DNA of 64,000 nt from Ignavibacteria bacterium. Its GTDB lineage: Bacteria > Bacteroidota > Ignavibacteria > Kapaibacteriales > UBA2268. Under the pieces are notes generated by a model. It was not told the origin of the DNA. It did not search any database and saw only the letters and a list, made by a program, of their open reading frames with translations. This document shows, one piece after another, positions 1 to 64,000 of this stretch. A program made the position numbers and the translations under genes. Position 1 is the stretch's first letter, and the number at the start of each line of letters is the position of its first letter. The stretch lies in assembly GCA_016844745.1 (NCBI GenBank), contig JAERMQ010000018.1, positions 15,629-79,628 on the forward strand, read 5' to 3'.

Positions 1-497
1 CCGGGTAAATCAATTTGATAATTTTATCAGCGGAAGTATTTCTTTTAACGGGATTTTTACAGACAGCGACCGGGATCAATTAGGCTTTGCCTTCAGCTAT
101 GCACACAATTCATATTTATTTAGAACGGAACGGGAGCAAAAGGGATTAAACACTGATGATTTTGAAAAGATATATGAGCTTACTTATAAATATCTTATAA
201 CAGCAAATATTGGAATTCAACCTGATATACAATATATAATTTCACCGAGTAAATTGGAATATCCGGCTAAGCCGCTAATTTTTGGTGTAAGACTTATTTT
301 AATGTTTTGAGATATACAATTAAAGTTTCAGACTTCGATTCCGTGTAATCAAATAATCCGTTAAATCCGTGATTCGGACTTTTCAATAGGTTTATTCAAT
401 CCAATTTGATATTTTTGCATGAATCGTATCATTTAGCAATTGCTCAAATTTCTTAATATGAGCATTTAATTTTTGACAAAACAATTATAGGAAAATT

Positions 498-2405
498 ATG
501 ACCAGTTCCTTAAAAATTATTTATGAAAAACTAACCGAATTAAAGAAAACAAAACCCGGTACTAATTATCAAATACCATCTCTTTGGATGAAACCGTTGA
601 GTACATCAAATAATCCGGTAATTATTCCAGTCGAACCTTTCGATTTTTTTCGTAATAGTATTGATTATATTGTAAATAATAGTAGCCAGTTAATTCAAAA
701 AAAAACTCATCCTTCCATTATCTATAATATGTTCGTTCGCCATGCTACTGCTTTTGACCATAACGGTGATGGGAAAATAAATATACCTTATGATGAATCC
801 GGCTTGCGTGAAACCGGCACTTTCCTGAAAGCCATAGCATTGCTGCCTTATATAAAATGGCTTGGAGCAGATGTTTTATATCTTCTTCCAATTACATCGA
901 TCGGAATTGGTAACAGAAAGGGGAGTCTTGGTTCGCCGTATGCAATTCGCAACCCGTTTAAATTGGATGAAAATTTATCAGAGCCTGCTTTAGGATTGGA
1001 TTGCCATACTCAATTCAAAGCTTTTGTTGAAGCGGCTCATTTGTTAGGAATGAAAGTAGTGCTGGAATTTGTATTCCGTACTGCATCGATTGATAGTGAT
1101 TTAGCTTTGGAACATCCCGAATATTTTTATTGGATTAAATCCGAAATTAAAGACAGAAAGCCCGGAGAAACAGATGAATCAACTTATGGTTCACCTGTTT
1201 TGAAGGAAGAGGAATTAGTAAAAATTAAAGAAAAAATTGAAGCTAAAGACTTAACAAATCTCCCCAAACCTCATAAAATATTTCGCGAGATGTTCTGCGA
1301 ACCACCTTTGAAAGTCGAGAGAGTTAATAATGAAATTATTGCAGATGGCAAAAGGATACCATCAGCATTTGCAGATTGGCCCCCCGACGATATACAGCCC
1401 CCCTGGAGCGATGTAACCTACCTGAGGATGTACAAACATCCCGACTTCAATTATATAGCCTATAATACAATCAGGATGTACGACAAGAAGCTTTCTGCGA
1501 AAAAAAATAAAATTGAAAGCCTTTGGAATAGCATTTCAGATATTATCCCGCATTGGCAGAAAAATTTCCACATCGACGGCGTTATGATTGATATGGGTCA
1601 TGCACTCCCTCACGAACTTAGGGCTGAAATAGTTCGCAGGGCGCGTGCCAATAATAAAGACTTCATTTTTTGGGAGGAGAATTTCAATCTCGATATTAAG
1701 TCTATTAAAGAGGGCTATCAGGCTGTCGTAGGTTATTTAATTTTAGATAATCACGTGCATTGGAAAGTGCGAAATCTGCTATGGAGGCTTCATTTGGAAG
1801 GGATGCCTGTTCCTTTTTTTGCTTCGCCGGAAAATCACAATACTCCGCGGGCTGCAAGCAGACATGGTGGTGAATTATTCTCTGAATTTGCATTAGCTCT
1901 AAATATACTTCTTCCTGCGCCAACGTTTATTCATGCAGGTTTTGAGTTAGGGGAGACCTGTCCGGTAAATACCGGACTTGGATTCGAACCTGAAGATACT
2001 TCGAAATATCCTCAAGAACTATTGCCTCTATTTTCTGAGGCTGCTCTTTGTTGGGGAAATGACACAGGACTAACATTGAGAATTAGGAAATTATTGGAGT
2101 TAAAAAAGCAGTATTTTTCATGCGATTCAGAATTCTTGCCGGAGGATATTATAGTGCTTGAATCAAAAGATGAATACTTGATTGCATTTATTAGAAAGGT
2201 GGAAGCATCTCAATATTTATTTTTAGGTAGTATGGATGCTGATAGGCGTATTGAGACCTATGTTGAATTACCAAATCATTTTTTAAAGCTTGAAAATGTG
2301 GTTGATAATGAAAAATTGGAAATTAATGAGGGCAAATTGGATGTGCGTTTTGAGCCGTTTGAGTATAGGATTTACGCAATTAAAATAGATTATGATTTAA
2401 GATAA
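498..2405 (+). CDS. alpha-amylase family glycosyl hydrolase (GH13-like; possibly GlgE/maltosyltransferase-like)
   Basis: 635-aa ORF. GH13-like regions: 'GVMIDMGHALPHE' resembles the GFRxDxxxH region II, plus 'FIFWEENF' and the 'GSPYAIRNPF' motif. No signal peptide seen. Confidence 0.5.
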   Translation: MTSSLKIIYEKLTELKKTKPGTNYQIPSLWMKPLSTSNNPVIIPVEPFDFFRNSIDYIVNNSSQLIQKKTHPSIIYNMFVRHATAFDHNGDGKINIPYDESGLRETGTFLKAIALLPYIKWLGADVLYLLPITSIGIGNRKGSLGSPYAIRNPFKLDENLSEPALGLDCHTQFKAFVEAAHLLGMKVVLEFVFRTASIDSDLALEHPEYFYWIKSEIKDRKPGETDESTYGSPVLKEEELVKIKEKIEAKDLTNLPKPHKIFREMFCEPPLKVERVNNEIIADGKRIPSAFADWPPDDIQPPWSDVTYLRMYKHPDFNYIAYNTIRMYDKKLSAKKNKIESLWNSISDIIPHWQKNFHIDGVMIDMGHALPHELRAEIVRRARANNKDFIFWEENFNLDIKSIKEGYQAVVGYLILDNHVHWKVRNLLWRLHLEGMPVPFFASPENHNTPRAASRHGGELFSEFALALNILLPAPTFIHAGFELGETCPVNTGLGFEPEDTSKYPQELLPLFSEAALCWGNDTGLTLRIRKLLELKKQYFSCDSEFLPEDIIVLESKDEYLIAFIRKVEASQYLFLGSMDADRRIETYVELPNHFLKLENVVDNEKLEINEGKLDVRFEPFEYRIYAIKIDYDLR

Positions 2406-2408
2406 AAC

Positions 2409-2603
2409 TTAATTGTTAAAAGATTTAGGTAATCCCAATTGTTTTAATATTAATAGCACAATTGTATTTTTGATTTCGTTATGACTTGGAACAGCGGCTT
2501 TTGAACCATTCATTGGATTTGAATATATATCGTGATTTGCACCATACCTATGAAGATAACAACCTTTTGATTCTAATATCCTAATTAATTCTTTTCGTTT
2601 CAA
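2409..2603 (-). CDS. hicA: HicA family type II toxin (mRNA interferase)
   Basis: 64 aa: 'MKRKELIRILESKGCYLHRYGANHDIY...ILKQLGL', typical of HicA/YcfA. Overlaps the upstream partner by 4 nt. Confidence 0.8.
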   Translation of the reverse strand: MKRKELIRILESKGCYLHRYGANHDIYSNPMNGSKAAVPSHNEIKNTIVLLILKQLGLPKSFNN

Positions 2604-2806
2604 ATTTCAACCTGGATTTCCATATAATTTTTGTCTTCTTGCTCCAAAGAATCATCATCAAGTTTGAGAAGATAATACACCTCTTTAATGTTTGAAACCA
2701 ATTGGTCTAATGTTTCAGCCTGAGAAAAGACACCAGGTACTTCAATTAATTTCCCGACAAAGTAATTATCATCCATCCAATATTCTAAAGTAAAGTTTCT
2801 ATTCAT
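2600..2806 (-). CDS. hicB: HicB family antitoxin (UPF0150)
   Basis: 68 aa: 'VPGVFSQAETLDQLVSNIKEV' resembles HicB N-terminal domains. Adjacent to and overlapping hicA, the usual toxin-antitoxin gene layout. Confidence 0.65.
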   Translation of the reverse strand: MNRNFTLEYWMDDNYFVGKLIEVPGVFSQAETLDQLVSNIKEVYYLLKLDDDSLEQEDKNYMEIQVEI

Positions 2807-2976
2807 TCTATAAATTCCTATTTTAAATAATAAATGAAATTTTCTTTTATATATTTTATTTGGAACTTCTTTACAAATATATTTTTTGGAATTATATCCT
2901 CATTTCTTCTTTGTCGAATCGGATAAATTAACTAATTTTGTAAGTTTATGAAATATTTATAATAGAAGGTATATTA

Positions 2977-3297
2977 ATGACAACTTTTCTTCCAACACTT
3001 TTCTTATTCATGCCTCCCGGCGGCGGTCAGCAAGGCGGCGGCGGTTCGATGGTTTCAATGCTTGTTTTAATCGGCGGTATGTTTTTAATCATGTACTTTT
3101 TAATGATTCGCCCGCAGCAGAAGCGCCAGAAAGAACATAAGTTAATGCTCGAATCGGTAAAAAAAGGCGATAAAATTATTACAACTTCCGGTATTCACGG
3201 AACGGTCACTGATATGGATGATAAAACTTTCGAATTGCAGGTTTCCGATAGTACCAAGATGCGTTTCGAAAAGCACGCCATTGCCGGTAAGAAGTAA
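2977..3297 (+). CDS. yajC: preprotein translocase subunit YajC
   Basis: 106 aa with a single TM and 'MIRPQQKRQKEH...KGDKIITTSGIHGTVTDMDD', which matches the YajC family signature. Confidence 0.9.
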   Translation: MTTFLPTLFLFMPPGGGQQGGGGSMVSMLVLIGGMFLIMYFLMIRPQQKRQKEHKLMLESVKKGDKIITTSGIHGTVTDMDDKTFELQVSDSTKMRFEKHAIAGKK

Positions 3298-3327
3298 TAT
3301 TAATTTGTCAGAAAATGCCTACAATCA

Positions 3328-3357
3328 TAAATCAACCATAGGGTTAACCCTATGGTT
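3328..3357. repeat. perfect 28-bp palindrome TCAACCATAGGGTTAACCCTATGGTTGA (terminator-like hairpin); second copy at 51389-51418
   Basis: Read directly in the sequence. Sits just downstream of the yajC stop. The same palindrome recurs between convergent genes near 51.4 kb. Confidence 0.7.
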
Positions 3358-3438
3358 GAAGAGTTTATGCTTGATTTTTTCAAACAAATCTGGTTCTTAA
3401 AAAAAACTCTTCCTTTATTTTTTAGGTAATTATACATC

Positions 3439-4437
3439 ATGCAAGCAAGGACGTTAATCTCTCAATTTTTTCCTTATAGATTATTAAGGAAAATCTCACG
3501 GTCGCGGCTTGCCATGCCACTTTATCACCTTGTTAGCAATCAGACGCCTCCTCATGTCAGGCATTTACATATTGTAAAATCCGAACATGAATTTATTTCA
3601 GAATTGGATTTTTTTCTTAAGGAACACTCTCCAATCGGACTTCAGGACTTAATTGATTATATCATTAATGGCAGGCAGCTTCCTGAACATGCACTATTTC
3701 TATCATTCGATGACGGCTACCGGGAATGTTTCGATATTATCCGACCTATTCTTTTAAAAAAAGGAATCCCGGCAACATTCTTTCTGACAACAGATTTCCT
3801 GGATAATAAAAAGCTGGGATACAAGTGCAAACAGAGCGTTTTAAAAGAAAGTTATTTGATGTTATCAGGAGATAAAGAAATTAATCTGCTTCTTTCCTCA
3901 ATAGGCTTGAATTCGGGTGATTTCAGCAAGGCTGTCGATGCGTTGGAATATCATCATCAAGACAAAATAGATGAATTAGCAGAAATATTAGGAATTGATT
4001 TTAATGGATATTTAGCTCAATCAAAACCGTATCTTGACTCGACACAAGTCGAGCAAATGTTAGAAGAAGGATTTACAATCGGTGCTCATTCGGAAGACCA
4101 TCCGGTATTTGAGAATATTTCAATAAATGAACAAATCCGGCAAACCGAAAACAGTATTAAGTTTTTGGAAGAAAGATTCAAAATCAAATACAGAACATTT
4201 GCTTTTCCATTCTATGATAACGGAGTGGGAAGGAAATTTTTTGATGAAGCATCAAGCCGGCATCTTTTTGATATTTCCTTCGGAACGGCAGGGCTGATGG
4301 ACGACGATATACCAAACAATCTGCAAAGAGTTTGGATGGAAGCAACATCTCAAACAGCAAAAAATATTTTCAAGGAGAAATATTTGACAAAATTTGTTAA
4401 ATTACAAATTCATAAGAATATTATACACAGATTATGA
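3439..4437 (+). CDS. polysaccharide deacetylase family protein (NodB homology)
   Basis: 'LSFDDGYRECFDIIRPILLKKGIPATFFLTTDFL' is the NodB-type motif; 'GAHSEDHP' also present. Confidence 0.75.
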   Translation: MQARTLISQFFPYRLLRKISRSRLAMPLYHLVSNQTPPHVRHLHIVKSEHEFISELDFFLKEHSPIGLQDLIDYIINGRQLPEHALFLSFDDGYRECFDIIRPILLKKGIPATFFLTTDFLDNKKLGYKCKQSVLKESYLMLSGDKEINLLLSSIGLNSGDFSKAVDALEYHHQDKIDELAEILGIDFNGYLAQSKPYLDSTQVEQMLEEGFTIGAHSEDHPVFENISINEQIRQTENSIKFLEERFKIKYRTFAFPFYDNGVGRKFFDEASSRHLFDISFGTAGLMDDDIPNNLQRVWMEATSQTAKNIFKEKYLTKFVKLQIHKNIIHRL

Positions 4438-4455
4438 AAGAATAGGATTAGTGTT

Positions 4456-5652
4456 ATGAATACTATCGAAGAAGCATTAAAAGAACTTGCAGACGGAAAA
4501 ATGATAATCGTAATGGACGACGAAGACCGGGAAAATGAAGGCGATTTAATTATGGCATCCGAACTTTGCACACCGGAAACTGTAAATTTTATGTCAACAA
4601 AAGGTAGAGGACTAATTTGCGTGGCAATTACTACGGAAAGGGCTAAGGAACTGGATTTGGATGTAATGGTACATAATAATTCAGCTATACATGACACTAA
4701 ATTTACTGTTTCGGTTGATTATCTTCATGGAACGAAAACGGGTATTTCTGCTTTTGACCGCGCTGCCACAATTCGCGCTCTTGTTGATAAAGATACCAAA
4801 CCTGAGGATTTAGGACGCCCCGGGCATATTTTTCCTCTTATTGCCGTAGAAGAAGGTGTACTTCGTCGCACCGGTCATACTGAAGCGGCTGCCGACCTTA
4901 TGCGCCTTGCCGGTCTGAAACCTTGTGGTGTTCTTTGCGAAATCATTAAGGATGACGGTGAAATGGCAAGACTACCGGAGTTAATGATATTTGCCATGGA
5001 ATACGGCATGAAAATTATTACGGTAGCTGATTTAATCGCATATAGAAAACGTCGCGAATGTCTTGTTAAATGCGTTGCCACAGCAAACATCCCCAGTTCA
5101 TTCGGTGCCTTTGAAATTAAAGTTTATACTAATATTGTAGATGGCAAAGAGCATGTTGCATTAGTGAAAGGAGTATGGGAATCGGAGGAATCCGTTTTAG
5201 TGCGTGTTCATTCCGAATGTCTTACCGGGGATGTATTCGGTTCATTGCGATGCGATTGTGGCTCTCAACTTCATGCTGCTATGAAAAAAATCGAAAAGGA
5301 AGGCAAAGGGGTTTTGCTATACATGAGACAGGAGGGAAGAGATATTGGCTTAATCAATAAGGTGAAAGCTTATGCATTGCAGGAAAAAGGAATGGATACC
5401 GTTGAAGCGAACCTTGAGTTGGGTTTTGAACCGGACCCGCGGGACTATGGGATCGGAGCTCAAATATTATTCGAATTGGGGGTGAGGAAGATGAAACTTA
5501 TGACAAATAATCCGAAGAAGCGAGTAGGACTCGAAAGCTACGGTTTGGAAGTTACAGAAAGAGTACCGATAGAAGTGGAATCGAATGTCAATAATGCAGA
5601 ATATTTAAAAACAAAAAAATCAAAATTGGGACATTTATTGCATAATTTATAA
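4456..5652 (+). CDS. ribBA: bifunctional 3,4-dihydroxy-2-butanone-4-phosphate synthase / GTP cyclohydrolase II
   Basis: N-terminal 'DDEDRENEGDLIMASE' (RibB) and C-terminal 'RVHSECLTGDVFGSLRCDCGSQL' (RibA zinc site); 398 aa. Confidence 0.95.
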   Translation: MNTIEEALKELADGKMIIVMDDEDRENEGDLIMASELCTPETVNFMSTKGRGLICVAITTERAKELDLDVMVHNNSAIHDTKFTVSVDYLHGTKTGISAFDRAATIRALVDKDTKPEDLGRPGHIFPLIAVEEGVLRRTGHTEAAADLMRLAGLKPCGVLCEIIKDDGEMARLPELMIFAMEYGMKIITVADLIAYRKRRECLVKCVATANIPSSFGAFEIKVYTNIVDGKEHVALVKGVWESEESVLVRVHSECLTGDVFGSLRCDCGSQLHAAMKKIEKEGKGVLLYMRQEGRDIGLINKVKAYALQEKGMDTVEANLELGFEPDPRDYGIGAQILFELGVRKMKLMTNNPKKRVGLESYGLEVTERVPIEVESNVNNAEYLKTKKSKLGHLLHNL

Positions 5653-5687
5653 ATTTTGATTATTTTGCATTTTGTAAGAGGAAAAAA

Positions 5688-5728
5688 TAAAGCCGATGTG
5701 GAAATTGGCTTTATTTTTTTTATTTTTT
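5688..5728 (+). terminator. rho-independent terminator after ribBA
   Basis: Stem AAAGCC...GGCTTT with a 12-nt loop, followed by ATTTTTTTTATTTTTT. Confidence 0.5.
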
Positions 5729-5757
5729 GAACTAACATTTTCGCAACGGAGAATCAA

Positions 5758-6231
5758 ATGACAGACGTTGTTTACATGACTAAAGAAACCGTAATGGAAC
5801 TTGAAAAAGAGTTGCATGAATTGAAAGTTAAAGGTCGTAGGGAAATGGCACAAAAAATTGCTGATGCCCGTTCCCATGGTGATTTATCTGAAAACGCTGA
5901 TTATGATGCCGCAAAAGAAGCTCAACAAATGCTTGAAAGAAAAATTGCCAAAATTGAAACTACTCTTTCTAAAGTTCAAATAATTAGACCGGAAGAATTC
6001 CCAAGTGATAAAATTTATATCTTATCAAAAATTAAAATAAAAAATATAAATACAGGCGGATTTTTGGAATATATAATGGTTAGCGCAGAAGAAGCCGATT
6101 ACGAAAAGAATAAATTATCAGTTACTTCCCCGATTGGTAAGGCATTGATGGGAAAAAAAATTGGTGATAAAGTACAGGTAAAGGTTCCTGCCGGACTGAT
6201 TGACTATGAAGTAATTGAAATAGGAAAATAA
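5758..6231 (+). CDS. greA: transcription elongation factor GreA
   Basis: 157 aa: 'HGDLSENADYDAAKEAQ' coiled-coil N-terminal domain plus a C-terminal FKBP-like domain. Confidence 0.9.
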   Translation: MTDVVYMTKETVMELEKELHELKVKGRREMAQKIADARSHGDLSENADYDAAKEAQQMLERKIAKIETTLSKVQIIRPEEFPSDKIYILSKIKIKNINTGGFLEYIMVSAEEADYEKNKLSVTSPIGKALMGKKIGDKVQVKVPAGLIDYEVIEIGK

Positions 6232-6310
6232 TTTTTTATTACAATTATTTTGGCTTTTTTGAATCAATATGATTGGATACAATTTAATAAAGCGATGTTC
6301 TATTAATTCA

Positions 6311-6400
6311 TATTTTATTGTCATTCTGAACTTGTTTCAGAATCCAAAATCTTTAAAAATCAAGAAGATAGATTCTGAAACAAGTTCAGAATGACAATTT
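6311..6400. mobile_element. small MITE-like hairpin element (27-bp inverted arms TTGTCATTCTGAACTTGTTTCAGAATC)
   Basis: Near-perfect inverted repeat read directly. Its termini match the AATGTCATTCTGAAC ends of larger elements at 23.6 and 57.9 kb. Confidence 0.6.
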
Positions 6401-6427
6401 TTAGAACTACTCTAAAGGGAGACAGTC

Positions 6428-6802
6428 ATGGGATTAATTTTTATAGATGCTTCTTTAAAAAACAACAAAAAGCATAAAGAAATAAATATGTTAGTTGATA
6501 GCGGTGCGAGCTATTCCCTGATAACCCAAAAAAACTGGCAGGAATTAGGACTAAAACCAAAAAGGGAAATGGAATTTGTAATGGCAGATGGCTCCCGAAT
6601 CAGTCGAAAAATTTCCGAATGTTTTATTGAAATTCCGTTTTTAAAATCCGAAGGTCATTCTCCTGTCATACTGGGTGAGGATGGTGACGATGAAAATTTA
6701 CTTGGAGCCGTCACTTTAGAAATATTCGGATTAGTTTTAGACCCTTTGAACCGAACCATTAAGCCTATGAAGGCAATGCTGGCAAAATTAATTAAGAATT
6801 AA
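6428..6802 (+). CDS. retropepsin-like aspartic protease (clan AA, single-domain)
   Basis: 124 aa containing the 'LVDSGASYSLI' D-S/T-G-A catalytic motif of retroviral-type aspartyl proteases. Confidence 0.7.
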   Translation: MGLIFIDASLKNNKKHKEINMLVDSGASYSLITQKNWQELGLKPKREMEFVMADGSRISRKISECFIEIPFLKSEGHSPVILGEDGDDENLLGAVTLEIFGLVLDPLNRTIKPMKAMLAKLIKN

Positions 6803-6980
6803 GAATTAAGAATTAAAAATTAGGGAATTATTGGAACAAATCATGAAAATCACCGTATTAACGCAAATGCACGGCTCCAATTGGAACTTTTTCTAAGGCA
6901 ATTAAAGCAACCGCTGATTGGTTTACTACATTCCCAAAGTGACTGAATGCTATGGATGCGATAATTATTATTAAACTCAA

Positions 6981-7583
6981 ATGGAAAAAAAATTCTTCAT
7001 AATAATTTTTGTTTTTTTCTGCAATCATACGTTTTATTTAAATTTGTATTCTCAATCCGAACGTAATCTCGATAGTATGAAAAAACAATTTTTCTTTATG
7101 GATACTGTTGCGACACAGCAGGATACTATAAGAAAAGCTGATACATCAACAAAATTTACAATGAAAAAATCACCGATTACTGCAATTTTGCTTTCATTAG
7201 CTTTGCCTGGTGCAGGACAAATATATACCGGAAATTATTGGAAAGCTCCAATTTTTATAGCAGGTTCGGGTGCTTTAGTTTATGCTGCGATTTTCAATAA
7301 TAATAAATATAAAAATTACCAGAATTTGTATGATGGTGTAGTTGGTAAAGGTGGTTCATCAAGTTTAGACTCTATGTATTATAAACTCTATAAAGAATTC
7401 TACCGTGATAATCGCGACCGTAGTTTATTTTATCTTGGATGCGTCTATACATTATGTATCATTGATGCTTATGTAGGCGCTCATCTTTATGATTTCACAG
7501 TCAGCGATGATATAACCATGCAGTTAATCCCTAATTTGAATGGTGGATTGTCGGTCTCAATAAGTATGATTTTGAATAGATAG
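6981..7583 (+). CDS. DUF5683-like membrane protein
   Basis: 'LSLALPGAGQIYTGNYWKAP' is typical of the Bacteroidota DUF5683 family. The true start is probably internal (MKKQFF... or MKKSPI...). Confidence 0.5.
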   Translation: MEKKFFIIIFVFFCNHTFYLNLYSQSERNLDSMKKQFFFMDTVATQQDTIRKADTSTKFTMKKSPITAILLSLALPGAGQIYTGNYWKAPIFIAGSGALVYAAIFNNNKYKNYQNLYDGVVGKGGSSSLDSMYYKLYKEFYRDNRDRSLFYLGCVYTLCIIDAYVGAHLYDFTVSDDITMQLIPNLNGGLSVSISMILNR

Positions 7584-7745
7584 GATTTAATTAAGAATTA
7601 CTAATTACTAATTACAAAATTGGCTGAATTAGGATTTATAGGATTAAAAGATTAAAAATTGTCTGAACTATGATTTATAGGATTAAAGGATTATAGGATT
7701 TAGAATACTATACTTTTTATAAACCCTTTATTCATAATTCATAAT

Positions 7746-8684
7746 TTATAATTGTTTTAACGAACCTTGTACTATTCTCGGAATTGACGAAAAATCTTTG
7801 AAGAATACGCAAATGAAGCCTTTTGAAGAAAAGATTTTTTCAATATCATGCGCCATCCCAAATCCGATTTCAAGAAAAAATGTACCGGTTGGTTTTAATA
7901 ATTCCGGAAAAATATCGGCATATCTTTTATAAAATGTAAGACCATCAAACTCATCGGTAAGCGCTGAACGCGGCTCCCAGTCTTTCACTACTTTATCGAG
8001 AAGAGTATAATCATTTAGATTTATATAAGGTGGATTGGAAATAATTATATCGAAACCAGACTCAGCAGGGAGGTTATTGAGTATATCACAATTTTCAAAA
8101 TTTACATTGCTCAATCCATGAAATGCAGCATTGGATTTTGCAATTTCCAAAGCTGAATCCGAATTATCAATTGCCCGGACAGTAACGGATGGTCTTTCTT
8201 TTGCTATCGTAAGTGCGATACAACCTGAACCGGTGCCAATATCAAGAATTTTAGCAATATCATTTTCGATTGAATCAATTGCAATTTTACATAACAACTC
8301 AGTCTCAGGGCGGGGAATCAACACACCCGGTTTGATTTTGAAATCGTAACCAAGGAAATTTACTTTTCCTAAGATATATTGCAAAGGCTCGCCACTGCAG
8401 CGTCTTTCAGTTAGTTCATAAAAATTTTGCGCTTCTTTCCCGGTTAATATTCTGTCGAATTTGGAATACAACCCGATTTTTTTTAATTGAAGAATGTGGC
8501 ATAGAATTAATTCCGCATTCAGTCTTGGAGATTCAACTTTATTATTGGTTAATTGAATAGTACCCCAATCCAAAAGTTCTTTTATTGAATTACGATGATA
8601 CATTGCAAATTTTAGCTTATTGAATTTATTTATATTTAAGACATTCAGTTTGGAAGGGAATTCCTGCATTCGCTGGAATGACAT
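7746..8684 (-). CDS. prmC: release factor glutamine methyltransferase PrmC (HemK)
   Basis: 'IISNPPYI' NPPY motif and 'DIGTGSGCIA' SAM-binding motif. The true start is likely the internal M before 'YHRNSIKELLDWG'. Confidence 0.85.
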   Translation of the reverse strand: MSFQRMQEFPSKLNVLNINKFNKLKFAMYHRNSIKELLDWGTIQLTNNKVESPRLNAELILCHILQLKKIGLYSKFDRILTGKEAQNFYELTERRCSGEPLQYILGKVNFLGYDFKIKPGVLIPRPETELLCKIAIDSIENDIAKILDIGTGSGCIALTIAKERPSVTVRAIDNSDSALEIAKSNAAFHGLSNVNFENCDILNNLPAESGFDIIISNPPYINLNDYTLLDKVVKDWEPRSALTDEFDGLTFYKRYADIFPELLKPTGTFFLEIGFGMAHDIEKIFSSKGFICVFFKDFSSIPRIVQGSLKQL

Positions 8685-8705
8685 TTATTTTAATTAAACT
8701 GAATA

Positions 8706-8741
8706 ATTTATAATTCGTAATTCGTAATTCGTAATTCGTAA
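8706..8741. repeat. heptanucleotide tandem repeat (TAATTCG) x5
   Basis: Read directly: 'taattcgtaattcgtaattcgtaattcgtaatt', between the prmC 5' end and the tRNA. Confidence 0.8.
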
Positions 8742-8750
8742 TTGATTTTG

Positions 8751-8824
8751 TCGGGATGAGAGGATTTGAACCTCCGTCCCCTTGGTCCCGAACCAAGTGC
8801 GCTACCGGGCTGCGCTACATCCCG
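8751..8824 (-). tRNA. tRNA-Pro (anticodon CGG)
   Basis: The reverse complement folds as a cloverleaf. Acceptor CGGGATG/CATCCCG, D-arm GCGC/GCGC, anticodon stem CTTGG/CCAAG with loop TTCGGGA, T-arm GGAGG-TTCAAAT-CCTCT; 74 nt. Confidence 0.85.
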
Positions 8825-8938
8825 AATACCCGTTTGTATTGTATTTTCCAATCACAAAGACTACAAATTTACGAAATTATTTTAATCCTTACAAATGACA
8901 GTTCAGTTGGATTGGCATTACATTAAGATAAAATTTTT

Positions 8939-9451
8939 CTATTTAGATTTGAAAGCACTAAAGAAATAGAAAATAACAGTTCCAAATACCATAATTAGCG
9001 ATAACGGAAGAAACCACCACCCAAGCCCGGAAGTCTTTCCCAAAGCTGTCATACAGGAAAGAATGTTAATTAAAATGAAAATGATAATAATTATTAATTT
9101 CAGGAACCGGATTAGTTTTGTGGCTACCGTATATTGCTTTAAAAGGTTATCAGGTGTAATTTCAACGGGATAGTTAAATTTATGCGGATATTTATTTAGT
9201 ATGGTCAATCCAATAAAAAGAATTGTTCCTATCAGGGGAAGAAGGAAAATAGTTAACTTAGTACCATAGTCATCCGGATTGCCTGCGGCATTGAAATGAA
9301 TCGGGATTGTATCGGGAAGGAGCCTGTAATAATAAATTGTTAATCCCCATAAAATAATCAGCGAGACACGGGCTAACGTTTCAACAAGTCTATCCGATTC
9401 AGAAAGAATGATTTCTATTTTTGGTCTGTCCATATTTATATCCTTATACAA
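8939..9451 (-). CDS. integral membrane protein (DUF1648/SdpI-like)
   Basis: 170 aa with several TM helices. Overlaps the moeA stop, so it is the last gene of the molybdoenzyme operon. Confidence 0.4.
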   Translation of the reverse strand: MYKDINMDRPKIEIILSESDRLVETLARVSLIILWGLTIYYYRLLPDTIPIHFNAAGNPDDYGTKLTIFLLPLIGTILFIGLTILNKYPHKFNYPVEITPDNLLKQYTVATKLIRFLKLIIIIIFILINILSCMTALGKTSGLGWWFLPLSLIMVFGTVIFYFFSAFKSK

Positions 9452-10644
9452 TCTACAATTGAACCGGACTTAATTTCTGTTAACTCTTCAGGAAACATTA
9501 CCATGCAATTGGATTGGCTCAATGTGTACATATTACCGGATGATTGAGTACCTGCCTTTCTGACAAAGTACCTGTCTAAAGCAAAAACGTATTCGTAATA
9601 TCCCATAATGAAATGAAGTTTGTTATCTTTTTTATTTAAGTCTTCAACTATTTCTGCCGTAAAATGGAATTCAGATGCTTTACCATATATATATTTAATT
9701 GAAGGTTTTATAAATATATTAAAATTTACAAAAGATGAGAGTGGATTGCCGGGTAGTCCGAATATATATTTTTTGATGCCGTCTTGCTCAATTATTGAGA
9801 ACAGGAAAGGTTTGCCCGGTTTAATATTAACTCTCCAGAATATTGTTTTAGCTCCCAATTCCTTCAATACATCTTTCAGGTAATCATGTTGCCCGACTGA
9901 TACACCTCCTGTTGTAATTATAACTTCGGCTTTGCTTTCCAGGATTTTTCTGAATGTATTTGCTATTGATTGTTTATCGTCCTTAATTAATCCAAAATTA
10001 ATTGGTTTTATACCGCAATCTTTGATTAAAGATATTATTGAATATAGATTGGTTGCCCGAATTTGAGCATTTTCAGGTTTATTATCAATATCTACAAGTT
10101 CATCACCGGTTGAAATCACTGCTATTCTCAAAGGTTTCTTAACTTTCACTTTCCTTTGTCCGCAAGCGGCTAAAATTGGAATATGTTTTGTTTCAATTAA
10201 AGTACCGGATTTCACAGCCAAAATGCCTATAGGAAGGTCATTACCCATTTCTCTAATATGCTCACCGAATTCCACATGAGCATTATCATTTAGTATTACA
10301 ATATCATTTTGCAGTTCGGCATTTTCTACCGGTATGATTGTATCAGCTCCAATTGGTAATTTTGCGCCTGTCATAATAGAAACAGTTGTAGATTCATCGA
10401 TTGTGAATTCCGATTCGCTTCCGGCGGTTAACTGCCCAATAAGCCTCCATTTCCTGATTTCGGGATTGTATTTGATTGCATATCCATCCATTGCAGAATT
10501 GTCAAACGGAGGGAGGTTAATATCCGGGAAAATATCTTCTGATAAAACATAACCAACGGAATCTTCGAGAGGAACAGAAATATTGGTAATTACGGGCTTG
10601 AATTCCGTTCGCAATAAATCCAGTGCTTCTTTATAAGAAATCAT
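9436..10644 (-). CDS. moeA: molybdopterin molybdotransferase MoeA
   Basis: 402 aa: 'PPFDNSAMDGYA' and 'GGVSVGQHDY' are MoeA/gephyrin motifs. Confidence 0.85.
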   Translation of the reverse strand: MISYKEALDLLRTEFKPVITNISVPLEDSVGYVLSEDIFPDINLPPFDNSAMDGYAIKYNPEIRKWRLIGQLTAGSESEFTIDESTTVSIMTGAKLPIGADTIIPVENAELQNDIVILNDNAHVEFGEHIREMGNDLPIGILAVKSGTLIETKHIPILAACGQRKVKVKKPLRIAVISTGDELVDIDNKPENAQIRATNLYSIISLIKDCGIKPINFGLIKDDKQSIANTFRKILESKAEVIITTGGVSVGQHDYLKDVLKELGAKTIFWRVNIKPGKPFLFSIIEQDGIKKYIFGLPGNPLSSFVNFNIFIKPSIKYIYGKASEFHFTAEIVEDLNKKDNKLHFIMGYYEYVFALDRYFVRKAGTQSSGNMYTLSQSNCMVMFPEELTEIKSGSIVDCIRI

Positions 10645-10781
10645 ATATAAACCCCATCAGGAAAAATTATCAGGTAAATTATGATTAGGAAAAGTTTTCA
10701 ATGGTCAACTGTGAATTGTTTAAGGTTCATTAATAAAATCATGGTAATCCTTAAATCAAGTAAATCAGGGTTCAGACGATT

Positions 10782-11219
10782 TCAATATTCAGTCTTTATT
10801 TCATCATCAACAAATATAAGTCCGCCTTTAATCACTTTGGCAAAAATTCCCTCACGGGGCATAACGCAATCTCCGACAGCATTGTATATAGCACATCTCG
10901 AGTGACATTCTTTTCCTATTTGGGTGATTTCAATTTCCACATCCTTACCAATTTTTACGTGAGAGCCAATTTTTAATTGAAGCAGGTCTATGCCTAAGGT
11001 AGTAAGGTTTTCCGCAAAAATTCCAGGTATTAAATCTACCAAGCCTATTGCTTTCATTTTATTAATACTCTCCATGGCAAGTAAACTAATCTGACGGTGC
11101 CATTCCCCTGCATGAGCGTCGTCTTTAATACCGAAATTTTCGATTAACTCGGCGGAATCTACGTTTGATTTTGGTATTCCTTTTTTTGTACTAATGGAGA
11201 TAGCTTTTAGAGTGCTCAT
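10782..11219 (-). CDS. MOSC domain-containing protein
   Basis: 145 aa: 'GIKDDAHAGEWHRQISL' resembles the MOSC (MoCo sulfurase C-terminal) beta-barrel fold. Confidence 0.55.
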   Translation of the reverse strand: MSTLKAISISTKKGIPKSNVDSAELIENFGIKDDAHAGEWHRQISLLAMESINKMKAIGLVDLIPGIFAENLTTLGIDLLQLKIGSHVKIGKDVEIEITQIGKECHSRCAIYNAVGDCVMPREGIFAKVIKGGLIFVDDEIKTEY

Positions 11220-11221
11220 AA

Positions 11222-12226
11222 TTAGCCTCCTATCTCAATCATGTCATTATTTTCAAAATGAGCTAATTCGCTAACTTCCGGATGATGCAGTTCTTTTCCC
11301 AGCAAATAAATTTTAATCACATTAGAAATTTCAGTATCGGATAGACTGCTATCGAGCAGCTTCTTGATGTCAAGAGATTTATTTTTTAATGAGAATAAGC
11401 AAAGCTTCATTTTTCCTTCGGAGGTGATACGCAAACGGTTGCAATCGCCGCAAAAATGCTCGCTAATCGAAGAAATGAAACCAATTGAATAGTCAGAATC
11501 ATTTACCCTGTAATATTTGGCAACATCATTTGAAGTCCCGTTTAAAGTGAGCTTGTATTGCTTTGAGATTACATCTAACATTTCGATGTAACTTACGAAA
11601 TTATCCTCATTCCATTTGTTCATGCTGAAAGGCATATATTCAATAAAACGAATGGGAATAGTACGTTCAATACCGAATTTAACAAAATCCAACAACTCAC
11701 TAAAATTATTTTGCTTCATAACAACACAATTAATTTTGGGTTTCAGGTTCGGTTCCCTGATAACATAATCAATAGAATCTATTATTTTTCCAAGGTTGTT
11801 ATTACCTGTAATTTTGGTAAAGTTAAGAGCATTTAACGAATCCAGACTTATATTGATACTTGTAAATCCGGTTTTACTAAGAAGCGGGGCTTTTTCCTTT
11901 AGATTCGACCCGTTAGTTGTTATCCCTAACCGGGCATTATAGTTTTTATTTAATTCGTGAAGTTCGGTAACGAGAATATCAAAATCTTTTCTAATCAAAG
12001 GCTCACCGCCGGTCAACCTGATTTTGGTTATACCGTTTTGAAGAAAAATCTTTGTCAAGAGCAAAATTTCATCAACTGATAACTGATTCGTACCGTTCGA
12101 AGGTAAAATTTTATGGACCGGATTGCAATAAACACAGGAGAAATTACAATTATCCGTAATGGATAATCTCAGGTAATCATGCTGTCTGCCGTATTTATCG
12201 ATAAATTTCATATCGTTTTTTATCAC
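11222..12226 (-). CDS. moaA: GTP 3',8-cyclase MoaA (radical SAM)
   Basis: 'CNFSCVYCNP' radical-SAM cluster and 'GGEPLIRKD'; a C-terminal cluster is also present. 334 aa. Confidence 0.9.
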   Translation of the reverse strand: MIKNDMKFIDKYGRQHDYLRLSITDNCNFSCVYCNPVHKILPSNGTNQLSVDEILLLTKIFLQNGITKIRLTGGEPLIRKDFDILVTELHELNKNYNARLGITTNGSNLKEKAPLLSKTGFTSINISLDSLNALNFTKITGNNNLGKIIDSIDYVIREPNLKPKINCVVMKQNNFSELLDFVKFGIERTIPIRFIEYMPFSMNKWNEDNFVSYIEMLDVISKQYKLTLNGTSNDVAKYYRVNDSDYSIGFISSISEHFCGDCNRLRITSEGKMKLCLFSLKNKSLDIKKLLDSSLSDTEISNVIKIYLLGKELHHPEVSELAHFENNDMIEIGG

Positions 12227-12585
12227 TAATCTTTTTTATTTTCTATTACATCATCCACCCAACTTAAGGCAGCCATCATAGAGGGTAATCCAATTGTAGG
12301 AAGCGATAATAATACAGCATGACGAATTTCTTCGGGCGAACAACCTGCTTTCAATGCCTTTCGTGTATGGGAATGAACAGCGCCTTCGAGTCTTGCTCCG
12401 ACCGATATTGAAAGTTTGATTAAAGCCCTTGTTTTGTCATCGAGAGGACCGGCTTTATGAGCTGCATCGCCCATTGCCTCATAAGATTTTGCCACATCGG
12501 GATAATCTTCCGTGAATTTTACATAACGTTTTGGAATAGCCATTATTCGTTTCCTTTTTATTATTAAAAAAGCCCTGTATTGCAT
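12226..12585 (-). CDS. carboxymuconolactone decarboxylase/AhpD-like family protein
   Basis: 119 aa, small all-helical CMD-family pattern ('HTRKALKAGCSPEEIRHAV'). Confidence 0.5.
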   Translation of the reverse strand: MQYRAFLIIKRKRIMAIPKRYVKFTEDYPDVAKSYEAMGDAAHKAGPLDDKTRALIKLSISVGARLEGAVHSHTRKALKAGCSPEEIRHAVLLSLPTIGLPSMMAALSWVDDVIENKKD

Positions 12586-12715
12586 ATAATACAGAGCTGC
12601 GATTGATTCAGTCTATACTCCTTTGCAAATTCGGCAGGCATAGCTGTTTCCGGCTGTACCCTATCGGCTTCAAACCATGTCCGTAGATTTAGGTTGTGAA
12701 GCTCGGAGTTTTATT

Positions 12716-13363
12716 TTAGTTATTACTTATTTTATTATTTATAACCAAATTTAAATTTACAATTATATGATTTAATAATTTTCCTAAATTACAATAAAAT
12801 TCACTTGAAGAATTTTCTATGATTACATTAGCGAAAATTTGAACCCAACTACTAAAATAATTATGATAAAAATTAAATATTATTAAATCAATTAGTTCAG
12901 ACCTATTATAATCACTGATGCTTAAAACTTCATGTTTATTAAAAAATAGGAAATATAAGAATTCTAATTCAGCTATTATATGGTCGGGTAAATCTTTAAA
13001 AGTATTGTTAATTGATAAATCAGCATGGTCATAAATATTCATCACTTGAATTGTTGAATCTCCCATTAATTTACAATCTTCCAAATAATATGAACCATAA
13101 GGAGGCGCAATTACTTTAAAAGGTCCTACAAACAATCTTGCATATTCTACCATTAAATTTTCATTTGGATTTTCAATCAACTGAGATTTCAATTTTTTAA
13201 AAATTTCACCGGTAACAGGTGTGAGTTCCATGAAAGAAATCTCATTTTTTAAAATAAAAATATCGGACAGAAGAAATTCTCTGTTTGGAAATGAGAATAA
13301 ATTCGATAGAACTGAAAATATCAGCTCAATCCTTTTTATTTCGTCAATATTCTTATTCATCAT
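12716..13363 (-). CDS. TorD/DmsD-family redox-enzyme maturation chaperone
   Basis: '[23 protein letters not shown]' is the hallmark of TorD-like chaperones that bind Tat signals of molybdoenzymes. Confidence 0.7.
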
Positions 13364-14151
13364 ACTTTTTGTGTTTCGTACTCTCTAATGTAATAAACAT
13401 TAGGTTTTGTTCCGGGTTCTCCGCTTGAAAGGAAGTCACCTTTATTATTTTTTAGTTGTTTAATGGGATATTTTGCAATCAATTTACTTACTTCACTGTT
13501 GGGGTCATCAAAATCACCAACTGTCCTTGCCCGTGCCGGGCATGAAGCAACACAGTACGGTTCCATGCTGTCTTTCCTTCTATGGTCGCAAAGAATACAC
13601 TTTTCCGTAATATTTGATTTTCGAACGGGTTGATAATCCGAATGTTCGTAAATATTGGCATTAGGAGGAATATTTCCTACTTTTTTTGCAATTTCATCAC
13701 CAGATGCAGTACACCCTGCAATTACTTCTTTTTTATCTCTCCAAAATGGATGTACGGTAAATTCAGTATAGCTAATTACACTATATTGGTCTTTTATTTC
13801 AGTAATGTCTCTGTCGAAGCTGTAAGGGCAAGCATTTTGACACAATCTGCAGCCAATGCATCTTGAGTCATTGTGTAAAGTCAAACCATCAGGCGACTTA
13901 AACATAGCCTTAACTGGAGTAACAGGACAGATGGCAACGCATGGCGCATCGGTGCAATGATTACAAAGAACCGGTAATAATTGATACTTTGTATTTGGGA
14001 ATTGACCCTGGGTAGTGATATGATAATCTGCCCAATTGAATGTTTGGGTAGCTGATCTGTTCATAGTGTTATTTTCGGTTTTACATGCAATAGCACAAGC
14101 TCCACAACCAACGCACTTATGCAGATCTATTACCATTCCAAATCTTGACAT
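13360..14151 (-). CDS. 4Fe-4S ferredoxin-type electron-transfer subunit (DmsB/PsrB-like)
   Basis: Four CxxCxxCxxxCP-type clusters, beginning '[18 protein letters not shown]'. Confidence 0.85.
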
Positions 14152-14177
14152 ATTTTTCTCCTTTTAATATTTTTAAA

Positions 14178-17057
14178 TTATTTTGCTACTACTAATTTTA
14201 CGGCATTTCTCATACCATTTGCTTCGATATTGCAGATATACATTCCACTTTCCAGAATTGATGTATCGATTCTAAGTGTATGGCTTCCAGCTTCTAACAT
14301 GCCATTTGCGATAGTTGTAACTGCTTTACCGTTGGTATTGAACACTCGAATTTTGACGTTCGAAGCAATAGTTAATGTAAAATTGATTGTAGAATAATCT
14401 TTTGCCGGATTGGGATAAATATTGCCCATTATTAAATTGCTTGGTGATGTAGAATTATTTTCAACTATTCCGGTTGTTGCTTTTTCGATTTTAACGCCAA
14501 AGAAGCCACCGTTTCTACAAGTAGAACCGGAAAATCTTTCGTATTCGTCCGGAATAACGTCATTATTGTTCCCACCTCTTGGTGTACCTTTGCTAAAGTC
14601 AAGCGATGCAATTTTACCATAATATTTATGACCTTGTCCATAGGCTTTGGCAACTGTTCCTTCGCGTACTCCTTCCCATAATTTTGCTTTAACTTCGATA
14701 CTGCCGGTTAGTGATGAAATTTTTACCAAATCACCATCTTTAATACCAAGTTTTGCTCCATCTTTAGGATTCAATTTAATAACATCATCCCATGACTCAT
14801 CCCCAGTATCAACTTTATGGAACTCATGATACCAAGCAATATTTGCACTTCTTCCTTCTCTGTTTAATTTTGATTTATAATCAACAAATTCAAACGGGTA
14901 ATCCTTGATATCGCCTTTTCTCATTGGTGGCTCATAATGAGGAACAAATGCCAGTTCGCCTTGTGCAATATAATTATTTGAAGTCATAATATCGTCTATT
15001 GTTGTGGTGTATTTGGTTGCATGTTCGCCTAACACTTTTTTCAAAGTCTCGCTATAAAATTCGAATTTTTTTGTGACAGTACCAAAAGCACCCCAGGTTT
15101 TTTTGTAAGTATATTTGGATGACGATACAATTCCAATCTCTTTAAATTTTTCCCAACCACCTATAGTGTCATAAGCAGGTTTGGATTTTATTTTTGTTGC
15201 AATCTCTGCAAATTCTTCTGCTGTTGTTGGCAAGGCACTTGATTCCGGATCTTTAAATTCTTTTGATAAATAATCATAGAAGTTAGAAAATCCTTTAACT
15301 TTCAATTTTTCTGCAAGTAACCACATAATTTCATTTTCATCTGCTTTTTCATCCCATATTTTCTTAACAATTGGTTGTTGAATTGAATGGAAAGAATATA
15401 AATTAGCAAAGTCATCGCTTGAAGACCATTTTTGTGTAGCAGGATGAGCGGCAGGCAAAACTATATCAGCAAAATGAGTCATTTCTGATGCATTGGTAGT
15501 TATGTGAGCAAAAAATGGAAGCTTTGATAATGCTTCATCCCATCTCTGACCTTGCGTTCCTGAAAAATTGAAGTTACACCAATAACCAATACAAACTTTA
15601 ATATCATAAGGATCCGATTTTATTAACGCATTTGCCACATTATTTGTTACAACTCCACCACCTGATTTACCGCTTGCCATTGCGGGCATATTTTTTGTAC
15701 CTCTTTGGTCAATTTTCTTCTTTGCTGCTCCATCTTTTGCAATTTGGTCAATATAATTAGCATCGCTTGGGAATGAACCTAATGTAACTTTCCCATTTCT
15801 AAGTGTTCCACCTTCATTGTCAATAGAGCCTAATAGACCATTTAAAGCATGTATTGCCATTGAGATGTATGCACCTCTTGGACTCATAACAGGTCCGGGT
15901 CCTAACCACACGCAAGTATTAGGGGCGGCAGCACCCATACCTTTGGCTATTCTAATTATTTGTTCTTTAGGTATTAATGTGATTTTTTCTGCCCAATCCG
16001 GTGTTTTATCTTTTAATTCTAAATTCCACCATTTTACTAACCCACTTGTTTGTGTTTCAGTAAACGAAGATTCATCCACATTCTGACCTGCAACGAAAAG
16101 ATTAGTTCCCCCGTTGAAAGTACCAACAAATTCCTTCGACCACAGACCTTCAGTTAGAATTACATGAGCTAAGGCAGAAGCTAATGCCCCGTCTTCACCC
16201 GGTTTAATTGGAACCCATTCATGTGATTTTACAGCCGAAGCGCTCATTCTTGGGTCAACAGTTACTACAGTTGCCTGGTCTAAAACTGTTCCCATTTTAT
16301 TTATAACATTAGGTATTTGACGATTAGAGCTTAAAGGATCCGATCCCCAAAGAACCAGATATTTTGTTTTCAATAAATCGTAATCACGATAACCCCATAA
16401 ACCTTCAGTATAATATGGTCCAAATTTTTCGGCTTCAGCACACATAGCACTATGTGAAATATAATTAGGAGTACCGAATATTTTTGGTAAATATGTATAT
16501 GGAAAATCAGTCTGCCCTGTTGAATACCTACCTCTCAATAGCATAAATTTTTGAGGTTCATTTGCTGCACGTAGTTCCATCATTTTTGTCGCAATTGTAT
16601 CCAAAGCTTCGTCCCAAGTTATAGGTACAAATCCTGGATTTTCGTTTACACCTTTTTTGGGATTTGTTCTTTTCATAGGAACTTTAACTCTGTCAGGATC
16701 ATATAGTTCCATAATCTGAAGATGTCCTTTGGGACAGCAATAACCTTCATTTGATTTGGATAATTGATTTCCTCTAACTTTGACAACCCTCCCGTTTTGA
16801 ACAAAAAATTCTATTGCGCACCAAGTAGTGCATCCCTGACAAGTAGAAGGTACCCACTTACCTTCATAAGCAAGTAACTTGTCTTTCCCATCACCTTTTT
16901 TTTCAAAAGCTTTGAGTATTGGTGGTGTGGACAAAGCAATAGCTATACCAGCTCCCGTCAATGCAGAAGTTTTAATAAAACTTCTTCTGCTTGAGATAAG
17001 ATTGCTATCCAAGATAGTCTTGTTCTCTAAGGAATCGATTCTTGATTCATTTTGCAT
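14178..17057 (-). CDS. molybdopterin (DMSO-reductase family) oxidoreductase catalytic subunit with Tat signal peptide and T9SS C-terminal sorting domain
   Basis: N-terminal 'SRRSFIKTSALTGAGIAIALS' twin-arginine signal. A C-x2-C-x3-C-x27-C FeS motif and MopB-like body. The last ~85 aa ('IYPNPAKDYSTINF...VFNTNGKAV...AGSHTL...SGMYICNIEANG...KLVVAK') match the type-A T9SS C-terminal domain. Confidence 0.8.
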   Translation of the reverse strand: MQNESRIDSLENKTILDSNLISSRRSFIKTSALTGAGIAIALSTPPILKAFEKKGDGKDKLLAYEGKWVPSTCQGCTTWCAIEFFVQNGRVVKVRGNQLSKSNEGYCCPKGHLQIMELYDPDRVKVPMKRTNPKKGVNENPGFVPITWDEALDTIATKMMELRAANEPQKFMLLRGRYSTGQTDFPYTYLPKIFGTPNYISHSAMCAEAEKFGPYYTEGLWGYRDYDLLKTKYLVLWGSDPLSSNRQIPNVINKMGTVLDQATVVTVDPRMSASAVKSHEWVPIKPGEDGALASALAHVILTEGLWSKEFVGTFNGGTNLFVAGQNVDESSFTETQTSGLVKWWNLELKDKTPDWAEKITLIPKEQIIRIAKGMGAAAPNTCVWLGPGPVMSPRGAYISMAIHALNGLLGSIDNEGGTLRNGKVTLGSFPSDANYIDQIAKDGAAKKKIDQRGTKNMPAMASGKSGGGVVTNNVANALIKSDPYDIKVCIGYWCNFNFSGTQGQRWDEALSKLPFFAHITTNASEMTHFADIVLPAAHPATQKWSSSDDFANLYSFHSIQQPIVKKIWDEKADENEIMWLLAEKLKVKGFSNFYDYLSKEFKDPESSALPTTAEEFAEIATKIKSKPAYDTIGGWEKFKEIGIVSSSKYTYKKTWGAFGTVTKKFEFYSETLKKVLGEHATKYTTTIDDIMTSNNYIAQGELAFVPHYEPPMRKGDIKDYPFEFVDYKSKLNREGRSANIAWYHEFHKVDTGDESWDDVIKLNPKDGAKLGIKDGDLVKISSLTGSIEVKAKLWEGVREGTVAKAYGQGHKYYGKIASLDFSKGTPRGGNNNDVIPDEYERFSGSTCRNGGFFGVKIEKATTGIVENNSTSPSNLIMGNIYPNPAKDYSTINFTLTIASNVKIRVFNTNGKAVTTIANGMLEAGSHTLRIDTSILESGMYICNIEANGMRNAVKLVVAK

Positions 17058-17518
17058 ATACTTACTCCATTTGTAACATTAGATTTATTTATTCCTATTG
17101 TATTTTTAATACTTATCGAACTCTTAGACTTTCTTGCAAAAATTCTTAATTCCTCTGCCTATTCTTTTTGCTAATTATCTTTTTTTATTATATCAAGAAC
17201 ACAAATTATATTACACAAAAAACTTATTGCAAGTTTAATTTTTTTTTTAATTAAAAAAGAAAAAAAAAATTTTTGTAATAATGTGTGGGTATAAATACTT
17301 GCAGAAAGTTTTTCCTGCGGATTCAGAAATCTCCCGAATCAATAAGGGAAGGGATTACTGCATCCTCATAAATGACAGTTTTTAGAACTACCCTTTAAAA
17401 ATTAATTTCAAATATTTTGAGACTTTTTTGCCTTTATTGTGTCTATATAGGTCTGGAATGTGTAAATTTGAAAAAAGTGATTTGGAATATAGATTTTTCA
17501 ACAAACTGAGAAGAAATC

Positions 17519-20425
17519 ATGAAAAAGATTTACTTAATCGTTACCCTCCTGATGGTTATGGCAGCCGAATCCGAAGCGGACTGGAAATTAATTAATCCAT
17601 CGAAAACAGCCTCGAATTTAGTTGCAATTTCATTTACCGATTCTCTTTACGGTTGGGCTGCCGGCGAAGAAGGCACTATTCTTTTTACTTCGGATGGAGG
17701 AGTATCATGGGAATTGCAGAACTCCAATTGGGGAACATTAATAACTTCAATTAAAACTTTAAACAGGAAAAAAGTTTTTGCTATTAGTGACCACACAATA
17801 TTAAAAACTACCAATGGCGGTAAAAATTGGGAATGGGAATTATTCCCTAATGTAATTACAAATCTATATTTCATTAACGATAGTATAGGTTTTATTGAAG
17901 GTAACAAATTATTCCGTACCCAAAATGGAGGTAAAACTTGGGAAGATACCGAACTATTATCTGCTTCTTATGATAACCTAAGCTTCATTGATGAAAATAC
18001 GGGTTTTTACTATTATGCCAATCAAGTAAACAAAACATTCGATAAAGGTAAAAGTTGGTCGTTTTACCCGATTCCCAATAAAAAAAATGTTAGTTATGTT
18101 CGGTTCATTAATGAGAACAATGCATTTGCTATTATTGATAGGACAATTGGTAAAACCACGGATGGTGGGAGAAATTGGCAAAGTATTTATAGTCATTATA
18201 ATGCTTTTTATTCGTTACAGATAATCAATAAAAAGTTAATAAATCTTATAATAGCCGGAGGGCTTTTTATAAAAAGTACGGATGACGGTAAAAATTGGAT
18301 TGTTAAAAAAGTTGGTACTAACTTTCAGCCTAAAAATATTTTCTTTCTCGATAGCCTTCATGGCTGGATTTGCGGAAATGCAGGCTTAATTTATTCTACA
18401 ACCGATGGCGGGGAATCTTGGACTAAACTAACAAAAGGAGTAAGGGAAACTGTCCTTTCATTACATTTTTTCAATAAGGAAAGGGGAATTCTATTTGGGA
18501 ATAATGGTGCTATTATTGAAACTACCGACGGTGGCATTAGTTGGAATGAAAATTCTACAATAACTGACCAAAGAATTCTTTGCAATGATTTTATTAATGA
18601 TAAAATTGGTTGGATTGGTGGTGATAAAGGATTTTTGAATAAAACAACTGACCAAGGAAAATTGTGGTCAACAATAAAAATAGATTCTACTTTATCAATT
18701 GGAGAAATGCATTTCATTGATAATAGTCTCGGTTGGGTCCGTACTTATTATAATATTTACAGAATAGATTCAGGTAGTCCTAATCTGACTCAAATGAATA
18801 TAATTTTTAATAAAGATTTATTTGCCTCAGCTATTCTTTCACGTGGCGTGTATTTGGTTGGAGGAGCGCAGGGTTCATTATTGAAATCCAACGATTCGGG
18901 GAAAACCTGGTTCACAATAAATTCGGGTATAAAAAATAAAATTAAACAAATCAAAGTTTTTAATAATCTGTCATGGTATTTATTAACTGATTCGAATCAA
19001 ATTTATAAAACAACCGATGGCGGCAATTCATGGAATTCATTGCTTATAAATTCAAATAAAGTCGTTAATTATATTAACTTTTCCAATGAGCAAAATGGAT
19101 GGGCTGTTGGTATGGGAGGCAACATTTTGAAAACCACTGATGGCGGCATAAATTGGACAAGCAAACAAGCCAATACTTCAAACAGATTAAATTCGATAAA
19201 TTTTAATACTGCTTCCACAGGATATATTGCCGGATATGGTGGCGCATTGTTTGCCACAACAGATGGAGGTGAGAACTGGAAATTTATTGATTTAAAAGTT
19301 ATTGAAAATATGACAGATATTTTTTTCATAGACACAAAAACAGGATGGATTATCGGTGAAGAAGCTTTTATGAGGAAAACAACCGATGGCGGCTCTTCAT
19401 GGCAAGAAATTGTTTGCGGTGAAAGAAGTCATTTGACGCATATTATCTTTTTTGATACTAAAAACGGGATTTTATCTTCATCAATTGGAAATTTTTGGAT
19501 TACGACCGACGGCGGAGATAATTGGAATCCTTATGGAAGCGGTACAAATAAGTCTATAAACTCATTTTCCTTTTCTGACTCTCAAAATGGAATATATGCA
19601 GGTAATAATGGTAATATTTACAGTACAATTAACGGTGGAAAATCGTGGTCAATAATTAACTCAAGTAAAAATTTGCTACAAGTAATTAGGTTCGGATTTT
19701 TTGATAAACGAAATGGATGGATTTTGGGTAATAGCGGACAATTTTTTGTTACTTTTGATGGAGGCTCTTTTTGGAGCTATCGTTCCAGTTTGCCAAAGAC
19801 AATCAATAACTTATTTATTATTGATAATTACAATTTTTATGGTGTAGGAGATTCGGGAGCTATTGTCAAATCTACTGACGGAGGTATTTCATGGAAATCC
19901 TTAAACACCGGAATATCGAATAAACTAAAATCCGTTCGGTTCTTTGATTTGAATACTGGGATTTGCGTCAGCGAAAGCGGTCAGGTTATTAAAACCACCG
20001 ATGGAGGCTCGTCCTGGAATAAACTCCCAATGAATAAGAATTTAGCTTCATATCAGTTGTATTATTTTATTGTTGATACCGCAACTTGTTACGGTGCAGG
20101 TATCAACGGTTATATTTTCAAATATTCAACACAGTACCAATCCGCAGTGTTCGAGCCACTCACGGCAGGTTTTCCAACATCGATTTTTGTTTATCCGAAT
20201 CCAAGTTCGGGGTTCTTGACTATAAGATTATCAAATGAATCCGAAGACATCAAAAATGTTAAAATAGCCACACCTGATGGGAGATTAATACTTAACCAAG
20301 ACGGCAACAATTCAAATGAAATGAATCTTGATTTGAGCAATACAAATTTATCGAATGGTATGTATTATGCTAGAATTATTACAACCGATAGAACATATTT
20401 TTGCCCGGTTATTAATGTAAAATAA
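17519..20425 (+). CDS. BNR/Asp-box (Ycf48-like) beta-propeller repeat protein with T9SS C-terminal domain
   Basis: More than 15 'T[TN]DGG.[SN]W' repeats; C-terminal 'VYPNPSSGFLTIRL...GMYYARIIT' T9SS sorting domain. Confidence 0.7.
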   Translation: MKKIYLIVTLLMVMAAESEADWKLINPSKTASNLVAISFTDSLYGWAAGEEGTILFTSDGGVSWELQNSNWGTLITSIKTLNRKKVFAISDHTILKTTNGGKNWEWELFPNVITNLYFINDSIGFIEGNKLFRTQNGGKTWEDTELLSASYDNLSFIDENTGFYYYANQVNKTFDKGKSWSFYPIPNKKNVSYVRFINENNAFAIIDRTIGKTTDGGRNWQSIYSHYNAFYSLQIINKKLINLIIAGGLFIKSTDDGKNWIVKKVGTNFQPKNIFFLDSLHGWICGNAGLIYSTTDGGESWTKLTKGVRETVLSLHFFNKERGILFGNNGAIIETTDGGISWNENSTITDQRILCNDFINDKIGWIGGDKGFLNKTTDQGKLWSTIKIDSTLSIGEMHFIDNSLGWVRTYYNIYRIDSGSPNLTQMNIIFNKDLFASAILSRGVYLVGGAQGSLLKSNDSGKTWFTINSGIKNKIKQIKVFNNLSWYLLTDSNQIYKTTDGGNSWNSLLINSNKVVNYINFSNEQNGWAVGMGGNILKTTDGGINWTSKQANTSNRLNSINFNTASTGYIAGYGGALFATTDGGENWKFIDLKVIENMTDIFFIDTKTGWIIGEEAFMRKTTDGGSSWQEIVCGERSHLTHIIFFDTKNGILSSSIGNFWITTDGGDNWNPYGSGTNKSINSFSFSDSQNGIYAGNNGNIYSTINGGKSWSIINSSKNLLQVIRFGFFDKRNGWILGNSGQFFVTFDGGSFWSYRSSLPKTINNLFIIDNYNFYGVGDSGAIVKSTDGGISWKSLNTGISNKLKSVRFFDLNTGICVSESGQVIKTTDGGSSWNKLPMNKNLASYQLYYFIVDTATCYGAGINGYIFKYSTQYQSAVFEPLTAGFPTSIFVYPNPSSGFLTIRLSNESEDIKNVKIATPDGRLILNQDGNNSNEMNLDLSNTNLSNGMYYARIITTDRTYFCPVINVK

Positions 20426-20486
20426 TGAGTTGATATAAAAAATTTTATTAATTTAGAATCGGGTAATTAATAAGTATGGTGATGAA

Positions 20487-21560
20487 ATGAAAATAATTTT
20501 TATTCTAATTCTGTTTTACTCTTCGAGCGCATTTGCTTCTTTAGAAAAGAGCATAATTATAGACCATAAATCCGCCTCTCAATTCGAAAAAATTCCCACT
20601 GAATTTCTATCTGCAACTATTAATTTAAAACACATGTTCAGGCATGCTTCTGTTGGTACTACAATAGACGGCGGGTTGAATTGTCTGCAAGGAACGAAAA
20701 ATAACTGCAAACAATATCCACAATATAAATATGACAGGCGGGCATGGCAGTGCCAGCCAAGGGGCAATTCCGGCTGGTTCGGTAAAGTCGATGATTTTGT
20801 CACTCAAGTTACAGCACAAGAAGAAAATTTTGATATATTTTCATTTAAATATTGCTATCTCGATGGATTAGACCAGGTTGCAGAGCCATGCGGCGGCTAT
20901 CCATCAAAGCCTGATAAAATCAAGAAAGCATGGGATTACCTGAAAGATAATATGTTAACGGTTGAAAATAAATATCCCCAGAAAGTATTTGTATGGTGGA
21001 CTATTCCATTGACTCAAATCGGGCAGTATTGCACTGATGAGTTGAATAAACTTATCCGTGATTATTGCAAAGAAAACAAAAAAATACTATTCGATTTAGC
21101 CGATATTGAGTGCCACGACACAACAGGTGCAATCGTCAAAAATGAACAGGGATTGGAAAAAGCATTCAAACCTTATTGCGGCGAACAAAAACCTGATGCT
21201 GCCGCTTGTCATCCGAACGATTTTGGAGCTTCAATTATTTCGAAAGCATTCTGGGTAATGATGGCTCAAATTGCAGGCTGGGAGCCGGGTATAACATATA
21301 CTAAAGAATTTGATGAAGATAGTAACACTGATATTATTATTTCTCCCAATCCGGTTTCCGATTATTTAGAAATAAGACTCAATTCGATTGCAATTGGAAC
21401 TCAAATTAATGAGATAAGAATTATAAATAGTCTTGGTGAATGTATGAAAAAACAAATCCTATCCGTATCATCAATTCAAAGACTTTCGGTATCAGAATTG
21501 AATACCGGTATATATTTCATTAATATTGGTAACCAAACTTTTAAATTCGTAAAATTATAA
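20487..21560 (+). CDS. secreted hypothetical protein with T9SS C-terminal domain
   Basis: Signal peptide, Cys-rich body, and C-terminal 'ISPNPVSDYLEIRL...GIYFINI' domain. Confidence 0.5.
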   Translation: MKIIFILILFYSSSAFASLEKSIIIDHKSASQFEKIPTEFLSATINLKHMFRHASVGTTIDGGLNCLQGTKNNCKQYPQYKYDRRAWQCQPRGNSGWFGKVDDFVTQVTAQEENFDIFSFKYCYLDGLDQVAEPCGGYPSKPDKIKKAWDYLKDNMLTVENKYPQKVFVWWTIPLTQIGQYCTDELNKLIRDYCKENKKILFDLADIECHDTTGAIVKNEQGLEKAFKPYCGEQKPDAAACHPNDFGASIISKAFWVMMAQIAGWEPGITYTKEFDEDSNTDIIISPNPVSDYLEIRLNSIAIGTQINEIRIINSLGECMKKQILSVSSIQRLSVSELNTGIYFINIGNQTFKFVKL

Positions 21561-21582
21561 GTATTTGTGATACCGAATTTAC

Positions 21583-22125
21583 TTACTTTAGCATTATCGT
21601 CGTAATACAAGACCTGCTGTCATTATAAGTAGGGATTATTTCCTGTCCGGATTTATTATCATACGTTATTTTCAACTCAATATTTTTATTTCTGGTCAAC
21701 CATAACTCGATAAATCCATGCTTCAATGAAGTAATATTTCCATCAAAATAAGTGATGGAGATATTGTCTTTGTCTTTTGCTGTTATCTTGAATTCTTTTT
21801 CGTTGATTTCACCGGTGCAGCTCGATGGATAATGAGTAGAACATTCGTGAGTTTTGTTGATATATGGCGCTATTGCTATATACATTAAGCTATCAGGCAA
21901 AGATTTGCTTGTTTTCCTGCCATCGGGGAATTCAAATTTTACTTCATTCGTTGTTATAAGCGATGTGATTTTCGGGGCTGAATCACGCCATTCGTTAGCC
22001 AATGCTATCGCCTGCTTAGCTTCAAGATTAGCAAGGGCATCGTAATAGCTATTATAATTTGGGTCGGTTGAATTTGAACAGCCGAATATTCCAATTACAC
22101 ATAAGATGATAGGAATGATTTTCAT
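21583..22125 (-). CDS. lipoprotein, unknown function
   Basis: Signal sequence 'ILCVIGIFGCSNS' contains a lipobox. Confidence 0.45.
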   Translation of the reverse strand: MKIIPIILCVIGIFGCSNSTDPNYNSYYDALANLEAKQAIALANEWRDSAPKITSLITTNEVKFEFPDGRKTSKSLPDSLMYIAIAPYINKTHECSTHYPSSCTGEINEKEFKITAKDKDNISITYFDGNITSLKHGFIELWLTRNKNIELKITYDNKSGQEIIPTYNDSRSCITTIMLK

Positions 22126-22225
22126 TATTTCTCCATTAACAAATTGTCTGAACCTTGATTTACAAATTGTCTGAACCTTGATTTACCTGATTAAATGATT
22201 AATATAATTTATATTTTTTTAACTC

Positions 22226-22260
22226 AAAATTTAGTAATTAGTAATTAGTAATTAGTAATT
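22226..22260. repeat. heptanucleotide tandem repeat (TAATTAG) x4
   Basis: Read directly in the sequence. Confidence 0.8.
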
Positions 22261-22280
22261 CTTTCATTAACCATTGACCA

Positions 22281-23576
22281 TTATTTCCTGTAGTGACAGC
22301 ATTTCGGTAATTTATTATAAACCGAGTCTTCCGCTTGAAATTTATCATTGTCGTGTCCAACTGCGGCTATTGATTTTTCAATCCCGCTAATATCAGGCGA
22401 ATTATCCTTGTAGAATATCGTCAGCATCTTGGTTTCGGAATCCCAATCCGATTCTTCAACGTTTTTGAAATCATTGGTTACTTTTTCAATACGGGCTTTG
22501 CACATCTCGCAGTTGCCGGAAATTTTAATTTTCGATGTTAATAGATTTGGGTCATGAATAATTGGCTTTTCTTTGGGAGTTTCCATAGATTCTTCATCCC
22601 CGGAAAAGTTAAAGCTCTTTGAAATCCCTGCCTGTATCGAAAATTTATTGGTTAATTGTTCGCTGTTTACATTTTTATAAATAGGATAGTTAAACTGTGC
22701 GGAAATAATCCATTCCCTTGCTAAAGTATAATTTAGTTGCGGAGATAAAAATGCTATTAGTCCCCCGGATGCATTGATAAAAGAGTAGGAAGAGTATAAT
22801 TGAGTTACTTTATCCTTTGTGCTATTAAGTACTTTATCGCGTATTTCGAATCGTATTTGCAGACGTCCGGCGAGTTCATCTGTCATTTGATAAGCGCCCA
22901 ATAAGGACAAATTATATAGATTACCGTATTTATACATGGTATTGGATGTTTCGATGAACTGGGAAAGTTCAAATGAATTTATTGAATAAACTGAGAACCC
23001 ACTATTTCCAAACCTGTTCGAAAGCATGATTCCCATATTAATTTTATAATTTCCCGATGATGGCTGCAAATCAATTGGCAATTCAACACCATTATACACC
23101 TGATTGAATTCACCAACTGGGATGGTTACCTTAAAAAACTGAACAAAATTGAATTCTTTATTATCACTTTGATAAGTATCATAACTTGCACCGAGGTTCA
23201 AATCTCCGAAACCTGTAGCAATTTTCTCATATCCATATCTTGAGGATTCGGGATTGACGAATTTTTGGGTTTTATTTAAAAAATAACCGATATCTGCTAA
23301 TATCCTCAATTTATTTGACAATCCGAATGATAAAGCCAGGTAAGAGAAATTAAAATCAGTTTCGATATACTTTGTATCAAGTTTTTCCGTACCGTTGTAA
23401 TACATATCTGAATTTGAGTAAACATGTGATATGGAGACCCCTAAAACGTTTTCCCCAAATTCCGTTATTGAACTGTTCGAACTGACGGGATTACCGGCAG
23501 CGCAGCATTGAGCATTGGATTTACTATGAATTGCAAAAATTAGTAAAGCTAAAATAATATATTGTTTTGATTTCAT
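22281..23576 (-). CDS. outer-membrane beta-barrel-like protein with C-terminal HMA-like (GxCxxC) metal-binding domain
   Basis: Signal peptide and a beta-rich aromatic-ended body. The C-terminal ~80 aa carry 'ISGNCEMCKARIEK', resembling the heavy-metal-associated (CopZ-like) fold. Confidence 0.45.
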   Translation of the reverse strand: MKSKQYIILALLIFAIHSKSNAQCCAAGNPVSSNSSITEFGENVLGVSISHVYSNSDMYYNGTEKLDTKYIETDFNFSYLALSFGLSNKLRILADIGYFLNKTQKFVNPESSRYGYEKIATGFGDLNLGASYDTYQSDNKEFNFVQFFKVTIPVGEFNQVYNGVELPIDLQPSSGNYKINMGIMLSNRFGNSGFSVYSINSFELSQFIETSNTMYKYGNLYNLSLLGAYQMTDELAGRLQIRFEIRDKVLNSTKDKVTQLYSSYSFINASGGLIAFLSPQLNYTLAREWIISAQFNYPIYKNVNSEQLTNKFSIQAGISKSFNFSGDEESMETPKEKPIIHDPNLLTSKIKISGNCEMCKARIEKVTNDFKNVEESDWDSETKMLTIFYKDNSPDISGIEKSIAAVGHDNDKFQAEDSVYNKLPKCCHYRK

Positions 23577-23640
23577 GTTTCGATTCTTAATAATGATAAA
23601 TTGTTAATATGACAATAACATGGACTCATAGAAGCTCAAT

Positions 23641-23950
23641 CAAAAATTAAGAAGAAAGTCATTCTGAATCCCAAAATAATGTAACTAATAAAAATATGCA
23701 ATAACAAATTCAAGAGAAACCCCCTAACCCCCTTTGAAAAAGGGGGAATTTATTATTCTTTTCTACTTCTATATTCTATTTCCATGTTCTACTTCTATAA
23801 CCGGGGGTTAGGGGGTTTCTCAATGTTGAAATTGTTGCCATTATTTTGAATCAAGAAAAATCTGTCATTGGTAACGAAGTGAAGAATCAATAAGCGATAT
23901 TGGGACTGGATTCTTCACTTCGTTACCAATGACATTCTTCCATATTGTCA
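23641..23950. mobile_element. composite MITE-like palindromic element (AATGTCATTCTGAA terminus + CCCTAACCC/GGGTTAGGG hairpin + GAAGTGAAGAATC nested palindrome)
   Basis: About 85% identical to the element at 57866-58135. Nested inverted repeats read directly. Confidence 0.6.
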
Positions 23951-23994
23951 TTTTCATTCATTTTCTTTAGCTGTAATGACAAAATTATTTTCAA

Positions 23995-24672
23995 TCACTT
24001 AACAGTCATTTGAATGGAATCTGAAAAACTTCCTTTTTCATTTGAAACCGTACATTTTATAGTTTTCGTTCCAACACAATTCTGTGGTGCAGAATAGGTA
24101 ATTTTCGTATTATCCGATTCATTGACGGTAATATCACCGCAATCGACTACCTTCCAGGCATATTTCAGATTCCCGCCTATTGCATAGCAAACGATATTTG
24201 CTTTTTCGGCAGAGCCGGATTGAATTTCAGTTTTATCAGATTCGATTGTAATTATCTCCGGCTGCTTAATTACTTCCAGTATTGTTACCGTTATGCTTTT
24301 AGAAACAGAACCTTTGCTGTTCGATACGGTGCAGGTGATTATTTTATCACCAACACAACAAGCAGCACCTGTGTAACTTACTTTTGACCGCTCATTATTC
24401 AAAGGTACCAAATCGCCCAAATCGACTTGCCAGACAAATTTCAGATTGCCTCCCGAAGCATTACATGTAATTATTGCTTCGTCCATACCACCATATAATA
24501 TCTGGGTTTTATTGGCATCAATACTTTTTATGGATGGTGCGGTTTCAGGCTCGTTACCCGTAGGACCGTCGTTTTTTTGGCATCCGGATAATATTACCAT
24601 AAATAATATTATTTGTAAGTTCAGTAATATTTGTTTTAATTTCATAATCTTTCTCATTTTTATTATCATCAT
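23995..24672 (-). CDS. lipoprotein with two tandem Ig-like repeat domains
   Basis: 'LSGCQKN' lipobox. Internal duplication ('ITCNASGGNLKFVWQV' / 'IVCYAIGGNLKYAWKV'). Confidence 0.4.
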   Translation of the reverse strand: MMIIKMRKIMKLKQILLNLQIILFMVILSGCQKNDGPTGNEPETAPSIKSIDANKTQILYGGMDEAIITCNASGGNLKFVWQVDLGDLVPLNNERSKVSYTGAACCVGDKIITCTVSNSKGSVSKSITVTILEVIKQPEIITIESDKTEIQSGSAEKANIVCYAIGGNLKYAWKVVDCGDITVNESDNTKITYSAPQNCVGTKTIKCTVSNEKGSFSDSIQMTVK

Positions 24673-24699
24673 TACAAAGATATTTTTTTCAACTCAATC

Positions 24700-24895
24700 A
24701 AGATGATTGAGCTAAAATTTTTTTCGATATTAAAAGAATGACAATCATCCGTTCAATCAAGATGATTGAACTACTAATTTATTAATATTAAAAGTAGGAC
24801 AATCATCCCTGATTGTCAAATCATCCCTGATTGTCAAATCATCCCTGATTGTCAAATCATCCCTGATTGTCAAATCATCCCTGATTGAAATTAGT
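24700..24895. repeat. tandem repeat array: 2 x ~55-bp units containing palindrome TCAATCAAGATGATTGA, then 4.5 x 18-bp GTCAAATCATCCCTGATT
   Basis: Read directly. Lies between two minus-strand genes. Confidence 0.8.
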
Positions 24896-25651
24896 CTATT
24901 TTATTATATAAAAACTCATGGAAACCGGCATTCCGTCAAACTCCGTTAAGATATAATAAACGCCGGATGATAAATCGCTTATGTCCAGATTAAATTCATT
25001 CGAAGTTATTGCAATATCTTTGCAAAGACTGCCATCCAATGCTAAAATTCTAAAATATTTCGGTAATGATGCAGATAACCTAACTGCAAGTTCACGATTA
25101 TTACGAACATCAATCGATATTGGAATCATTCTGTTTTCGGTTACATCGGAAGTTTTCGCAAGGAAGAAATAGGCGCCTTTTGCTAATTCGGATACTTGAA
25201 TTACAACATTGTTCTCATCCAATGTATGCAATAAATTTCCAGGCCAGCAACCGCCCGCACCTTGCGAACCTAATTGGTCTATATCAAAGACTTTGCCGCA
25301 ATTATTGCATCTTAAATTAGTGCCGCTTTGAGAGTACCCCTTATGATAAGGGTAACATACGTCACAAGCATTGAAACATGATTTGATATCGCCATTCGAA
25401 GCTTTTACCAAAATGTATTCCAAATCCTTGTATTGAGAGGGGGATGTTTTGTAAGCATATGAATAATGTTTTGCTGTTGTCGTTACATCCGATGCAGGTT
25501 GAGTGGCTACTTGGGCTATTGCTTTATTAGATTGTCCCAAGAGAGTCATTATTAGCAGAACAAAAATGGTTCTGCTAATAGCATTAAATAGAGCATTTTT
25601 AGTGTGTATGGTCAAAAATATTTGACCAAATATTGTAGGTGTATCTTTCAT
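24896..25651 (-). CDS. Cys-rich secreted protein with T9SS C-terminal domain
   Basis: CxxC pairs ('CFNACDVCYP', 'CNNCGKVF') and C-terminal 'GVYYILTEFDGMPVSMSFYIIK'. Confidence 0.4.
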   Translation of the reverse strand: MKDTPTIFGQIFLTIHTKNALFNAISRTIFVLLIMTLLGQSNKAIAQVATQPASDVTTTAKHYSYAYKTSPSQYKDLEYILVKASNGDIKSCFNACDVCYPYHKGYSQSGTNLRCNNCGKVFDIDQLGSQGAGGCWPGNLLHTLDENNVVIQVSELAKGAYFFLAKTSDVTENRMIPISIDVRNNRELAVRLSASLPKYFRILALDGSLCKDIAITSNEFNLDISDLSSGVYYILTEFDGMPVSMSFYIIK

Positions 25652-25758
25652 TTTATTTTACTCCTAAATTATAAAAAAACTATTATACAATTAACTTATT
25701 AAAATAAATAAAATATTTTAATTTTCCAAACAATAAAGTTAGTTTTAATTAAATAATT

Positions 25759-27324
25759 TTATTTAATACTAAACCCATGTTTTTTTAAATTCTGTTTTGC
25801 CACTTCGAGTGTGACCTCTTTTAATTTCATTTCACACAAAGGGCATTTCCCAGGCTTATCCGAAATAACATTCCAATCCATCGGGTCCTGGAATACTTTG
25901 CCGTCTTTGTTTTTATCAATTCTTTCCAAATCGACTACGCCCTTCCTGACGATTGAACCCTCCGGGGTTCCCGATTGATTTTGCTTATTGCTTGTTTCAC
26001 CTAATGATGACTGACTGCTCTTATTCTTTTCGGGTAATGGGTTTAGGGTATTGGGTTTAGGATTAGGAGGATTGGGTTGGGACTCAACCTTAGCATTTAA
26101 TCCCGCTTCTGTAGGCATACCGGTTTTCAACTGGCTTTCCGAGTCAATCAGATAACCGCCTGTTACTGCTATCTCATCATTCTCATCGATTCCCGACAAT
26201 AGCTGATATTGTGCATTAATTTTCATTCCGATTTTAACTTCCCTCGGTTCGAAAATTCCATCTCCGGTTTTTAGCCAAACGATATTTTTCTTACCTGTAA
26301 ATAAAATCGCATCTGCAGGAACGACCAATCCGGTACCAAAGCTGCGTTCGAAAACAGTTTCCCCGAACATTTGAGGTTTCAATTTTCCATTGAAATTCGA
26401 GAACTCGCATCTTATTTTTATCGTCCTGGTTTGGGCATTTAATACAGGATAAATATACGTTACTTTGCCGGTAAAAATTTCTCCGGGATAAGACTGAATC
26501 GTTAATTTCACCTGACTCCCCAATGATATTGTATTCAAATCCTGCTGATTGATTTCAGCGATATTCCATAGCATGGATAAATCTGCAACATCATAGAGAG
26601 TAGTTCCTTCATTGAAGTACATTCCTTCCTGGACTTTCTTCTCTATTACGATGCCGGAAATAGGGGAGTGGTACTTGATTGTTAATTGTGCTTCCTTAGC
26701 TTGTTCCAACTCTTTAATTTGAGCTTCCGTAAAACCGAAGAGCTTCAATTTTTTTATAGCCGAATTCAAAGTAGTATTCATCCCACTTCCGGAATTCAAA
26801 GCTAAGAGGAAATCGTTTTGAGCCTGAACCAAATCAGGGCTAAATACCTCGAATAAAGGCTGACCGGCATTGATAAAATCACCTGTTTGAGCCACGAGCA
26901 GTTTTTCAATCCTGCCGTTGAATTTGGCAGAAATCACTTTCCTGTTTTGGTCGGCAAAGTCAAGGTAGCTATAAGCAGAAATCCTGTTTTTCAATTCTGC
27001 CTTTTGGATTCGAACAGTTGAAACATTTGCCAGGACAATTTTATTATCGGTCAGCTTGATCTGATTTTTAAGTTTTTCATCCATAGCGCTTTCATCGTCT
27101 GACATTTTGATAAGCTCCATTTCGCAGATGGGGCATACTCCCGGTCTGTCGGATTTTACTTGCGGGTGCATCGTGCATGTCCAGATATCCTTTTTCTCCG
27201 GTTTGGAAAGCTCATGCTGACCATCCTTTTTATGAAAATAGGTGTAATAGACAATGAAAGCACCACCGGCTATTAAAATGATAATCAGGGTGATTATTAA
27301 CAATTTTACTTTTGATTTTTTCAT
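25759..27324 (-). CDS. RND efflux membrane-fusion (periplasmic adaptor) protein, CusB-like, with N- and C-terminal heavy-metal-binding modules
   Basis: HlyD-like body, plus 'CTMHPQVKSDRPGVCPICEMEL' at the N-terminus and 'DKPGKCPLCEMKL' at the C-terminus. Confidence 0.75.
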   Translation of the reverse strand: MKKSKVKLLIITLIIILIAGGAFIVYYTYFHKKDGQHELSKPEKKDIWTCTMHPQVKSDRPGVCPICEMELIKMSDDESAMDEKLKNQIKLTDNKIVLANVSTVRIQKAELKNRISAYSYLDFADQNRKVISAKFNGRIEKLLVAQTGDFINAGQPLFEVFSPDLVQAQNDFLLALNSGSGMNTTLNSAIKKLKLFGFTEAQIKELEQAKEAQLTIKYHSPISGIVIEKKVQEGMYFNEGTTLYDVADLSMLWNIAEINQQDLNTISLGSQVKLTIQSYPGEIFTGKVTYIYPVLNAQTRTIKIRCEFSNFNGKLKPQMFGETVFERSFGTGLVVPADAILFTGKKNIVWLKTGDGIFEPREVKIGMKINAQYQLLSGIDENDEIAVTGGYLIDSESQLKTGMPTEAGLNAKVESQPNPPNPKPNTLNPLPEKNKSSQSSLGETSNKQNQSGTPEGSIVRKGVVDLERIDKNKDGKVFQDPMDWNVISDKPGKCPLCEMKLKEVTLEVAKQNLKKHGFSIK

Positions 27325-27378
27325 TTATTTCCTTATTATTTTGGTTTCTTACATTAATTTTTTTCATTATATAATTGG

Positions 27379-27482
27379 AGAAACCCCCTAACCCGGTTAT
27401 AGAAGTAGAACATAGAAGTAGAACATAGAAGTAGAAAAAAGAATAAGTTCCCCCTTTTTCAAAGGGGGTTAGGGGGTTTTTC
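27379..27482. repeat. CCCTAACCC...GGGTTAGGG hairpin repeat (inverted copy of the 23714-23822 module)
   Basis: The reverse complement of the 23.7-kb copy aligns base for base, including the internal GAAGTAGAACATA tandem motif. Confidence 0.7.
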
Positions 27483-27537
27483 CTTATCTTTGTTATTTTC
27501 AATTGCTTACTATTCCTATTTTAAGAATTTTCAATAT

Positions 27538-28914
27538 TTATTTATTAACTACTCTGCCGACCATCATTTCAATCTCAGCGATTGCCATTTGTTCGTCGGC
27601 TTGTGCCATATAATAATTCATTGATTGCATCAGTAACATTCTGTTTGCATCGATAATCATATTTATACTGGTTTGATTGTTTTGATATTGAGAAATTTGC
27701 GAACTTCTTGCCTGCTCGTAAAGTGGGATTACCTTCCCGGAATAAAGTATAATCAGTTCCCGTGACGTTTTCAACTTTAGCAAAGCTGTTTTAAGCATGA
27801 CATTCATTTCCCTCTGCATATCGTTCTTTTCCGCTTCAATGCTTTGAATATTAGCCAGCAGTTCCTGTTCTTTAGCTTCGTATTTTTCTTTAGTCCAGGG
27901 AGCAAATGGCAGTGTAATCGAAGCCATCAGGCTGTATCCGTAATCCGAACTCCCATCCCATTTACCCATGGATGAACCTGATTTAGCGGTCATGAGCATA
28001 CCCTGAGGCATTCTCATCACCATTGCCTGGAGCATCAGGTCAGGAATTTTGTCCTTGTTATTTGCAATAATCTCGAATTTATTCATTTCTGCCATCGTGT
28101 TCATTTTCTTAAGTGATGGATTATTGCCTGCTAAAATATTTTCCAATTCTTCCTGCTTATACTCAATATGAATGTTCGGTAATGCCTTGGATACCGATAA
28201 TTCCGGCGAATTTAAATCCCTGCCTAACAGCTTATTCATTTTAAATATTTCAGCTTCTTTCTGGTTGGATAAGATTAAAAGCTGGGTTTCATTGAATGCT
28301 ATTTCGCTTTTAATTGTGAAAATATCAGCCGGAGCGCTTTTATTTATTTCAAAAAGATTCGTCAATGAAGTCAGAAGCTGATTCAGCAATACGATGCCTT
28401 CTTGTTGAACCTCGATTTTACGTTCCAACATCCATATATTAAAGAAAATCATTTTAATATTACCTGTCAGATTAACCTTGTAAACATCAATGTTATCCCT
28501 GCTGATTTTAATATTTACTTTTTCTGCATCGGTCATAGCGCCGATTTTGCCTCCCAAATGGAACATCTGGGAAAAAGTTATATTCTGCGAAATAGGCTCA
28601 TTCAGCCAGTTGAGAGTATTGAATGGAACTTGTGATAATTCGAAACCTACGGTCGGAGCAGGATATGAATTTATTGATTTTGCGCGTTCCTCCGATGCTC
28701 TTACCTTTAAATCCAAAGACTTTAAATATGGATTATTGACCAGAGCCTCCTTTATTAGTGAATCCACAGATTGGGAAAAGACATTATTGAAACAGAAAAA
28801 GCATAAAATAATGAGCAAATTCCTAAAAATAGTTTTAACTTTAAAATTCGTAATTCGTAATTCGTAATTCGTAATTAAAAATTTGTAATTCATAATTGAT
28901 AATTCATAATTCAT
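27538..28914 (-). CDS. outer-membrane efflux protein (TolC/CusC-like)
   Basis: TolC-like two-repeat helical/beta architecture. The start was chosen at the ATG 5 nt after the cusA stop. The N-terminal 25 aa are encoded by heptamer repeats. Confidence 0.65.
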   Translation of the reverse strand: MNYELSIMNYKFLITNYELRITNFKVKTIFRNLLIILCFFCFNNVFSQSVDSLIKEALVNNPYLKSLDLKVRASEERAKSINSYPAPTVGFELSQVPFNTLNWLNEPISQNITFSQMFHLGGKIGAMTDAEKVNIKISRDNIDVYKVNLTGNIKMIFFNIWMLERKIEVQQEGIVLLNQLLTSLTNLFEINKSAPADIFTIKSEIAFNETQLLILSNQKEAEIFKMNKLLGRDLNSPELSVSKALPNIHIEYKQEELENILAGNNPSLKKMNTMAEMNKFEIIANNKDKIPDLMLQAMVMRMPQGMLMTAKSGSSMGKWDGSSDYGYSLMASITLPFAPWTKEKYEAKEQELLANIQSIEAEKNDMQREMNVMLKTALLKLKTSRELIILYSGKVIPLYEQARSSQISQYQNNQTSINMIIDANRMLLMQSMNYYMAQADEQMAIAEIEMMVGRVVNK

Positions 28915-28925
28915 AATTTCTATTC
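28845..28925. repeat. heptanucleotide tandem repeats (TAATTCG x4 then TAATTCA/TGATAAT variants)
   Basis: Read directly. Overlaps the first ~25 codons of the TolC-like ORF. Confidence 0.8.
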
Positions 28926-31900
28926 CCCTTCCTTCATCCAGCCTGACATTTTGGATAATTCCAGTTTTCCTTTTTTCAGCGCTCTTTCTTTCATAATAAC
29001 AAAGAGAATAGGAGTTACAACGAGAACATGAATAGCAGAAGTAAGCAAGCCTCCAATCATTGGCGCTGTAAGAGGTTTCATAACATCCGAGCCTGTGCCG
29101 GTTGACCACATAACAGGAACTAATCCAACTATAGCAACGAAAACGGTCATAAGTTTCGGTCTCAATCTCAGGACTGAACCTTCTACGGCAGCTTCGTAAA
29201 TATCTTCTTTTGTAATTTGATGTCTTGCTCCATCCACATGTCCTTTGATTCTTTTGTCTAAAGCTTCGTGAAGGTAAACCACCATCACAACACCGGTTTC
29301 AACAGCAACTCCATATAAAGCAATAAAGCCTACCCAAACAGCGACCGAAAAATTATATCCTAAAATATATATCATGTACATTCCACCGATTAATGCAAAA
29401 GGAACCGACAGCATTACTACTCCGGCTTCTTTATAATCATGCAAGGTGAAAAAGAGCAGAACATAAATTATAAGAAAAACGATAGGCATGATAATTTCAA
29501 TAGTTCGTTGAGCACGCACTTTGCTTTCGTATTGTCCGCTCCACAAATATGTATAACCTGTCGGAAGATTCAGACTATCGGTAATAACTTTCTTTGCATC
29601 TTCCATGACGCTTCCCATATCCCTTCCGCGGGTATTCATAAACACAATCGAGCGGAGCATAGCGCTTTCGCTGTTTATCATAGGAGCGCCGGTCGATACT
29701 GTAATATCTGCTAATTCATATAGCGGCAGGAAAATTTTAGCATTTGTCGATTGCGCTAAAAGACTCGCCGTATTTATATCCGAATTTGATATACTTGAGT
29801 TCTGCTCAGATGAACCCGTCATACTGCTCATGGAACCGGCTCCGGATGATTTTTTAGCTCCGCTGCCCATCGAACTCATCGAAGTAGCAGCCATTCCGGA
29901 TGATGAAGCAACCGGAACAATCAAACTTTTCAAATCTTCTATCGTATTCCGGACATCCCGCTCATATCTCATTCTTACCGGAAACCGCATCCTGCCTTGG
30001 AATACTACGCCAATATTCTCTCCGCCGATAGCCGTCTCAATAATATCCTGAACATCGCTGATATTAATTCCATACCGTGCAATAGATTCCGTCTTTAAAG
30101 CAATATCGAGATAATATCCGCTTTGTGTTCTTTCAGCTACTACATCGGCAGCGCCATGGACGTTTTGCAGTATTCTTTCAGCTTTTATGGCATAATATTC
30201 AAGAGTATCGAGATTGTCGCCGAATATTTTTAATCCGATATCCGTGCGTACTCCGGTTGATAGCATATTTATTCTATTGATTATCGGTTGAGTCCAACCG
30301 TTACGAACACCAGGTATTTGCAGCTTCCTGTCCAATTCTGCAACTATATCGTTTTTCTTAACTCCGGGGCGCCATTGATTCTTCGGTTTTAGTAATATTA
30401 TGGTTTCAATCATGCTAAGTGGTGCATTATCCGTTGCAGTCTCGGCTCTGCCTGCCTTGCCAAGCACATGAGAAACTTCGGGAATACTCATAATGATTTT
30501 ATCCTGAACGAGAAGAATCCTGTTTATCTCGGACATAGAAACGTTTGGCAAGGTAACCGGCATGTAGAGAATAGAGCCTTCATCCAACGGGGGCATAAAT
30601 TCCGAACCGGTTTTCATTATCATAGGTATTGTTATAAGTAATGCTACAACATTTAGAAAAAGAGTAATTTTTCTATGCTTCAGCACCCAATGAATAACCG
30701 GTTCATAGATTTTGATAAAGAACCTTGTTATTGGATTCTTCATTTCGGGGCGGAATTTACCTCTCATCAATAGTGTCATCAGCACCGGAATCAGTGTAAT
30801 TAACACAATCGCTGATGCAGCCAGGGTGAAAGTTTTTGTATAAGCAAGGGGTTTAAATAGTTTTCCTTCTTGTCCGGTTAGAAAAAAGACCGGCAGAAAT
30901 GAAACCAATATAATGAGTTCGGAGAAGAATATTGCCCTGCCGACCTGTTTGGCAGACATAATCGAGATTTTTGTATATTCCTCGCTTGTCAGATGTTCTT
31001 TTTGAGTTAATGCATGAGCTATATTCCGGTAGGCATTCTCGACCATGACAATCGAAGCATCGACTATTACTCCTATCGCCAGAATTATACCTCCCAAACT
31101 CATAATATTAGAAGTAACATTGAAGAGATGCATCAGGATAAAGGCTAATAAAACCGAAATGGGTATTTCGATAATTATACGTAAAATACTTCTGAAATGA
31201 AGAAGGAATAAAGCTACCATAATAGAAACAACGAGCGCTGCTTCCAATAATGCCTGCTCCAGAGTACCAACTGCTTCTTTGATTAAAGTGCTTCTGTCAT
31301 AAGAAGGGATGATATCCACGCCGGGGGGTAATCCCGGTTTTATTTCATTAATTCTTGATTTTACATCATCGATTACCTTACTTGCATTCTCTCCCTGCCT
31401 CATAACGACGATACCTCCGACAACTTGTCCTTTGCCGTTTTTTTCGAGAGAACCGCGCCTGATATCGCCGCCTAATTGTACTTTCGCAATATCTTTCAGC
31501 AGTACCGGAATTCCGTTCGGACCGGCTTTGATTGCAGCATTTTCCAAACTTTCTTTGTCCTGAATATATCCTTGCCCTCTTACGAAATACTCTGCATCAT
31601 TCAATTCCAATAATTTCCCGCCAACCTCATTATTGCTTCGCTGAATTGTATTGACAACATCGGAGGTCGAAACGTTGTAGCTTCTTAGCTTTGAAGGGTC
31701 GATATCAACCTGATATTGCCTTACGTAACCTCCTATGCTTGCTATTTCGGAAACTCCCGGAACGGATACTAATTTATATCTAATAAACCAATCCTGTAGA
31801 GTCCTCAATGTACCTAAATCATATCCTTTGCCTTCGACAGTGTACCAGTAAACATGCCCAACACCGGTTCCGTCCGGTCCTAAAACAGGAGTTACTCCGT

Positions 31901-32267
31901 TCGGGAGCGAAGATGAGATTGTTGCCAATCTTTCCAGCACTCTCGTTCTGGCAAAGTATATATCAACATTATCTTCAAAAATTACGAAAATAAAAGACAT
32001 CCCGAACATTGAAGAAGCCCTGACTGCCTTCACACCGGGCAATCCCTGCAAATTGGTAACTAAGGGATAAGTAACTTGCTGTTCGATTATGTCGGGCGAC
32101 CTTCCCATCCATTCTGTAAATATTATTACCTGATTCTCCGATAGGTCAGGAATTGCATCGATTGGGAGCGTCGCTACCGAATATATGCCAATACCTGTTA
32201 CAACGACATATAATAACAGGACAATGAATCTATTCTGAGCGCTCCATTCGATTAATTTTTCAATCAT
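28920..32267 (-). CDS. cusA: heavy-metal efflux RND pump, CusA/CzcA family
   Basis: 'DAIPDLSENQVIIFTEWMGRSPDIIEQQVTYPL' is diagnostic of the CusA/HME family; 12-TM architecture; 1115 aa. Confidence 0.9.
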   Translation of the reverse strand: MIEKLIEWSAQNRFIVLLLYVVVTGIGIYSVATLPIDAIPDLSENQVIIFTEWMGRSPDIIEQQVTYPLVTNLQGLPGVKAVRASSMFGMSFIFVIFEDNVDIYFARTRVLERLATISSSLPNGVTPVLGPDGTGVGHVYWYTVEGKGYDLGTLRTLQDWFIRYKLVSVPGVSEIASIGGYVRQYQVDIDPSKLRSYNVSTSDVVNTIQRSNNEVGGKLLELNDAEYFVRGQGYIQDKESLENAAIKAGPNGIPVLLKDIAKVQLGGDIRRGSLEKNGKGQVVGGIVVMRQGENASKVIDDVKSRINEIKPGLPPGVDIIPSYDRSTLIKEAVGTLEQALLEAALVVSIMVALFLLHFRSILRIIIEIPISVLLAFILMHLFNVTSNIMSLGGIILAIGVIVDASIVMVENAYRNIAHALTQKEHLTSEEYTKISIMSAKQVGRAIFFSELIILVSFLPVFFLTGQEGKLFKPLAYTKTFTLAASAIVLITLIPVLMTLLMRGKFRPEMKNPITRFFIKIYEPVIHWVLKHRKITLFLNVVALLITIPMIMKTGSEFMPPLDEGSILYMPVTLPNVSMSEINRILLVQDKIIMSIPEVSHVLGKAGRAETATDNAPLSMIETIILLKPKNQWRPGVKKNDIVAELDRKLQIPGVRNGWTQPIINRINMLSTGVRTDIGLKIFGDNLDTLEYYAIKAERILQNVHGAADVVAERTQSGYYLDIALKTESIARYGINISDVQDIIETAIGGENIGVVFQGRMRFPVRMRYERDVRNTIEDLKSLIVPVASSSGMAATSMSSMGSGAKKSSGAGSMSSMTGSSEQNSSISNSDINTASLLAQSTNAKIFLPLYELADITVSTGAPMINSESAMLRSIVFMNTRGRDMGSVMEDAKKVITDSLNLPTGYTYLWSGQYESKVRAQRTIEIIMPIVFLIIYVLLFFTLHDYKEAGVVMLSVPFALIGGMYMIYILGYNFSVAVWVGFIALYGVAVETGVVMVVYLHEALDKRIKGHVDGARHQITKEDIYEAAVEGSVLRLRPKLMTVFVAIVGLVPVMWSTGTGSDVMKPLTAPMIGGLLTSAIHVLVVTPILFVIMKERALKKGKLELSKMSGWMKEGE

Positions 32268-32439
32268 TTTTAACTTTCAATTTATTTTCCATTTTATTTC
32301 AACAAGAGATTCAAAAGCATTAAATTGAGTTCTTATTTATTTTGAATCAGTTTCCTATAAAATCAAATATATAGATTCATAAACAATATCAGCAGACAAC
32401 AAATTTTGAATTTATAGAACTAAATAATTTACCAATTAC

Positions 32440-32826
32440 TTATTTAACATCAATATCATTTTCTTTTAAATTTTTTATTGCCGCTAAATTCTTCACTTTT
32501 TCTAATTCCATACTACAAATAGGACAATTTCCGGGTTTGTCTGAAATTACATTCCAGTGCATCTGGTCTTGATAAACATACCCATCCTTATTAGTGTCAA
32601 TTGCATAGACATCAATTTTTCCTTTTTTGATTAAGGTTGTATCTCCTTCTTTAGCGTCTTTCAGACTATGGTCCGAATGGTCTGAACTCCCGGAGTGACC
32701 TGAGTGGTTTCCATGACCTTTCATACTACAGCACTGAGAATTCAGGCTTGAAATTGATAATGCAAAGATAATGATTATTCCTGCTATCAAAGGAATAATA
32801 ACTTGTTTGAAATCTACTTTGAGCAT
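32440..32826 (-). CDS. periplasmic His-rich metal-binding protein with heavy-metal-binding module (CusF-like chaperone role)
   Basis: Signal/TM, 'HGNHSGHSGSSDHSDHS', and 'HWNVISDKPGNCPICSMEL', the same module found at both ends of the CusB-like protein. Confidence 0.6.
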   Translation of the reverse strand: MLKVDFKQVIIPLIAGIIIIFALSISSLNSQCCSMKGHGNHSGHSGSSDHSDHSLKDAKEGDTTLIKKGKIDVYAIDTNKDGYVYQDQMHWNVISDKPGNCPICSMELEKVKNLAAIKNLKENDIDVK

Positions 32827-32839
32827 TTTGAAATCCTTT

Positions 32840-33496
32840 TTATTTGTTGATAAATATTTGCTTTTCTATCGAAATTGTTGGCGTTTTTAAAATAAGAAAA
32901 TAAACACCTGACGCTAATTCAGAACCATCGAATATAAGAAGATGCTTTCCTTCAATTTGAAGTTCATTAATTAATGATTTGACTAATAATCCTTTCATAT
33001 CGAAAACATTGATAATTACATTCTCACTCACTGGTAAATAATATTTTATCTCTGTATTTGATATAAAAGGATTTGGATTTGCTTGTAATGTTAAACCAAT
33101 AATACCAGAAGCATCATTAACATCGGCTATCGACTTTACCTGAATTTCGATAGGAACTGTTACCGGACCGTGATGTGGGTCGGTAACAATAATATTGGAC
33201 TTATAAGTACCGGATGAAAGTATAGTTGCATCAATCTTTAATACAATAAAAGCAGTGTCATTTATGTTAAGATTGCCGGAGACAGAGTTAAAACTAATCC
33301 AACTTTCGGAAGCGCTGATTTTATAACCCAAATTACCTGAAGGTCCCTGATTTGTTATATGAAAAATCATTGAGCTTTTTTGACCCGCAGGAACCGGAAT
33401 CACTAACTGGTTCGGATGTACGTTCAAACTTGCGAATGCACTTGTTGAGAATAATACAGTAAGTATAATAATTCCCATAAATTTAGCTGACGTCAT
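32840..33496 (-). CDS. secreted beta-sandwich protein with T9SS C-terminal domain
   Basis: Signal peptide; C-terminal 'ANPNPFISNTEIKYYLP...GVYFLILK'. Confidence 0.5.
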   Translation of the reverse strand: MTSAKFMGIIILTVLFSTSAFASLNVHPNQLVIPVPAGQKSSMIFHITNQGPSGNLGYKISASESWISFNSVSGNLNINDTAFIVLKIDATILSSGTYKSNIIVTDPHHGPVTVPIEIQVKSIADVNDASGIIGLTLQANPNPFISNTEIKYYLPVSENVIINVFDMKGLLVKSLINELQIEGKHLLIFDGSELASGVYFLILKTPTISIEKQIFINK

Positions 33497-33539
33497 AATT
33501 CTCCTGTTTTTATTTAAACATATCTACTTTATTATTTTT

Positions 33540-34610
33540 CTATTCGATTTTTAAGGGTAAATACATAGATACTTCTGCTCCTGATTCAATGTTCTTAGCT
33601 TCGACTTTCCCATTATGATATTCCATAATTAATCCTACTATAGCCAGGGAAAGTCCTAATCCCTCAGTATGGTGAAGAATATCATTAACTGTAAATAACT
33701 CAAATATCTGAGGTAAAACTTCTTCTGAGAAACCATTTCCTTTATCCTGAAAACAGAGAATAAAGTAATTACCTTCAATAGTTAAAATCACTTTAATTTC
33801 ACTTCCTTTGTCTGAAAATTTAATAGCATTATTCAAAATACTTTCAATTGAAAAAGCAATCAGGTTTTCATCTATTTCAACATAAATATTTTCAGCGATA
33901 AAATTTTTAGAGATATTTAAAATATTCGAACCATCCAACTCATTGAAATGTATAGTAACGTTATTAACAAAATCATCAAGATTAATTTTAACGGGTGATA
34001 AATTATGTTCCCTGAGTTTTAGTTTAGTAACCATAAGTGCTGTCTCTGAAAATTTGTTTAATCTTTTTGCCGAGTCAAATAAATGCTGTGCAATTTCTTT
34101 ATTATTTGTATTTTCAAGTTCAGTTAGAAGTATATTTGCGAGCCCCATAATACCATTAAGTGGTGTTTTTAATTCATGAGAAATTAAACTTAATATATCG
34201 CTTTTTGATTTACTTAGATGTTCAAGTTTCAAATTCGCATTAGTTAATGCTTCCGTTCTATCAATTACTTTTTGTTCGAGTGTTTTATTAAGTTCATTTA
34301 ATGTATTTTCCGATGATTTTAATTTATATTGCGTTCTATATAAAAATACCATACTGAATAAAAAAGAAATAATCAGAATATATAGTATTCTATGATAAAT
34401 TAGCATTTCAGGTATATTAAAAATTAATAAATCCAAGAAATTCATGTTTTGTGACATTTTGTCCTCAACCATCATCGGTTCAAGGATTGTTGCTAAAATC
34501 CAAACTATAGCCGAAACTAAAAGAATGATGGCTATCGTATTTTCTCTTATTTTTTTAAATTTCATTTTATTTCCTTTTCCTTGAGTTAAGCGTTTTTCTT
34601 GAAGTTCCAC
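33540..34610 (-). CDS. sensor histidine kinase
   Basis: N-terminal TMs, HisKA 'SHELKTPLNGIMG', and an HATPase_c region. Confidence 0.8.
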   Translation of the reverse strand: MELQEKRLTQGKGNKMKFKKIRENTIAIILLVSAIVWILATILEPMMVEDKMSQNMNFLDLLIFNIPEMLIYHRILYILIISFLFSMVFLYRTQYKLKSSENTLNELNKTLEQKVIDRTEALTNANLKLEHLSKSKSDILSLISHELKTPLNGIMGLANILLTELENTNNKEIAQHLFDSAKRLNKFSETALMVTKLKLREHNLSPVKINLDDFVNNVTIHFNELDGSNILNISKNFIAENIYVEIDENLIAFSIESILNNAIKFSDKGSEIKVILTIEGNYFILCFQDKGNGFSEEVLPQIFELFTVNDILHHTEGLGLSLAIVGLIMEYHNGKVEAKNIESGAEVSMYLPLKIE

Positions 34611-34701
34611 CTTGAATCTTCACATATTTCAAGAGTTCCTCTTATCTCAAGGATATATAAACCTGTTGGGTACAAACCGATAAGCAAGTTTATTTAAACA
34701 A

Positions 34702-36192
34702 TTATACCAATTGATATTGTAACATCATGCCATCATCCTCGTGTTCAAGATTGTGGCAATGAAAAACAAATACACCTTTTAATGTTGCAAATGAGATAAT
34801 GATTTTTACTGTTTCACGAGGCAAAACTAAAACGGTATCCTTAAAACCGTTTTCTGAAGCGGTCAACTGTCCCCTTCCTCCGGTTCTTTCCAACACCTGG
34901 AAATTCACTCCGTGCAAATGCATAGGATGAGGTTCATCGCCCTGTGAATTATCAAATACCCATATCTCTGTTGTATTTGCAGAAACAGTTTCATCTATCC
35001 TGTTTTTATCATATATTTTATTATTGATTCTATGAATACCTGTCATATTCATGCCACCGGTCATTTGCGGGGCATTAATAATAAAATTTCTTGTCTTTGA
35101 AGATGATGAAGGTAAAATAGCATTGACAGAAGAAAGCGAAGTCGGTACTTTAAAACTATCACTTACGATTTGTGATACTTTAAACTTCATAATCTTAAAC
35201 GTTTGTTTACCTTGAGCGCTACCACCGTTATCAAATATCCTGTTTTCCAAAAATATCTCTGTACCAGAGGTCAAGCCGGCAAAGTTTACCAGCACATCTA
35301 ATCTTTCTCCGGGAGCTAATAAAATACTTTTTACGGCTATAGGATTTCTTAACAGACCGCCATCATTTCCGATAATTATCATATCAGCATTATTACTTAA
35401 AGCAAGATTATAAATACGGGCATTTGAACCGTTTAATATTCTCAAGCGGTAAAATCTTGTTTCTACTTCACAATAAGGTGAGGCTTCTCCATTTACAATA
35501 ATTGTTTCACCCATATAACCCGACATTATTTCTCCCATAGAAGGATTATATGTAATACCTGATGCTGTAAGCCGCTTGTCCTGTATTACCAAAGGAATTT
35601 CATAATTACCTGACGGCAGATTTAAAGCAGCTTCTTCTGCATCGTTAATGATAAATAAACCTGCTAATCCCTGAAAAGCCTGTCTTGCAGTTGCTCCATC
35701 CGGGTGCGGATGATACCAGCATAGTCCTGCTCTTTGATTAATTATGAATTGGTAATTAAAACTACCTCCGGGATTTATAACAGCTTCCGGATGTCCATCC
35801 ATATTGGCAGGAATTTTTAATCCATGCCAGTGGATATTACTTTTTTCAGAAAGATTATTCTGAAAATTGATATTGGCATTAATTCCATTATTAACACGAA
35901 TTGTAGGTCCCAATATACCGTTTGCCTGGTAACCAAATACTGATTTATTGCTGCCATTAATATTTGCAGTTGTTGCCTGGGCTGTTAATGTTGTATTACC
36001 TGTTACTGTGTTTGGAATGGGGAGTAGCCTGCTGAAATTCCCTTCTGTTACAGGAACCGGTTGACTCCCCATATTCATATCACCGTTGTTCATCACGTTG
36101 CCGCATGATTCTAAAAAAGTGAACATAGAACTACCCACTAATACACTGCCTGCTCCCAGACCTGTGTTTTTTATAAATTCTCTTCGTTTCAT
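34702..36192 (-). CDS. multicopper oxidase (CueO/CopA-like), Tat-exported
   Basis: 'RREFIKNTGLGAGSV' Tat signal. 'HWHGL', 'HPMHLHG' and 'HCHNLEHEDDGMM' are the copper-ligand motifs. Confidence 0.85.
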   Translation of the reverse strand: MKRREFIKNTGLGAGSVLVGSSMFTFLESCGNVMNNGDMNMGSQPVPVTEGNFSRLLPIPNTVTGNTTLTAQATTANINGSNKSVFGYQANGILGPTIRVNNGINANINFQNNLSEKSNIHWHGLKIPANMDGHPEAVINPGGSFNYQFIINQRAGLCWYHPHPDGATARQAFQGLAGLFIINDAEEAALNLPSGNYEIPLVIQDKRLTASGITYNPSMGEIMSGYMGETIIVNGEASPYCEVETRFYRLRILNGSNARIYNLALSNNADMIIIGNDGGLLRNPIAVKSILLAPGERLDVLVNFAGLTSGTEIFLENRIFDNGGSAQGKQTFKIMKFKVSQIVSDSFKVPTSLSSVNAILPSSSSKTRNFIINAPQMTGGMNMTGIHRINNKIYDKNRIDETVSANTTEIWVFDNSQGDEPHPMHLHGVNFQVLERTGGRGQLTASENGFKDTVLVLPRETVKIIISFATLKGVFVFHCHNLEHEDDGMMLQYQLV

Positions 36193-36222
36193 ATATATAT
36201 TTTTATAGTGAATAATAAGTAA

Positions 36223-37194
36223 TTAATCATTGTCCCAATTATAGATACTAATGAAATACGCAATTATGGAATTAATATCCCTGCGCGTCAAATGGTATTC
36301 CCAGGAAGGCATCAATAGAGGCGGTGTAAAGGACTTAGAGTCTGCTTTTTGAACAACGGGCGCACCATTCAATATTTTTTGGGTGATTGAATTATATTGA
36401 GCATAAAACCTGCTGAAACTGGGGAAGGGGGGAGAATCGTTCAGCTTATCAAGGTCTACACCCCGCTCCAACAACTTGATTAAGCTGTCCGCTTCTTTCT
36501 TTTCCCCAATTTTAAGTTTTTTTGCTAACGTAATTAAATCAGGTATGGTTCTATTGACGTAATTCGGATTAAATACGCCACCGATACCGGATTGTCCATG
36601 GCATGTAAAGCATCCCTTATCAATGAAAAGAAGCTGCCCGCGCTTTATGAAAGAAATCGATGAACCCGCAGCTAATGCCGGATTAGGTGCGCAACAATCA
36701 GCACGAACAGTATCTGTAGATAACTTCTTAGCCAATTCTGTATTTTTTATTTGCTCATGGCTCAATACGACTATATTCCCCCGCATATAATTGTGGCAAT
36801 GTCCACAAAATGTAGTGCAGTAATATTCAAATTTACCGGTTACTTTCGGTGTAAATGGAACATCATAGTAGTGACCTGCTTCCACAACGATAGGTCCAAA
36901 GCCTATTTCCGGTGCATAAAAAGTATGTGTTACGTCGGCGCTTGTAAATCTGAAAATTACTTCTTCATCTTGTGTAAGAACTATATTGGCTCTTTTAAAA
37001 GTTTGACTCCCATTATTAGTGGCTGTGACTAAATCTTCAGTCCAGATTCCTTGCGAAGCTAAACCGGTAAGATGTATAACTCTTTTCTTAGTAAGGTTCA
37101 TCCATGGAGCATTTAATGAAATAGCTAATGGCGTTCCAATCAGAATAATTATTACGACAGCGCCGGCAAATATTTCTTTGAACTTGTTTTTCAT
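36223..37194 (-). CDS. CuA-type cupredoxin domain fused to a c-type cytochrome domain (CoxB-like)
   Basis: 'HTF...CTTFCGHCHNYM' fits the CuA C-x3-C-G-x2-H-x2-M pattern. 'CFTCHG' is a heme c site. N-terminal TM. Confidence 0.6.
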   Translation of the reverse strand: MKNKFKEIFAGAVVIIILIGTPLAISLNAPWMNLTKKRVIHLTGLASQGIWTEDLVTATNNGSQTFKRANIVLTQDEEVIFRFTSADVTHTFYAPEIGFGPIVVEAGHYYDVPFTPKVTGKFEYYCTTFCGHCHNYMRGNIVVLSHEQIKNTELAKKLSTDTVRADCCAPNPALAAGSSISFIKRGQLLFIDKGCFTCHGQSGIGGVFNPNYVNRTIPDLITLAKKLKIGEKKEADSLIKLLERGVDLDKLNDSPPFPSFSRFYAQYNSITQKILNGAPVVQKADSKSFTPPLLMPSWEYHLTRRDINSIIAYFISIYNWDND

Positions 37195-37205
37195 TATTAT
37201 TTCCT

Positions 37206-38675
37206 TTATCCAATAAAAAATATTAAAAACGCCATTGTCACAAGCAAGGCAAAACCAGCCATAGGAATTAACCCCATGAGCGCTGCCTTATCTGTTTTAT
37301 ATAATCTAAAGCTAACAAAATAACCACGTGAAATAGCATAGCCTAATCCAACCACCAATAAAATTAACTGGACATAGCCTAAATATTCCGGCAGGAGAGG
37401 CTGCCACTTGAAATCCGCTGTTCCGAATAGATTCCATCCCCATCCGAGAGGGTCGGAAATTACAGAAATGATATATGAACCGTTTATGAACATCAAAGGA
37501 AAACTAAATGCTATCCATGCTAAAAGCCCCAGCGGTACCAAAATATATGAAAAACCTTTAAATATTTCCCTTACAGTTACCGAATCAACACCAGACATTC
37601 GTTTTGACAGATATGAGAACAGATAGAATACTCCCGGAACAATAATCAAAGCCGAAGACCATAATATTCCGGCATAAATGAAAAAGCCGCCCCATAAGCC
37701 TGATTCCGATGCATTAGCCCAATCTTTAACCGTTCCGTTTGTCCCCAATAGTATTACCGAATATGCCATAGCCAATGCAAGCATGATAAATCCTTTAAAG
37801 GACTCGTCGAGGCTTTTGATTTTCGTTTCGGATGCAAATGGTCGAACATTCAGAGCTATGTTATCATTCTTACATGATTTGACGCACTCCATGCACAAAC
37901 CGCAATAATTATTACGTTCCATATTTCCTATGTATTCGAACCACGGGCAAGCCCATCCATCCTCATTTCCGCGAATACATCCCTTATCTTTGCATTTTTT
38001 GCAAACATCTTTATCGCCGCTTCGCAATTCCATAGTCGATGCCATTGAATACAGGCTCAGAAATCCGCTTACCGGGCAAACATAACTGCAAAATACACGC
38101 TGCCGCCAAACTATTGCTAATAAAGTACCTAAAAGCAGCATAGTTCCAAGCACTACTGAAGTAACAAAGGGACGAGTGACCAATACTGCGCTGAATGTGC
38201 ATAATGTCAAGAAGCCAATATTTTGAATCCATATATTCGAAAGAAATTTAGGCCATTTCAGGTTAAATCCGAACATTTTGTTTCTTAAATTAAAAGTCTT
38301 GCCAATCCTCACCATGATTAATGCCATTCGCTGAAATAATTCGCCGAAGAATGGCAGCGGGCATACGGTACACCAGATACGTGATGCAAAGGGAACCATT
38401 ATTGCTATTAACAAAAACCACCACAAAATCCAAATAAATACAATAGCGATATTTCTATTTCCAACAGGTGTGCCTATTAATCCAGCTATGATTATTACAT
38501 AAAACACCAATAAATTCGGCAGGATAACTAAGAACTGGAAAGATCTTGCTTTCAATATTCTCTTAAGCAACGGACTTTTTTTCAATAAATCATGTTTATT
38601 GAATGAATGCTCCTGTTCCGGCAATTTTATTTCAACTGACGGTTGCTTTTCTATTTTATCATCATATATGTACAT
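37206..38675 (-). CDS. membrane polyferredoxin, NapH/MauN/NosR-C-terminal-like 4Fe-4S protein
   Basis: Multiple TMs with 'CTVCP' and 'CSYVCP' motifs and a C-terminal Cys cluster. Confidence 0.6.
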   Translation of the reverse strand: MYIYDDKIEKQPSVEIKLPEQEHSFNKHDLLKKSPLLKRILKARSFQFLVILPNLLVFYVIIIAGLIGTPVGNRNIAIVFIWILWWFLLIAIMVPFASRIWCTVCPLPFFGELFQRMALIMVRIGKTFNLRNKMFGFNLKWPKFLSNIWIQNIGFLTLCTFSAVLVTRPFVTSVVLGTMLLLGTLLAIVWRQRVFCSYVCPVSGFLSLYSMASTMELRSGDKDVCKKCKDKGCIRGNEDGWACPWFEYIGNMERNNYCGLCMECVKSCKNDNIALNVRPFASETKIKSLDESFKGFIMLALAMAYSVILLGTNGTVKDWANASESGLWGGFFIYAGILWSSALIIVPGVFYLFSYLSKRMSGVDSVTVREIFKGFSYILVPLGLLAWIAFSFPLMFINGSYIISVISDPLGWGWNLFGTADFKWQPLLPEYLGYVQLILLVVGLGYAISRGYFVSFRLYKTDKAALMGLIPMAGFALLVTMAFLIFFIG

Positions 38676-38711
38676 AGGCTTATTTACTTTTTATTTCTAA
38701 AGTGGTAATTT

Positions 38712-38812
38712 TTTTTAAAAACCCTCACCCTAACCCTCTCCCAGAGTGAGAGGGAATTATAAATTATTTTCCCTCTCCCTTTGGGAGAGGGTTAGGGTGA
38801 GGGTTCTATATT
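38712..38812. repeat. CCCTAACCC-family hairpin variant with covarying arms (CCCTCACCCTAACCCTCTCCC...GGGAGAGGGTTAGGGTGAGGG)
   Basis: Read directly; the arm substitutions are mirrored on the opposite arm. Confidence 0.7.
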
Positions 38813-38827
38813 TAAATTGATTCCTTT

Positions 38828-39337
38828 TCATGTTCTTGATTTCTTTGTTCTAAAATAAATCATACCTAACATTCCCAAAGCAAAACCAACCGTAGCGCCT
38901 AATCCTGCATTAAATAAAATATTCGGATTAACCAGCATTTCTCCCTGCATGAATGGGTGCATCGTACCGCAAGTGTGAGAGCAGCGGTAACGGAATTTGC
39001 CTCTTTTATTTGCTATGATAACTATTTCGCTTGTGTCCTTCCAATTGAATCCTTCTGATGGGTGTCGTATTTTAAAGGTTTTAAGATTGGCCGGAATTTC
39101 GGCATCCAAATCGTATCCTTCCAAATAGAAGCCATGCATAACATCCAAAGAAACTAATCTAATGTGCAAAGTATCGCCATGATTAACTTCGAATCTGTCC
39201 GGCTCGTAAGAGTATTGACGTGCTTTGACGACGATATCCCTTCTTATGGGTTTTGACGAACCACCACCGGAGACAAACCCGACAACACTTCCGAATATTG
39301 TTATTAGCAGAGGCAGAACTATATATTTTGATTTCAT
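38828..39337 (-). CDS. CuA-like cupredoxin domain protein with C-terminal TM anchor
   Basis: 'CSHTCGTMHPFM' fits C-x3-C-G-x2-H-x2-M. Confidence 0.5.
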   Translation of the reverse strand: MKSKYIVLPLLITIFGSVVGFVSGGGSSKPIRRDIVVKARQYSYEPDRFEVNHGDTLHIRLVSLDVMHGFYLEGYDLDAEIPANLKTFKIRHPSEGFNWKDTSEIVIIANKRGKFRYRCSHTCGTMHPFMQGEMLVNPNILFNAGLGATVGFALGMLGMIYFRTKKSRT

Positions 39338-39370
39338 ACTCTATTCTATTATTTTTTGAATTTCAATTTT

Positions 39371-39970
39371 CTACTTCGCCAATTTAAATACTACATCAAC
39401 CTTAGCGCCAGATACAGTAATTTCCTGAGCCGGACCCTTCAATTTCTCGTTCCATACTTTTAGGGTATATTTACCAGCAGGTACGTTTTTAATTGAAAAA
39501 TTCCCATCCTTATCAGTTGATGAAAAATATGGATTCTGCAATACGACAACGTAAGCCTCCATTTCAGGATGCACATTACACAGAATAACACTTCTGCAGC
39601 CTGTTTGCGAAAATTTATGAGAACGGATTTCTCCCTTTTTCCATGAACCGAGATTGAATTTGTCTGCACAGGCATCCGGTGAAAAAACGTTATGCAGAAC
39701 ATCGTCGTTATTTAAAAAATTGACTGTGGTACCAACCAGCACCGGCATCACTCTTGGAGTGAAGACCAGACTTTTTTGGTTCATTTCGGGATTCTTTGCG
39801 GGGGGCTTAAAATTGCCGTCTGCCTTCTCGATATAAACCACGCAATAGGCTTTATATTTTGTTTTATTAGCATCCGTTTCGATGTGTCCTTTGATTTCAC
39901 CGGCATACATATTAATGTATGCCGATAAAAACAAAAGAAGAATAATTTTATTTAAAATTCTGTTTTTCAT
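39371..39970 (-). CDS. secreted cupredoxin-like + CarboxypepD_reg-like domain protein
   Basis: H...C...'CNVHPEM' ligand-like spacing, plus 'DKDGNFSIKNVPAGKYTLKV'. Confidence 0.4.
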   Translation of the reverse strand: MKNRILNKIILLLFLSAYINMYAGEIKGHIETDANKTKYKAYCVVYIEKADGNFKPPAKNPEMNQKSLVFTPRVMPVLVGTTVNFLNNDDVLHNVFSPDACADKFNLGSWKKGEIRSHKFSQTGCRSVILCNVHPEMEAYVVVLQNPYFSSTDKDGNFSIKNVPAGKYTLKVWNEKLKGPAQEITVSGAKVDVVFKLAK

Positions 39971-39984
39971 TATTCACCAAATAA

Positions 39985-40377
39985 TTATTGAATAGTTATC
40001 GTAAAATCTTTCATACCCATTTCACCGGCGTGGTTATAGTTACATGCGAGTTTATACGTACCCATTTCCTTAAAGGTGTATTCGCATTTAAATACTCCTA
40101 TCGCTTGTTTGGTTGCCGTCAATTTTATTGGTGATTCAGTGCCTTTTGTTACTGTAACATCAACATCGGTAACATCAGCAGGAACCATATTATCCATAAT
40201 TTCAAAAACAAATGTTGTAGGAATGTTGGGGACTATCGGATTTGGAGTATAAGTCATCGTGACTTCTGTTGCATGGTCATTATCGGTACTATGGGATGTT
40301 TCGCCACATGATGTCAGGGTTATTGAAAACAGAATAACAAATGTTATTCCGATGGCTGAATTGATTGATATTTTCAT
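39985..40377 (-). CDS. lipoprotein (FixH/YtkA-like fold?)
   Basis: 'ITLTSCGE' lipobox. The ORF track extends to 40431, but MKISIN at 40377 gives a proper signal peptide. Confidence 0.4.
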   Translation of the reverse strand: MKISINSAIGITFVILFSITLTSCGETSHSTDNDHATEVTMTYTPNPIVPNIPTTFVFEIMDNMVPADVTDVDVTVTKGTESPIKLTATKQAIGVFKCEYTFKEMGTYKLACNYNHAGEMGMKDFTITIQ

Positions 40378-40425
40378 GGTTTTTCCTTTAATATTAAAAA
40401 AGTTATTTAAATTTTTATACCCTCG

Positions 40426-40481
40426 TGTCAAGAGTTTCTCTTGACATCCTTTTTTCGAGTCAAGAGGAACTCTTGACTCGA
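40426..40481. promoter_or_regulatory. tandem palindromes TGTCAAGAG-TTT-CTCTTGACA and GAGTCAAGAG-GAA-CTCTTGACTC (candidate operator); paralogous copy at 42235-42290
   Basis: Read directly. Both copies sit ~50-100 bp upstream of minus-strand redox genes. Confidence 0.5.
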
Positions 40482-40490
40482 GGTTTCCAT

Positions 40491-41780
40491 TTATAATGCG
40501 AAATCAAGTCCTATAAACAAATTAAACATGTCGGTTTTATTTGGATTAATTACAGTTTCTGCTTTTATTTTTACATTAGCTACGAGAAGCGAACTTATAT
40601 GTACCACTATTTGCTTCCCAGAAGGGAGAGTTTTCAGATTCGCCTGCTCGTAACGGACAATTCCTGCAAGCCACGGATAGAACATATATTGCGCTTCACC
40701 GAAAAACAAATTGTATTTCTGGGCATCTGCAGCGCCATCCGAGCCAAGTAATATTCCTCCGGTTACGCGCAGGCTACCCATAATAAAACTAATATCACTG
40801 CCTGCCCGGTAGAAATCATAATCTTCATTTGCAGATAATGTACCAATACCCTTATATCCGAAAGCGCCTAATGAGAAGGATGTTTCTTTCGAATTATCAA
40901 ATTTTTCCGCCGATGTAGTGTCATTTGTGGAAGTTCCGTCGAAAGCCAAGCCACCGAATTTATATGCTAATCTGCCATAAAAATCCCTGCTTGAATTCCT
41001 ATCTGCAGCAACACTATTTCCGTTTACTACACCAATAACGTAACGAAGCCGGCTATGTAAAACACCGCTGACCTCCGCTCCCAATTGAAACTGCTCGATT
41101 CCGAATGTTCCGGTGCCATGAGCATGTCCCGCAACAAATTTATCTCCCATCGATGGGGAGTATGTATTCATCGCATAGGCAGCCTCTGTTAAACTACGGT
41201 GAAATGTAGCGAATGGGACTATTTCAGGGATAAACTGACCCACTTTCAGATATAGGGCTTTCTCCGGCAGCCAGTCTGTCAATAGGTTATCGAACTTCAT
41301 AAAGAAATTATCAATACTGCCGGTCTCGCCGTTTTCGAATAGATGAGCTCCAATCCAAAATGATAAATCCTTACCTAATACGCCAGCGGCTAAAATTTGT
41401 AGAGCAGGCATACCGAATTGGGATGTAGTTTGACCGGACGAATCATCAGTAGATACTGTGAATGCCGACCTTCCACGAAGTGAGAAAGGAGCTGTGCCGG
41501 GGATTGAATTTGGCCAGACCGCATCGGGCCACACTCTTTTATATGCTTCCGCACCCATTGGAACAGGTTTTTCTTTGACATTTTCTTCATCGTCAACCGG
41601 AAATTGATAACCGTTAATCCTGAAGGATTCGCCAAAGGAATTCAATTGCGGATATACTGTATGGCAGGTAACACAGCTTGTCTGGTATTTTCGTGCAAAG
41701 GCCGGATTTGCATAAGAAGTTTGATTAATCAGTAAAGTCCAGATTAATACAACAAACGCTGCAATAATTATTTTTTTCAT
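40491..41780 (-). CDS. fused monoheme cytochrome c / outer-membrane beta-barrel (Cyc2-like)
   Basis: Signal peptide followed directly by 'CVTCH', then ~400 aa of alternating beta-strand-like sequence ending in an aromatic residue. Confidence 0.5.
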   Translation of the reverse strand: MKKIIIAAFVVLIWTLLINQTSYANPAFARKYQTSCVTCHTVYPQLNSFGESFRINGYQFPVDDEENVKEKPVPMGAEAYKRVWPDAVWPNSIPGTAPFSLRGRSAFTVSTDDSSGQTTSQFGMPALQILAAGVLGKDLSFWIGAHLFENGETGSIDNFFMKFDNLLTDWLPEKALYLKVGQFIPEIVPFATFHRSLTEAAYAMNTYSPSMGDKFVAGHAHGTGTFGIEQFQLGAEVSGVLHSRLRYVIGVVNGNSVAADRNSSRDFYGRLAYKFGGLAFDGTSTNDTTSAEKFDNSKETSFSLGAFGYKGIGTLSANEDYDFYRAGSDISFIMGSLRVTGGILLGSDGAADAQKYNLFFGEAQYMFYPWLAGIVRYEQANLKTLPSGKQIVVHISSLLVANVKIKAETVINPNKTDMFNLFIGLDFAL

Positions 41781-41799
41781 ATATATTCTCTGCTTTATA

Positions 41800-42189
41800 T
41801 TAATTATTTTTACTTCCCTGATTTCTCCAGGCTTTTATTTTTGCAATATCACAATCATCGCTGATATAATTACTCATATTGCCAAATCTGATGCTGTTAT
41901 AAAGTTTACCGGATACCGAATTGATTTTGATATTCTCATAACCATCAAGATTAACACCTCCGTATTGACTGGTATTGTTGTGGCAAGTTTTACATCTTTC
42001 ATCTATGATTGGTTTGATAAAATCCTTAAAGGAAACTTTGTTAGTATCACAAGATAGTTTAATCTCCGGAGCTATACCTACGGCATATTGGTCGTTTTCG
42101 CAGGATAGTAATCCGACAACAATGATTAATAGGAGCCAAACAAATCCTCTAAAAGGAATAGTAATTATTCCATGAAATGGTATTTTCAT
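41800..42189 (-). CDS. monoheme c-type cytochrome
   Basis: 'CKTCH'; N-terminal TM/signal. Confidence 0.6.
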   Translation of the reverse strand: MKIPFHGIITIPFRGFVWLLLIIVVGLLSCENDQYAVGIAPEIKLSCDTNKVSFKDFIKPIIDERCKTCHNNTSQYGGVNLDGYENIKINSVSGKLYNSIRFGNMSNYISDDCDIAKIKAWRNQGSKNN

Positions 42190-42353
42190 GACTTTGTCCT
42201 CAAATTTAATAATTATTTTAAAGGTTTTTACCTTGTGTCAAGAGTTCCTCTTGACACTTATTGATTAGTCAAGAGCAGCACTTAACTCGATGATAACAGG
42301 TAAATCGCCCTACATTAAGGTTTTATTTTTAAAAGGATATTTTGCTAAGAATT

Positions 42354-42977
42354 TTAGCAATAGATATTTGAAGGGATGTCGCTATCGCTCCCTTCGTCGG
42401 AGGTAAAATGAATGAAGGATATTATGCCTGATATTGGTTCTTTAAGTGGGTATTGAACCTTCTTAAAGGCAATATTAACAGGTTTATAATTATATAATAA
42501 ATGAGAGAGAACAAAATCGGAATAGGAAAAATGATTAGAAGAAATCAGTTTAAAATGAGATATTGAATTAAATGATGATTTGATTTTGAATTTAAGAAAG
42601 GAATCTTTGCAACATGTAGAATTGTCCTTACCAAAATTAATACTTTTGGAACAACTTGATTTTTTAGAAATATTATCTTTTTTAATCAATTTGGATTTTT
42701 TCTTTATACATGAACCACAATTAAACATGGATTTCTTTCCTGTTTTAGATTTTGAATATTGGGAACTGCTGCCGGATTTTTTTGATTGTTCAATTATACG
42801 ATGTGAACTGCAACATGAATATTCATTATTCTTATGGGAATCAAAAAAAGATATATGCGTTGTTCCATTATGCTTGCATTGGTGTATGGAAACATTCACG
42901 CCCAGAGCCGATATTGGAAATATCGCCATTAAAAACGCTGCTGTTATATATCTTATTTTTCTTATCATACCAAACAA
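42354..42977 (-). CDS. secreted Cys/Lys/Ser-rich low-complexity protein
   Basis: Signal peptide; CC/CxxC pairs within a K/S-rich sequence. Confidence 0.3.
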   Translation of the reverse strand: MFGMIRKIRYITAAFLMAIFPISALGVNVSIHQCKHNGTTHISFFDSHKNNEYSCCSSHRIIEQSKKSGSSSQYSKSKTGKKSMFNCGSCIKKKSKLIKKDNISKKSSCSKSINFGKDNSTCCKDSFLKFKIKSSFNSISHFKLISSNHFSYSDFVLSHLLYNYKPVNIAFKKVQYPLKEPISGIISFIHFTSDEGSDSDIPSNIYC

Positions 42978-43083
42978 ATAACTTTTTTCGTTTACCTTAA
43001 ACGTCCAAATTTAAGAATTATTTTATTGAGTTCCACAAAAAATATAAATACTTTTAGATTATACAAATTTGTTGTTGTTACTA

Positions 43084-44205
43084 CTAAAAATTCATTTTAA
43101 TATTGAATCCTATTTCATTGCTTATATAATTGAAAATACTACTATTTGATGAATTATCAAGATATTGATAATTTAAAGACAGTTTTGTGGCGGTGAAAAC
43201 AAGAAATTGATTATTAAAAACCTTTTCGATATTTAATCCAAAACCATAACTGTTATCTTGCATTTTAACAACATCATTATCATAGCTGAAATCAAAATTG
43301 TAGTTATAATTTTTATCAAAATAAAATCCGCTCAATTGTACTTTATACTCATTATCAAAAAAATGAGTCAGTGTAGCAATGGTTTCCCTGCTTTCGTAAC
43401 TATATGGGTCATCATAAATTTCTTTGTCGAATATTAAGTTTGGATTAAAAGCTGCTTTGATTGCGTTTGAAGAACCTATATTCCAGCTTTGAGAATACAT
43501 AAGACTTAATCCGGTTTTATCAGCCAAAGATTGTCCGACTTTAATATTTGCTGTAAGCTGACTGGCAGTCTCAGACTGATTTTTAGAAAATTTCTGATTG
43601 GAAAAAGAAAATAATTTTCCGGTATAGTTCTTATAACCGAGATTAAGTTCGGAATTAATGCTTGTATTAGTTTCTAAGAATTGTTGAAATCCAATAAATG
43701 CAACCTGGTCGGAAAATGACAGACTTTGAGAATAATAATAATTCTTGTAAATCCCTCTGTAACCAATTCTCCCAATTGAAGATTCTGAAAAATTATTTGA
43801 AAGTGTGCTCAAAACAGATAATGAGAAATTGTTGTATCCGGTCAGGTCACCGGAATTCAAACCAATCCCTAAATATGGTAAGAAACTGAGATTCATCGTA
43901 CCATCCTTATCCAAATCGGTGGTATATGCAAATTGAAAGAAATTATCAGAAACAGATGAATTTGATAATTGAGGAAGAAGTGAATAATTCCCCATAAAAT
44001 TAAAACCAAAGTCAGAACCTGATATATTATTCGATAATTTAATATTGATGGAATGATTTGTCAACGGATTAGAGCCGGCAAAATGAAACGGATTCTCAAT
44101 ATAACTGTTATTAAGACTTACAGAGCCTTTGATTTCGGCATTTGCGCGAATACTAATAAAAACAATTGTGAAAATGACAATTAAATAATTTATTTTCTTT
44201 TTCAT
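43084..44205 (-). CDS. outer-membrane beta-barrel-like protein, unknown function
   Basis: Signal peptide 'IRANA' and an S/N/Y-rich beta-like body ending in F. Confidence 0.4.
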   Translation of the reverse strand: MKKKINYLIVIFTIVFISIRANAEIKGSVSLNNSYIENPFHFAGSNPLTNHSINIKLSNNISGSDFGFNFMGNYSLLPQLSNSSVSDNFFQFAYTTDLDKDGTMNLSFLPYLGIGLNSGDLTGYNNFSLSVLSTLSNNFSESSIGRIGYRGIYKNYYYSQSLSFSDQVAFIGFQQFLETNTSINSELNLGYKNYTGKLFSFSNQKFSKNQSETASQLTANIKVGQSLADKTGLSLMYSQSWNIGSSNAIKAAFNPNLIFDKEIYDDPYSYESRETIATLTHFFDNEYKVQLSGFYFDKNYNYNFDFSYDNDVVKMQDNSYGFGLNIEKVFNNQFLVFTATKLSLNYQYLDNSSNSSIFNYISNEIGFNIKMNF

Positions 44206-44278
44206 GATTACACCAAAAAAAATAATTTTATAAAAAGAACACCGGATGAGGCAATACTCATCCGATGTTTTGTGAATA

Positions 44279-44758
44279 TTACTTTCCCTGAACTGTTGGC
44301 AAAGTCATTGTAGTTCTTTGTTTTGGATTATCGCAAACCCCGTCTCCATCAGCATCGATAAAGTTTGGTTTATTATTACCCTGATTTCTCATTCCTGAAC
44401 CGGTTGTTCCTGTTGTAAAATTATCGCAAACACCATCACCATCGGCATCGATGAAATTTGGTTTATTTTTACCCTGATTTCTCATTCCTGCACCTGTTTT
44501 CCCGGTTGCATTATTATCGCAAATCCCATCACCATTTGCATCGATGAAATTTTTACCGTTCATCCCATTTCTACCCAAACCGGCTCCTGCGGTACCTGTT
44601 GGATTGTTATCGCAGATTCCGTCTCCATTTGCATCGATGAACCTCGCTCCTTTAGAAGCAGCCATTTTACCCTTTCCATGTGGCTGGGCAATTGATATTG
44701 AATTCGATATTACCATTGTTACAACAAACAATGCAATTATTCCAATTAATTTCTTCAT
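44279..44758 (-). CDS. secreted repeat protein: 4 x 'NFIDA[ND]GDG[IV]CDN' (Excalibur/EF-hand-like Ca-binding motif)
   Basis: Signal peptide; four near-identical ~23-aa repeats. Confidence 0.6.
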   Translation of the reverse strand: MKKLIGIIALFVVTMVISNSISIAQPHGKGKMAASKGARFIDANGDGICDNNPTGTAGAGLGRNGMNGKNFIDANGDGICDNNATGKTGAGMRNQGKNKPNFIDADGDGVCDNFTTGTTGSGMRNQGNNKPNFIDADGDGVCDNPKQRTTMTLPTVQGK

Positions 44759-44984
44759 TTTAAAATTCCTTTAAATGTTATAAAAATTTATTTCAAATTA
44801 TGGCGCCAAGTAAATTATACACATGAACTGTGCCAAAGATGTAAATAATTGCATTATAAGGAATTAACGAAATTTTTTGAAATTGATAAATATTGAAAAA
44901 CGACAATTTTGTCGTTAAATAAAGCAAATTTGTTGTAAATATTAAATTTATTTTCAGGAGAAAAGAATTAAGCCTTATTTCAGT

Positions 44985-45125
44985 ATCTCAAACCAATTTT
45001 CTGGTCGTTCGACTGATGCTTCAATAGCCTTTTTTAATTTATCCTTGAATTTCCAGCATGTCATCTGCCGCAGTGAAAGCCGTCTTGCAAACTCATAAGA
45101 AGAAATTTCTGAATCCGAAGTATTT
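44985..45125 (-). mobile_element. remnant of IS1595-family transposase N-terminal region (direct repeat of 49660-49800)
   Basis: About 100 bp are ~99% identical to the 3' part of the 49638-50051 ORF. Confidence 0.7.
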
Positions 45126-45143
45126 AAATATTTTTAAAAAATT

Positions 45144-48100
45144 CTATTTCCTGAAATAATTTGTCTTAAAATACAGAACAAATGAAGATATGAAAAATGT
45201 TAGTATAAAGATTGAAATAAGAATCAGAATATCAATCTCAAGGACAAAAGGAAAATATCCATGCTGCAGCAGCTTTCCGGATTTATCAAAAGTGGGGAAG
45301 TAGCAAGGATAAATCATATTGTAATAGGGGACAATAAACTTATGAAATGGGGATTCAAAATCGACGGTTTTTGAAACCAGATTTACCATAGATTCCAATG
45401 ACCATCGAGATATCGTACAATCCGATATAACCCTCAGGAAATGGTTCATTGAACCAATATGCTTAAAAATACCGGCAAAGATTATCTGAGGAATTAAAAT
45501 TAATGGTAAAAAAGAAATTGCAAATTCAATACTGCTTGCTAAAGAAGAAATACAAAGCCCTATTCCTCCTGCTATAACTGATGTAAGGAGAAGAATTAAA
45601 AAAATATAAATAATATCAGCGGGAAGCATTGGAATAAATAAAAAAAGAACAATTAAAAAAGTTATGATTTGCAGAACCGAAATAATGACTAATGAAACAA
45701 ATTTCGAGCTTATATAATTCATAACCTTGAGTGTATATCTATGTTCCCTGATGAAAATAGCTCTTTCAATCACAACATCTTTTACAGAGTTAGTCATACC
45801 TATCCAAATAAAAGATAAAATCATAATAAACAAAAGGTAGAGCAATTTCTGGGCATGCTCTTTATAACCTGTATCTCCGGTGAAGATGATTTTTTTCTGA
45901 TATGAACCATCGAACCATGAGTATTTCTTATTCTCGACTGTATATTGATATTTTTTAATTTGATTGAAAAATTTATTTTTATCAAATATAGGATTCGTGA
46001 AAGCCAGCACCGAAGACTTTCCGAATAATTTGTATTGCCTGAATAATGAGTCATCCTCTTGAGATTTTTTTCTTCTGTCAGGGAGTATTTTTTCCGTCCA
46101 TAATTTTACTTTCTGGGAATCTTCCAGGGCGTTCCAATCATTGACCGAAACTTGCTTATCGGGGTAATTCAAAATATAATAGAAGCTATTTGTTTTGTTT
46201 TGCGGGGAAAGTTTCATTAAATCAATTAACTTTTCCTTGCCAAGTTGCTTCTCGGAGATTACTAATTTATAATTTCCTGCTTTGATTGGAAAGTAGAGTT
46301 CATTGCCTGATTCCAGTTCCTGTTTGGATATTTGATAAGGTCCGATAACAGAATAATAATTTGAGTCGGGATTGTCGGTCGCCGAAGATTGAGAATATAA
46401 AAACAGGGTTTTTGAAGTCAGGTTCCCGATTTTAATATCTTTGCTGAAAGGCGGCAGATACCTTGAGGTTGATGGTCTGGAATAATTTTCAAGTCTTACA
46501 AATTCTTCTTCCGGCTTAAGGTCGGCGAACCGGCTGCCGTCCTGAATAATTCCGGAAAAAATCATACCTAAGAATAGAGCTATAATTGGAGCCTGAAATA
46601 TCAACAGGAATAATGTAATGATATTATTGAATTTCAACTTAAAATTTCTGAAAATCAAAGTTTTAATTTGGGTAATATTCGAAAATTTTTCAAAAACCGG
46701 TTTTACGATTTGAGCCGCTAAATTTGCAATCGATTGAGCTAATTTCTGGTGCGGATGATGAATATAAAACTCATAAGATTCGGATTCAAGGTACTGTTTT
46801 TTCCAATATTCCGGTGGCTGCGATTCCAATGCTTCCAAAATATAAACAGCAGGATTCATATTTGCATCATATTTAATATTGGAATTTTTTTCAAAAAAAT
46901 CTACCGAACGTTTCACAGAGCCAAAATATGCAATTTCACCTTTTTTTGTCAGGATTAGTATTTTATGGAATTTGCTGAAGATTTTTTTCGAAGGTTGGTG
47001 TATAGTTAAAAAAATTGTATTCCCTACATTACTGATTTTAGTAAGCAGATTGATTAACTTTTCGGAATCGGCAGAAGAAAGTCCGGAAGTAGGTTCGTCT
47101 AAAAATAAAATCGATGGGTCGCTCAATAGCTCTATAGCCAAGTTCACTCTTTTTCTTTGACCGCCCGATAAAGCCCCCCGCTTATTCATATCGCCAATTT
47201 TTTTATTTTTTATTTGAAATGAATAAGTGCCGTCTTCGTGCAATTCAGAGAGGTCAAGGCTGATTAGAACATTATCGATAACAGATTCAATATTATGGGT
47301 AGTCAGGTGTGGTAATCTTAGTTTAGCAGCATATATCAGGCACTGTTCAACAGTTAAATCAGGAAAGAGGATATCGTCCTGAGGCAGATAGGCGGTCGAA
47401 AACCTGAAATGGTAGGGATTTTTTGTAATATTGATGTTATTATACAATAAATTCCCACTAATAGATTTATCATTGATTTTATCCACACCTGATAGAATTT
47501 TCAACAAAGTTGATTTGCCTGCTCCACTTGGACCCATTATTCCAACTATTTCTCCTGCGCCGACAGAGAGCGAAATATTATTTAATAATGGAATCGTATG
47601 CCATGAAAAAGGAAATTTGAAATTTTTGATTTTCTTTGAAATATTTAATGCGTCTAACCTGATTTTTCCTTTTATGTGTTGAATATGGATTATCGCTTTT
47701 TCTTCTTTAAGATTGATGGTCAAAATAAAATCACCGAATATCACCGGTTGATTGTAAGAAATCTCGGCTTCCTTTATTTTTTTATTATCAAGGAAAGTTC
47801 CGTAATAAGAATCGCAATCTTCAATACGAAAATTATCGTTATCGAGTTTTCTTATTTGAATATGTTTGTAAGAAATTTTTTCACTAATCAGCACAATATC
47901 ACAATTGGACTGCCCGATAGTTACTTCTTCTTTGCTGAAATCATCGAAAACAAATTCAAGTGGAAATTTCTCAGTTACAAAAAAAGTGTCGTTATCTTTA
48001 AGGAAATCCGGAATAAGGCTTAAATCTAATTTCACATCTTCGATAACTATACTGTCGTTTTCATCTATTAATTTATAATCACCTAAGGAAAGTTTGAATC

Positions 48101-48653
48101 CGTTGATAAATATTGGAACTGGGCTTCTATAACTATTGACAAACCGGGGATAGCTACAGAAAAAATTCCCTTTGCAATTAATAATAGATGCATAAATTTC
48201 TTTTTTATTTAGTTCGGGAAGAATAATTTCGGAATCCTGGGAATTACCAACTTTGAATTCTTCCGATATATCGAAATCAATTATTAAATTGATTTTAACA
48301 TCTAAATTAAAAAGAGGAGCAATTTTAGGATGATTAAAGTCTAAAATGATATCTTTTATTTTGACCCAATCGGCAATAGAAATGATTTCCTTTTTAGTAA
48401 CAATCCTTCTATTGGTTTCAATATCATGGGAATTTTCGTCTAAATTAATAAGTTCATATTGTTGACTTTCAGGGTTATACGTTATAACGGCAGCAAATTC
48501 GGGGATATCCTGCCTGTTAATTTTAATATTACAATAACCTGAACTTCCAATCCAGGTGGTAAAAGTCTCATTGAAATATTGCAGTTTACAATGAGGACAT
48601 TTTTTACTTACGATATGCTCAATTGTTTCATGGCATTTCGGACAAACAAACAT
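45144..48653 (-). CDS. zinc-ribbon + FHA-domain + ABC ATPase + ABC-2 permease fusion (Rv1747-like FHA-regulated ABC exporter)
   Basis: 'CPKCH...CPHC' ribbon; canonical FHA ('GQSNCDIVL...HIQI...GTFLDN'); Walker A 'GPSGAGKST', 'LSGGQRKR' and 'LFLDEPTSGL'; C-terminal 6-TM ABC-2 domain. Confidence 0.75.
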   Translation of the reverse strand: MFVCPKCHETIEHIVSKKCPHCKLQYFNETFTTWIGSSGYCNIKINRQDIPEFAAVITYNPESQQYELINLDENSHDIETNRRIVTKKEIISIADWVKIKDIILDFNHPKIAPLFNLDVKINLIIDFDISEEFKVGNSQDSEIILPELNKKEIYASIINCKGNFFCSYPRFVNSYRSPVPIFINGFKLSLGDYKLIDENDSIVIEDVKLDLSLIPDFLKDNDTFFVTEKFPLEFVFDDFSKEEVTIGQSNCDIVLISEKISYKHIQIRKLDNDNFRIEDCDSYYGTFLDNKKIKEAEISYNQPVIFGDFILTINLKEEKAIIHIQHIKGKIRLDALNISKKIKNFKFPFSWHTIPLLNNISLSVGAGEIVGIMGPSGAGKSTLLKILSGVDKINDKSISGNLLYNNINITKNPYHFRFSTAYLPQDDILFPDLTVEQCLIYAAKLRLPHLTTHNIESVIDNVLISLDLSELHEDGTYSFQIKNKKIGDMNKRGALSGGQRKRVNLAIELLSDPSILFLDEPTSGLSSADSEKLINLLTKISNVGNTIFLTIHQPSKKIFSKFHKILILTKKGEIAYFGSVKRSVDFFEKNSNIKYDANMNPAVYILEALESQPPEYWKKQYLESESYEFYIHHPHQKLAQSIANLAAQIVKPVFEKFSNITQIKTLIFRNFKLKFNNIITLFLLIFQAPIIALFLGMIFSGIIQDGSRFADLKPEEEFVRLENYSRPSTSRYLPPFSKDIKIGNLTSKTLFLYSQSSATDNPDSNYYSVIGPYQISKQELESGNELYFPIKAGNYKLVISEKQLGKEKLIDLMKLSPQNKTNSFYYILNYPDKQVSVNDWNALEDSQKVKLWTEKILPDRRKKSQEDDSLFRQYKLFGKSSVLAFTNPIFDKNKFFNQIKKYQYTVENKKYSWFDGSYQKKIIFTGDTGYKEHAQKLLYLLFIMILSFIWIGMTNSVKDVVIERAIFIREHRYTLKVMNYISSKFVSLVIISVLQIITFLIVLFLFIPMLPADIIYIFLILLLTSVIAGGIGLCISSLASSIEFAISFLPLILIPQIIFAGIFKHIGSMNHFLRVISDCTISRWSLESMVNLVSKTVDFESPFHKFIVPYYNMIYPCYFPTFDKSGKLLQHGYFPFVLEIDILILISIFILTFFISSFVLYFKTNYFRK

Positions 48654-48676
48654 AGACCTCTTTTGTTATTTAACCT

Positions 48677-49456
48677 TTAATCACAATCAACTTTTGTATA
48701 ATTTTTTATAATCTCATCAATACCCAGTTCCATAAATCCTTCCGGTTTTTTCTTATCTATATATTCATAATCAAATTTCAAGTTGATTTTGACAGTATTG
48801 GGCAGGTCTGAATGTGAAAAAATTAGCTTAAATCCGCTTCTTTTAGCAAGGTCATTATCAATAATAATATTTCCTTTGAGGACTAATACACCTCCTAAAG
48901 TTTCTATAGTACCCTCGAGTACTTTAGGTTCGCTTGTGACACCGAAGGATACTATGTCCATCCCTTTTTCTTTATAAGTTTTCAGTTTTTTCAAGGCAAA
49001 TTTGATATTCTGGTATTTCTTTTCAACAACTCCTGATTTCAGGATTTTCGCATAACCCCTTAATACCATTGGAAAAAGAGTATTGTTTATATTGGTTTCA
49101 ACACAATATTCCTTTTTGATAATATTAGCAGTAATTAATGCAGTTGGGTCGGACCAATAAGATACTTTGAATATTCCTTTATTGCTTTGCGAGTAAAAGG
49201 ATTCGTAAATTCCGTTCTTGAAGAATTGTCTGTATATTTTTCCCTTATCGATAAATTGTTCGTTAGCAGAAACTTCGAAATTATGAACAATGAACTTCAT
49301 TTCGTCTTTATAAATTGCATTTTCTTTAACTTTTACCTTATAATCAGAAACATCTTTAGGATTTAAATAATCCTTAAGTTTCAAGGACTGGGAAAATATT
49401 ATTCCGAAGCTGAGGAAACAAATAATTAAAGTGCCGATAAAATAATTTTTTTTCAT
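48677..49456 (-). CDS. secreted hypothetical protein (co-transcribed upstream of the FHA-ABC gene)
   Basis: Signal peptide; 24-bp gap to the downstream gene. Confidence 0.35.
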   Translation of the reverse strand: MKKNYFIGTLIICFLSFGIIFSQSLKLKDYLNPKDVSDYKVKVKENAIYKDEMKFIVHNFEVSANEQFIDKGKIYRQFFKNGIYESFYSQSNKGIFKVSYWSDPTALITANIIKKEYCVETNINNTLFPMVLRGYAKILKSGVVEKKYQNIKFALKKLKTYKEKGMDIVSFGVTSEPKVLEGTIETLGGVLVLKGNIIIDNDLAKRSGFKLIFSHSDLPNTVKINLKFDYEYIDKKKPEGFMELGIDEIIKNYTKVDCD

Positions 49457-49637
49457 AACGTTAAATCTTTTTTATGTTCATAATAATTTAATTTTCAAAA
49501 TCATAAAATTACTTTTAATTAAAACTACAAAATAATATTATAAAATGCAAAAAAAATGAAGTTTCTGTTTACACTTAGTTGCTGGGTATTCAAAAATGTT
49601 ATTTCAAGGAATTGGATTGAGAGAATTGAAGACAAGT

Positions 49638-50051
49638 TTACTTCAGAATCTCAATCCAATTAGCTGCGCTTTCGCCCGATGCTTCAATAGCCTTTTTTAA
49701 TTTATCCTTGAATTTCCAGCATGTCATCTGTCGCAGTGAAAGCCGTCTTGCAAACTCATAAGAAGAAATTTCATCATTGCCTTTGCATACGCTATAAGCA
49801 ATATAGAAAGCCTTACTAATCGAAAATCTGCAATGATGGAAAATTGTACCGGCAGTTGCCGACTCTTCCTTTTTGCATTTGGTACACCTTCTTGAGAAAT
49901 GAGTTTTCCCAGGGCAGCTATTTGTGTTGCCGCATTTTTTGCAAGTAAATCCGGCTGACCACTTCAAATCAGCCAAAAATTCATAACATGCCAAATCGCT
50001 TGTAAACAGGCTTTCTATTTGAGCTTGAGTTAATTCTTTATAAAATATCAT
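49638..50051 (-). CDS. IS1595-family transposase, N-terminal zinc-ribbon/HTH fragment only (no DDE domain)
   Basis: 'CKKCGNT...CPGKTHFSRRCTKCKKEESATAGTIFHHCRFSISKAF' matches the IS1595 N-terminal domain. Truncated at 137 aa. Confidence 0.6.
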   Translation of the reverse strand: MIFYKELTQAQIESLFTSDLACYEFLADLKWSAGFTCKKCGNTNSCPGKTHFSRRCTKCKKEESATAGTIFHHCRFSISKAFYIAYSVCKGNDEISSYEFARRLSLRQMTCWKFKDKLKKAIEASGESAANWIEILK

Positions 50052-50089
50052 TGCAATTCAAAAATACGAATATAATCTTTAATTAAACA

Positions 50090-50185
50090 AGAAAAACCCC
50101 CTAACCCCGGTTTTAGTAGTAGAACAGGGAAGTAGAAATAGAAGTAGAAAAATTCCCACTTTTTCAAAGGCGGTTAGGGATTTTT
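50090..50185. repeat. CCCTAACCC...GGTTAGGG hairpin repeat copy
   Basis: Read directly; shares the internal GTAGAA tandem motif. Confidence 0.7.
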
Positions 50186-50303
50186 CTTGTTTAATAATTT
50201 CAATGATAAAAAAATATTTACAATAAAAGTGATACTTATACGATTTAATAATTAACAAATATGTAATTTTGAAAAATATTTATTTGATAAATGAAAGGAA
50301 GTA

Positions 50304-50546
50304 ATGGAAAACAACTGTAAAATTGAAGAGGGCCCAAAAAATTTTAAGGATAGAATAAAATCCTGCGCTTTTCGCAAGACATTAATAGGGATTGTTTTAG
50401 GTGGATTAGGAGGTTTCCTGTATTATTATTTTATCGGCTGCTCCACCGGAAGCTGCGGTATTGCAAGCAATCCTTACTATAGTACCCTCTGGGGAAGTTT
50501 ATTCGGGTTTCTGATTGTTAAAAGCCCATGTCGAAAATGCAATTAA
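50304..50546 (+). CDS. small membrane protein with CxxxxC pairs (unknown)
   Basis: 80 aa, one TM, 'CSTGSCGI'. Located upstream of the TlpA-like gene. Confidence 0.35.
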   Translation: MENNCKIEEGPKNFKDRIKSCAFRKTLIGIVLGGLGGFLYYYFIGCSTGSCGIASNPYYSTLWGSLFGFLIVKSPCRKCN

Positions 50547-50588
50547 TATTAACTTAAATATTACTAAAAAATAATTAAAAGGAAAATA

Positions 50589-51194
50589 ATGAAAATCTAT
50601 AAAAATGGAATCATTTTATTAACATTAATGTCATTTTCAATGTTTTACTCCTGCTCGAAAAACGAGGATGCTCAGGATAAAAATAAACCGAATGTTGAGC
50701 AGAATAGCGCATCAACAGGCAAGTCATCGGTTTTTCCGGTCATCAAGGTCGATGCACCAATAGGTAAACAAGCAGCTAATTTTTCTTGGAAAGAAGATAA
50801 TCAGGCTGTCAATTTTGCGGAATTTACCAAAGGAAAATTTGTATTCCTGAACTTCTGGGGAACATGGTGCCCGCCATGCAGGAGGGAAATTCCGGATATT
50901 GTGCAACTTGCAGCAGAGATGAAAAATAAAAACCTTGTAGTTATTGGAGTTGCTTTGGAACGAGTAAATACAGTTGAAGAAGCAATAGATGTAGTTTCCA
51001 GGTTTTCCAGTAGTAATAATATGGGCTACACTAACGTTATAGCTACACAACAATTAACTGAAGCTTTCGGTGGTATTGAGTCGGTTCCAACTACCTTTCT
51101 CATCGATGATAAAGGAATGATTGCTCAAGTTATTCAGGGCTCCCAGAGTAAAGAGGCATTCATGACAGAAATAAATAAAATGATGAAAAAGTAA
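50589..51194 (+). CDS. TlpA/ResA-like thiol:disulfide oxidoreductase lipoprotein (thioredoxin fold)
   Basis: 'FWGTWCPPCRRE' and an 'FYSC' lipobox. Confidence 0.8.
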   Translation: MKIYKNGIILLTLMSFSMFYSCSKNEDAQDKNKPNVEQNSASTGKSSVFPVIKVDAPIGKQAANFSWKEDNQAVNFAEFTKGKFVFLNFWGTWCPPCRREIPDIVQLAAEMKNKNLVVIGVALERVNTVEEAIDVVSRFSSSNNMGYTNVIATQQLTEAFGGIESVPTTFLIDDKGMIAQVIQGSQSKEAFMTEINKMMKK

Positions 51195-51212
51195 AATCAT
51201 TATAAGAGACAT

Positions 51213-51300
51213 CTGAAAATTGTCTTTCGTAAGCGAAGTGAAGAATCCGGGAACCGCATTGGGACTGGATTCTTCACTTCGTTCAGAATGACATTCTTCT
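51213..51300. repeat. MITE-family nested palindrome (GAAGTGAAGAATCC...GGATTCTTCACTTCG + TTCAGAATGACATTC terminus)
   Basis: Read directly; homologous to 23870-23950. Confidence 0.65.
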
Positions 51301-51454
51301 TGGCTTTTGAGACAACCTCACTTTTTATATTAAACTCATCCATGTTAGTTTCCAATAGGGAATACAAATGAACTTTTAGTCAGAAAATAAATCAACCATA
51401 TGGTTAACCCTATGGTTGATGTAATATACAAATTCAATCATTTCTTATATCAGA

Positions 51455-52456
51455 TTATTTTACGATTTCATAGTTCTGACATTCAGACTCTTTCCAGGCA
51501 GATTTATTCTTAGCAATCATTGCATCATAGAATAATGCGTTACCGCCATAAGATATAGATTTTATATCATATCCCATTACTTTAAGGAATGCTGTAGCAT
51601 ATCCGGCAGTATGACCGGTATAGCAATAGATTGCACAGGTTTTATTTGTTGGGATTGTCTTCAAGAAATTAGCTAATTTAAAATCGGATTTTGGCACATA
51701 ATTAATTGCTCCCTGCAAATGACCGGGGTCTTTATAATCGGCAACCGTCCAATAAGCCATAATAAAATAATTGGCTAAATTACCAATAACGACATCTTGC
51801 TTGACTGATGGAAATCCGTCAATGAAAAGCTGTGCAATCCTTGCATCTAAGATTTCCTTGCCGATTGCTTTTCCTGTACTTAATGTTGGTAGCGAACCTA
51901 AAGCGGGTTTTGGAATTGAATCCTGCTTTAAATATGCCTGTCCGCCATTACCTACACCATTTGTCCATGTAGCTTTAAAATCCGAATGCCAGGAAGCCAT
52001 GCCGAACTTCATGCTGAATACATTTCCATATCCGGATAATCTGAGCAAACATGTAGAATAAGCAGCAGATTGACCTGAAAAACAGACCATATAAACTTTG
52101 GTATATTTTGTCATATCATTTGCCTTAAAATAATTCAGGATTTCTTTAAATTGAACATTTATAGCTCCTGCAATATGTCCTTTTGCGAAGGTTGCCGTAT
52201 CGCGAATATCCATTACGAAGTACTTCGCAGGGTCGGCAGTTATGTTTTGCTTGACTTCGGTAGTCGGCGCAATATTACTGCCGGTTACGTTAATATAGTC
52301 TCCGCCTGTACTTTCGAGATACTGGACAAGTATCTCGGATTCATTTACCTTTGTAGGTTCAGTTGAATTATCATCGCTGCAACCGATGAACATGAATACT
52401 ACCAACGAGAATAATAAAGCTAATAAAGCTTTTCGGTCATTAATTTTACAAATCAT
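51455..52456 (-). CDS. tandem rhodanese-domain sulfurtransferase lipoprotein
   Basis: Two rhodanese-like halves with Cys loops ('CFSGQSAAY' and 'CYTGHTAGY'); 'FIGC' lipobox. Confidence 0.65.
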   Translation of the reverse strand: MICKINDRKALLALLFSLVVFMFIGCSDDNSTEPTKVNESEILVQYLESTGGDYINVTGSNIAPTTEVKQNITADPAKYFVMDIRDTATFAKGHIAGAINVQFKEILNYFKANDMTKYTKVYMVCFSGQSAAYSTCLLRLSGYGNVFSMKFGMASWHSDFKATWTNGVGNGGQAYLKQDSIPKPALGSLPTLSTGKAIGKEILDARIAQLFIDGFPSVKQDVVIGNLANYFIMAYWTVADYKDPGHLQGAINYVPKSDFKLANFLKTIPTNKTCAIYCYTGHTAGYATAFLKVMGYDIKSISYGGNALFYDAMIAKNKSAWKESECQNYEIVK

Positions 52457-52536
52457 AAAATCTCCATATTTAAATTTAACATATATTGTGTATTAGAAAT
52501 TACTTATGTAAATACAACAAGTAATTCATAAATTTT

Positions 52537-53844
52537 CTATTTCAACCAACTTTGTGGTAATTTATCATCTACAGCAATTTTATTAGATGATGATTTTTCC
52601 CAATCAAATTTAAAATCAGACTGGAATAAATAGAATTGTTTGTTCCTAAATTCATTTCCATCATTAATAATATGACAAGCATCGTAACAGGGTTTTCCAT
52701 TCGCAACCTTTGTTCTGTCTGTCCATTTTAAAGTATTATGAGGTGTTGCATAATTATAAACAGGCAATGCATCGAAATTTGGTAAATTCGGTACACCATA
52801 CAGCACCCAGCTATCGGGAGCCATTAGAGTATGCCTAACTAAAGCAAATTTAAATTCCGGTTTGGCGTCCGGTATTGGATTCAATGCAATTTTAAAATCC
52901 TGATAAGATGCAATTCTGGCGCCATCTCCATTTATATGGCAGCTTCCGCAATTATTATAAGCCTGCGAATGGCAGGTATTGCAGCTAAATGAATTATAGT
53001 GTATTGAATGATACTGATTTTTTGACTCCAAGCCGGTATGACAATTCTTACACTTTGGCAGGTGCTCATACTTATATCTTTGTTCGATAAATTTCCCGGA
53101 GCCATGAATTTCATCTTTAGTATGGCAACTGACGCAGGTAAAGCCCGATTTACTTAAATGAACATCCGGCTGTGTCCCCGATGCCACTCCGAGAAATGCA
53201 TGTCCTCCCCGGGAAGTATGGCAACCGACACAGGTGTTAATCATATCCGGTTTCCCTGAAAAATCGTGACCATTCATAAGTCCGCCGCCTTGCGCTTTTG
53301 GTCTGTTCACATGACAATCGCCACAAGTAGATGCATGGCATTTCGCGCAGTTATATTCATATCCGTCTTTTACTTTCTGGGGAAGCTGCGTGAATTCAGT
53401 CGCATCCTTTAATCCCATCCTTAAGCAGACTTTTCTCTTTTGCCCCCAACCCATTTGATGAAGACTGTTGCTGTGGTTAAGAACTGCCGATTCATGGCAG
53501 CTTTTGCACTTTTCGGAGGCGAAATCTTTAGTCGGATGAGCAAGGAAATTTCCACTGTGGGCTTTATTCTTATCATCTGTGTTGCCAATACCATTATGAC
53601 ATCCAACGCAACCTATGGGATAATGCTTTGATTTTTTGAAAGACTCGTAGCCTACACCGCTAATAAAAACCCTGTCGAATGGTTCGTAATGAGGAGTTTC
53701 ACCACCACAGCTCGACCCTCCGCTACCGGTATCGGGGGTAAATACCTGCTTTAGGTGTGCATAATTAGTATGGCAGCCTTCACATGAAGCAACGGTCTTA
53801 TTATCGGGTTCTACAGGATTACCTGAATTGTTGCATCCTACCAA
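52537..53844 (-). CDS. multiheme c-type cytochrome (~10 CxxCH), lipoprotein; annotated from a TTG start because of an upstream in-frame TAA
   Basis: Ten or more CxxCH motifs. In the same frame upstream: ATG(53889)...TAA(53862-53860)...'LLILFLVGC'. Confidence 0.7.
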   Translation of the reverse strand: MVGCNNSGNPVEPDNKTVASCEGCHTNYAHLKQVFTPDTGSGGSSCGGETPHYEPFDRVFISGVGYESFKKSKHYPIGCVGCHNGIGNTDDKNKAHSGNFLAHPTKDFASEKCKSCHESAVLNHSNSLHQMGWGQKRKVCLRMGLKDATEFTQLPQKVKDGYEYNCAKCHASTCGDCHVNRPKAQGGGLMNGHDFSGKPDMINTCVGCHTSRGGHAFLGVASGTQPDVHLSKSGFTCVSCHTKDEIHGSGKFIEQRYKYEHLPKCKNCHTGLESKNQYHSIHYNSFSCNTCHSQAYNNCGSCHINGDGARIASYQDFKIALNPIPDAKPEFKFALVRHTLMAPDSWVLYGVPNLPNFDALPVYNYATPHNTLKWTDRTKVANGKPCYDACHIINDGNEFRNKQFYLFQSDFKFDWEKSSSNKIAVDDKLPQSWLK

Positions 53845-53903
53845 AAAAAGAATAAGTAATTAAATACTAAGAATTGATAGATTTTTCATTTAAACACCTA
53901 AAT

Positions 53904-54374
53904 TTAATTAATATGGTTCCTTGACCACGCAGTAAGGGAGTTCAATAGTTCTTCTATTGCCACCAATACCGAATCCCTCGCTTCCAATGGTATATGTTCT
54001 AATACTTTTTCATGTAATAACACATGCTGTTCGATTACTTGCTTTATAAATGGCTGCGCAGTTTCCGTGAGCCTGACTTTGATATTTCGTCTGTCGTTTA
54101 AATCTATTTCTCTTGAGATATAATTTTTCTTTTCCAATGAAGTTATAATTTGAGTTATCCTGCCGGAAGTTAATCCCATAATTTTTGCCAATTCTTTTAC
54201 GGAAAACAGGCATTCACAATCCAAAAACCTCATGCAGCGAAACTCGGCATTTGTCAATCCAAACAGTTTTGTGAAATATTGTTCCTTATCTTCACAGGCA
54301 CGAGCTAACAAAAATGTCAATTGAGCGAGTTTTGCAGCTTGTGCTAGCCTTTTTTCTTTTTTTTCTTTAGTCAT
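53904..54374 (-). CDS. MarR-family transcriptional regulator
   Basis: Winged-helix 'LTSGRITQIITSLEKKNYISR'. Confidence 0.75.
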   Translation of the reverse strand: MTKEKKEKRLAQAAKLAQLTFLLARACEDKEQYFTKLFGLTNAEFRCMRFLDCECLFSVKELAKIMGLTSGRITQIITSLEKKNYISREIDLNDRRNIKVRLTETAQPFIKQVIEQHVLLHEKVLEHIPLEARDSVLVAIEELLNSLTAWSRNHIN

Positions 54375-54617
54375 AATTAAATCTCAAAATAGTTAAACCT
54401 CTAAATAATTTAAGTTATAAATAATTTAAACTATAAATAATTTAGTCACTAAACTATTATTGCAAATTTAATAACAATTTTACTATTTTGCAAAGGATTT
54501 TTTTTTGTAAATATTTTGTGTAGAAATAAATATTGAGTTTGTTCTGTAAAATAATAACATGGCATTACTTCATTCGAGGTTGTGTGAAAAGTAAAAACAG
54601 TGATGAAAATAAGGATA

Positions 54618-54705
54618 ATGAAGAACCCCTCCCTAACCCTCCCCGAAGGGGAGGGAATTGATAAATAAGACCTCTCCTTCGGGGAGGGTTAGGGAGGGGT
54701 TCTTC
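54618..54705. repeat. CCCTAACCC-family hairpin variant (CCCCTCCCTAACCCTCCCCGAAGGGGAGGG...)
   Basis: Read directly; the arms covary. Confidence 0.7.
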
Positions 54706-54788
54706 ATTTAGTTAAATATTGAAGTAAATATGGTTTTCACACAGCCTAATTCACAGGTATGACAATTTTTAGAACATCCCAATAATTC

Positions 54789-56813
54789 TTGAATTTTCAA
54801 AGTATGACTATAAAACCAAATATAAAAACGATTCTTTTCGGTACCCTTATAATTGCTACACTCATATTTATTTTTGTTATCATTGAATATCTCGAAAGCC
54901 GCGGTGAGTTATTATCTTTGTTAAAAAAACAAGCAGGTAACCTGACCGAGTCATTATCCCTGAGTTTTGAGAATACGATTACAAGTAATATTGAAGCAGA
55001 AAACTTATTAACTGATAAACTTAATTCTGTAGCTTTTCTTGTTGCTCAATATCAATCACGGAACAAAAATATTGAACCGGAATTAAAAGAATTAGTAAGA
55101 GAATTTCAGGTTGACGGAATCAATATAGTAAATTCAAAAGGTGTTATACTATTTAGCACGATATGGGAGGAACCTCATGGACGGCTGGACGATGAATTGT
55201 TAACTCAACTGAAACCGATATTCGATGGAGATTATCAATGGTTGAACATGGGATTATTACCTGTAAAGCCTGATGAACGGCAGAAATATATTTTTGCAAG
55301 AATTGGTAAAGATAAAAATACTATTGTAATCATTTTCATCGATGCAGATAAGATATTACATTACAGGAAGAAATTCGGTATTGGTGCCCAGATTCGTCAG
55401 ATAGCAGATAATGATGATATTGAATACCTGTTGCTTCAGGATAAAGATGGAATTGTTTCGGCATCGAAAGGTATAGATGATATTTCATCGATAGAGTCCG
55501 ATACATTTGTCAGGGATGCATTTCAATCCGGAAGAATCAGCACCAGACTTATTGATTATAAAGACAAAAAGATTTTCGAGATAGCCAAAACCCTTATATT
55601 ACCGGACAATTCTATACTATTGCTTCGTTTAGCCCTTTCGACTGAAAATATCAGGGCGATACAACAACGCTCAATGAGAAGAGTTATAATTATAGGTATA
55701 GGAATTTTTATATTATTTTCAATTCTTTATGCATACATTATAATAAGAAAGGGATATTCCAGGCTCAAGGTCGAACACCGGAAGATTGTCAACCTTGCAG
55801 ATTTGGTTTTGGATAATATGGCAGATGCGGTAATAGCTGTAAACGGTGAAAAAATAATTCTATATTTCAATAATTCTGCATCCAGAATAACCGGTTTAGA
55901 ACCACTGGAAGTAATTGGTAAAAGTTATCAAAACGTTTTTTCAGGTTATAAACAAATCTTGTCTGTTCTTACAGGTGAGGGACCGGTTGTTAATCAGGAG
56001 CTTGAAATTATAAATTCCAAAAATGAAAAGATAACATTGGAAATTAGTATTTCAAATATTTTGAATGGAAATTTGGAACCTGAGCTTTCAATTATTATAT
56101 TCAAAGACCTAACTGAAAAAAAGCGGCTGAGAACTCAATTGGAAAGAAATGAAAAGCTTAGTGCAATGGGTGAGCTTGCTGCCGGTGTTGCACATGAAAT
56201 TAGAAACCCTCTTAATTCTATTAATATTATTGCTCAAAGGATTCAAAGAGAGTTCCAGCCAAAGGAAAAGAAAGATGATTTCGAAAAATTTATGCAAACT
56301 ATCCGTTCTGAGATTGTGAGAGTCAATAATATTGTCAAACAATTTTTAGAATTTTCCAAACCACAGAAATTGCTGATATCAAAAGAAAACGTCATTGGAA
56401 TAATTGAAGAATGTCAGGCTGTATTTGAGTCGGAAGCAAAATTGAATAATATTTTAATTATTAATGATTTTCCCGGTATTCCTTTATTATCTCTCGATAA
56501 AGGAAAAATGAAGCAGGTATTTATCAATTTATATAAAAACTCCATAGACTCTATTGGCTCCAACGGTTCTGTTAACAGCGCTCTTCAAATTCGGAACAAT
56601 TCTGTAGAAATTAAAATTGCAGATACAGGAAAAGGAATACCTGATGAATTAATATCAAAAGTATTTAACTTATATTTTACAACCAAACCTCATGGAACCG
56701 GGTTAGGTTTGAGTATTGTTCATCAAATAATAAGCGAACATAACGGAAGTATTAGTTTGACAAGCCAGGAAAATATCGGTACCGAAGTTATCATTAATTT
56801 ACCGGTTGAATAA
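54789..56813 (+). CDS. sensor histidine kinase (periplasmic sensor + PAS + HisKA + HATPase)
   Basis: Two TMs flank a ~270-aa sensor; 'AHEIRNPLNSI' and 'GTGLGLSIV'. Confidence 0.85.
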   Translation: MNFQSMTIKPNIKTILFGTLIIATLIFIFVIIEYLESRGELLSLLKKQAGNLTESLSLSFENTITSNIEAENLLTDKLNSVAFLVAQYQSRNKNIEPELKELVREFQVDGINIVNSKGVILFSTIWEEPHGRLDDELLTQLKPIFDGDYQWLNMGLLPVKPDERQKYIFARIGKDKNTIVIIFIDADKILHYRKKFGIGAQIRQIADNDDIEYLLLQDKDGIVSASKGIDDISSIESDTFVRDAFQSGRISTRLIDYKDKKIFEIAKTLILPDNSILLLRLALSTENIRAIQQRSMRRVIIIGIGIFILFSILYAYIIIRKGYSRLKVEHRKIVNLADLVLDNMADAVIAVNGEKIILYFNNSASRITGLEPLEVIGKSYQNVFSGYKQILSVLTGEGPVVNQELEIINSKNEKITLEISISNILNGNLEPELSIIIFKDLTEKKRLRTQLERNEKLSAMGELAAGVAHEIRNPLNSINIIAQRIQREFQPKEKKDDFEKFMQTIRSEIVRVNNIVKQFLEFSKPQKLLISKENVIGIIEECQAVFESEAKLNNILIINDFPGIPLLSLDKGKMKQVFINLYKNSIDSIGSNGSVNSALQIRNNSVEIKIADTGKGIPDELISKVFNLYFTTKPHGTGLGLSIVHQIISEHNGSISLTSQENIGTEVIINLPVE

Positions 56814-56942
56814 TACCGACAATTATTTCCTAAAAACCTACAAAATTGTCGTTAAAGAACTTTTATTAATTAATCTTAAATACCATTATTTTCTTCTATA
56901 TCAATAATTTATCTCTTTGGCATAACTTTTGAATATACTCTT

Positions 56943-57701
56943 TTGAAAATAATTATTAATTTATTAAGGTGTATTATGAAAAAATATTTCAGTTTTCTAT
57001 TTCTTTTGACATTAATTGCTTTATTTGTAAATGTTACAAATTCGTATTCTCAAAAGGGCAAAGGGCATGGACAATGCTGTGCTAAGGGTTCCGATGCAAC
57101 ATGTAAATTTGTCGATGCAAACGGCGATGGTAAATGCGACAATTTTGTCGATGCAAACGAAGACGGTAAATGTGATAATTGCAAAGGAAACGGTCAATGT
57201 ACCGGCACGGGTAATTGCAAAGGTAAAGGCAACGGAAATTGCAATGCAGCAGGAACCGGCAAAGGAAATTGCTGCAATTTTGTAGATGCCGACAACGACG
57301 GCAAGTGCGATAAATTTGTAGATGCGGATAACGACGGCAAGTGCGACCTTCGTGGCTCGAAGGGAAAAGGATGCGCCAAAGGAATGGGACATGGCAACAA
57401 AAATTGCAAATTCGGAACAAATAAATCGAATACTCAATCGAAATTTACAATTAACCAGAATGCTCCGAATCCGGTTAGTAATTTCACAAAATTATCATTC
57501 AATTTAAAAGAAACAAATAGTGTTAAGGTAGAACTATATGATAGTTACGGGAAAAAAGTAAAAGAAGTATTCGAAGGCAAGCTTCCGGCAGGGGATAATA
57601 CAGTAGATTTAAATACAACAGAAGTGACACCGGGTAATTATTTCTATACTGTTGAAGTAGCAGGTAAAGTGCAGTCAAAACAATTGATTATTTTAAAATA
57701 G
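56943..57701 (+). CDS. secreted repeat protein: 4 x 'FVDA[ND][NE]DGKCD[NK]' Ca-binding-like motifs + Gly/Lys/Cys-rich linker + T9SS C-terminal domain
   Basis: Repeats read directly. C-terminal 'APNPVSNFTKLSF...GNYFYTVEVAGK'. Confidence 0.6.
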   Translation: MKIIINLLRCIMKKYFSFLFLLTLIALFVNVTNSYSQKGKGHGQCCAKGSDATCKFVDANGDGKCDNFVDANEDGKCDNCKGNGQCTGTGNCKGKGNGNCNAAGTGKGNCCNFVDADNDGKCDKFVDADNDGKCDLRGSKGKGCAKGMGHGNKNCKFGTNKSNTQSKFTINQNAPNPVSNFTKLSFNLKETNSVKVELYDSYGKKVKEVFEGKLPAGDNTVDLNTTEVTPGNYFYTVEVAGKVQSKQLIILK

Positions 57702-57865
57702 AGAAAAAATTTTAAATGATATGTTTAGCTTACTATCATTAGAACCGGAAATAATACAATTTCCGGTTCTTTGTTTTTCTAAAGCTATAGTTAATTTAAT
57801 TAATGCTGGGGCTGTCTCATAAGTATAAATAGTTGTCTTTACTGCGAAAGAGGTTTCTGAAAAGT

Positions 57866-58135
57866 CAGGAAGAATGTCATTCTGAACTCTAAAATAATGG
57901 AATTAATAAAAATACACAATGACAAAATCAAGAGAAACCCCCTAACCCCCTTTGAAAAAGGGGGAATTGATTATCCCCCCTTTTTCAAAGGGGGTTAGGG
58001 GGTTTCTCAATGTTGAAGTAGTTACCATTATTTTGTATCAAGAAAAATCTGTCATTGGTAACTTGATTCAGAATCCATAAACCGCACTGGGAGTGGATTC
58101 TGAATCAAGTTCTGAATGACATTACATAATTTTTT
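57866..58135. mobile_element. composite MITE-like element with ~15-bp terminal inverted repeats AATGTCATTCTGAAC
   Basis: Left end 'gaatgtcattctgaac', right end 'gttctgaatgacatt'. Internal CCCTAACCC hairpin plus a nested palindrome. Homologous to 23641-23950. Confidence 0.65.
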
Positions 58136-58191
58136 ATTAACTTTGTTTTTTATATTTGAAATAACCTATAATATATGGGTACAAAAGTAAG

Positions 58192-59568
58192 TTGATGAAG
58201 AAATATAAAATATTATTGGTTGATGATGAGGAATCGCAAAGGGAGGCAATAAAAGGCTTTCTCGAGGTTGAGGGATATACTGTGTTCCCGGCATTTTCCC
58301 ATTCTGAAGCTATAAAGTTATTTCAGGTTCATGATTTGGATTTAGTTCTTACGGATTTCAGGTTACTTGATAAAACGGGTTTGGATGTACTTAAAGATGT
58401 AAAATCCATAAATCCATTAGTACCCGTAATTGTTATGACAGCATTCGGGACTATTGACAGCGCAGTTAATTTAATGAAACAAGGCGCTTTCGATTATCTT
58501 CAAAAGCCAATCGAGTTAGATGAGTTGCTTCTTTCAATACAGAAATGTGAAGAACTATCTTATCTGAAATCCGAAAATAAGCAGTTGAAAGAACTTTTAT
58601 CCGAAAAATTCTCATTCGAATCAATAATTTCCCAAAGCGGTGAGATGGAATCAATTCTTAGTATGGCAACCAGGGTAGCAAATTCAAAGGCAACCGTATT
58701 GGTCAGGGGAGAAAGCGGTACCGGCAAGGAATTGATTGCAAGAGCCATCCACTTTGCTTCCGATAGGAAAGATAAACCATTTATTGTTGTTAATTGTGCA
58801 GCAATGCCGGAAACATTATTTGAAAGCGAATTATTCGGTCATGAAAAAGGAGCTTTTACCGGCGCTGAGAGGCAAAGACTCGGGAAATTCGAATTAGCTT
58901 CTCAAGGTACATTATTTATCGATGAAGTTGGTGATATACCTGCTGCAATACAGGTCAAATTGCTCCGGGCGATTCAATTCGGTCAGTTTGAGCGGCTCGG
59001 TGGAAATAAAGTTATTAATACCGATGTTAGAATAATCACTGCTACTAACCGAAATCTTGAAGAAATGATTCGTAAAAATGAGTTCAGGGAAGATTTATAT
59101 TATAGATTCAATGTAGTACCGATTTTCATTCCTCCTTTGAGAGCTCGTAAAGTCGATATTCCCGTCCTGACAAATTATTTTATAAAAAAATATGCTGCTC
59201 AGAATGAAAAAGAAGTCAAATCAATATCAAAAGAAGCTATGAATGCCCTAATGAAATATGATTTCCCCGGTAATATTCGCGAGCTTGAGAATATGCTCCA
59301 AAGATCTGTGGTACTTACCCGGAATAATTTTATTTCAATAAATGATTTACCCAATCATATTACCGAACCTGCTTATTTTGAAAATAAAGACCTCGATTTG
59401 GAAAATCTCGAAATAGGCGATATGTCAAGAAAAGTTGAAGAGTTAGAGAAAGCGCTTATTGAATTGGCTCTGAAGAAAACCGGCGGCGTTCAGGTGAAAG
59501 CAGCCGAACTTCTGAATATCTCCGATAGGATGTTCAGGTATAAATTTAAAAAATATAAGGGTGGATAA
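58192..59568 (+). CDS. sigma-54-dependent response regulator (REC + AAA+ activator + Fis-type HTH), NtrC family
   Basis: 'LLVDDE...D' receiver, 'GESGTGKE', 'GAFTGA', the 'ESELFGHEKGAF' GAFTGA-loop region, and a C-terminal HTH. Confidence 0.9.
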   Translation: MMKKYKILLVDDEESQREAIKGFLEVEGYTVFPAFSHSEAIKLFQVHDLDLVLTDFRLLDKTGLDVLKDVKSINPLVPVIVMTAFGTIDSAVNLMKQGAFDYLQKPIELDELLLSIQKCEELSYLKSENKQLKELLSEKFSFESIISQSGEMESILSMATRVANSKATVLVRGESGTGKELIARAIHFASDRKDKPFIVVNCAAMPETLFESELFGHEKGAFTGAERQRLGKFELASQGTLFIDEVGDIPAAIQVKLLRAIQFGQFERLGGNKVINTDVRIITATNRNLEEMIRKNEFREDLYYRFNVVPIFIPPLRARKVDIPVLTNYFIKKYAAQNEKEVKSISKEAMNALMKYDFPGNIRELENMLQRSVVLTRNNFISINDLPNHITEPAYFENKDLDLENLEIGDMSRKVEELEKALIELALKKTGGVQVKAAELLNISDRMFRYKFKKYKGG

Positions 59569-59917
59569 AGTTATGAAAAGGTTTTTCCCAATCACCGGAA
59601 AAGTATTATTTATACTGATTTTGACTTTGGTCACATACGGTATAACCTATTCGCAATCCGGCAAATCAACCGGAATAGCAAAGAAGAATAAAAAGAAATC
59701 AGAAAAAGTTACCGATTCCTGCTATTCTAAATCCATAAATGATTCATGTATGCACTGGAAGGGAAATAAAGGATTTTGCAAGGATGGTAAACAACCATGC
59801 AGAATGAGGGACAAATTTATCGATAACGACAGCGATGGTATTAACGACGAACGATGTATGGGATTAGGATTGGGAAATAAACACAGAAAAGGAAAATGCT
59901 GTGAAAAGAAAAAATGA
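59561..59917 (+). CDS. small secreted Cys-rich protein with one 'FIDNDSDGINDERC' Ca-binding-like motif
   Basis: Signal peptide. Overlaps the response-regulator stop by 8 nt, implying translational coupling. Confidence 0.45.
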   Translation: MDKVMKRFFPITGKVLFILILTLVTYGITYSQSGKSTGIAKKNKKKSEKVTDSCYSKSINDSCMHWKGNKGFCKDGKQPCRMRDKFIDNDSDGINDERCMGLGLGNKHRKGKCCEKKK

Positions 59918-60270
59918 TTTTCTATTTTGTTAAAAATTTTACAACAAAAAATTATACAGAATTTAATTCTACAATTTAAAAAAATATAAAAACCTCCCAA
60001 AATAATCACACAAAAATGATTATTCAATGAAAGAAATATGAATTAATTTCAATAAGAAATTAACTTCAATTCACTTAAATCATTCTTTTTTCTTATTTTT
60101 TATTCTTCAATTAGAAAACAAATGAATTATTAGAATTAACTAATATATTATTAAGTATTATCTAATTTATATATTATCAATAACTTACAAGGTGAAATTA
60201 TTTTGTTATTAATTTCACAATCTATATTTTTGTATTGTTAAATTGTAGATTTTAAAATATAGGTAATAAA

Positions 60271-60723
60271 ATGAAAATACATAATGAAATTGAGATTGAT
60301 AATAATACACCACTGTATGCTATTGGTGTTGTTGCTCAATTATTGGATGTTTCAGTCCATGTAATCAGGATGTATGAAATGGAAGGTTTGATTATTCCTT
60401 TCAAAAAGGATTCCCGGCACCGGCTTTATTCAAATAATGATATAACCCGGCTTAAGTGTATTCGCAGTGGCATTAATGAACACAAACTTTCAATAGCTTC
60501 CATTAAAACACTTTATTCAATGATACCCTGCTGGAGTATTAAAAATTGTTCTCCCGAAGAAAGAAATGTATGCGAAGCATTTTCAGGTAGTAATTTGCCC
60601 TGTTGGAGTTATAAGCATAAAAATAATCTGTGCGAATTGCAGGAATGTAAGAATTGCGAAGTTTACACTAATCATACCAATTGTGAAAGTATTAAAGACT
60701 CAATAAAACTGGCAACGAGGTAA
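60271..60723 (+). CDS. MerR-family HTH regulator with Cys-rich C-terminal domain (9 Cys)
   Basis: 'YAIGVVAQLLDVSVHVIRMYEMEGLI' MerR HTH, and 'CWSIKNC...C...CWSYK...C...C..C...C'. Confidence 0.6.
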   Translation: MKIHNEIEIDNNTPLYAIGVVAQLLDVSVHVIRMYEMEGLIIPFKKDSRHRLYSNNDITRLKCIRSGINEHKLSIASIKTLYSMIPCWSIKNCSPEERNVCEAFSGSNLPCWSYKHKNNLCELQECKNCEVYTNHTNCESIKDSIKLATR

Positions 60724-60725
60724 AA

Positions 60726-62936
60726 ATGAATTCATTGTCAAGACGGAAATTCCTTCAAATCTCAGGCTCAACCTTTGCCGCAGCCTCTGCCATCGGAGCA
60801 TTGGGCTATGCTGCAAAAGGCTCGCTGGCACTTGCCGAAGAGAAGAAGGAATCCGGCATTAAAAAAATACCGACTTATTGTAATTTATGTTTTTGGAAAT
60901 GCGGCGCAATTGCCTGGCTGAAAGACGGTCAATTGTGGAAAATAACAGGCAATCCATTAGACCCTCTCAGTAACGGAAGATTATGCCCGAGAGGCACAGG
61001 CGGAATAGGAACCAATACAGATCCCAACAGGCTCAAAGCTCCACTAATTCGCACAAAGAAAAGGGGAGAGGATGCATGGAGTGTTGTAACATGGGACGAA
61101 GCTCTCAATTATATTGCCGGGAAATTAAATAAAATAAAGAGCGAGTTAGGTCCAGAATCAGTTGCTTTGTTTAGCCATGGAATAGGGGGAAATTTTATTA
61201 AACATACTTTCTTAGCTTACGGCACACCACACATCTTCGCACCATCCTATGCCCAATGCCGTGGACCCCGCGATGTGGGATTTGAACTAACATTTGGAGA
61301 AGGAATAGGTTCGCCTGAACGCACAGATATAAAAAATACAAGATGTATGGCTCTTATCGGCTCGCATTTAGGCGAAAACATGCATAATTCACAGGTTCAG
61401 GAATTGTCAGTTGCCGTTGATAATGGTGCTTCAATCATCGTTGTTGACCCACGGTTCTCAATCGTAGCAGGAAAAGCAAAATATTACCTGCCTATCAAGC
61501 CCGGAACCGATATGGCGTTATTATTAGCATGGGCTAATGTTATAATCAAAGAAAAAAAATATGATGTCGAATTTGTCGAGCTATATGGTTTGGGATTCGA
61601 GCAGTTCGCCGCTTCCGTAGCTCAATATACTCCGGAATGGGCATATACCGAAACAGGAATCGAACCACAACTAATTATTGAAACGGCGTTGGAATTGGCT
61701 CGCAATAAGCCAGCTTCTTTCATTCATCCGGGCAGACATACAACCTGGTATGGCGACGATACTCAAAGAAGCCGTACAATTGCTTTAGTCAATGCTTTGC
61801 TTGGTAACTGGAATCATAAAGGCGCCTTTTTCAAGCCTGTGAAGTTGAAAGTTCCGTCATATCCTTACCCTGATTATCCCGAATCGACAAGAGGCAGGGC
61901 TGATAATCCTGGCAAGAAATATCCCTGGGCGGGTGAAGACGAAGGATTGACGAACGGTATCCGTGAAGCTACAATAACTGGCAAGCCATATCCAATAAAG
62001 GCTTGGGTAACATACTCAACTAATTTAATTAATGCACTACCAAATCAACAGGAGACTATCAAGGCAATTCAGAATCTTGATTTAATGGTTGCAATTGATA
62101 TTTTGCCAAGTGAAATTGCAGGCTGGGCAGATGTTGTTCTTCCCGAAGCAACCTACTTAGAAAGATTCGATGATTTGCACAGTTCGCCATTTACGACCCC
62201 GTTTCTTGGAATTCGTCAGCCGGCAGTTAAACCACCGGAAGATCAAAAGCCAGGTTGGTGGATAGCAAAAAAATTAGCTGATAAATTAGGATTAGGTCAA
62301 TATTTCCCCTGGAAAGATATTGAAGAATATTTGAAATACAGAGTTGAAAGCGCAGGTTTATCTTATGATGAACTAAAAGAAAACGGTATTATTCTTGGTG
62401 AAAAATTGCCTAATTATGTAGAAGAAGGATTAGAGCAATCATTTCCCACACCAAGCGGAAAGGTTGAATTCTATTCACCTCAGTTAGAAGAAAAAGGATT
62501 TCCACCGATACCTGTATATACAAAACATGAGAATCCGCATGACGGTTATTTCAGACTGCTTTTCGGAAGAACGCCGGTTCATACATTCAGCTTCACCCAG
62601 TCAAATCCTATTCTTCAGGAAATGTTCGAAGAAAACGAAGTATGGATTAATGCCGATATTGCAAAATCATATAACCTTAAATCAGGAGATTACATCAAAC
62701 TAAAAAATCAGGATGGTGTTGTTTCAAACAAGCTGAAAGTCAGGGCAACTGAACGTATCCGAACTGATTGTGTCTATATGGTTCACGGATTCGGACATCA
62801 ATCTAAGGCTTTAAAGACAACATACAATAAAGGAGCAAATGATGCTCAATTAGTAACAAAATATAAAATTGACCCGATAATGGGCGGGACTGGGATGAAC
62901 GTGAATTTCGTTACATTTATTCAGGAGGGTGTATAA
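60726..62936 (+). CDS. molybdopterin oxidoreductase catalytic subunit, PsrA/PhsA/TtrA/ArrA-like (Tat-exported)
   Basis: 'RRKFLQISGSTFAAASAIG' Tat signal. C-x2-C-x3-C-x28-C cluster; 736 aa. Confidence 0.8.
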   Translation: MNSLSRRKFLQISGSTFAAASAIGALGYAAKGSLALAEEKKESGIKKIPTYCNLCFWKCGAIAWLKDGQLWKITGNPLDPLSNGRLCPRGTGGIGTNTDPNRLKAPLIRTKKRGEDAWSVVTWDEALNYIAGKLNKIKSELGPESVALFSHGIGGNFIKHTFLAYGTPHIFAPSYAQCRGPRDVGFELTFGEGIGSPERTDIKNTRCMALIGSHLGENMHNSQVQELSVAVDNGASIIVVDPRFSIVAGKAKYYLPIKPGTDMALLLAWANVIIKEKKYDVEFVELYGLGFEQFAASVAQYTPEWAYTETGIEPQLIIETALELARNKPASFIHPGRHTTWYGDDTQRSRTIALVNALLGNWNHKGAFFKPVKLKVPSYPYPDYPESTRGRADNPGKKYPWAGEDEGLTNGIREATITGKPYPIKAWVTYSTNLINALPNQQETIKAIQNLDLMVAIDILPSEIAGWADVVLPEATYLERFDDLHSSPFTTPFLGIRQPAVKPPEDQKPGWWIAKKLADKLGLGQYFPWKDIEEYLKYRVESAGLSYDELKENGIILGEKLPNYVEEGLEQSFPTPSGKVEFYSPQLEEKGFPPIPVYTKHENPHDGYFRLLFGRTPVHTFSFTQSNPILQEMFEENEVWINADIAKSYNLKSGDYIKLKNQDGVVSNKLKVRATERIRTDCVYMVHGFGHQSKALKTTYNKGANDAQLVTKYKIDPIMGGTGMNVNFVTFIQEGV

Positions 62937-63475
62937 TGGCTCGTTACGGAATGGCGATTGATACTAAAAAATGCGTTGGCTGCATGGATTGCGTCGTTGC
63001 CTGCAAAACGGAAAATAACGTACCGGAAGGCTACAACAGGGATTGGATAACGAATGAAACTGCTGGAAAATTCCCGGCATTGCGGCAGGAAATCAGGACG
63101 GAAAGATGCAACCAATGTGATAATCCACCCTGCGTTTATTGCTGCCCAACGGGAGCAAGTCATATTTCCGATACCGGAGGTATTGTTATGATAGATAAGA
63201 ATAAATGTATCGGATGTAAAGCATGTTTAGCGGCATGTCCCTATAATGCGAGGTTCGTTCATCCCGAAGGCTTCGCATCGAAATGCACTTTCTGCGAGCA
63301 AAGGGTTATTCAGGGAGAAAAGCCAGCCTGCGTTGAAGTATGTCCGACATATTGTATGAATTTCGGTGATTTGGACGACCCGCTAAGCATTGTAAGCCAG
63401 CTTATTTCGAAAAGACCAAATCATGCGTTGCTTCCTCCTGCCGGCACCAAACCACAAATATTTTATTTAACGTGA
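62936..63475 (+). CDS. 4Fe-4S electron-transfer subunit (PsrB/NrfC-like)
   Basis: 'KKCVGCMDCVVACKTENN' and three further Cys clusters. The start overlaps the catalytic-subunit stop. Confidence 0.85.
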   Translation: MARYGMAIDTKKCVGCMDCVVACKTENNVPEGYNRDWITNETAGKFPALRQEIRTERCNQCDNPPCVYCCPTGASHISDTGGIVMIDKNKCIGCKACLAACPYNARFVHPEGFASKCTFCEQRVIQGEKPACVEVCPTYCMNFGDLDDPLSIVSQLISKRPNHALLPPAGTKPQIFYLT

Positions 63476-63486
63476 GGAATCAAAAA

Positions 63487-64000
63487 TGCACGAATTATTA
63501 AATTCAAGACACAATCTGCAAATAGACCCTCAACTTCATATCTGGGGATGGGAAATTGCAGTATATTTATTCTTAGGCGGCTTGGTTGCAGGTATTATGA
63601 TTATTTCCGGTTATTTTATCTTTAAAGGAAGAGCAAAAAATACCGGCTGTTCCTGTCATAATACACCGTTTATAGCATTAATAGCAATCACATTAGGTAT
63701 GCTTGCATTATTCCTCGACCTGGAACATAAACTCTACTTCTGGAGGGTATATCTTAGCTTCAAGGTTACTTCGCCAATGTCCTGGGGAAGCTGGATTTTA
63801 TTATTGGTTTATCCGATTTTAGTATTCAATACTTTAATTAAACTGCCGCATTGGTTATCAAAGATTTTCCCAATACTTAAAAAATTATCAGAAAAAATCA
63901 ATAATAATTTATCATTAATAAAATTCGCAGGCTTGTTCAGTATGGTGATTGGAACAGCATTGGGAATGTACACCGGGATATTATTAAGCACATTATCGGC
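63487..64000 (+). CDS. NrfD/PsrC-family membrane quinol-oxidising anchor subunit (5' partial, runs off window)
   Basis: ATG at 63487 opens a hydrophobic multi-TM ORF ('WEIAVYLFLGGLVAGIMI...'). Absent from the ORF track because there is no stop codon inside the window. Confidence 0.65.

Follow-up and report, generated by a model that had tools for sequence, protein, structure and literature searches.

Respiratory arsenate reductase genes of an Ignavibacteria bacterium combining a twin-arginine signal with a T9SS type-A sorting domain

The window analysed is a 64-kb stretch of an Ignavibacteria metagenome-assembled genome (MAG), and the genes considered here lie on its minus strand. The ORF of the catalytic subunit, ArrA (959 aa), is preceded by a GGAG Shine-Dalgarno sequence located 9 nt 5' of the ATG. 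The features of the locus are as follows.

14178..17057 (-): arrA, catalytic Mo-bisPGD subunit, 959 aa, with a predicted N-terminal Tat signal and C-terminal T9SS sorting domain; Pfam domains Fe4S4 (aa 67-113), Molybdopterin (aa 123-538) and Molydop_binding (aa 755-846)
16908..17057 (-): Tat signal peptide, aa 1-50, with a long n-region, S-R24-R25-S-F-I-K, an h-region and probable cleavage at LKA50|F51
14421..14480 (-): linker from catalytic body to sorting domain, aa 860-879, variable and predicted to be disordered
14181..14420 (-): T9SS type-A C-terminal sorting domain (CTD), aa 880-959, with YPNP, G-x-Y and a K-L-V-V-x-K end
13360..14151 (-): arrB, four-cluster Fe-S electron-transfer subunit, 263 aa; best family NF041715 ArrB, 242 bits
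12716..13363 (-): arrD, TorD/DmsD-family chaperone for Tat proofreading and cofactor insertion; PF02613, 83.8 bits
12571..12598 (-): predicted terminator-like hairpin and T-run in the interval of arrD and the CMD gene, from a consensus scan; 11-bp stem, then TTTTTAATAA
12226..12585 (-): CMD/AhpD-like gene; PF02627, 66.3 bits; true start probably M15 at 12543
11222..12226 (-): moaA (GTP 3',8-cyclase), molybdenum cofactor (MoCo) synthesis; TIGR02666, 313 bits, passing the cut-off of 284
10782..11219 (-): MOSC-domain protein; PF03473, 36.9 bits; NF011069 (MoaC/MOSC fusion model), 201 bits, with the MOSC half matched
9436..10644 (-): moeA (molybdopterin molybdotransferase) with MoeA_N, MoCF_biosynth and MoeA_C; NF007960, 351.6 bits, below the cut-off of 440
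8939..9451 (-): DUF1648 small membrane protein overlapping the end of moeA; PF07853, 60.8 bits; not an anchor-type subunit

The arrB gene starts 26 nt 3' of arrA, and arrD overlaps the arrB stop codon by 4 nt. The ArrB product, identical to P0203, possesses neither a signal peptide nor a CTD, its N-terminus opening straight into the first cluster motif. ArrD matches both the DmsD and the TorD models of NCBIfam below their cut-offs, and its gene directly follows arrB also in the related loci L001-L005, L021 and L086-L088. The CMD/AhpD-like gene is likewise a conserved arr neighbour, found at the same position in L003, L004 and L021, and the DUF1648 gene was not found in the arr loci L001-L007. 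In L001 and L005, arrABD stand alone with no MoCo genes alongside. The initial annotation described a single operon in which a PsrB-like Fe-S subunit, the chaperone, the AhpD-like gene and MoCo genes are co-transcribed with the catalytic subunit: this gene content stands, the PsrB-like label gives way to ArrB, and the terminator-like hairpin between arrD and the CMD gene casts doubt on whether arrABD and the MoCo genes share a transcript.

Judged from family models and matches to solved structures, the enzyme of this locus is ArrAB, a respiratory arsenate reductase, rather than the generic Psr-like reductase previously suggested. Among NCBIfam models, ArrA matches NF041714 (ArrA) with 1045.7 bits over model positions 4-847 of 848, leading the next-best family four-fold (PhsA, 261 bits; DmsA, 185; TtrA, 67). 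Its match to ArrA of Shewanella ANA-3 (PDB 6CZ7) reaches 916 bits over query residues 66-859, at roughly the 55-60% identity level, against 169 bits for thiosulfate/polysulfide reductase in the PDB. The scores of ArrA (1045.7 vs 1600 bits) and ArrB (242 vs 450) lie below the NCBIfam equivalog cut-offs, which are conservative naming thresholds and not biochemical criteria; since the added CTD does not reduce the score, the deficit stems from how far these proteins have diverged from the seeds. A Psr/Phs identity was rejected, with PhsA at 261 bits vs 1046 for ArrA and no NrfD-type gene at the locus. The window's real Psr/Phs enzyme is encoded at 60726-64000 and scores 515 bits against PhsA.

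Arr is characterised by a Tat signal, a C-x2-C-x3-C-x27-C cluster motif and a Mo-ligand cysteine on ArrA (PMC2500031), all of which occur in the window ArrA. The cluster motif is C73-x2-C76-x3-C80-x27-C108, and C206 aligns with the Mo-ligand position of the ANA-3 protein. Alignment to 6CZ7 pairs R177, Y178, H202, S203, C206, K211 and Y223 with ANA-3 R165, Y166, H189, S190, C193, K198 and Y210, respectively, and these seven active-site residues are invariant in 13 aligned proteins of the CTD-bearing clade. We take R177, Y178, H202, S203, K211 and Y223 to be the arsenate-site residues, following roles in the ANA-3 structure that were reportedly assigned by Glasser et al. 2018. The window ArrA also has R-G-R-Y, which is presumably typical of ArrA rather than of the sister clade ArxA (anaerobic arsenite oxidase); on this motif and the high similarity to ANA-3 ArrA, membership of Arr is probable. 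Among relatives, genes for ArrX/S/R-type sensors are located upstream of arr in L003, L004 and L087, ArrX being a protein that binds arsenate (PMC5908839), and acr3/arsC/arsP adjoin arr in L088 and L005. No regulator adjoins arr in the window itself.

The N-terminus of ArrA carries SRRSFIK at residues 23-29, followed by a hydrophobic stretch and by LKA50|F51, where cleavage is probable. It scores 18.5 bits with the Pfam TAT_signal model (PF10518), below the cut-off of 22.7. All 13 aligned proteins of the CTD-bearing clade share the RR pair, the F and the L-x-A-F site without variation, and RR is kept in all 13 CTD-ArrA clusters with an intact N-terminus. These observations bear out the Tat signal that had been attributed to the catalytic subunit. 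The n-region ahead of RR is longer than in other ArrAs (median RR position 24 vs 5), and in L003 a tatA/E gene lies directly upstream of the CTD-bearing arrA.

At the extreme C-terminus, residues 880-957 pass the cut-offs of both PF18962 (Por_Secre_tail; 52.9 bits, cut-off 27) and TIGR04183 ('T9SS type A sorting domain'; 41 bits, cut-off 23). The AlphaFold (AF2) model of this tail (pLDDT 93.6) forms a beta-sandwich of seven beta-strands, and its Foldseek neighbours in the PDB include the T9SS CTDs of mirolase (8qb1; TM 0.66/0.68), NucA (8glk_D, in 8glk) and PorU (6za2), a seven-strand Ig-like sandwich being a generic fold when taken alone. The linker has pLDDT < 50 in the full-length model. 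Because the solved ArrA chain stops at query residue 859, residues 860-959 are an add-on absent from ordinary homologues, which are ~847 aa long; the sorting domain was not found in about 105 ordinary ArrAs. For the closest pair of proteins, pN/pS is 0.26 in the CTD, 0.54 in the linker and 0.13 in the catalytic body, and for the linker in six pairs it is 0.43-0.88 with 6-50% amino acid identity, these estimates of selection being rough as synonymous sites are saturated. On these comparisons, the sorting domain is real and selected. The HMM scan thus upholds the initial annotation on the type-A CTD, and the alternative raised there, an Ig-like domain common in periplasmic homologues, fails: the CTD models are passed and the periplasmic homologues have no such domain. 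In type-A CTDs the C-terminal strands carry the export signal (PMC4804311), and the window CTD keeps those strands. Elsewhere in the window, the PF18962 cut-off is passed by four proteins and narrowly missed by a fifth; as these proteins also bear CTDs, T9SS would appear to be in use in the host. No T9SS core gene (SprA, PorV, PorU, GldKLMN) was found within the 64-kb window.

Comparisons among relatives place the CTD on either subunit. It is borne by ArrA in the window and in L001-L007 (15 CTD-ArrA clusters, 56-83% identity) and by ArrB instead in L021, L082, L086-L088 and 42 protein clusters. The CTD-bearing ArrBs measure 346-376 aa, score above the TIGR04183 cut-off (L021, 33.5 bits) and are all without a signal peptide, and their ArrA partners keep RR and have no CTD. 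Within the CTD clade, no complex was found with the domain on both subunits and none without it, and the ArrAs from every CTD-bearing complex group in a single clade (49/50 bootstraps). In a pair of Kapabacteria loci whose downstream genes are the same, the only difference is which subunit bears the CTD. The clusters come from independent NCBI, JGI, ENA and Logan assemblies, and reading frames are intact in eight CTD-arr loci. At its end, the homologue P0011 is plainly an assembly chimera. The co-occurrence of Tat signal and CTD, first noted for the window protein, is conserved and under selection across the whole clade. Since the CTD sits on either subunit, the Tat-exported ArrAB holo-complex would itself be the T9SS cargo, an arrangement which suggests delivery of the entire enzyme, already folded, to the surface of the cell.

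Within -6/+8 kb of the window arrA, neither an NrfD/PsrC/NarI-type gene nor any protein with at least six TM helices was found, in agreement with the claim that the operon is without a membrane anchor. An adjacent polytopic protein is also absent in 63/76 non-CTD arr loci, and arrAB is typically anchor-less, soluble and periplasmic, CymA feeding the Arr of Shewanella (PMC2500031). Because the anchor-less state is usual for Arr, absence of an anchor, previously read as a pointer to surface display, says nothing on that question. In the Rhodothermales, also members of a T9SS phylum, an ArrC anchor serves membrane association and there is no CTD.

Within -6/+8 kb of arrA, no CxxCH-rich ORF was found in the window, L001, L003-L007, L021 and L082, and no porin-type barrel family occurs among the annotated products of the same arr neighbourhoods; candidate conduit genes of L087 are not conserved. 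In none of nine CTD-bearing contexts is a cytochrome, an outer-membrane conduit or any other electron donor co-encoded with arr, and no path was found by which electrons would reach an enzyme at the surface. L088 carries, ~9 kb upstream of arr, a gene for a NapC/NirT (CymA-like) cytochrome of the inner membrane, which would be in keeping with a periplasmic location of the enzyme. The Cyc2-like and multihaem cytochromes of the window were described as nearby in the initial annotation and taken to point to an extracellular respiration module. Their genes are 23-36 kb from arr and unlinked to it, the Cyc2-like and CoxB-like genes adjoining a copper-resistance island and the ten-haem gene lying among regulator genes, and with no cytochrome or porin gene accompanying arr in the nine contexts the module is not sustained.

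In Arr and the wider family, a folded heterodimer is known to be exported on the Tat signal of its catalytic subunit. ArrA would be loaded with Mo-bisPGD and its [4Fe-4S] cluster in the cytoplasm and bind signal-less ArrB, and the folded heterodimer would cross the inner membrane on the ArrA twin-arginine signal predicted here. The holo-complex, with its one CTD, would then be exported as T9SS cargo and reduce arsenate outside the periplasm, where, speculatively, As(V) sorbed to minerals could come within its reach and/or As(III) could be kept from entering the cell. We give a probability of roughly 0.55 to this reading, in which ArrAB, assisted by ArrD and the MoCo genes, is exported by Tat and then, as a holo-complex, by T9SS. 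That T9SS exports a folded, cofactor-loaded heterodimer delivered by Tat, with the CTD on either subunit and ArrB included as a signal-less hitch-hiker, is put forward more tentatively, at slightly under even odds. T9SS is described as moving folded proteins through the 36-strand SprA barrel, and its cargo according to reviews consists of Sec-dependent single polypeptides (PMC9251779); a 125-kDa cofactor-loaded heterodimer would be unprecedented as cargo and may approach the largest size that the translocon admits. For ArrAB, secretion, cleavage of the CTD and a position on the surface are all matters that we infer from sequence.

It is possible, though rather unlikely, that ArrAB is periplasmic as in Shewanella and that the role of the CTD is non-secretory or only partly secretory, such as docking to PorV or the inner face of the outer membrane, loading of outer-membrane vesicles or control of turnover. 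This explanation would fit the lack of a conserved outer-membrane electron conduit adjoining arr in the nine contexts and the CymA-like gene of L088; the known mode is that of a periplasmic ArrAB which lacks an anchor and receives electrons from an inner-membrane cytochrome (PMC2500031), and the size and hetero-oligomeric state of the complex are unprecedented for T9SS cargo (PMC9251779). It is harder to reconcile with the Rhodothermales, whose use of ArrC in place of a CTD implies that the CTD is not a general tether in the superphylum. We also know of no periplasmic role for type-A CTDs, which counts against it, as does a CTD that passes T9SS-specific HMMs and retains its export strands.

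Export as proposed, but of an enzyme that is not primarily an arsenate respiratory reductase, is improbable. Such an enzyme could be a reverse-running extracellular arsenite oxidase, act on another oxyanion or receive shuttle-delivered electrons; the sub-cut-off ArrA score leaves room for this, and a surface enzyme that has no dedicated conduit might trade electrons both ways with surface cytochromes or soluble shuttles. The 916-bit match to a characterised ArrA, the invariance of all presumed arsenate-site residues, the presumably ArrA-type R-G-R-Y motif, and the ArrX-type sensors and ars genes of related loci argue for arsenate. Least credible by far, and already largely refuted, is a functionless CTD arising from a decaying or accidental fusion or from an assembly or gene-calling artefact. 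The chimeric end of P0011 and the fast evolution of CTDs are of the kind expected from it, yet CTDs occur in 15 ArrA and 42 ArrB clusters of independent assemblies, with intact frames in eight loci, purifying selection on the domain and a single CTD in every complex of a clade with strong support.

No published description of this arrangement was found in the literature; its novelty would lie in an Arr with new targeting and in a new cargo class for T9SS. Current database labels for CTD-Arr proteins are 'anaerobic selenocysteine-containing dehydrogenase', '4Fe-4S dicluster protein' or simply 'T9SS type A sorting domain-containing protein', so that both their arsenate function and their targeting are invisible there. 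If ArrAB is indeed exported through Tat and T9SS, the case would be without precedent on three counts, as a Tat-to-T9SS route, as hetero-oligomeric T9SS cargo and as a respiratory arsenate reductase at the cell surface, and arsenate reduction by some Ignavibacteria, Kapabacteria and Bacteroidia would take place extracellularly, on iron minerals for instance. T9SS would then extend to Tat substrates, signal-less hitch-hikers and hetero-oligomers, with a clean testable system at hand. In aquifers and paddy soils, arsenic mobilisation has ArrA as its marker gene, and a periplasmic location is assumed for the enzyme; a surface Arr in widespread organisms of the Ignavibacteria/Kapabacteria type would bear on access to sorbed As(V) and on the site of As(III) release.

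Among known systems, PsrABC/PhsABC, as encoded at 60726-64000, shares with ArrAB the superfamily, the Tat signal and the fold of the Fe-S subunit; unlike ArrA, Psr has no CTD, and the arr locus is without the PsrC-type anchor that, to our knowledge, always accompanies Psr. Similarity is closest to ArrAB of Shewanella ANA-3 (6CZ7) and other Arr in the full-length catalytic body, Fe-S motif, Mo-ligand Cys and arsenate-site residues, and extends to a Tat signal on ArrA only, a signal-less four-cluster ArrB, the arrA-arrB order, the usual lack of ArrC and a TorD-family chaperone (PMC2500031). In contrast to ANA-3 ArrA, the window protein has 100 residues of linker and T9SS sorting domain past the last residue of the solved structure and a longer n-region before RR, and its host is an Ignavibacteria MAG. 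DmsEFAB of Shewanella oneidensis is a Tat-type A/B molybdoenzyme moved as a folded complex across the outer membrane to act at the surface (PMC9048795, citing Gralnick 2006). The initial annotation's parallel with this DMSO reductase is apt as regards a Tat-type Mo-bisPGD subunit paired with an Fe-S subunit, and it breaks down at the conduit: DmsEF (decahaem cytochrome and porin), encoded in the dms operon, supplies electrons there (PMC9048795), whereas no DmsEF-type genes accompany arr-CTD. Export also differs, being by T2SS without a linear sorting tag for DmsEFAB and by a modular T9SS CTD, as proposed, for ArrAB, and the enzyme clade and substrate are not the same. With Porphyromonas gingivalis RgpB, Tannerella forsythia mirolase and Flavobacterium johnsoniae NucA, ArrA shares an ~80-aa CTD passing PF18962/TIGR04183, formed as in canonical type-A cargo by a seven-strand Ig-like sandwich after a flexible linker (PMC4804311). 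Unlike such cargo, which consists of Sec-dependent single polypeptides (PMC9251779), ArrA carries a Tat signal, the ArrB-CTD variant is tagged without any signal peptide, and the cargo would be a cofactor-loaded heterodimer.

The catalytic subunit of a putative arsenate reductase is encoded by a single ORF of the window, with GGAG 9 nt upstream of its ATG:

14178-17057, minus strand: arrA, 959 residues (public record MBM2814762.1)

The best NCBIfam family for the protein is ArrA (1045.7 bits against an equivalog cut-off of 1600; model positions 4-847 of 848), followed by PhsA (261 bits). Comparison with the PDB gave 916 bits to ArrA of Shewanella sp. ANA-3 (PDB accession no. 6CZ7; query 66-859) and just 169 bits to polysulfide/thiosulfate reductase. 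The protein possesses the motif C73-x2-C76-x3-C80-x27-C108, and at R177, Y178, H202, S203, C206, K211 and Y223 it has the same residue as ANA-3 ArrA in the alignment, with no variation within the clade; in the ANA-3 structure these seven positions comprise the cysteine that ligates Mo and the residues that bind arsenate. The public name of the record, 'anaerobic selenocysteine-containing dehydrogenase', is misleading, as the gene has no in-frame UGA and C206 occupies the Mo ligand position. The gene 3' of arrA has ArrB as its best family (242 bits; equivalog cut-off 450), its product opening at the first cluster motif without a signal peptide, and a TorD/DmsD-family chaperone gene (arrD) lies 3' of arrB. 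The gene content 3' of arrA agrees with that listed in the initial annotation. Because both scores fall below the equivalog cut-offs and the comparison set contained no ArxA sequences, the predicted membership of the Arr clade is strong but not absolute.

A small CMD/AhpD-like gene is kept directly 3' of arrD in arr loci whose complexes bear a C-terminal sorting domain:

window, 12226-12585: CMD/AhpD-like gene, its true start probably M15
related locus L003, 14291-14605: CMD/AhpD-like gene
related locus L004, 14533-14850: CMD/AhpD-like gene
related locus L021, 14406-14735: CMD/AhpD-like gene

Its product weakly resembles arsenosugar-associated peroxidase-like proteins and the AhpD domains found in ArsM-AhpD.

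The gene context of related loci supports a predicted role in arsenate metabolism. ArrX/S/R-type sensor genes are located 5' of arrA in L003, L004 and L087, and ArrX has been described to bind arsenate with a Kd of ~1 uM (PMC5908839). The genes acr3, arsC and arsP adjoin arr in L088, and in L005 the neighbours of arr encode a regulator of the ArsR type and a protein of the Acr3 family (SBF). A sigma-54 activator is present in relatives; sigma-54 promoter matches 5' of the window arrA were at chance level only and none was intergenic. In L003 a tatA/B/E-family gene (9649-9969), directly 5' of arrA and 3' of the arrX/S/R-like genes, looks like a dedicated Tat component within the operon.

The initial annotation had described the ORF at 14178-17057 as encoding a protein with both a twin-arginine (RR) signal and a T9SS type A C-terminal sorting domain (CTD), and this was borne out at both ends. 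Residues 23-29 read SRRSFIK; a hydrophobic stretch comes next, and then LKA50|FE. The Pfam TAT_signal score of 18.5 bits is below the cut-off of 22.7; 13/13 aligned CTD-sharing relatives keep both Arg, the Phe and the L-x-A-F site unchanged (an alignment lacking M1, so that its numbers equal the true residue minus 1). Residues 880-957 score 52.9 bits with PF18962, above its cut-off of 27, and 41 bits with TIGR04183 ('T9SS type A sorting domain'), for which the cut-off is 23. Modelling of this tail with 39 related CTDs yielded seven beta-strands (pLDDT 93.6, pTM 0.81), the PDB neighbours of which are generic Ig-like folds, among them the solved T9SS CTDs of mirolase (8qb1), NucA in the translocon complex (8glk) and PorU (6za2). 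The AlphaFold model of full-length ArrA had a mean pLDDT of 60 from a 13-sequence alignment; its body was unusable, and the CTD and linker alone were read. Described CTDs are seven-strand sandwiches in which the last strands form the export signal (PMC4804311). The n-region is long in CTD-bearing ArrAs (clusters P0001-P0069), with the RR at a median position of 24 (range 15-27; window residues 1-25 correspond to 16983-17057). The median is 5 in 102 CTD-less ArrAs, and the fetched ArrA partners of CTD-bearing ArrBs have the RR pair at 5-6.

The CTD is a retained addition to ArrA. The last residue of solved ArrA aligns with query residue 859, and ~105 of the 120 best homologues, at 830-870 aa, end where solved ArrA ends. 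Fifteen clusters among these 120 (56-83% identity) extend into a variable linker and a CTD, and the RR is kept in 13/13 with an intact N-terminus, the remaining two being an N-terminal fragment (P0010) and a C-terminal assembly chimera (P0011). As synonymous sites are saturated, dN/dS was dropped in favour of pN/pS, of which the ranking alone is meaningful: in the closest locus pair the body is lowest (0.13), the CTD intermediate (0.26) and the linker highest (0.54). Three window proteins possess a Tat signal (ArrA, a multicopper oxidase and PsrA), and ArrA alone of these carries a CTD. Four further window proteins pass the PF18962 cut-off, with a fifth slightly below, and the organism therefore uses the T9SS sorting system. 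Divergent from arrA, 17519-21560 encodes a CTD-bearing BNR/Ycf48-like repeat protein of 968 aa and, 3' of it, a 357-aa protein with a CTD as its sole recognisable domain.

In related complexes the CTD is found on ArrB instead. In L021, from a Kapabacteria genome, ArrA (838 aa) has the RR and no CTD, and ArrB (363 aa vs the usual ~262) ends in a CTD (PF18962, 27.2 bits; TIGR04183, 33.5 bits, cut-off 23), its N-terminus MARYGMVIDLQKCTGCGAC lacking a signal peptide. Such fusions make up 42 of the 120 best ArrB clusters (346-376 aa), and 42/42 start at the ferredoxin motif; their ArrA partners bear the RR and the same active-site motifs and lack a CTD. Across 85 fetched loci and the window, ArrA carries the CTD in the window and L001-L007 and ArrB carries it in L021 and L082; it is on neither subunit in 76 loci and on both in none. 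In two loci of Kapabacteria that share their downstream genes, the subunit bearing it is the sole difference. A neighbour-joining tree of the catalytic body unites the ArrAs from every CTD-bearing complex in one clade (49/50 bootstraps; ArrA-CTD set alone, 68/100), within which the partners of ArrB-CTD are a subclade. Among the best 150 matches to an ArrB-CTD query (representatives at 50% clustering), ArrB-type proteins alone were re-found and no other Fe-S subunit family carried a CTD. By source names, the lineage comprises Ignavibacteria, Kapaibacteriota, 'Chlorobi bacterium' and Bacteroidia MAGs. The Arr of Rhodothermales belongs to a distant clade with an ArrC anchor and no CTD, although theirs is a T9SS phylum.

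Two record titles look taxonomically wrong: L006 (CAYYPE010000009.1), a 'Hyphomicrobiales' MAG, holds an Ignavibacteria/Kapabacteria-type arrA-CTD 73% identical to that of the window, and L023 (CALQCM020000002.1), a 'Chitinophaga pinensis' MAG, holds an ArrA that lacks a CTD and is nearly the same over its C-terminal 130 residues as the ArrAs of Rubrivivax and other proteobacterial MAGs. In Kapabacteria loci L021 (14710-17814) and L007 (6336-9499), the arrD/CMD genes are followed by genes for a TonB-dependent receptor and two small multi-pass membrane proteins, and ArrB-CTD loci L082, L087 and L088 have in common a permease gene of the TauE/SafE family and one that is MobA-like; these are possible candidates for cofactor-metal uptake or anion export.

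Tat hitch-hiking of a signal-less Fe-S subunit with its catalytic partner is established for this enzyme family. In the proposed mechanism, cofactor loading and ArrA-ArrB dimerisation would occur in the cytoplasm with ArrD, and the complex would cross the inner membrane by Tat export, signal-less ArrB reaching the periplasm only by riding with ArrA. The single CTD would then be recognised by the T9SS, the folded ArrAB complex would pass through the outer membrane, and the CTD would be removed, leaving the complex attached to the surface or released. If a CTD on signal-less ArrB is to serve a purpose, and if one on ArrA is not to cost the enzyme its electron-entry subunit, the unit recognised must be assembled ArrAB. 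The T9SS is described as a route for folded cargo with Sec signals, which crosses through the 36-strand barrel of SprA (PMC9251779). Speculatively, a surface Arr might reach sorbed As(V) or keep As(III) outside the cell.

The main weakness of surface export is electron supply. The typical arr operon encodes soluble, periplasmic ArrAB, with ArrC present sometimes and CymA feeding the Shewanella enzyme (PMC2500031). The initial annotation had drawn on the missing membrane anchor and on nearby cytochromes. The former carries no weight, because anchor-less arr is ordinary: a polytopic membrane protein adjoins arrAB in just 13 of 76 CTD-less loci from species-representative genomes, leaving 63 without. 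The latter are:

36223-37194: CoxB-like cupredoxin and two-haem cytochrome
40491-41780: Cyc2-like ORF, 429 aa, one N-terminal CxxCH, no Pfam match
52537-53844: ten-haem cytochrome

These genes lie outside the arr operon, 19-36 kb from arrA, and were rejected as part of the feature, not being conserved alongside arr; in nine CTD-bearing contexts, no haem-rich or polytopic candidate was found near arr and no cytochrome or porin gene accompanied it. In L087, EB_dh (haem-b, DOMON-like), DUF5777, YceI-like and OB-fold proteins encoded between arrXSR and arrA (3753-7367) could conceivably carry electrons through the outer envelope to a surface Arr; of these, the EB_dh, DUF5777 and YceI genes were not found in any other locus or in the window, and were rejected as a conserved conduit.

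A periplasmic ArrAB using its CTD non-canonically, which would agree with the location of typical Arr, is a serious rival to surface export. A different catalytic direction or substrate, for which the sub-threshold family scores leave some room and against which stand the matching ANA-3 residues, is a minor one. That the CTD is an artefact is essentially excluded, given its recurrence across ArrA and ArrB clusters.

The CoxB-like and Cyc2-like genes sit beside a copper-resistance island (21583-36192) encoding CueP, HMBD proteins, a histidine kinase, the Tat-signal multicopper oxidase and CusCBA-type efflux (OEP, HlyD/CusB with heavy-metal-binding domains, an AcrB-family pump). Small T9SS-CTD proteins are interspersed in it (32840-33496; a weak match fused to an FtrD-like domain at 24896-25651). 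The cluster at 36223-42189, not linked to arr, also encodes YtkA-like and CarboxypepD_reg proteins, a one-haem 129-aa ORF and the following:

37206-38675: weak NapH/MauN-like membrane ferredoxin

A small ORF with only an IS1595-type transposase zinc-ribbon domain (49638-50051) may be an insertion-sequence remnant.

These proteins are publicly named 'anaerobic selenocysteine-containing dehydrogenase', '4Fe-4S dicluster protein' or 'T9SS type A sorting domain-containing protein'. In a literature search on Tat with T9SS, T9SS with molybdoenzymes or arsenate, Ignavibacteria with T9SS, and T9SS with extracellular electron transfer, which covered few subscription journals, no description of the present combination was found; given that coverage, an earlier mention of Arr with a T9SS CTD may exist.

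No enzyme of the Arr clade occurs in the cultured relative Melioribacter roseus, for which MROS_1773-1776 was proposed as the arsenate reductase (PMC5492636). The same gene arrangement is seen at 60271-64000 of the window (a MerR-family regulator, a PhsA/PsrA-like molybdoenzyme with a Tat signal and no CTD (PhsA, 515 bits), PsrB and beyond), so that this MAG carries a true Arr in addition to that enzyme. The closest functional parallel to the proposed surface ArrAB, the surface DMSO reductase of Shewanella, co-encodes its DmsEF conduit (PMC9048795), whereas the window arr locus has no adjacent cytochrome or porin gene.

Follow-up and report, generated by a model that had tools for sequence, protein, structure and literature searches.

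TGTC-tagged hairpin repeats in an Ignavibacteria genome as probable members of the Ssn-related motif class

Background

Chenal et al. (2025, PMC11893778) have described a repeat system built around a very small nuclease. Their Ssn-related motifs (SRM), or NTS (the oriented dRS3 form, CGTCATTCCCGCGMAVGCGGGAATCYRG), flank ssnA, a 94-aa single-domain GIY-YIG gene (cd10448). SsnA recognises the folded repeat solely in ssDNA, with no binding of RNA, and it cuts the strand a few nucleotides 5' of the tag. The positions critical for SsnA are the trinucleotide that precedes the palindrome and the C that follows it, and the C is the most critical of these for binding. The ssDNA-specific binding and cleavage are reported there for the Neisseria and Wolbachia pairs only. 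The authors liken the NTS-ssnA-NTS layout to an insertion sequence, and they report that in meningococci the Ssn system restricts transformation by NTS-bearing DNA.

Earlier, Di Nocera et al. (2013, PMC3733652) described a superfamily of CGTC-tagged REPs in which the tag is often TGTC, the stems of 8-9 bp begin with A-T pairs, the loops have 4-5 nt, and a CCA tail follows. The hosts named in their account are Proteobacteria, Chlorobi, Bacteroidetes, Spirochaetes and Thermotogae. Neisseria dRS3 and Rickettsia RPE-4 and RPE-6 are counted among these repeats, and the superfamily, in their words, "apparently lacks a dedicated transposase".

This work deals with a family of repeats in a 64-kb stretch of Ignavibacteria DNA, which we call the window. 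We believe, with a probability of roughly 0.8, that the termini of these repeats are ssDNA hairpin repeats of the SRM/NTS-like class, in other words TGTC-tagged REPs, arranged as REPIN-like pairs and mosaics. The family is real, yet it represents a local, AT-rich form of repeats already known and not a new transposon, MITE or IS.

The repeat unit

The termini are built from a unit of 26-27 nt. A position-weight matrix made from 328 units gives the core T-GTCAYYCTGARC-N7-ARRAT-C, with sharp edges and random flanks. The unit consists of an unpaired 5' tag, T-GTC, a stem that opens with AT, a loop, and a C directly after the stem. All intact window units carry TGTC directly before the stem. In the 328 units elsewhere T stands at position -1 in 90% and nothing further out is conserved; the GTCA itself was preset by the search pattern. 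The C directly 3' of the palindrome (...AGAAT-C) is present in every intact window unit and in 72% of the units collected loosely elsewhere.

There are two classes of unit. Class 2 has the form ATTCTGAA-CTTGW-TTCAGAAT, an ordinary 8-bp stem with a 5-nt loop. A full unit of this class, TGTC-ATTCTGAA-CTTGT-TTCAGAAT-CCA, has the tag, the 8 bp, the 5-nt loop and the CCA tail, and folds at -5.3 kcal/mol. Class 1 reads ATTCT-GA-AC-GAA-GT-GA-AGAAT in the window and ATYCT-GA-RC-GNA-GY-GA-AGRAT in general. It has only 5 canonical pairs and a nominal loop of 11 nt, and with nearest-neighbour DNA parameters it gives no stable fold (-0.8 kcal/mol, z = 0.4).

The stem covaries all the same. Positions 4-22, 5-21 and 10-16 change together, with T-A in 226 units and C-G in 134 at 5-21, and A-T in 221 and G-C in 151 at 10-16. 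Of 554 units, 267 have G·A at 8-18 and 294 have A·G at 9-17, the remainder being G-C or A-T, and the central triplet occurs as GAA, GCA, GGA or GTA. The work of Hirao, Yoshizawa and colleagues on d(GCGNAGC) reportedly found that tandem sheared G·A pairs capped by a C-GNA-G triloop make an unusually stable structure specific to DNA. Given the covariation and this literature, class 1 most likely forms a DNA mini-hairpin that combines a GNA triloop with tandem G·A pairs. Nearest-neighbour parameters do not see such a structure, which would explain the weak energy computed for class 1. Candidate Ssn substrates among the unit sequences are TGTCATTCTGAACTTGTTTCAGAATCC and TGTCATTCTGAACGAAGTGAAGAATCC, the second of which would form the mini-hairpin.

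Units are not confined to the window. A scan of one genome per species with the pattern GATTCT-N7-GTTCWGAATGACA found at least 118 loci where, by our own estimate, about 8 are expected by chance. The phyla among the matches listed include Saccharibacteria, Chloroflexi, Bacteroidota, Planctomycetes, Spirochaetes, Clostridia, Proteobacteria and Ignavibacteriae/Kapabacteria, besides others, and the cultured hosts among them include Pedobacter, Mucilaginibacter and Gaetbulibacter. The class 1 26-mer of the window has copies identical at 26 of 26 positions across many of the phyla listed. Outside the window the unit also stands singly and in arrays, again across phyla. The G+C content of a locus correlates weakly with G/C at the variable stem positions (rho = 0.15), a comparison that is confounded by the way loci were ascertained.

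Elements of the window

The first-pass annotation of this DNA described two homologous elements, one of them bounded by inverted termini of ~15 bp, together with several shorter derivatives. We confirm that E1 (23642-23939) and E2 (57860-58125) are homologous, with 88-94% identity across their shared blocks. In a pairwise alignment the two become similar ~15 nt to the left of the left tag, at ~23642 in E1 and ~57860 in E2, and remain so up to AATGACATT, at ~23939 in E1 and ~58125 in E2; the sequence beyond both limits is unrelated. The limits of homology fall at most about 15 nt beyond the two outward-facing TGTCA/TGACA tags. The termini of E2 are conserved and inverted as described, but each of them is the 5' half of a 26-nt hairpin unit. 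The conserved terminus is also longer than had been described, since ...AAGAAGAA precedes TGTCA in four copies. AATGTCATTCTGAAC with at most 2 mismatches is found 6 times in the window against 0.34 expected, and not one of 100 shuffles gave 6.

Neither E1 nor E2 is one uniform element. In each of them two unrelated hairpin families are combined in a mosaic, one being the 26-nt unit and the other module B (GAGAAACCCCCTAACCCCC-TTTGAAAAA-GGGGG...), whose type is CCCTCACCCTAACCCTCTCCC...GGGAGAGGG. The features of the window are as follows.

6319..6396: stand-alone REPIN-like pair; unit(+) 6319-6344, 26-nt spacer, unit(-) 6371-6396; both units TGTCATTCTGAACTTGTTTCAGAATC, class 2
17372..17392, minus strand: relic, tag and outer flank only (GTTCTAAAAACTGTCAT on the bottom strand), without an intact hairpin
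23642..23939: composite mosaic E1, by homology to E2; in order, outer half-unit(+), A/T-rich linker, module B long form, linker, inverted unit pair
23655-23669, plus strand: outer half-unit of E1, tag AGTCATTCTGAAT
23714..23821: module B, long form nested in E1, with a TTCTAC/TTCTAT-rich insert
23863..23934: unit pair inside E1; unit(+) 23863-23888 (TGTCATTGGTAACGAAGTGAAGAATC), 20-nt spacer, unit(-) 23909-23934
27378..27482: module B, long form, free-standing, in the orientation opposite to the E1 copy (106 nt, 77%; 92%)
50085..50187: module B, free-standing and more diverged
51221..51293: REPIN-like pair whose left unit (51221-51247, TGTCTTTCGTAAGCGAAGTGAAGAATC) has decayed
51268-51293, minus strand: intact right unit of that pair, TGTCATTCTGAACGAAGTGAAGAATC, class 1
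54759..54778, minus strand: relic, tag and outer flank only (GTTCTAAAAATTGTCAT on the bottom strand)
57860..58125: composite mosaic E2, by homology to E1; in order, outer half-unit(+), linker, module B short form, linker, inverted unit pair
57875-57887, plus strand: outer half-unit of E2, TGTCATTCTGAAC
57932..58008: module B, short form nested in E2, GAGAAACCCCCTAACCCCCTTTGAAAAAGGGGGAAT and its inverse (36-nt arms, 97%)
58050..58121: unit pair inside E2; unit(+) 58050-58075 (TGTCATTGGTAACTTGATTCAGAATC, tail CCA), spacer, unit(-) 58096-58121
58096-58121, minus strand: second unit of the E2 pair, TGTCATTCAGAACTTGATTCAGAATC on the bottom strand; the units of this pair are class 2

The pairs fold strongly as DNA. 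The hairpin at 23861-23936 has -28.9 kcal/mol (z = -13.3), that at 58048-58123 has -23.0 kcal/mol (z = -9), and that at 6317-6398, with a stem of 28 bp, has -29.8 kcal/mol (z = -11). The one at 51220-51295, with its decayed left arm, still has -20.8 kcal/mol (z = -6.8). The short form of module B at 57932..58008 folds at -41.8 kcal/mol (z = -11), and the whole of E2 as ssDNA at -73.4 kcal/mol (z = -14.5). The units of the E1 pair are class 1 with a GAA loop and the GGT variant in the 5' half, and their arms are complementary at 26 of 26 positions. Variants of the form TGTCATTGGTAAC... occur in the window at 23863(+), 23934(-) and 58050(+), and this variant disrupts the stem within the unit in both E1 and E2. 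The spacers of the inverted pairs measure 18-26 nt, and in three pairs the spacer sequence itself is conserved. The right unit of the 51221..51293 pair matches units from many phyla at 26 of 26 positions.

Every copy lies between ORFs, and the earlier picture of a modular, non-coding family of nested palindromes with conserved inverted termini stands. The shorter derivatives fared less evenly. The palindromes at 6317-6398 and 51220-51295 are real and share termini, but those placed at 17330-17398 and 54760-54786 are relics at best; they have only ~17-20 nt (ATGACARTTTTTAGAAC, tag and outer flank) in common with the right edge of the 6317 palindrome. The relic at 17372..17392 was recognised by eye against 6390-6411. 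The 51221..51293 pair sits between convergent genes, and the 6319..6396 pair lies downstream of greA and 30 nt upstream of the ORF at 6428. The greA product is identical to a protein of an Ignavibacteria MAG at NCBI. An exact-protein look-up of it gave just a 1.5-kb Logan contig that ends inside the 6317 palindrome, and the nearest relative has 73% identity.

The inner pairs of E1 and E2 differ in a telling way. Seven loop nucleotides have been swapped on both arms simultaneously (GAAGTGA/TCACTTC vs TTGATTC/GAATCAA), in surroundings that are 90-100% identical. This argues for an exchange of modules or a templated correction from arm to arm, and not for point mutation. E1 and E2 are BIME-like mosaics, formed of an outer half-unit and an inner pair around a second, G/C-tract hairpin, with a later duplication of the block.

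An associated GIY-YIG gene

From the at least 118 unit loci we clustered 1228 neighbouring ORFs. The sole specific recurrent neighbour among the listed loci is a GIY-YIG ORF of ~95-105 aa, found at 8 of 118 and always abutting units. The units that adjoin it are identical or nearly so at all eight (L001, L009, L033, L043, L068, L075, L080 and L114). The remaining recurrent clusters among the listed loci are generic paralogues such as ABC ATPases, SDRs/short-chain dehydrogenases and response regulators. The unit-adjoining proteins have a single GIY-YIG domain and match PF01541 only. The layout is clearest at L114, where a unit(+) at 5320-5344 is followed by the gene at 5356-5673 and a unit(-) at 5685-5709; the E2 unit is identical to these flanking units at 25 of 26 positions. 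Pedobacter loci have arrays of units with both intact and broken copies of the gene. In metagenomes the 26-mers are also a source of short, spurious ORFs and their peptides; L043 has one such case, ...RFFTAFRMTT....

The association holds in the other direction as well. A reverse search seeded by the GIY-YIG protein alone returned 580 metagenomic relatives, of which the best 80 were kept. At 26 of these 80 loci a strict unit is found no more than 150 bp from the gene. Judged by eye, most of the remaining loci carry variants that keep the tag and have stems that covary, for example GTCATCCCGAGC...CGAGGGAC, GTCATTCCGAAC...CGGAATC and GTCATGCTGAGCG...CGAAGCATC, and some variant units at the GIY-YIG loci have an additional hairpin within the loop. 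Tagged hairpins were counted with a generic GTC(A/G) detector around the 65 metagenomic genes that have at least 200 nt on either side. A tagged hairpin is found upstream of 49 (75%), downstream of 48, and on both sides of 43 (66%), and 31 of the 65 (48%) have the full arrangement unit(+)-gene-unit(-). Near the gene there are 5.7 tagged hairpins per kb; further away the figure is 0.60, and in shuffled sequence it is 0.19.

The protein also leads to Neisseria. In a tblastn search of a plasmid collection a unit-associated GIY-YIG protein matched N. gonorrhoeae at 46% identity (E = 4e-16), at one site in each of two chromosomes that had both been filed as plasmids. The match is a 93-aa ORF (ssnA) that lies amid 7-8 canonical NTS repeats, and a pairwise BLASTP comparison of this ORF with the L114 protein gives E = 8e-26. 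At another locus, L039, 75 nt separate a unit of the window type from a near-canonical NTS (TGTCATTCCCGCGAAAGCGGGAATC). The association with the gene and the homology to an NTS-embedded gonococcal ORF lead us to identify the units with the Ssn-related motifs of PMC11893778, which are in turn the CGTC/TGTC-tagged REPs of PMC3733652. The analysis demonstrates what the unit is and how sharply it is bounded, that covariation supports its fold, that it occurs in many phyla, and that it is specifically associated, in both directions of search, with ssnA-homologous GIY-YIG genes of ~95 aa.

A six-frame HMM search of the 64-kb window found no GIY-YIG/ssn ORF. When the GIY-YIG profile was compared with PDB and NCBIfam it found only distant UPF0213 structures and, below threshold, a model of a group I intron endonuclease, with no Ssn entry. 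In our literature search we found no direct link of GIY-YIG to REP or MITE, and the literal unit sequence appeared in primers only. The specific sequence of the unit was likewise not found in the main text of PMC3733652.

The published search string for SRM, HGTCWYN(0-2)YYVSBRHN(0-5)WNVSBRGN(0-2)RNCYNB (PMC11893778), has no match in the window. Over 841 kb of unit-rich loci it has 7 matches against 3 in shuffles, and over the 230 kb around the GIY-YIG genes of the 80 loci it has 0. The reason is that the string requires G/C at positions of the stem where the present units have A/T. Since the published consensus is not matched, membership in SRM rests on architecture and on the association with the gene. 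Judged on the published search string, this branch lies outside the published consensus, and class 1 does so above all.

Alternative explanations

The rival explanation that survives best holds that these are RNA-level elements, be they terminators, mRNA stabilisers or sRNAs, and that selection for a role in the transcript has made them similar. We consider this improbable. In its favour, the hairpins are strong, several elements lie just upstream or downstream of genes, sub-hairpins of module B with T-rich sequence after them were called terminator-like, ATTTTT follows the 6317 pair, and parts of the REP literature describe secondary effects on transcripts in other bacteria. However, the unit pairs were not called terminators, the gene upstream of E2 has its true terminator at 57741-57770, beyond the element, and the elements occur in both orientations and also between convergent genes. 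When the four elements were scanned for promoters and terminators, the unit pairs yielded no more than shuffled sequence would. With Rfam 15 the elements have only sub-threshold matches to generic miRNA hairpins; a Moco riboswitch and a tRNA alone pass the gathering threshold in the window, and neither with that nor with an E-value threshold does any family cover the elements. The idea of divergent rho-independent terminators with a chance similarity, which had been named as the way to overturn the first reading, does not work either, as the unit pairs have neither a T-tract nor a terminator call. The conserved nucleotides point elsewhere. The unpaired tag and the C after the stem are those that SsnA needs, and SsnA as described in PMC11893778 does not bind RNA, while the GNA triloop and the tandem G·A pairs suggest a structure of DNA. 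Side effects on transcripts are possible alongside the main explanation. We also considered ATGACAATTTTTAGAAC as a sigma-70-like promoter and rejected it, since its three copies have no consistent -10 element.

The first-pass annotation read the family as MITEs from an IS such as IS1595. On this explanation the elements are classical MITEs, internally deleted IS derivatives (IS1595-like, for example) that a DDE transposase moves in trans by way of 15-bp TIRs. The inverted termini do bound E2 and the short palindromes, and the elements are small, non-coding, intergenic and present in multiple copies. A MITE of this kind should have come with target-site duplications, which had been proposed as a check, but they are absent from all four complete copies: the flanks of 6319-6396, 23642-23939, 51221-51293 and 57860-58125 share at most a 2-nt AT, and that in one copy. 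No segment in the window is IS-sized and has these ends, all (+)/(-) tag pairs being less than 300 bp apart, and the window has no transposase gene with these termini or between units. The terminus, moreover, is a self-contained hairpin of 26 nt, and across phyla it is also found on its own or in arrays. A search for a cognate transposase with the same termini had been proposed, and the family does have a gene-carrying counterpart in other genomes, but this encodes a ~95-aa GIY-YIG nuclease of the Ssn type and not a transposase; the 1228 ORFs near listed units include no recurrent transposase family, only GIY-YIG. On these grounds we think a MITE origin very unlikely.

That the units are REP/REPIN elements moved by a RAYT (Y1, IS200/IS605-like) transposase is equally hard to credit: the architecture is the same, in that a small tagged hairpin forms inverted doublets with a spacer, target duplications are lacking and the elements cluster into mosaics, but the tag is TGTC and not GTAG, no RAYT is flanked by CGTC/TGTC repeats in the account of Di Nocera et al. 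(PMC3733652), and the listed neighbours of units include no Y1-transposase cluster, the gene enclosed by units being GIY-YIG.

Proposed mechanism and significance

We suggest that an Ssn nuclease encoded outside the window would act on the Ignavibacteria units when their DNA is single-stranded, as it may be while it is replicated, repaired or taken up. On this view the inverted pairs, like the mosaics E1 and E2, would be gene-less derivatives of the unit-gene-unit arrangement. Their copies may have spread or been homogenised through nicking of ssDNA together with recombination or templated repair, and not through DDE transposition. Recombination or templated repair begun at a nick would account for both the missing target duplications and the concerted loop swaps on two arms.

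A bolder proposal, which we offer tentatively and regard as possible but rather doubtful, is that the AT-rich GTCAYYCTGARC-N7-ARRATC units make up a distinct, uncatalogued class of Ssn specificity, one that would read a d(C-GNA-G) mini-hairpin on sheared G·A pairs and not a Watson-Crick stem. The unit(+)-ssn-unit(-) cassettes and the gene-less pairs and mosaics might then be the autonomous and non-autonomous forms of a mobile element with the 95-aa GIY-YIG protein as its "transposase", and the identical 26-mers might reflect its recent exchange among more than 8 phyla.

Placing the Ignavibacteria repeats in the recently defined Ssn/SRM system removes a false lead. The published SRM string misses an AT-rich branch that is very widespread and includes all of the best 80 metagenomic relatives of the nuclease, and so published counts of SRM-bearing genomes are probably too low. 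Class 1 offers a structural hypothesis for how a 95-aa nuclease could read ssDNA, namely through a GNA triloop and tandem G·A pairs. In practical terms, the 26-mers are a recurrent cause of assembly breaks. We believe the interest of the family lies in this blind spot of the published motif, in the mini-hairpin hypothesis for class 1, and in the identity of the 26-mer across phyla.

Comparison with known systems

The Correia/NEMIS and RUP MITEs resemble the window elements in being small, non-coding, intergenic, bounded by inverted repeats and able to form long hairpins. They differ in having target-site duplications and IS-derived ends for DDE transposases, neither of which is seen here.

REPIN/BIME elements (Bertels and Rainey 2011; Nunvar 2010), so far as those accounts describe them, come closer. 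They too form inverted tagged doublets and mosaics without target duplications, and they too have a single small nuclease-type gene between repeats. There, however, the tag is GTAG and the gene encodes a Y1 HUH transposase, whereas here the tag is TGTC and the gene is GIY-YIG. REPIN sequences are also described as lineage-specific, in contrast to the present 26-mer, which is identical across phyla.

The CGTC-tagged REPs, as PMC3733652 describes them, share the TGTC tag, the head-to-head and tail-to-tail dimers, hosts among Chlorobi and Bacteroidetes, and the lack of a dedicated transposase. The class 2 units at 6319-6347 and 58050-58078 fit the published description of stem, loop and CCA tail exactly. 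Class 1 has the tag and the AT-first stem of that description, but differs in its 5 canonical pairs and 11-nt nominal loop.

The closest likeness is to SRM/NTS. The window units differ from them in their AT-rich stem (ATTCTGAA... against ATTCCCGCG...), in the prominence of class 1, with its predicted GNA triloop and tandem G·A pairs, and in being joined with a second hairpin family in mosaics of ~270-300 bp, in a window from which the ssn gene is absent. What they share with the SRM/NTS of PMC11893778 is an unpaired (H)GTC tag before an AT-first palindrome with a C directly after it, a length of 20-50 nt, an intergenic position, hundreds of copies and frequent inverted pairs. As with SRM/NTS, units flank ~95-aa single-domain GIY-YIG genes in the order repeat-gene-repeat, and the proteins are homologous to the NTS-embedded gonococcal ORF. 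The rates of flanking, 75% on one side and 66% on both here, are comparable to the 71% and 42% given in PMC11893778.

A second hairpin family in the window

The composite elements at 23642-23939 and 57860-58125 carry, besides the 26-nt TGTC-tagged hairpin unit, a second hairpin repeat that we call module B. It is built of a C-tract-TAA-C-tract unit followed by a small hairpin, and the units come in inverted doubles (for instance GAGAAACCCCCTAACCCCCTTTGAAAAAGGGGG..., AAACCCTCACCCTAACCCTCTCCCAGAGTGAGAGGG... and GAACCCCTCCCTAACCCTCCCCGAAGGGGAGG...). In its long form one inner half-hairpin is replaced by a degenerate insert.

Module B in the window
27378-27482, 50085-50187, 38707-38818, 54617-54708: module B
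23714-23821, 57932-58008: nested copies
23750-23802, 27396-27445, 50110-50150: degenerate ATAGAAGTAGAAC-like short tandem insert of the long form

Similarly built units are present in Chloroflexi, Dehalococcoidia, Anaerolineae and other loci (L008, L034 with four, L066, L078, L083, L086, L139 and L045, all collected from other genomes or metagenomes), so module B looks like another cross-phylum family of tagged hairpins.

The tagged unit in other genomes

At 23863, 23934 and 58050 in the window, the 5' half of the unit has a variant form, TGTCATTGGTAAC, which disrupts the intra-unit stem. Because this form recurs in two other AT-rich genomes (L045, 6589-6670; L071, near 188-213), it is not a private mutation of the window.

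Elsewhere the units adjoin ssn genes, which encode a small GIY-YIG nuclease. On a Planktothrix agardhii plasmid (L201, NZ_LR882964.1, 17347-20613), GTCATTCTGAGTGAAACGAAGAATC units accompany an Ssn-like GIY-YIG gene whose product is 68% identical to the L001 protein; this gene is flanked by an MmeI-type restriction-modification gene and the DISARM gene drmA, a defence-island context. Beside other ssn genes (L043, 3401-3790; L080) the annotated N- or C-terminal extensions are translated units, as in MSLFTRFFTAFRMTT... and ...LWKPLDSETSSE, and the units are therefore one way in which gene calls acquire spurious peptide tails.

The palindrome at 6317-6398 evidently also breaks short-read assemblies, since the sole other assembly with the greA gene upstream of it, a 1507-bp Logan contig from SRR13434397 (L119), terminates within it.

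Other repeats and RNA features

Further features of the window
12602-12720 (-): Moco/tungsten riboswitch scoring 80 bits, with ORF 12226-12585 downstream
8751-8824 (-): tRNA gene
40398-40446, 42208-42256; weaker copy 34556-34604: inverted motif GTGTCAAGAGTTYCTCTTGACA, recurring upstream of genes on the minus strand
44958-45109, 49621-49772: 152-nt direct duplicate, copies 88% identical
7593-7618, 7730-7753, 8706-8745, 22238-22263, 28846-28925: heptamer tandem runs (AATTCGT, AATTAGT, ATTCATA) in several intergenic regions
24801-24890: 18-bp unit AATCATCCCTGATTGTCA, five tandem copies
3328-3359, 51392-51423: 32-nt perfect-type palindrome AAATCAACCATAGGGTTAACCCTATGGTTGA, two copies, 94% complementary
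7616-7693, 22135-22201: 39-nt repeat AAAATTGTCTGAAC..GATTTA..GATTA, tandem pairs at two loci

The GTGTCAAGAGTTYCTCTTGACA motif may be an operator-like site. The 152-nt duplicate brackets the genes at 45144-49456, and ORF 49638-50051 overlaps one of the copies with its 3' part. The AATCATCCCTGATTGTCA array lies between ORF 24896-25651(-) and ORF 23995-24672(-), upstream of the latter's start. The AAATCAACCATAGGGTTAACCCTATGGTTGA palindrome is a third intergenic repeat, with one copy 100 nt from the inverted unit pair at 51221-51293. In the 39-nt repeat the TTGTCTGAAC core resembles the 5' half of the tagged unit, but without the ATT.

Follow-up and report, generated by a model that had tools for sequence, protein, structure and literature searches.

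The question raised by this locus is what two CuA copper domains are doing in a gene cluster that has neither of their usual partners, since CuA normally belongs to cytochrome oxidase subunit II or the N2O reductase NosZ. The window analysed is a stretch of 64,000 nucleotides from an Ignavibacteria bacterium (GCA_016844745.1, contig JAERMQ010000018.1, positions 15,629 to 79,628). A sequence-only reading had noted eight consecutive minus-strand genes here, interpreted as an uncharacterised periplasmic/outer-membrane electron-transfer or copper-handling pathway next to a Cu/Ag efflux system. Our ORF listing confirmed eight co-oriented minus-strand ORFs at 34702-42189, separated by 11-152 bp. The CuA pattern C-x3-C-x3-H-x2-M occurs only twice in the six-frame translation of the whole window, in two of these genes. 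No HPEVY-type haem-copper oxidase subunit I motif was found in the window, and no NosZ-like or CoxI-like ORF appeared among ORFs of 150 aa or more.

To determine whether these are true CuA sites, the two proteins were compared with known CuA domains. The gene at 36223-37194 (-) encodes an N-terminal membrane anchor, a COX2-like cupredoxin with CTTFCGHCHNYM, and a cytochrome c domain (CFTCH, PPLLMPSW), and H90, C126, C130, H134, M137, C195, C198, H199 and M295 are invariant in 28 homologues. The gene at 38828-39337 (-) encodes a small cupredoxin held between an N-terminal and a C-terminal membrane helix, with CSHTCGTMHPFM. A profile of this second family hits the CuA domain of Thermus ba3 subunit II at E=4e-16, with H68, C119, C123, H127 and M130 aligned. 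Both domains carry the full binuclear ligand set (H…C-x3-C-x3-H-x2-M) and align with the Thermus domain ligand for ligand. The motifs are conserved in 37/38 CuA–cytochrome c proteins, 19/19 separate small CuA proteins and 14/14 fused ones.

Moreover, the genes are strongly syntenic and not scattered. The same ordered core, consisting of the Cyc2-like porin-cytochrome, type-1 cupredoxin, membrane-anchored CuA, NapH-type polyferredoxin and CuA–cytochrome c fusion, was found in about 35 loci from MAGs labelled as at least eight phyla. Interestingly, the small CuA is fused to the polyferredoxin in 14 loci. No haem-copper oxidase subunit I motif or NosZ-sized gene was seen within 10 kb at any family locus, whereas outgroup COX2 genes sit beside CoxI. 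These findings support the interpretation of the sequence-only reading, and no paper describing this operon was found.

However, the earlier description needs correction at several points. It included a multicopper oxidase, which is the three-domain protein at 34702-36192 (-), 30 bp downstream of the core, with an RREFIK Tat motif and CueO as its best NCBIfam match (332 bits, below the 525 cut-off). None of about 40 related loci has one, and we regard it as an addition at this locus that belongs with the copper-homeostasis island. The conserved unit, on the other hand, starts one gene further upstream, outside the coordinates given earlier, with a Cys-rich DUF8199-like protein at 42354-42977 (-) that has an N-terminal signal or anchor. 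It is the first gene of the unit in Bacteroidota/Ignavibacteria/Kapabacteria-type loci. It aligns with the first gene of the related loci L002, L005 and L006, our family HMM finds it in L005, L008, L009 and L010, and the equivalent gene in L048 and L006 is annotated PF26622 DUF8199. The protein at 39985-40431 (-), previously described only as a lipoprotein, is a Met-rich YtkA/CtaK-like protein (Pfam YtkA, E=4e-5; 8 of 11 family members match), supported by a family alignment, and its real start is probably the ATG at 40380 (lipobox LTSC). CtaK acts in CuA assembly in B. subtilis (PMC9145763), so this protein is probably a periplasmic copper chaperone for CuA assembly. The small single-haem c-type cytochrome lipoprotein at 41800-42189 (-) (CKTCH; weak PSCyt1/PccH and LIC11213 lipoprotein hits) is a movable accessory, as its homologues at L002:3833-4216 and L005:10948-11325 lie in other positions within the cluster.

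The outer-membrane component is encoded at 40491-41780 (-), with a signal peptide, one N-terminal CVTCH at residue 36 and then a porin (weak Porin_O_P hit). The AF2 model predicts a barrel of roughly 16 strands, and a Foldseek search against PDB gave 16-strand porins, including OprP 2o4v and OprO 4rjw. All 27 homologues at the related loci have exactly one N-terminal CXXCH. We describe the protein as a Cyc2-like fused cytochrome-porin without a direct test of homology to experimentally characterised Cyc2 proteins. The gene at 39371-39970 (-) encodes a periplasmic type-1 (blue) copper protein with a plastocyanin/amicyanin-like domain and a C-terminal CarboxypepD_reg/transthyretin-like beta-sandwich. 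Its residues H93, C131, H134 and M137 are invariant, the T1 motif is present in 33/33 homologues, and the protein aligns with amicyanin and the tethered cupredoxin of NirK.

At the inner membrane, the gene at 37206-38675 (-) encodes a NapH-type polyferredoxin with about 9 membrane helices, CxxCP and Cx3CP motifs, two cytoplasmic 4-Cys clusters, and a conserved 5-helix C-terminal module with an invariant SDPxGWGW loop. The NCBIfam NapH/MauN hits are weak, but the cysteines are invariant in our alignments, and among 1986 homologues the top 120 show 55-77% identity. The AF2 model had a pTM of 0.79, and no PDB relative was found by sequence or fold. The positive-inside loops and the fusion order put the Fe-S domain in the cytoplasm and CuA in the periplasm.

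The Cu/Ag efflux neighbourhood was also confirmed by Pfam annotation. The flanking copper-homeostasis island at 21583-34610 (-) contains CueP (21583-22125), a porin with an HMA domain (22281-23576), an FtrD-like/DUF2318 protein with a T9SS tail (24896-25651), CusB (25759-27324), CusC (27538-29109), CusA (28920-32267), an HMBD protein (32440-32826), a BACON/T9SS protein (32840-33496) and a histidine kinase (33540-34610). Cus, CopA, HMBD or CueP genes lie next to the cluster in 9 of 11 Bacteroidota/Ignavibacteria/Kapabacteria-type loci. Electron transfer and copper handling can be partly separated, as the core is inferred to be an electron-transfer chain and the copper-handling genes around it are largely cofactor-supply and homeostasis genes.

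Taken together, the data are best explained by a self-contained electron conduit that spans the cell envelope, although that the parts form one chain, the direction of flow and the substrate are inferences from sequence, in the absence of expression, genetic or biochemical data for any member, and we hold this reading only tentatively. The inner-membrane end would be the polyferredoxin, physically coupled to a periplasmic CuA domain as a separate protein here and as a single fused protein in other phyla, which is the layout of NosR or PceC with a CuA cupredoxin in place of their FMN domain. From there the chain would run through the second membrane-anchored CuA joined to a cytochrome c, then the soluble type-1 cupredoxin, with the small cytochrome c as an optional addition, to the single haem of the Cyc2-like porin. 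The YtkA-like lipoprotein probably loads copper into the CuA sites. Three unrelated copper chaperones (YtkA-like, SCO1 or NosL) were recruited in different lineages, which argues that the CuA sites are real and needed.

The direction we favour is outward. In this view, quinol or cytoplasmic reductant is oxidised at the polyferredoxin and the electrons are delivered to a soluble metal oxidant passing the Cyc2 pore, which could be Fe(III) or, in this copper-island context, Cu(II), which must become Cu(I) before Cus can pump it. NapH, NosH, NosR and PceC are all taken to pass electrons outward, copper and c-haem centres are normally 200-400 mV more positive than [4Fe-4S] clusters or menaquinone, and membrane potential also favours outward electron movement. 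Several host MAGs are labelled as groups generally regarded as anaerobes, for example Desulfobacteraceae and Thermoanaerobaculia. However, the only biochemically shown activity of Cyc2 homologues is Fe(II) oxidation, which sends electrons inward (PMC8406198), and in every known enzyme CuA is an electron entry point. In addition, no cofactor is evident that could carry electrons across the membrane part of the polyferredoxin, as there is no invariant His and so no haem b.

An inward pathway is possible, and it is only slightly less favoured. Here the Cyc2-like protein would oxidise Fe(II), or another reduced metal or mineral, and electrons would pass through the T1 cupredoxin to the cytochrome c–CuA protein and the CuA::polyferredoxin, which would act as the sink and reduce the quinone pool or a cytoplasmic acceptor, making the system a metal:quinone oxidoreductase. 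Alternatively, the cytochrome c domain may branch electrons to a terminal oxidase or denitrification enzyme encoded elsewhere. Cyc2 homologues from all three clusters that were tested oxidise Fe(II) (PMC8406198), and the composition parallels the inward-working Acidithiobacillus rus operon (cyc2, cyc1, coxB with CuA, rusticyanin), with the polyferredoxin in the place of CoxA. The FtrABCD/FtrAPBCD iron-uptake systems pair an outer-membrane protein and a periplasmic copper oxidase with a membrane polyferredoxin (PMC7415376), which may act there as an electron sink. DUF2318/FtrD-like genes plus an FtsX-type ABC transporter accompany the cluster, as they do in the redox-dependent FetMP iron system. 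On the other hand, passing electrons from copper centres at about +200-300 mV to [4Fe-4S] clusters or menaquinone is expected to be uphill, and to run against the membrane potential if the cytoplasmic clusters are on the path. The NapH family has no known energy-coupling device, several host MAGs are labelled as sulfate-reducer groups for which Fe(II) oxidation makes little sense, and no terminal oxidase lies within 10 kb in any locus.

It is less likely that the chain is a copper-stress device, that is, an oxygen-independent periplasmic Cu(I) oxidase or a copper redox buffer that complements CueO, Cus and CueP, in which the cupredoxins take electrons from Cu(I) and pass them to the membrane or to the outside. 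The position of the cluster inside a copper island agrees with this view, as do the copper-homeostasis genes that flank 9 of 11 loci of this lineage and the CusAB of locus L014. The periplasmic copper protein CopI is induced by excess copper in Rubrivivax and Vibrio (PMC7415376). However, outside this lineage (Planctomycetota, most Acidobacteriota, Desulfobacterota) the neighbours are chaperones (NosL, SCO1), an ABC transporter and a sigma-54 two-component system, not efflux genes. A system that needs five copper atoms per chain plus dedicated loading chaperones looks like a copper consumer, efflux ATPases and CueP may also supply copper to periplasmic enzymes, which would explain the adjacency, and the T1 protein has no Met- or His-rich Cu(I)-binding stretch.

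That the CuA proteins are merely spare subunit II paralogues serving a haem-copper oxidase or NosZ encoded elsewhere is very unlikely, even though the CuA–cytochrome c protein has exactly the architecture of caa3 subunit II and the rest of the genome and roughly 16 kb of the contig lay outside our analysis, because of the recurring gene order, the covalent fusion in 14 loci, the presence of the CuA–cytochrome c gene next to every NapH-like context examined, and the absence of CoxI beside family members.

Compared with the A. ferrooxidans rus operon, its Cyc2–Cyc1–rusticyanin–aa3 supercomplex and the neutrophilic Cyc2 pathway, this cluster likewise encodes together an outer-membrane Cyc2-type single-haem porin, a c-type cytochrome, a type-1 cupredoxin and a CuA subunit-II-type protein, and both span the two membranes. 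Here, however, there is no haem-copper oxidase (CoxA) and no bc1 complex or ACIII, there are two CuA proteins instead of one, the NapH-type polyferredoxin takes the place of the membrane catalytic subunit, and the hosts are uncultured organisms not known as iron oxidisers. NosR, NirI, PceC(RdhC), NapGH and NosGH also have a membrane polyferredoxin with CX3CP motifs and two cytoplasmic [4Fe-4S] motifs joined to a periplasmic redox domain, and serve copper or cytochrome acceptors, with NosR and NosGH feeding the CuA of NosZ. The periplasmic domain here is a CuA cupredoxin and not an FMN-binding domain or a NapG ferredoxin, the 5-helix C-terminal module is extra, no NosZ, Nap or Rdh enzyme is present, and the NCBIfam NapH score is far below the cut-off (28 vs 213 bits).

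The Ftr systems combine a periplasmic copper protein with a membrane polyferredoxin (FtrD), FtrAPBCD adds an outer-membrane protein, and DUF2318/FtrD-like proteins and an ABC transporter appear as accessory genes in FetABCDEF of the FetMP-FetABCDEF system (PMC7415376, PMC10783030). No Ftr1/FetM permease and no P19/FtrA gene was identified at the loci we annotated, the copper proteins here are T1 and CuA cupredoxins and not the Cup-II FtrB, and the outer-membrane component is a haem-porin. The caa3-type subunit II (Thermus 2YEV_B, Bacillus CtaC) shares the membrane anchor, CuA and cytochrome c architecture with identical CuA ligands, and a YtkA/CtaK-like lipoprotein or SCO1 is encoded alongside. 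Here no subunit I or III is nearby, and the protein forms its own rare family, with about 25-30 full-length clusters at 50% identity among 1.84 billion representatives, always next to the polyferredoxin. PmoD of methane and ammonia oxidisers is another CuA-type site outside haem-copper oxidases and NosZ (PMC6189053), but its site probably forms at a homodimer interface with a different ligand arrangement, and PmoD appears to be linked to pmo/amo operons, not to a porin-cytochrome or a polyferredoxin.

Finally, a perfect 21-bp palindrome, TGTCAAGAGnnnCTCTTGACA, was found at 42236-42256, 47 bp upstream of the small cytochrome c gene, where it overlaps a TTGACA-18-AATAAT promoter-like site. It was not found in related loci from other organisms. 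Two further copies (40426-40446 and 40458-40478) lie between the Cyc2-like and YtkA-like genes, so that the 3 copies in the window are all inside this cluster, with 0 expected by chance, and the element may be an operator or an RNA hairpin.

The window has about 35% G+C, and eight minus-strand ORFs, separated by gaps of 11-152 bp, occupy positions 34702-42189. Domain scans and reading of the sequences gave, in order of transcription, a single-haem lipoprotein cytochrome c with a CKTCH motif (41800-42189), a 429-aa protein with a signal peptide, one CVTCH at residue 36 and a porin-like remainder (40491-41780), a Met-rich YtkA-like lipoprotein (39985-40431), whose true start is probably at 40380, a secreted cupredoxin with a C-terminal CarboxypepD_reg-like sandwich (39371-39970), a 169-aa cupredoxin held between two membrane helices (38828-39337), a 489-aa NapH-like polyferredoxin (37206-38675), a membrane-anchored cupredoxin–cytochrome c fusion (36223-37194), and a Tat-exported CueO-like three-domain multicopper oxidase (34702-36192). 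The sequence-only reading, which had described eight consecutive minus-strand genes of these kinds, was therefore accurate. Interestingly, a 21-bp perfect or near-perfect palindrome, TGTCAAGAGnnnCTCTTGACA, occurs three times in the 64-kb window (42236-42256, 40426-40446 and 40458-40478), whereas none was expected by chance, and all the copies lie in intergenic spaces of this cluster. One copy overlaps a strong promoter-like site upstream of the small cytochrome c gene. The palindrome could be an operator or an RNA hairpin, but it was absent from all related loci of other organisms, which argues against a conserved operator, and by eye it also appears to differ from the CusR/CopR copper box.

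The fusion protein was found to align with the soluble CuA domain of Thermus ba3 subunit II (E=1.7e-7), with DVTHTF paired with DVLHGF and CTTFCGHCHNYM paired with CSEICGTNHAFM. A profile of the small cupredoxin hit the same structures at E=4e-16 and also hit NosZ CuA domains, and in both proteins the ligands H…C-x3-C-x3-H-x2-M were in register with the Thermus domain. This ligand-for-ligand alignment rejected the possibility, raised in the sequence-only reading, that the CuA-like motifs are mononuclear or Sco-like sites. The ligands were invariant in the alignments of both families. In 28 homologues of the fusion protein, H90, C126, C130, H134 and M137 were invariant, and so were the haem ligands C195, C198, H199 and M295. 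Across all the loci collected later, the complete CuA pattern was present in 37/38 fusion proteins, 19/19 separate small CuA proteins and 14/14 small CuA proteins fused to the polyferredoxin. In the window, the CuA loop of the CuA–cytochrome c protein (residues 130-134, region of 36807) reads CGHCH, so that two CuA ligands also form a CXXCH haem-attachment-like motif. The extra Cys is present in most, but not all, family members (CGESH in some Acidobacteriota), and it is therefore probably not a haem site. The third cupredoxin has an amicyanin-type type-1 site, H93…C131-x2-H134-x2-M137, which is invariant, aligns with amicyanin and with the tethered cupredoxin of NirK, and is present in 33/33 homologues. 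Its Pfam Copper-bind score was 21.8 bits against a cut-off of 21.2.

The genomic contexts of homologues and a scan of one genome per species gave about 45 loci (numbered here with the prefix L), and HMMs of each window family were built and scored against all ORFs of these loci. About 35 loci carry the same ordered core, consisting of the Cyc2-like gene, then the T1 cupredoxin, then the small CuA, then the NapH-like gene, then CuA–cytochrome c, and so the genes are not scattered in related genomes. All of these are MAGs, and their labels include Kapabacteria, Bacteroidota, Ignavibacteriales, Acidobacteriota (Holophagae, Thermoanaerobaculia, Sulfomarinibacter), Planctomycetota, Desulfobacterota, Binatia, Methylomirabilota, Myxococcota, FCPU426 and Betaproteobacteria, although a few labels on short contigs, and the "Hyphomicrobiales" label of locus L009, look like binning errors. 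Moreover, in 14 loci the small CuA protein, including its C-terminal membrane helix, is fused in frame to the N-terminus of the polyferredoxin, giving about 650 aa. This is strong evidence that the two act as one unit. Together with the charge distribution, the fusion order leads us to infer a topology with CuA outside and the polyferredoxin N-terminus inside.

The boundaries of the cluster had to be corrected. The multicopper oxidase, which the sequence-only reading had counted among the eight genes, occurs in no other locus and is a local addition. It has three Cu-oxidase domains, the HCHNLEHEDDGMM motif, an RREFIK Tat motif and a short Met-rich stretch, but the CueO equivalog scored 332 against a cut-off of 525. 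A role of this enzyme as the terminal oxidase of the chain was rejected as a general mechanism, as it occurs only in this window. On the other side, the Cys-rich protein at 42354-42977 is homologous to the first gene of the Kapabacteria, Bacteroidota and related loci, where it is annotated DUF8199, and the conserved unit in this lineage is therefore 36223-42977. The small cytochrome c sits at different positions in loci L002 and L005. Loci L006/L007 show a reduced variant with only DUF8199, Cyc2-like, YtkA-like, the T1 cupredoxin and a cytochrome c, which lies next to a TonB-dependent receptor and an HMA protein.

Three architectural types could be distinguished by their accessory genes. Type A, found in this window and in Bacteroidota, Ignavibacteria and Kapabacteria, adds DUF8199 and the YtkA-like lipoprotein, and in 9 of 11 loci it lies within 10 kb of copper-homeostasis genes, namely CusA/B/C, CopA, HMBD/HMA proteins, CueP, or an FtrD-like/DUF2318 protein with a T9SS tail. 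Type B, found in Planctomycetota, Binatia, FCPU426 and some Acidobacteriota, has a histidine kinase and a sigma-54 response regulator, plus a small cytoplasmic Cys-rich protein, and locus L004 adds SCO1. The kinase of locus L016 has a PilS-like transmembrane region plus PAS with no recognisable metal-sensing domain, which says nothing about the signal. The Cys-rich protein, of roughly 90 aa and with no signal peptide (CPVC…CPGC…CGMCKC, zinc-ribbon or rubredoxin-like), is conserved beside the polyferredoxin in type B loci (L013, L015, L016, L018, L025, L032, L034 and L035; for example, L032 5704-5979), and it could be a cytoplasmic redox partner of the Fe-S clusters. Type C, found in most Acidobacteriota, Desulfobacterota, Methylomirabilota and others, has the fused CuA::polyferredoxin and is flanked by one or two NosL genes, an ABC ATPase, a Cys-rich membrane protein, an FtsX/MacB-type permease and a DUF2318/FtrD-like lipoprotein. 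The DUF2318/FtrD-like Cys-rich domain protein recurs near the cluster in two forms, T9SS-secreted in the Bacteroidota-type loci (24896-25651, minus strand, in the window; 7426-8163 in L002) and as a lipoprotein next to an FtsX-type ABC transporter in Acidobacteriota and Desulfobacterota (for example, 12462-12896 in the type C locus L024), and it may be a further, unrecognised component or an assembly factor. A 1169-aa protein in the window (45144-48653, minus strand) appears, by reading the sequence, to combine N-terminal zinc-ribbon/FHA-like regions with an ABC ATPase and an ABC-2-type membrane domain, and its ATPase part clusters with the ABC ATPases found next to the type C loci.

It is reported that YtkA (CtaK) is a CuA-assembly lipoprotein of B. 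subtilis caa3 oxidase and that Sco also acts in CuA assembly (PMC9145763), while NosL probably serves as a copper chaperone for N2O reductase. The YtkA-like lipoprotein of the window has a lipobox, but its Pfam YtkA hit was just below the cut-off (24.6 vs 25.9 bits); 8 of 11 members match, and the family is Met-rich, although no His or Met is invariant. These observations suggested that three lineages recruited three unrelated putative copper chaperones, and we interpret this as selection for functional copper sites.

No catalytic subunit of a haem-copper oxidase or N2O reductase was found with these CuA proteins, although the roughly 16 kb of the contig outside the window and the whole genomes were not covered by the search. 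The HPEVY motif of haem-copper oxidase subunit I is absent from the window and from all family loci, and it appears only at two outgroup loci, L046 and L047, where ordinary COX2 genes sit next to a roughly 600-aa CoxI. No NosZ-like or CoxI-like ORF was present in the window, and no NosZ-sized gene was seen at the loci.

The polyferredoxin has invariant CxxCP and Cx3CP motifs (C102xxC105P and C196xxxC200P) and two 4-Cys motifs (C225/228/233/243 and C258/261/264/268), as in NapH, and these are present in 34-35 of 35 homologues. The 4-Cys motifs are inferred to lie on the cytoplasmic side. However, the protein scored far below the family cut-offs (NCBIfam NapH/MauN 28 bits against 213; PRK09477 26 against 234), and no NapG, NapA or NosZ was identified nearby. 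It belongs to a distinct, larger family with an extra five-helix C-terminal module carrying an invariant SDPxGWGW loop, and it is predicted to work like NapH or NosR but is not NapH. No histidine is invariant, so a b-haem relay is unlikely. The family is large and very strongly conserved, with 1986 hits, the best 120 at 55-77% identity across phyla, all annotated only as "polyferredoxin", "4Fe-4S binding" or "hypothetical". An AlphaFold model is confident (pTM 0.79), but no relative was found in the PDB by sequence search or by Foldseek. The CuA–cytochrome c family, by contrast, is rare, with about 25-30 full-length clusters at 50% identity among 1.84 billion representatives.

The 429-aa Cyc2-like protein agrees with the recognition criteria of Keffer et al. 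(PMC8406198), which are a signal peptide, a single N-terminal CXXCH, a length of at least 365 aa, and a 16-strand porin resembling OprO/OprP. One N-terminal CXXCH was present in 27/27 homologues. The AF2 model has about 16-17 strands, Foldseek against the PDB returned 16-strand porins at E about 1e-10 to 1e-12, including OprP 2o4v and OprO 4rjw/4rjx, and a weak Pfam Porin_O_P hit was obtained. As all 498 homologues are unnamed and the assignment rests on these criteria without direct comparison with characterised Cyc2 proteins, we call the protein Cyc2-like. Earlier surveys noted Cyc2 homologues in Ignavibacteriaceae and Bacteroidetes MAGs without describing partner genes (PMC6344600, PMC13594681).

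The predicted locations of these redox proteins form a continuous series, from the outer membrane (haem-porin) through the periplasm (T1 copper and small cytochrome c) and the outer face of the inner membrane (cytochrome c and CuA, then CuA) to the inner membrane and its cytoplasmic face (polyferredoxin). With the conserved gene order, the fusion and the putative dedicated copper chaperones, we infer that they form one electron chain, although every statement of function here is a prediction from sequence. For the direction, we tentatively favour outward flow. The layout of a periplasmic redox domain, a membrane part and cytoplasmic Fe-S is that of NosR, NirI and PceC, which, like NapH and NosH, are taken to export electrons to periplasmic acceptors, and NosR and NosGH feed a CuA site. 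In addition, copper and c-haem centres normally lie well above Fe-S clusters and menaquinone in potential, the membrane potential favours outward electron movement, and several host MAGs carry labels of groups generally regarded as strict anaerobes. The acceptor would be a soluble oxidised metal at the Cyc2 pore. In the copper island of this genome Cu(II) is attractive, because Cus appears to handle only Cu(I) and the NapH relative CcoG is probably a cupric reductase, but Fe(III) is equally possible.

The main rival, which is possible and only slightly less favoured, is the classical inward Cyc2 route. All tested Cyc2 proteins oxidise Fe(II), the gene cast mirrors the rus operon, and CuA is an entry site in all known enzymes. 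FtrABCD-type systems pair a copper protein with a polyferredoxin (PMC7415376), and FtrD-like/DUF2318 plus ABC genes accompany both this cluster and FetMP (PMC10783030). However, the weakness of this route is thermodynamic, since the step from copper centres to Fe-S clusters or quinone is uphill. Membership in an FtrABCD or EfeUOB-type iron transporter was itself rejected, as no Ftr1/EfeU-family permease and no P19/EfeO iron-binding protein was identified among the annotated neighbours in the window or loci; only the polyferredoxin/cupredoxin logic and the DUF2318 accessory gene are shared. A copper-detoxification role seems unlikely, as it fits type A neighbourhoods but not types B and C. Chance adjacency, or spare subunits of an oxidase, is effectively excluded by the synteny and the fusion, even though the remainder of the genome was not covered.

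Full-text searches found no description of this operon. All its parts belong to known superfamilies, and trans-envelope conduits are already known; what is new is the presence of two CuA proteins with no oxidase or NosZ found nearby, a CuA fused to a NapH-type polyferredoxin, and the wiring of that pair to a Cyc2-like porin. There remains a doubtful but substantial possibility that the operon encodes a new class of respiratory module, a copper-wired metal:quinone oxidoreductase, in which CuA centres act as relay stations fused to a NapH-type polyferredoxin instead of serving an oxidase or N2O reductase. Depending on the direction, it would be either an oxidase-independent Fe(II):quinone oxidoreductase that would let anaerobes and denitrifiers feed on Fe(II), or a high-potential extracellular reductase for soluble Fe(III), Mn(III) or Cu(II) in sediment bacteria, and in either case it would be spread across phyla by horizontal transfer.

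Apart from PmoD, CuA is known only as the electron entry site of haem-copper oxidases and N2O reductase. A conserved, cross-phylum family in which CuA is fused to an iron-sulfur membrane protein would widen what this cofactor is known to do, and it would also give a tractable model for how NapH/NosR-type proteins move electrons across the membrane, a question that is apparently still unsolved. Cyc2 genes are widely used as metagenomic markers of iron oxidation. Here, Cyc2-like genes sit in MAGs labelled as sulfate reducers, Bacteroidota and Planctomycetota, with a partner set in which no oxidase was found, and marker-based calls of "iron oxidiser" in such groups may therefore be wrong, or may hide a different metabolism. 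In this genome, the link to Cus, CueP and the CueO-like enzyme suggests a connection between copper homeostasis and envelope electron transfer.

A 959-aa molybdopterin oxidoreductase in the window (14178-17057, minus strand, with 13360-14151 and 12716-13363) has both an N-terminal Tat signal and what looks, by eye, like a C-terminal T9SS sorting domain, which would imply a cofactor-loaded enzyme displayed on the cell surface. It is followed by a 4Fe-4S subunit and a chaperone-like gene, and a second Mo-enzyme/Fe-S pair lies at 60726-63475. A ten-haem c-type cytochrome with 10 CXXCH motifs (52537-53844, minus strand) lies next to a rhodanese-like lipoprotein (51455-52456) and a MarR-type regulator (53904-54374), and this may be a separate extracellular or sulfur-linked electron-transfer module in the same genome. 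Two secreted proteins (44279-44758, minus strand, and 56943-57701, plus strand) are built from repeats of F(I/V)DA(N/D)GDG(I/V/K)CDN, an Asp/Cys-rich motif, and no Pfam match was found for the one tested (44279-44758). The second has what looks like a T9SS tail and lies between a histidine kinase and a sigma-54 regulator, and the two may be metal-binding proteins.
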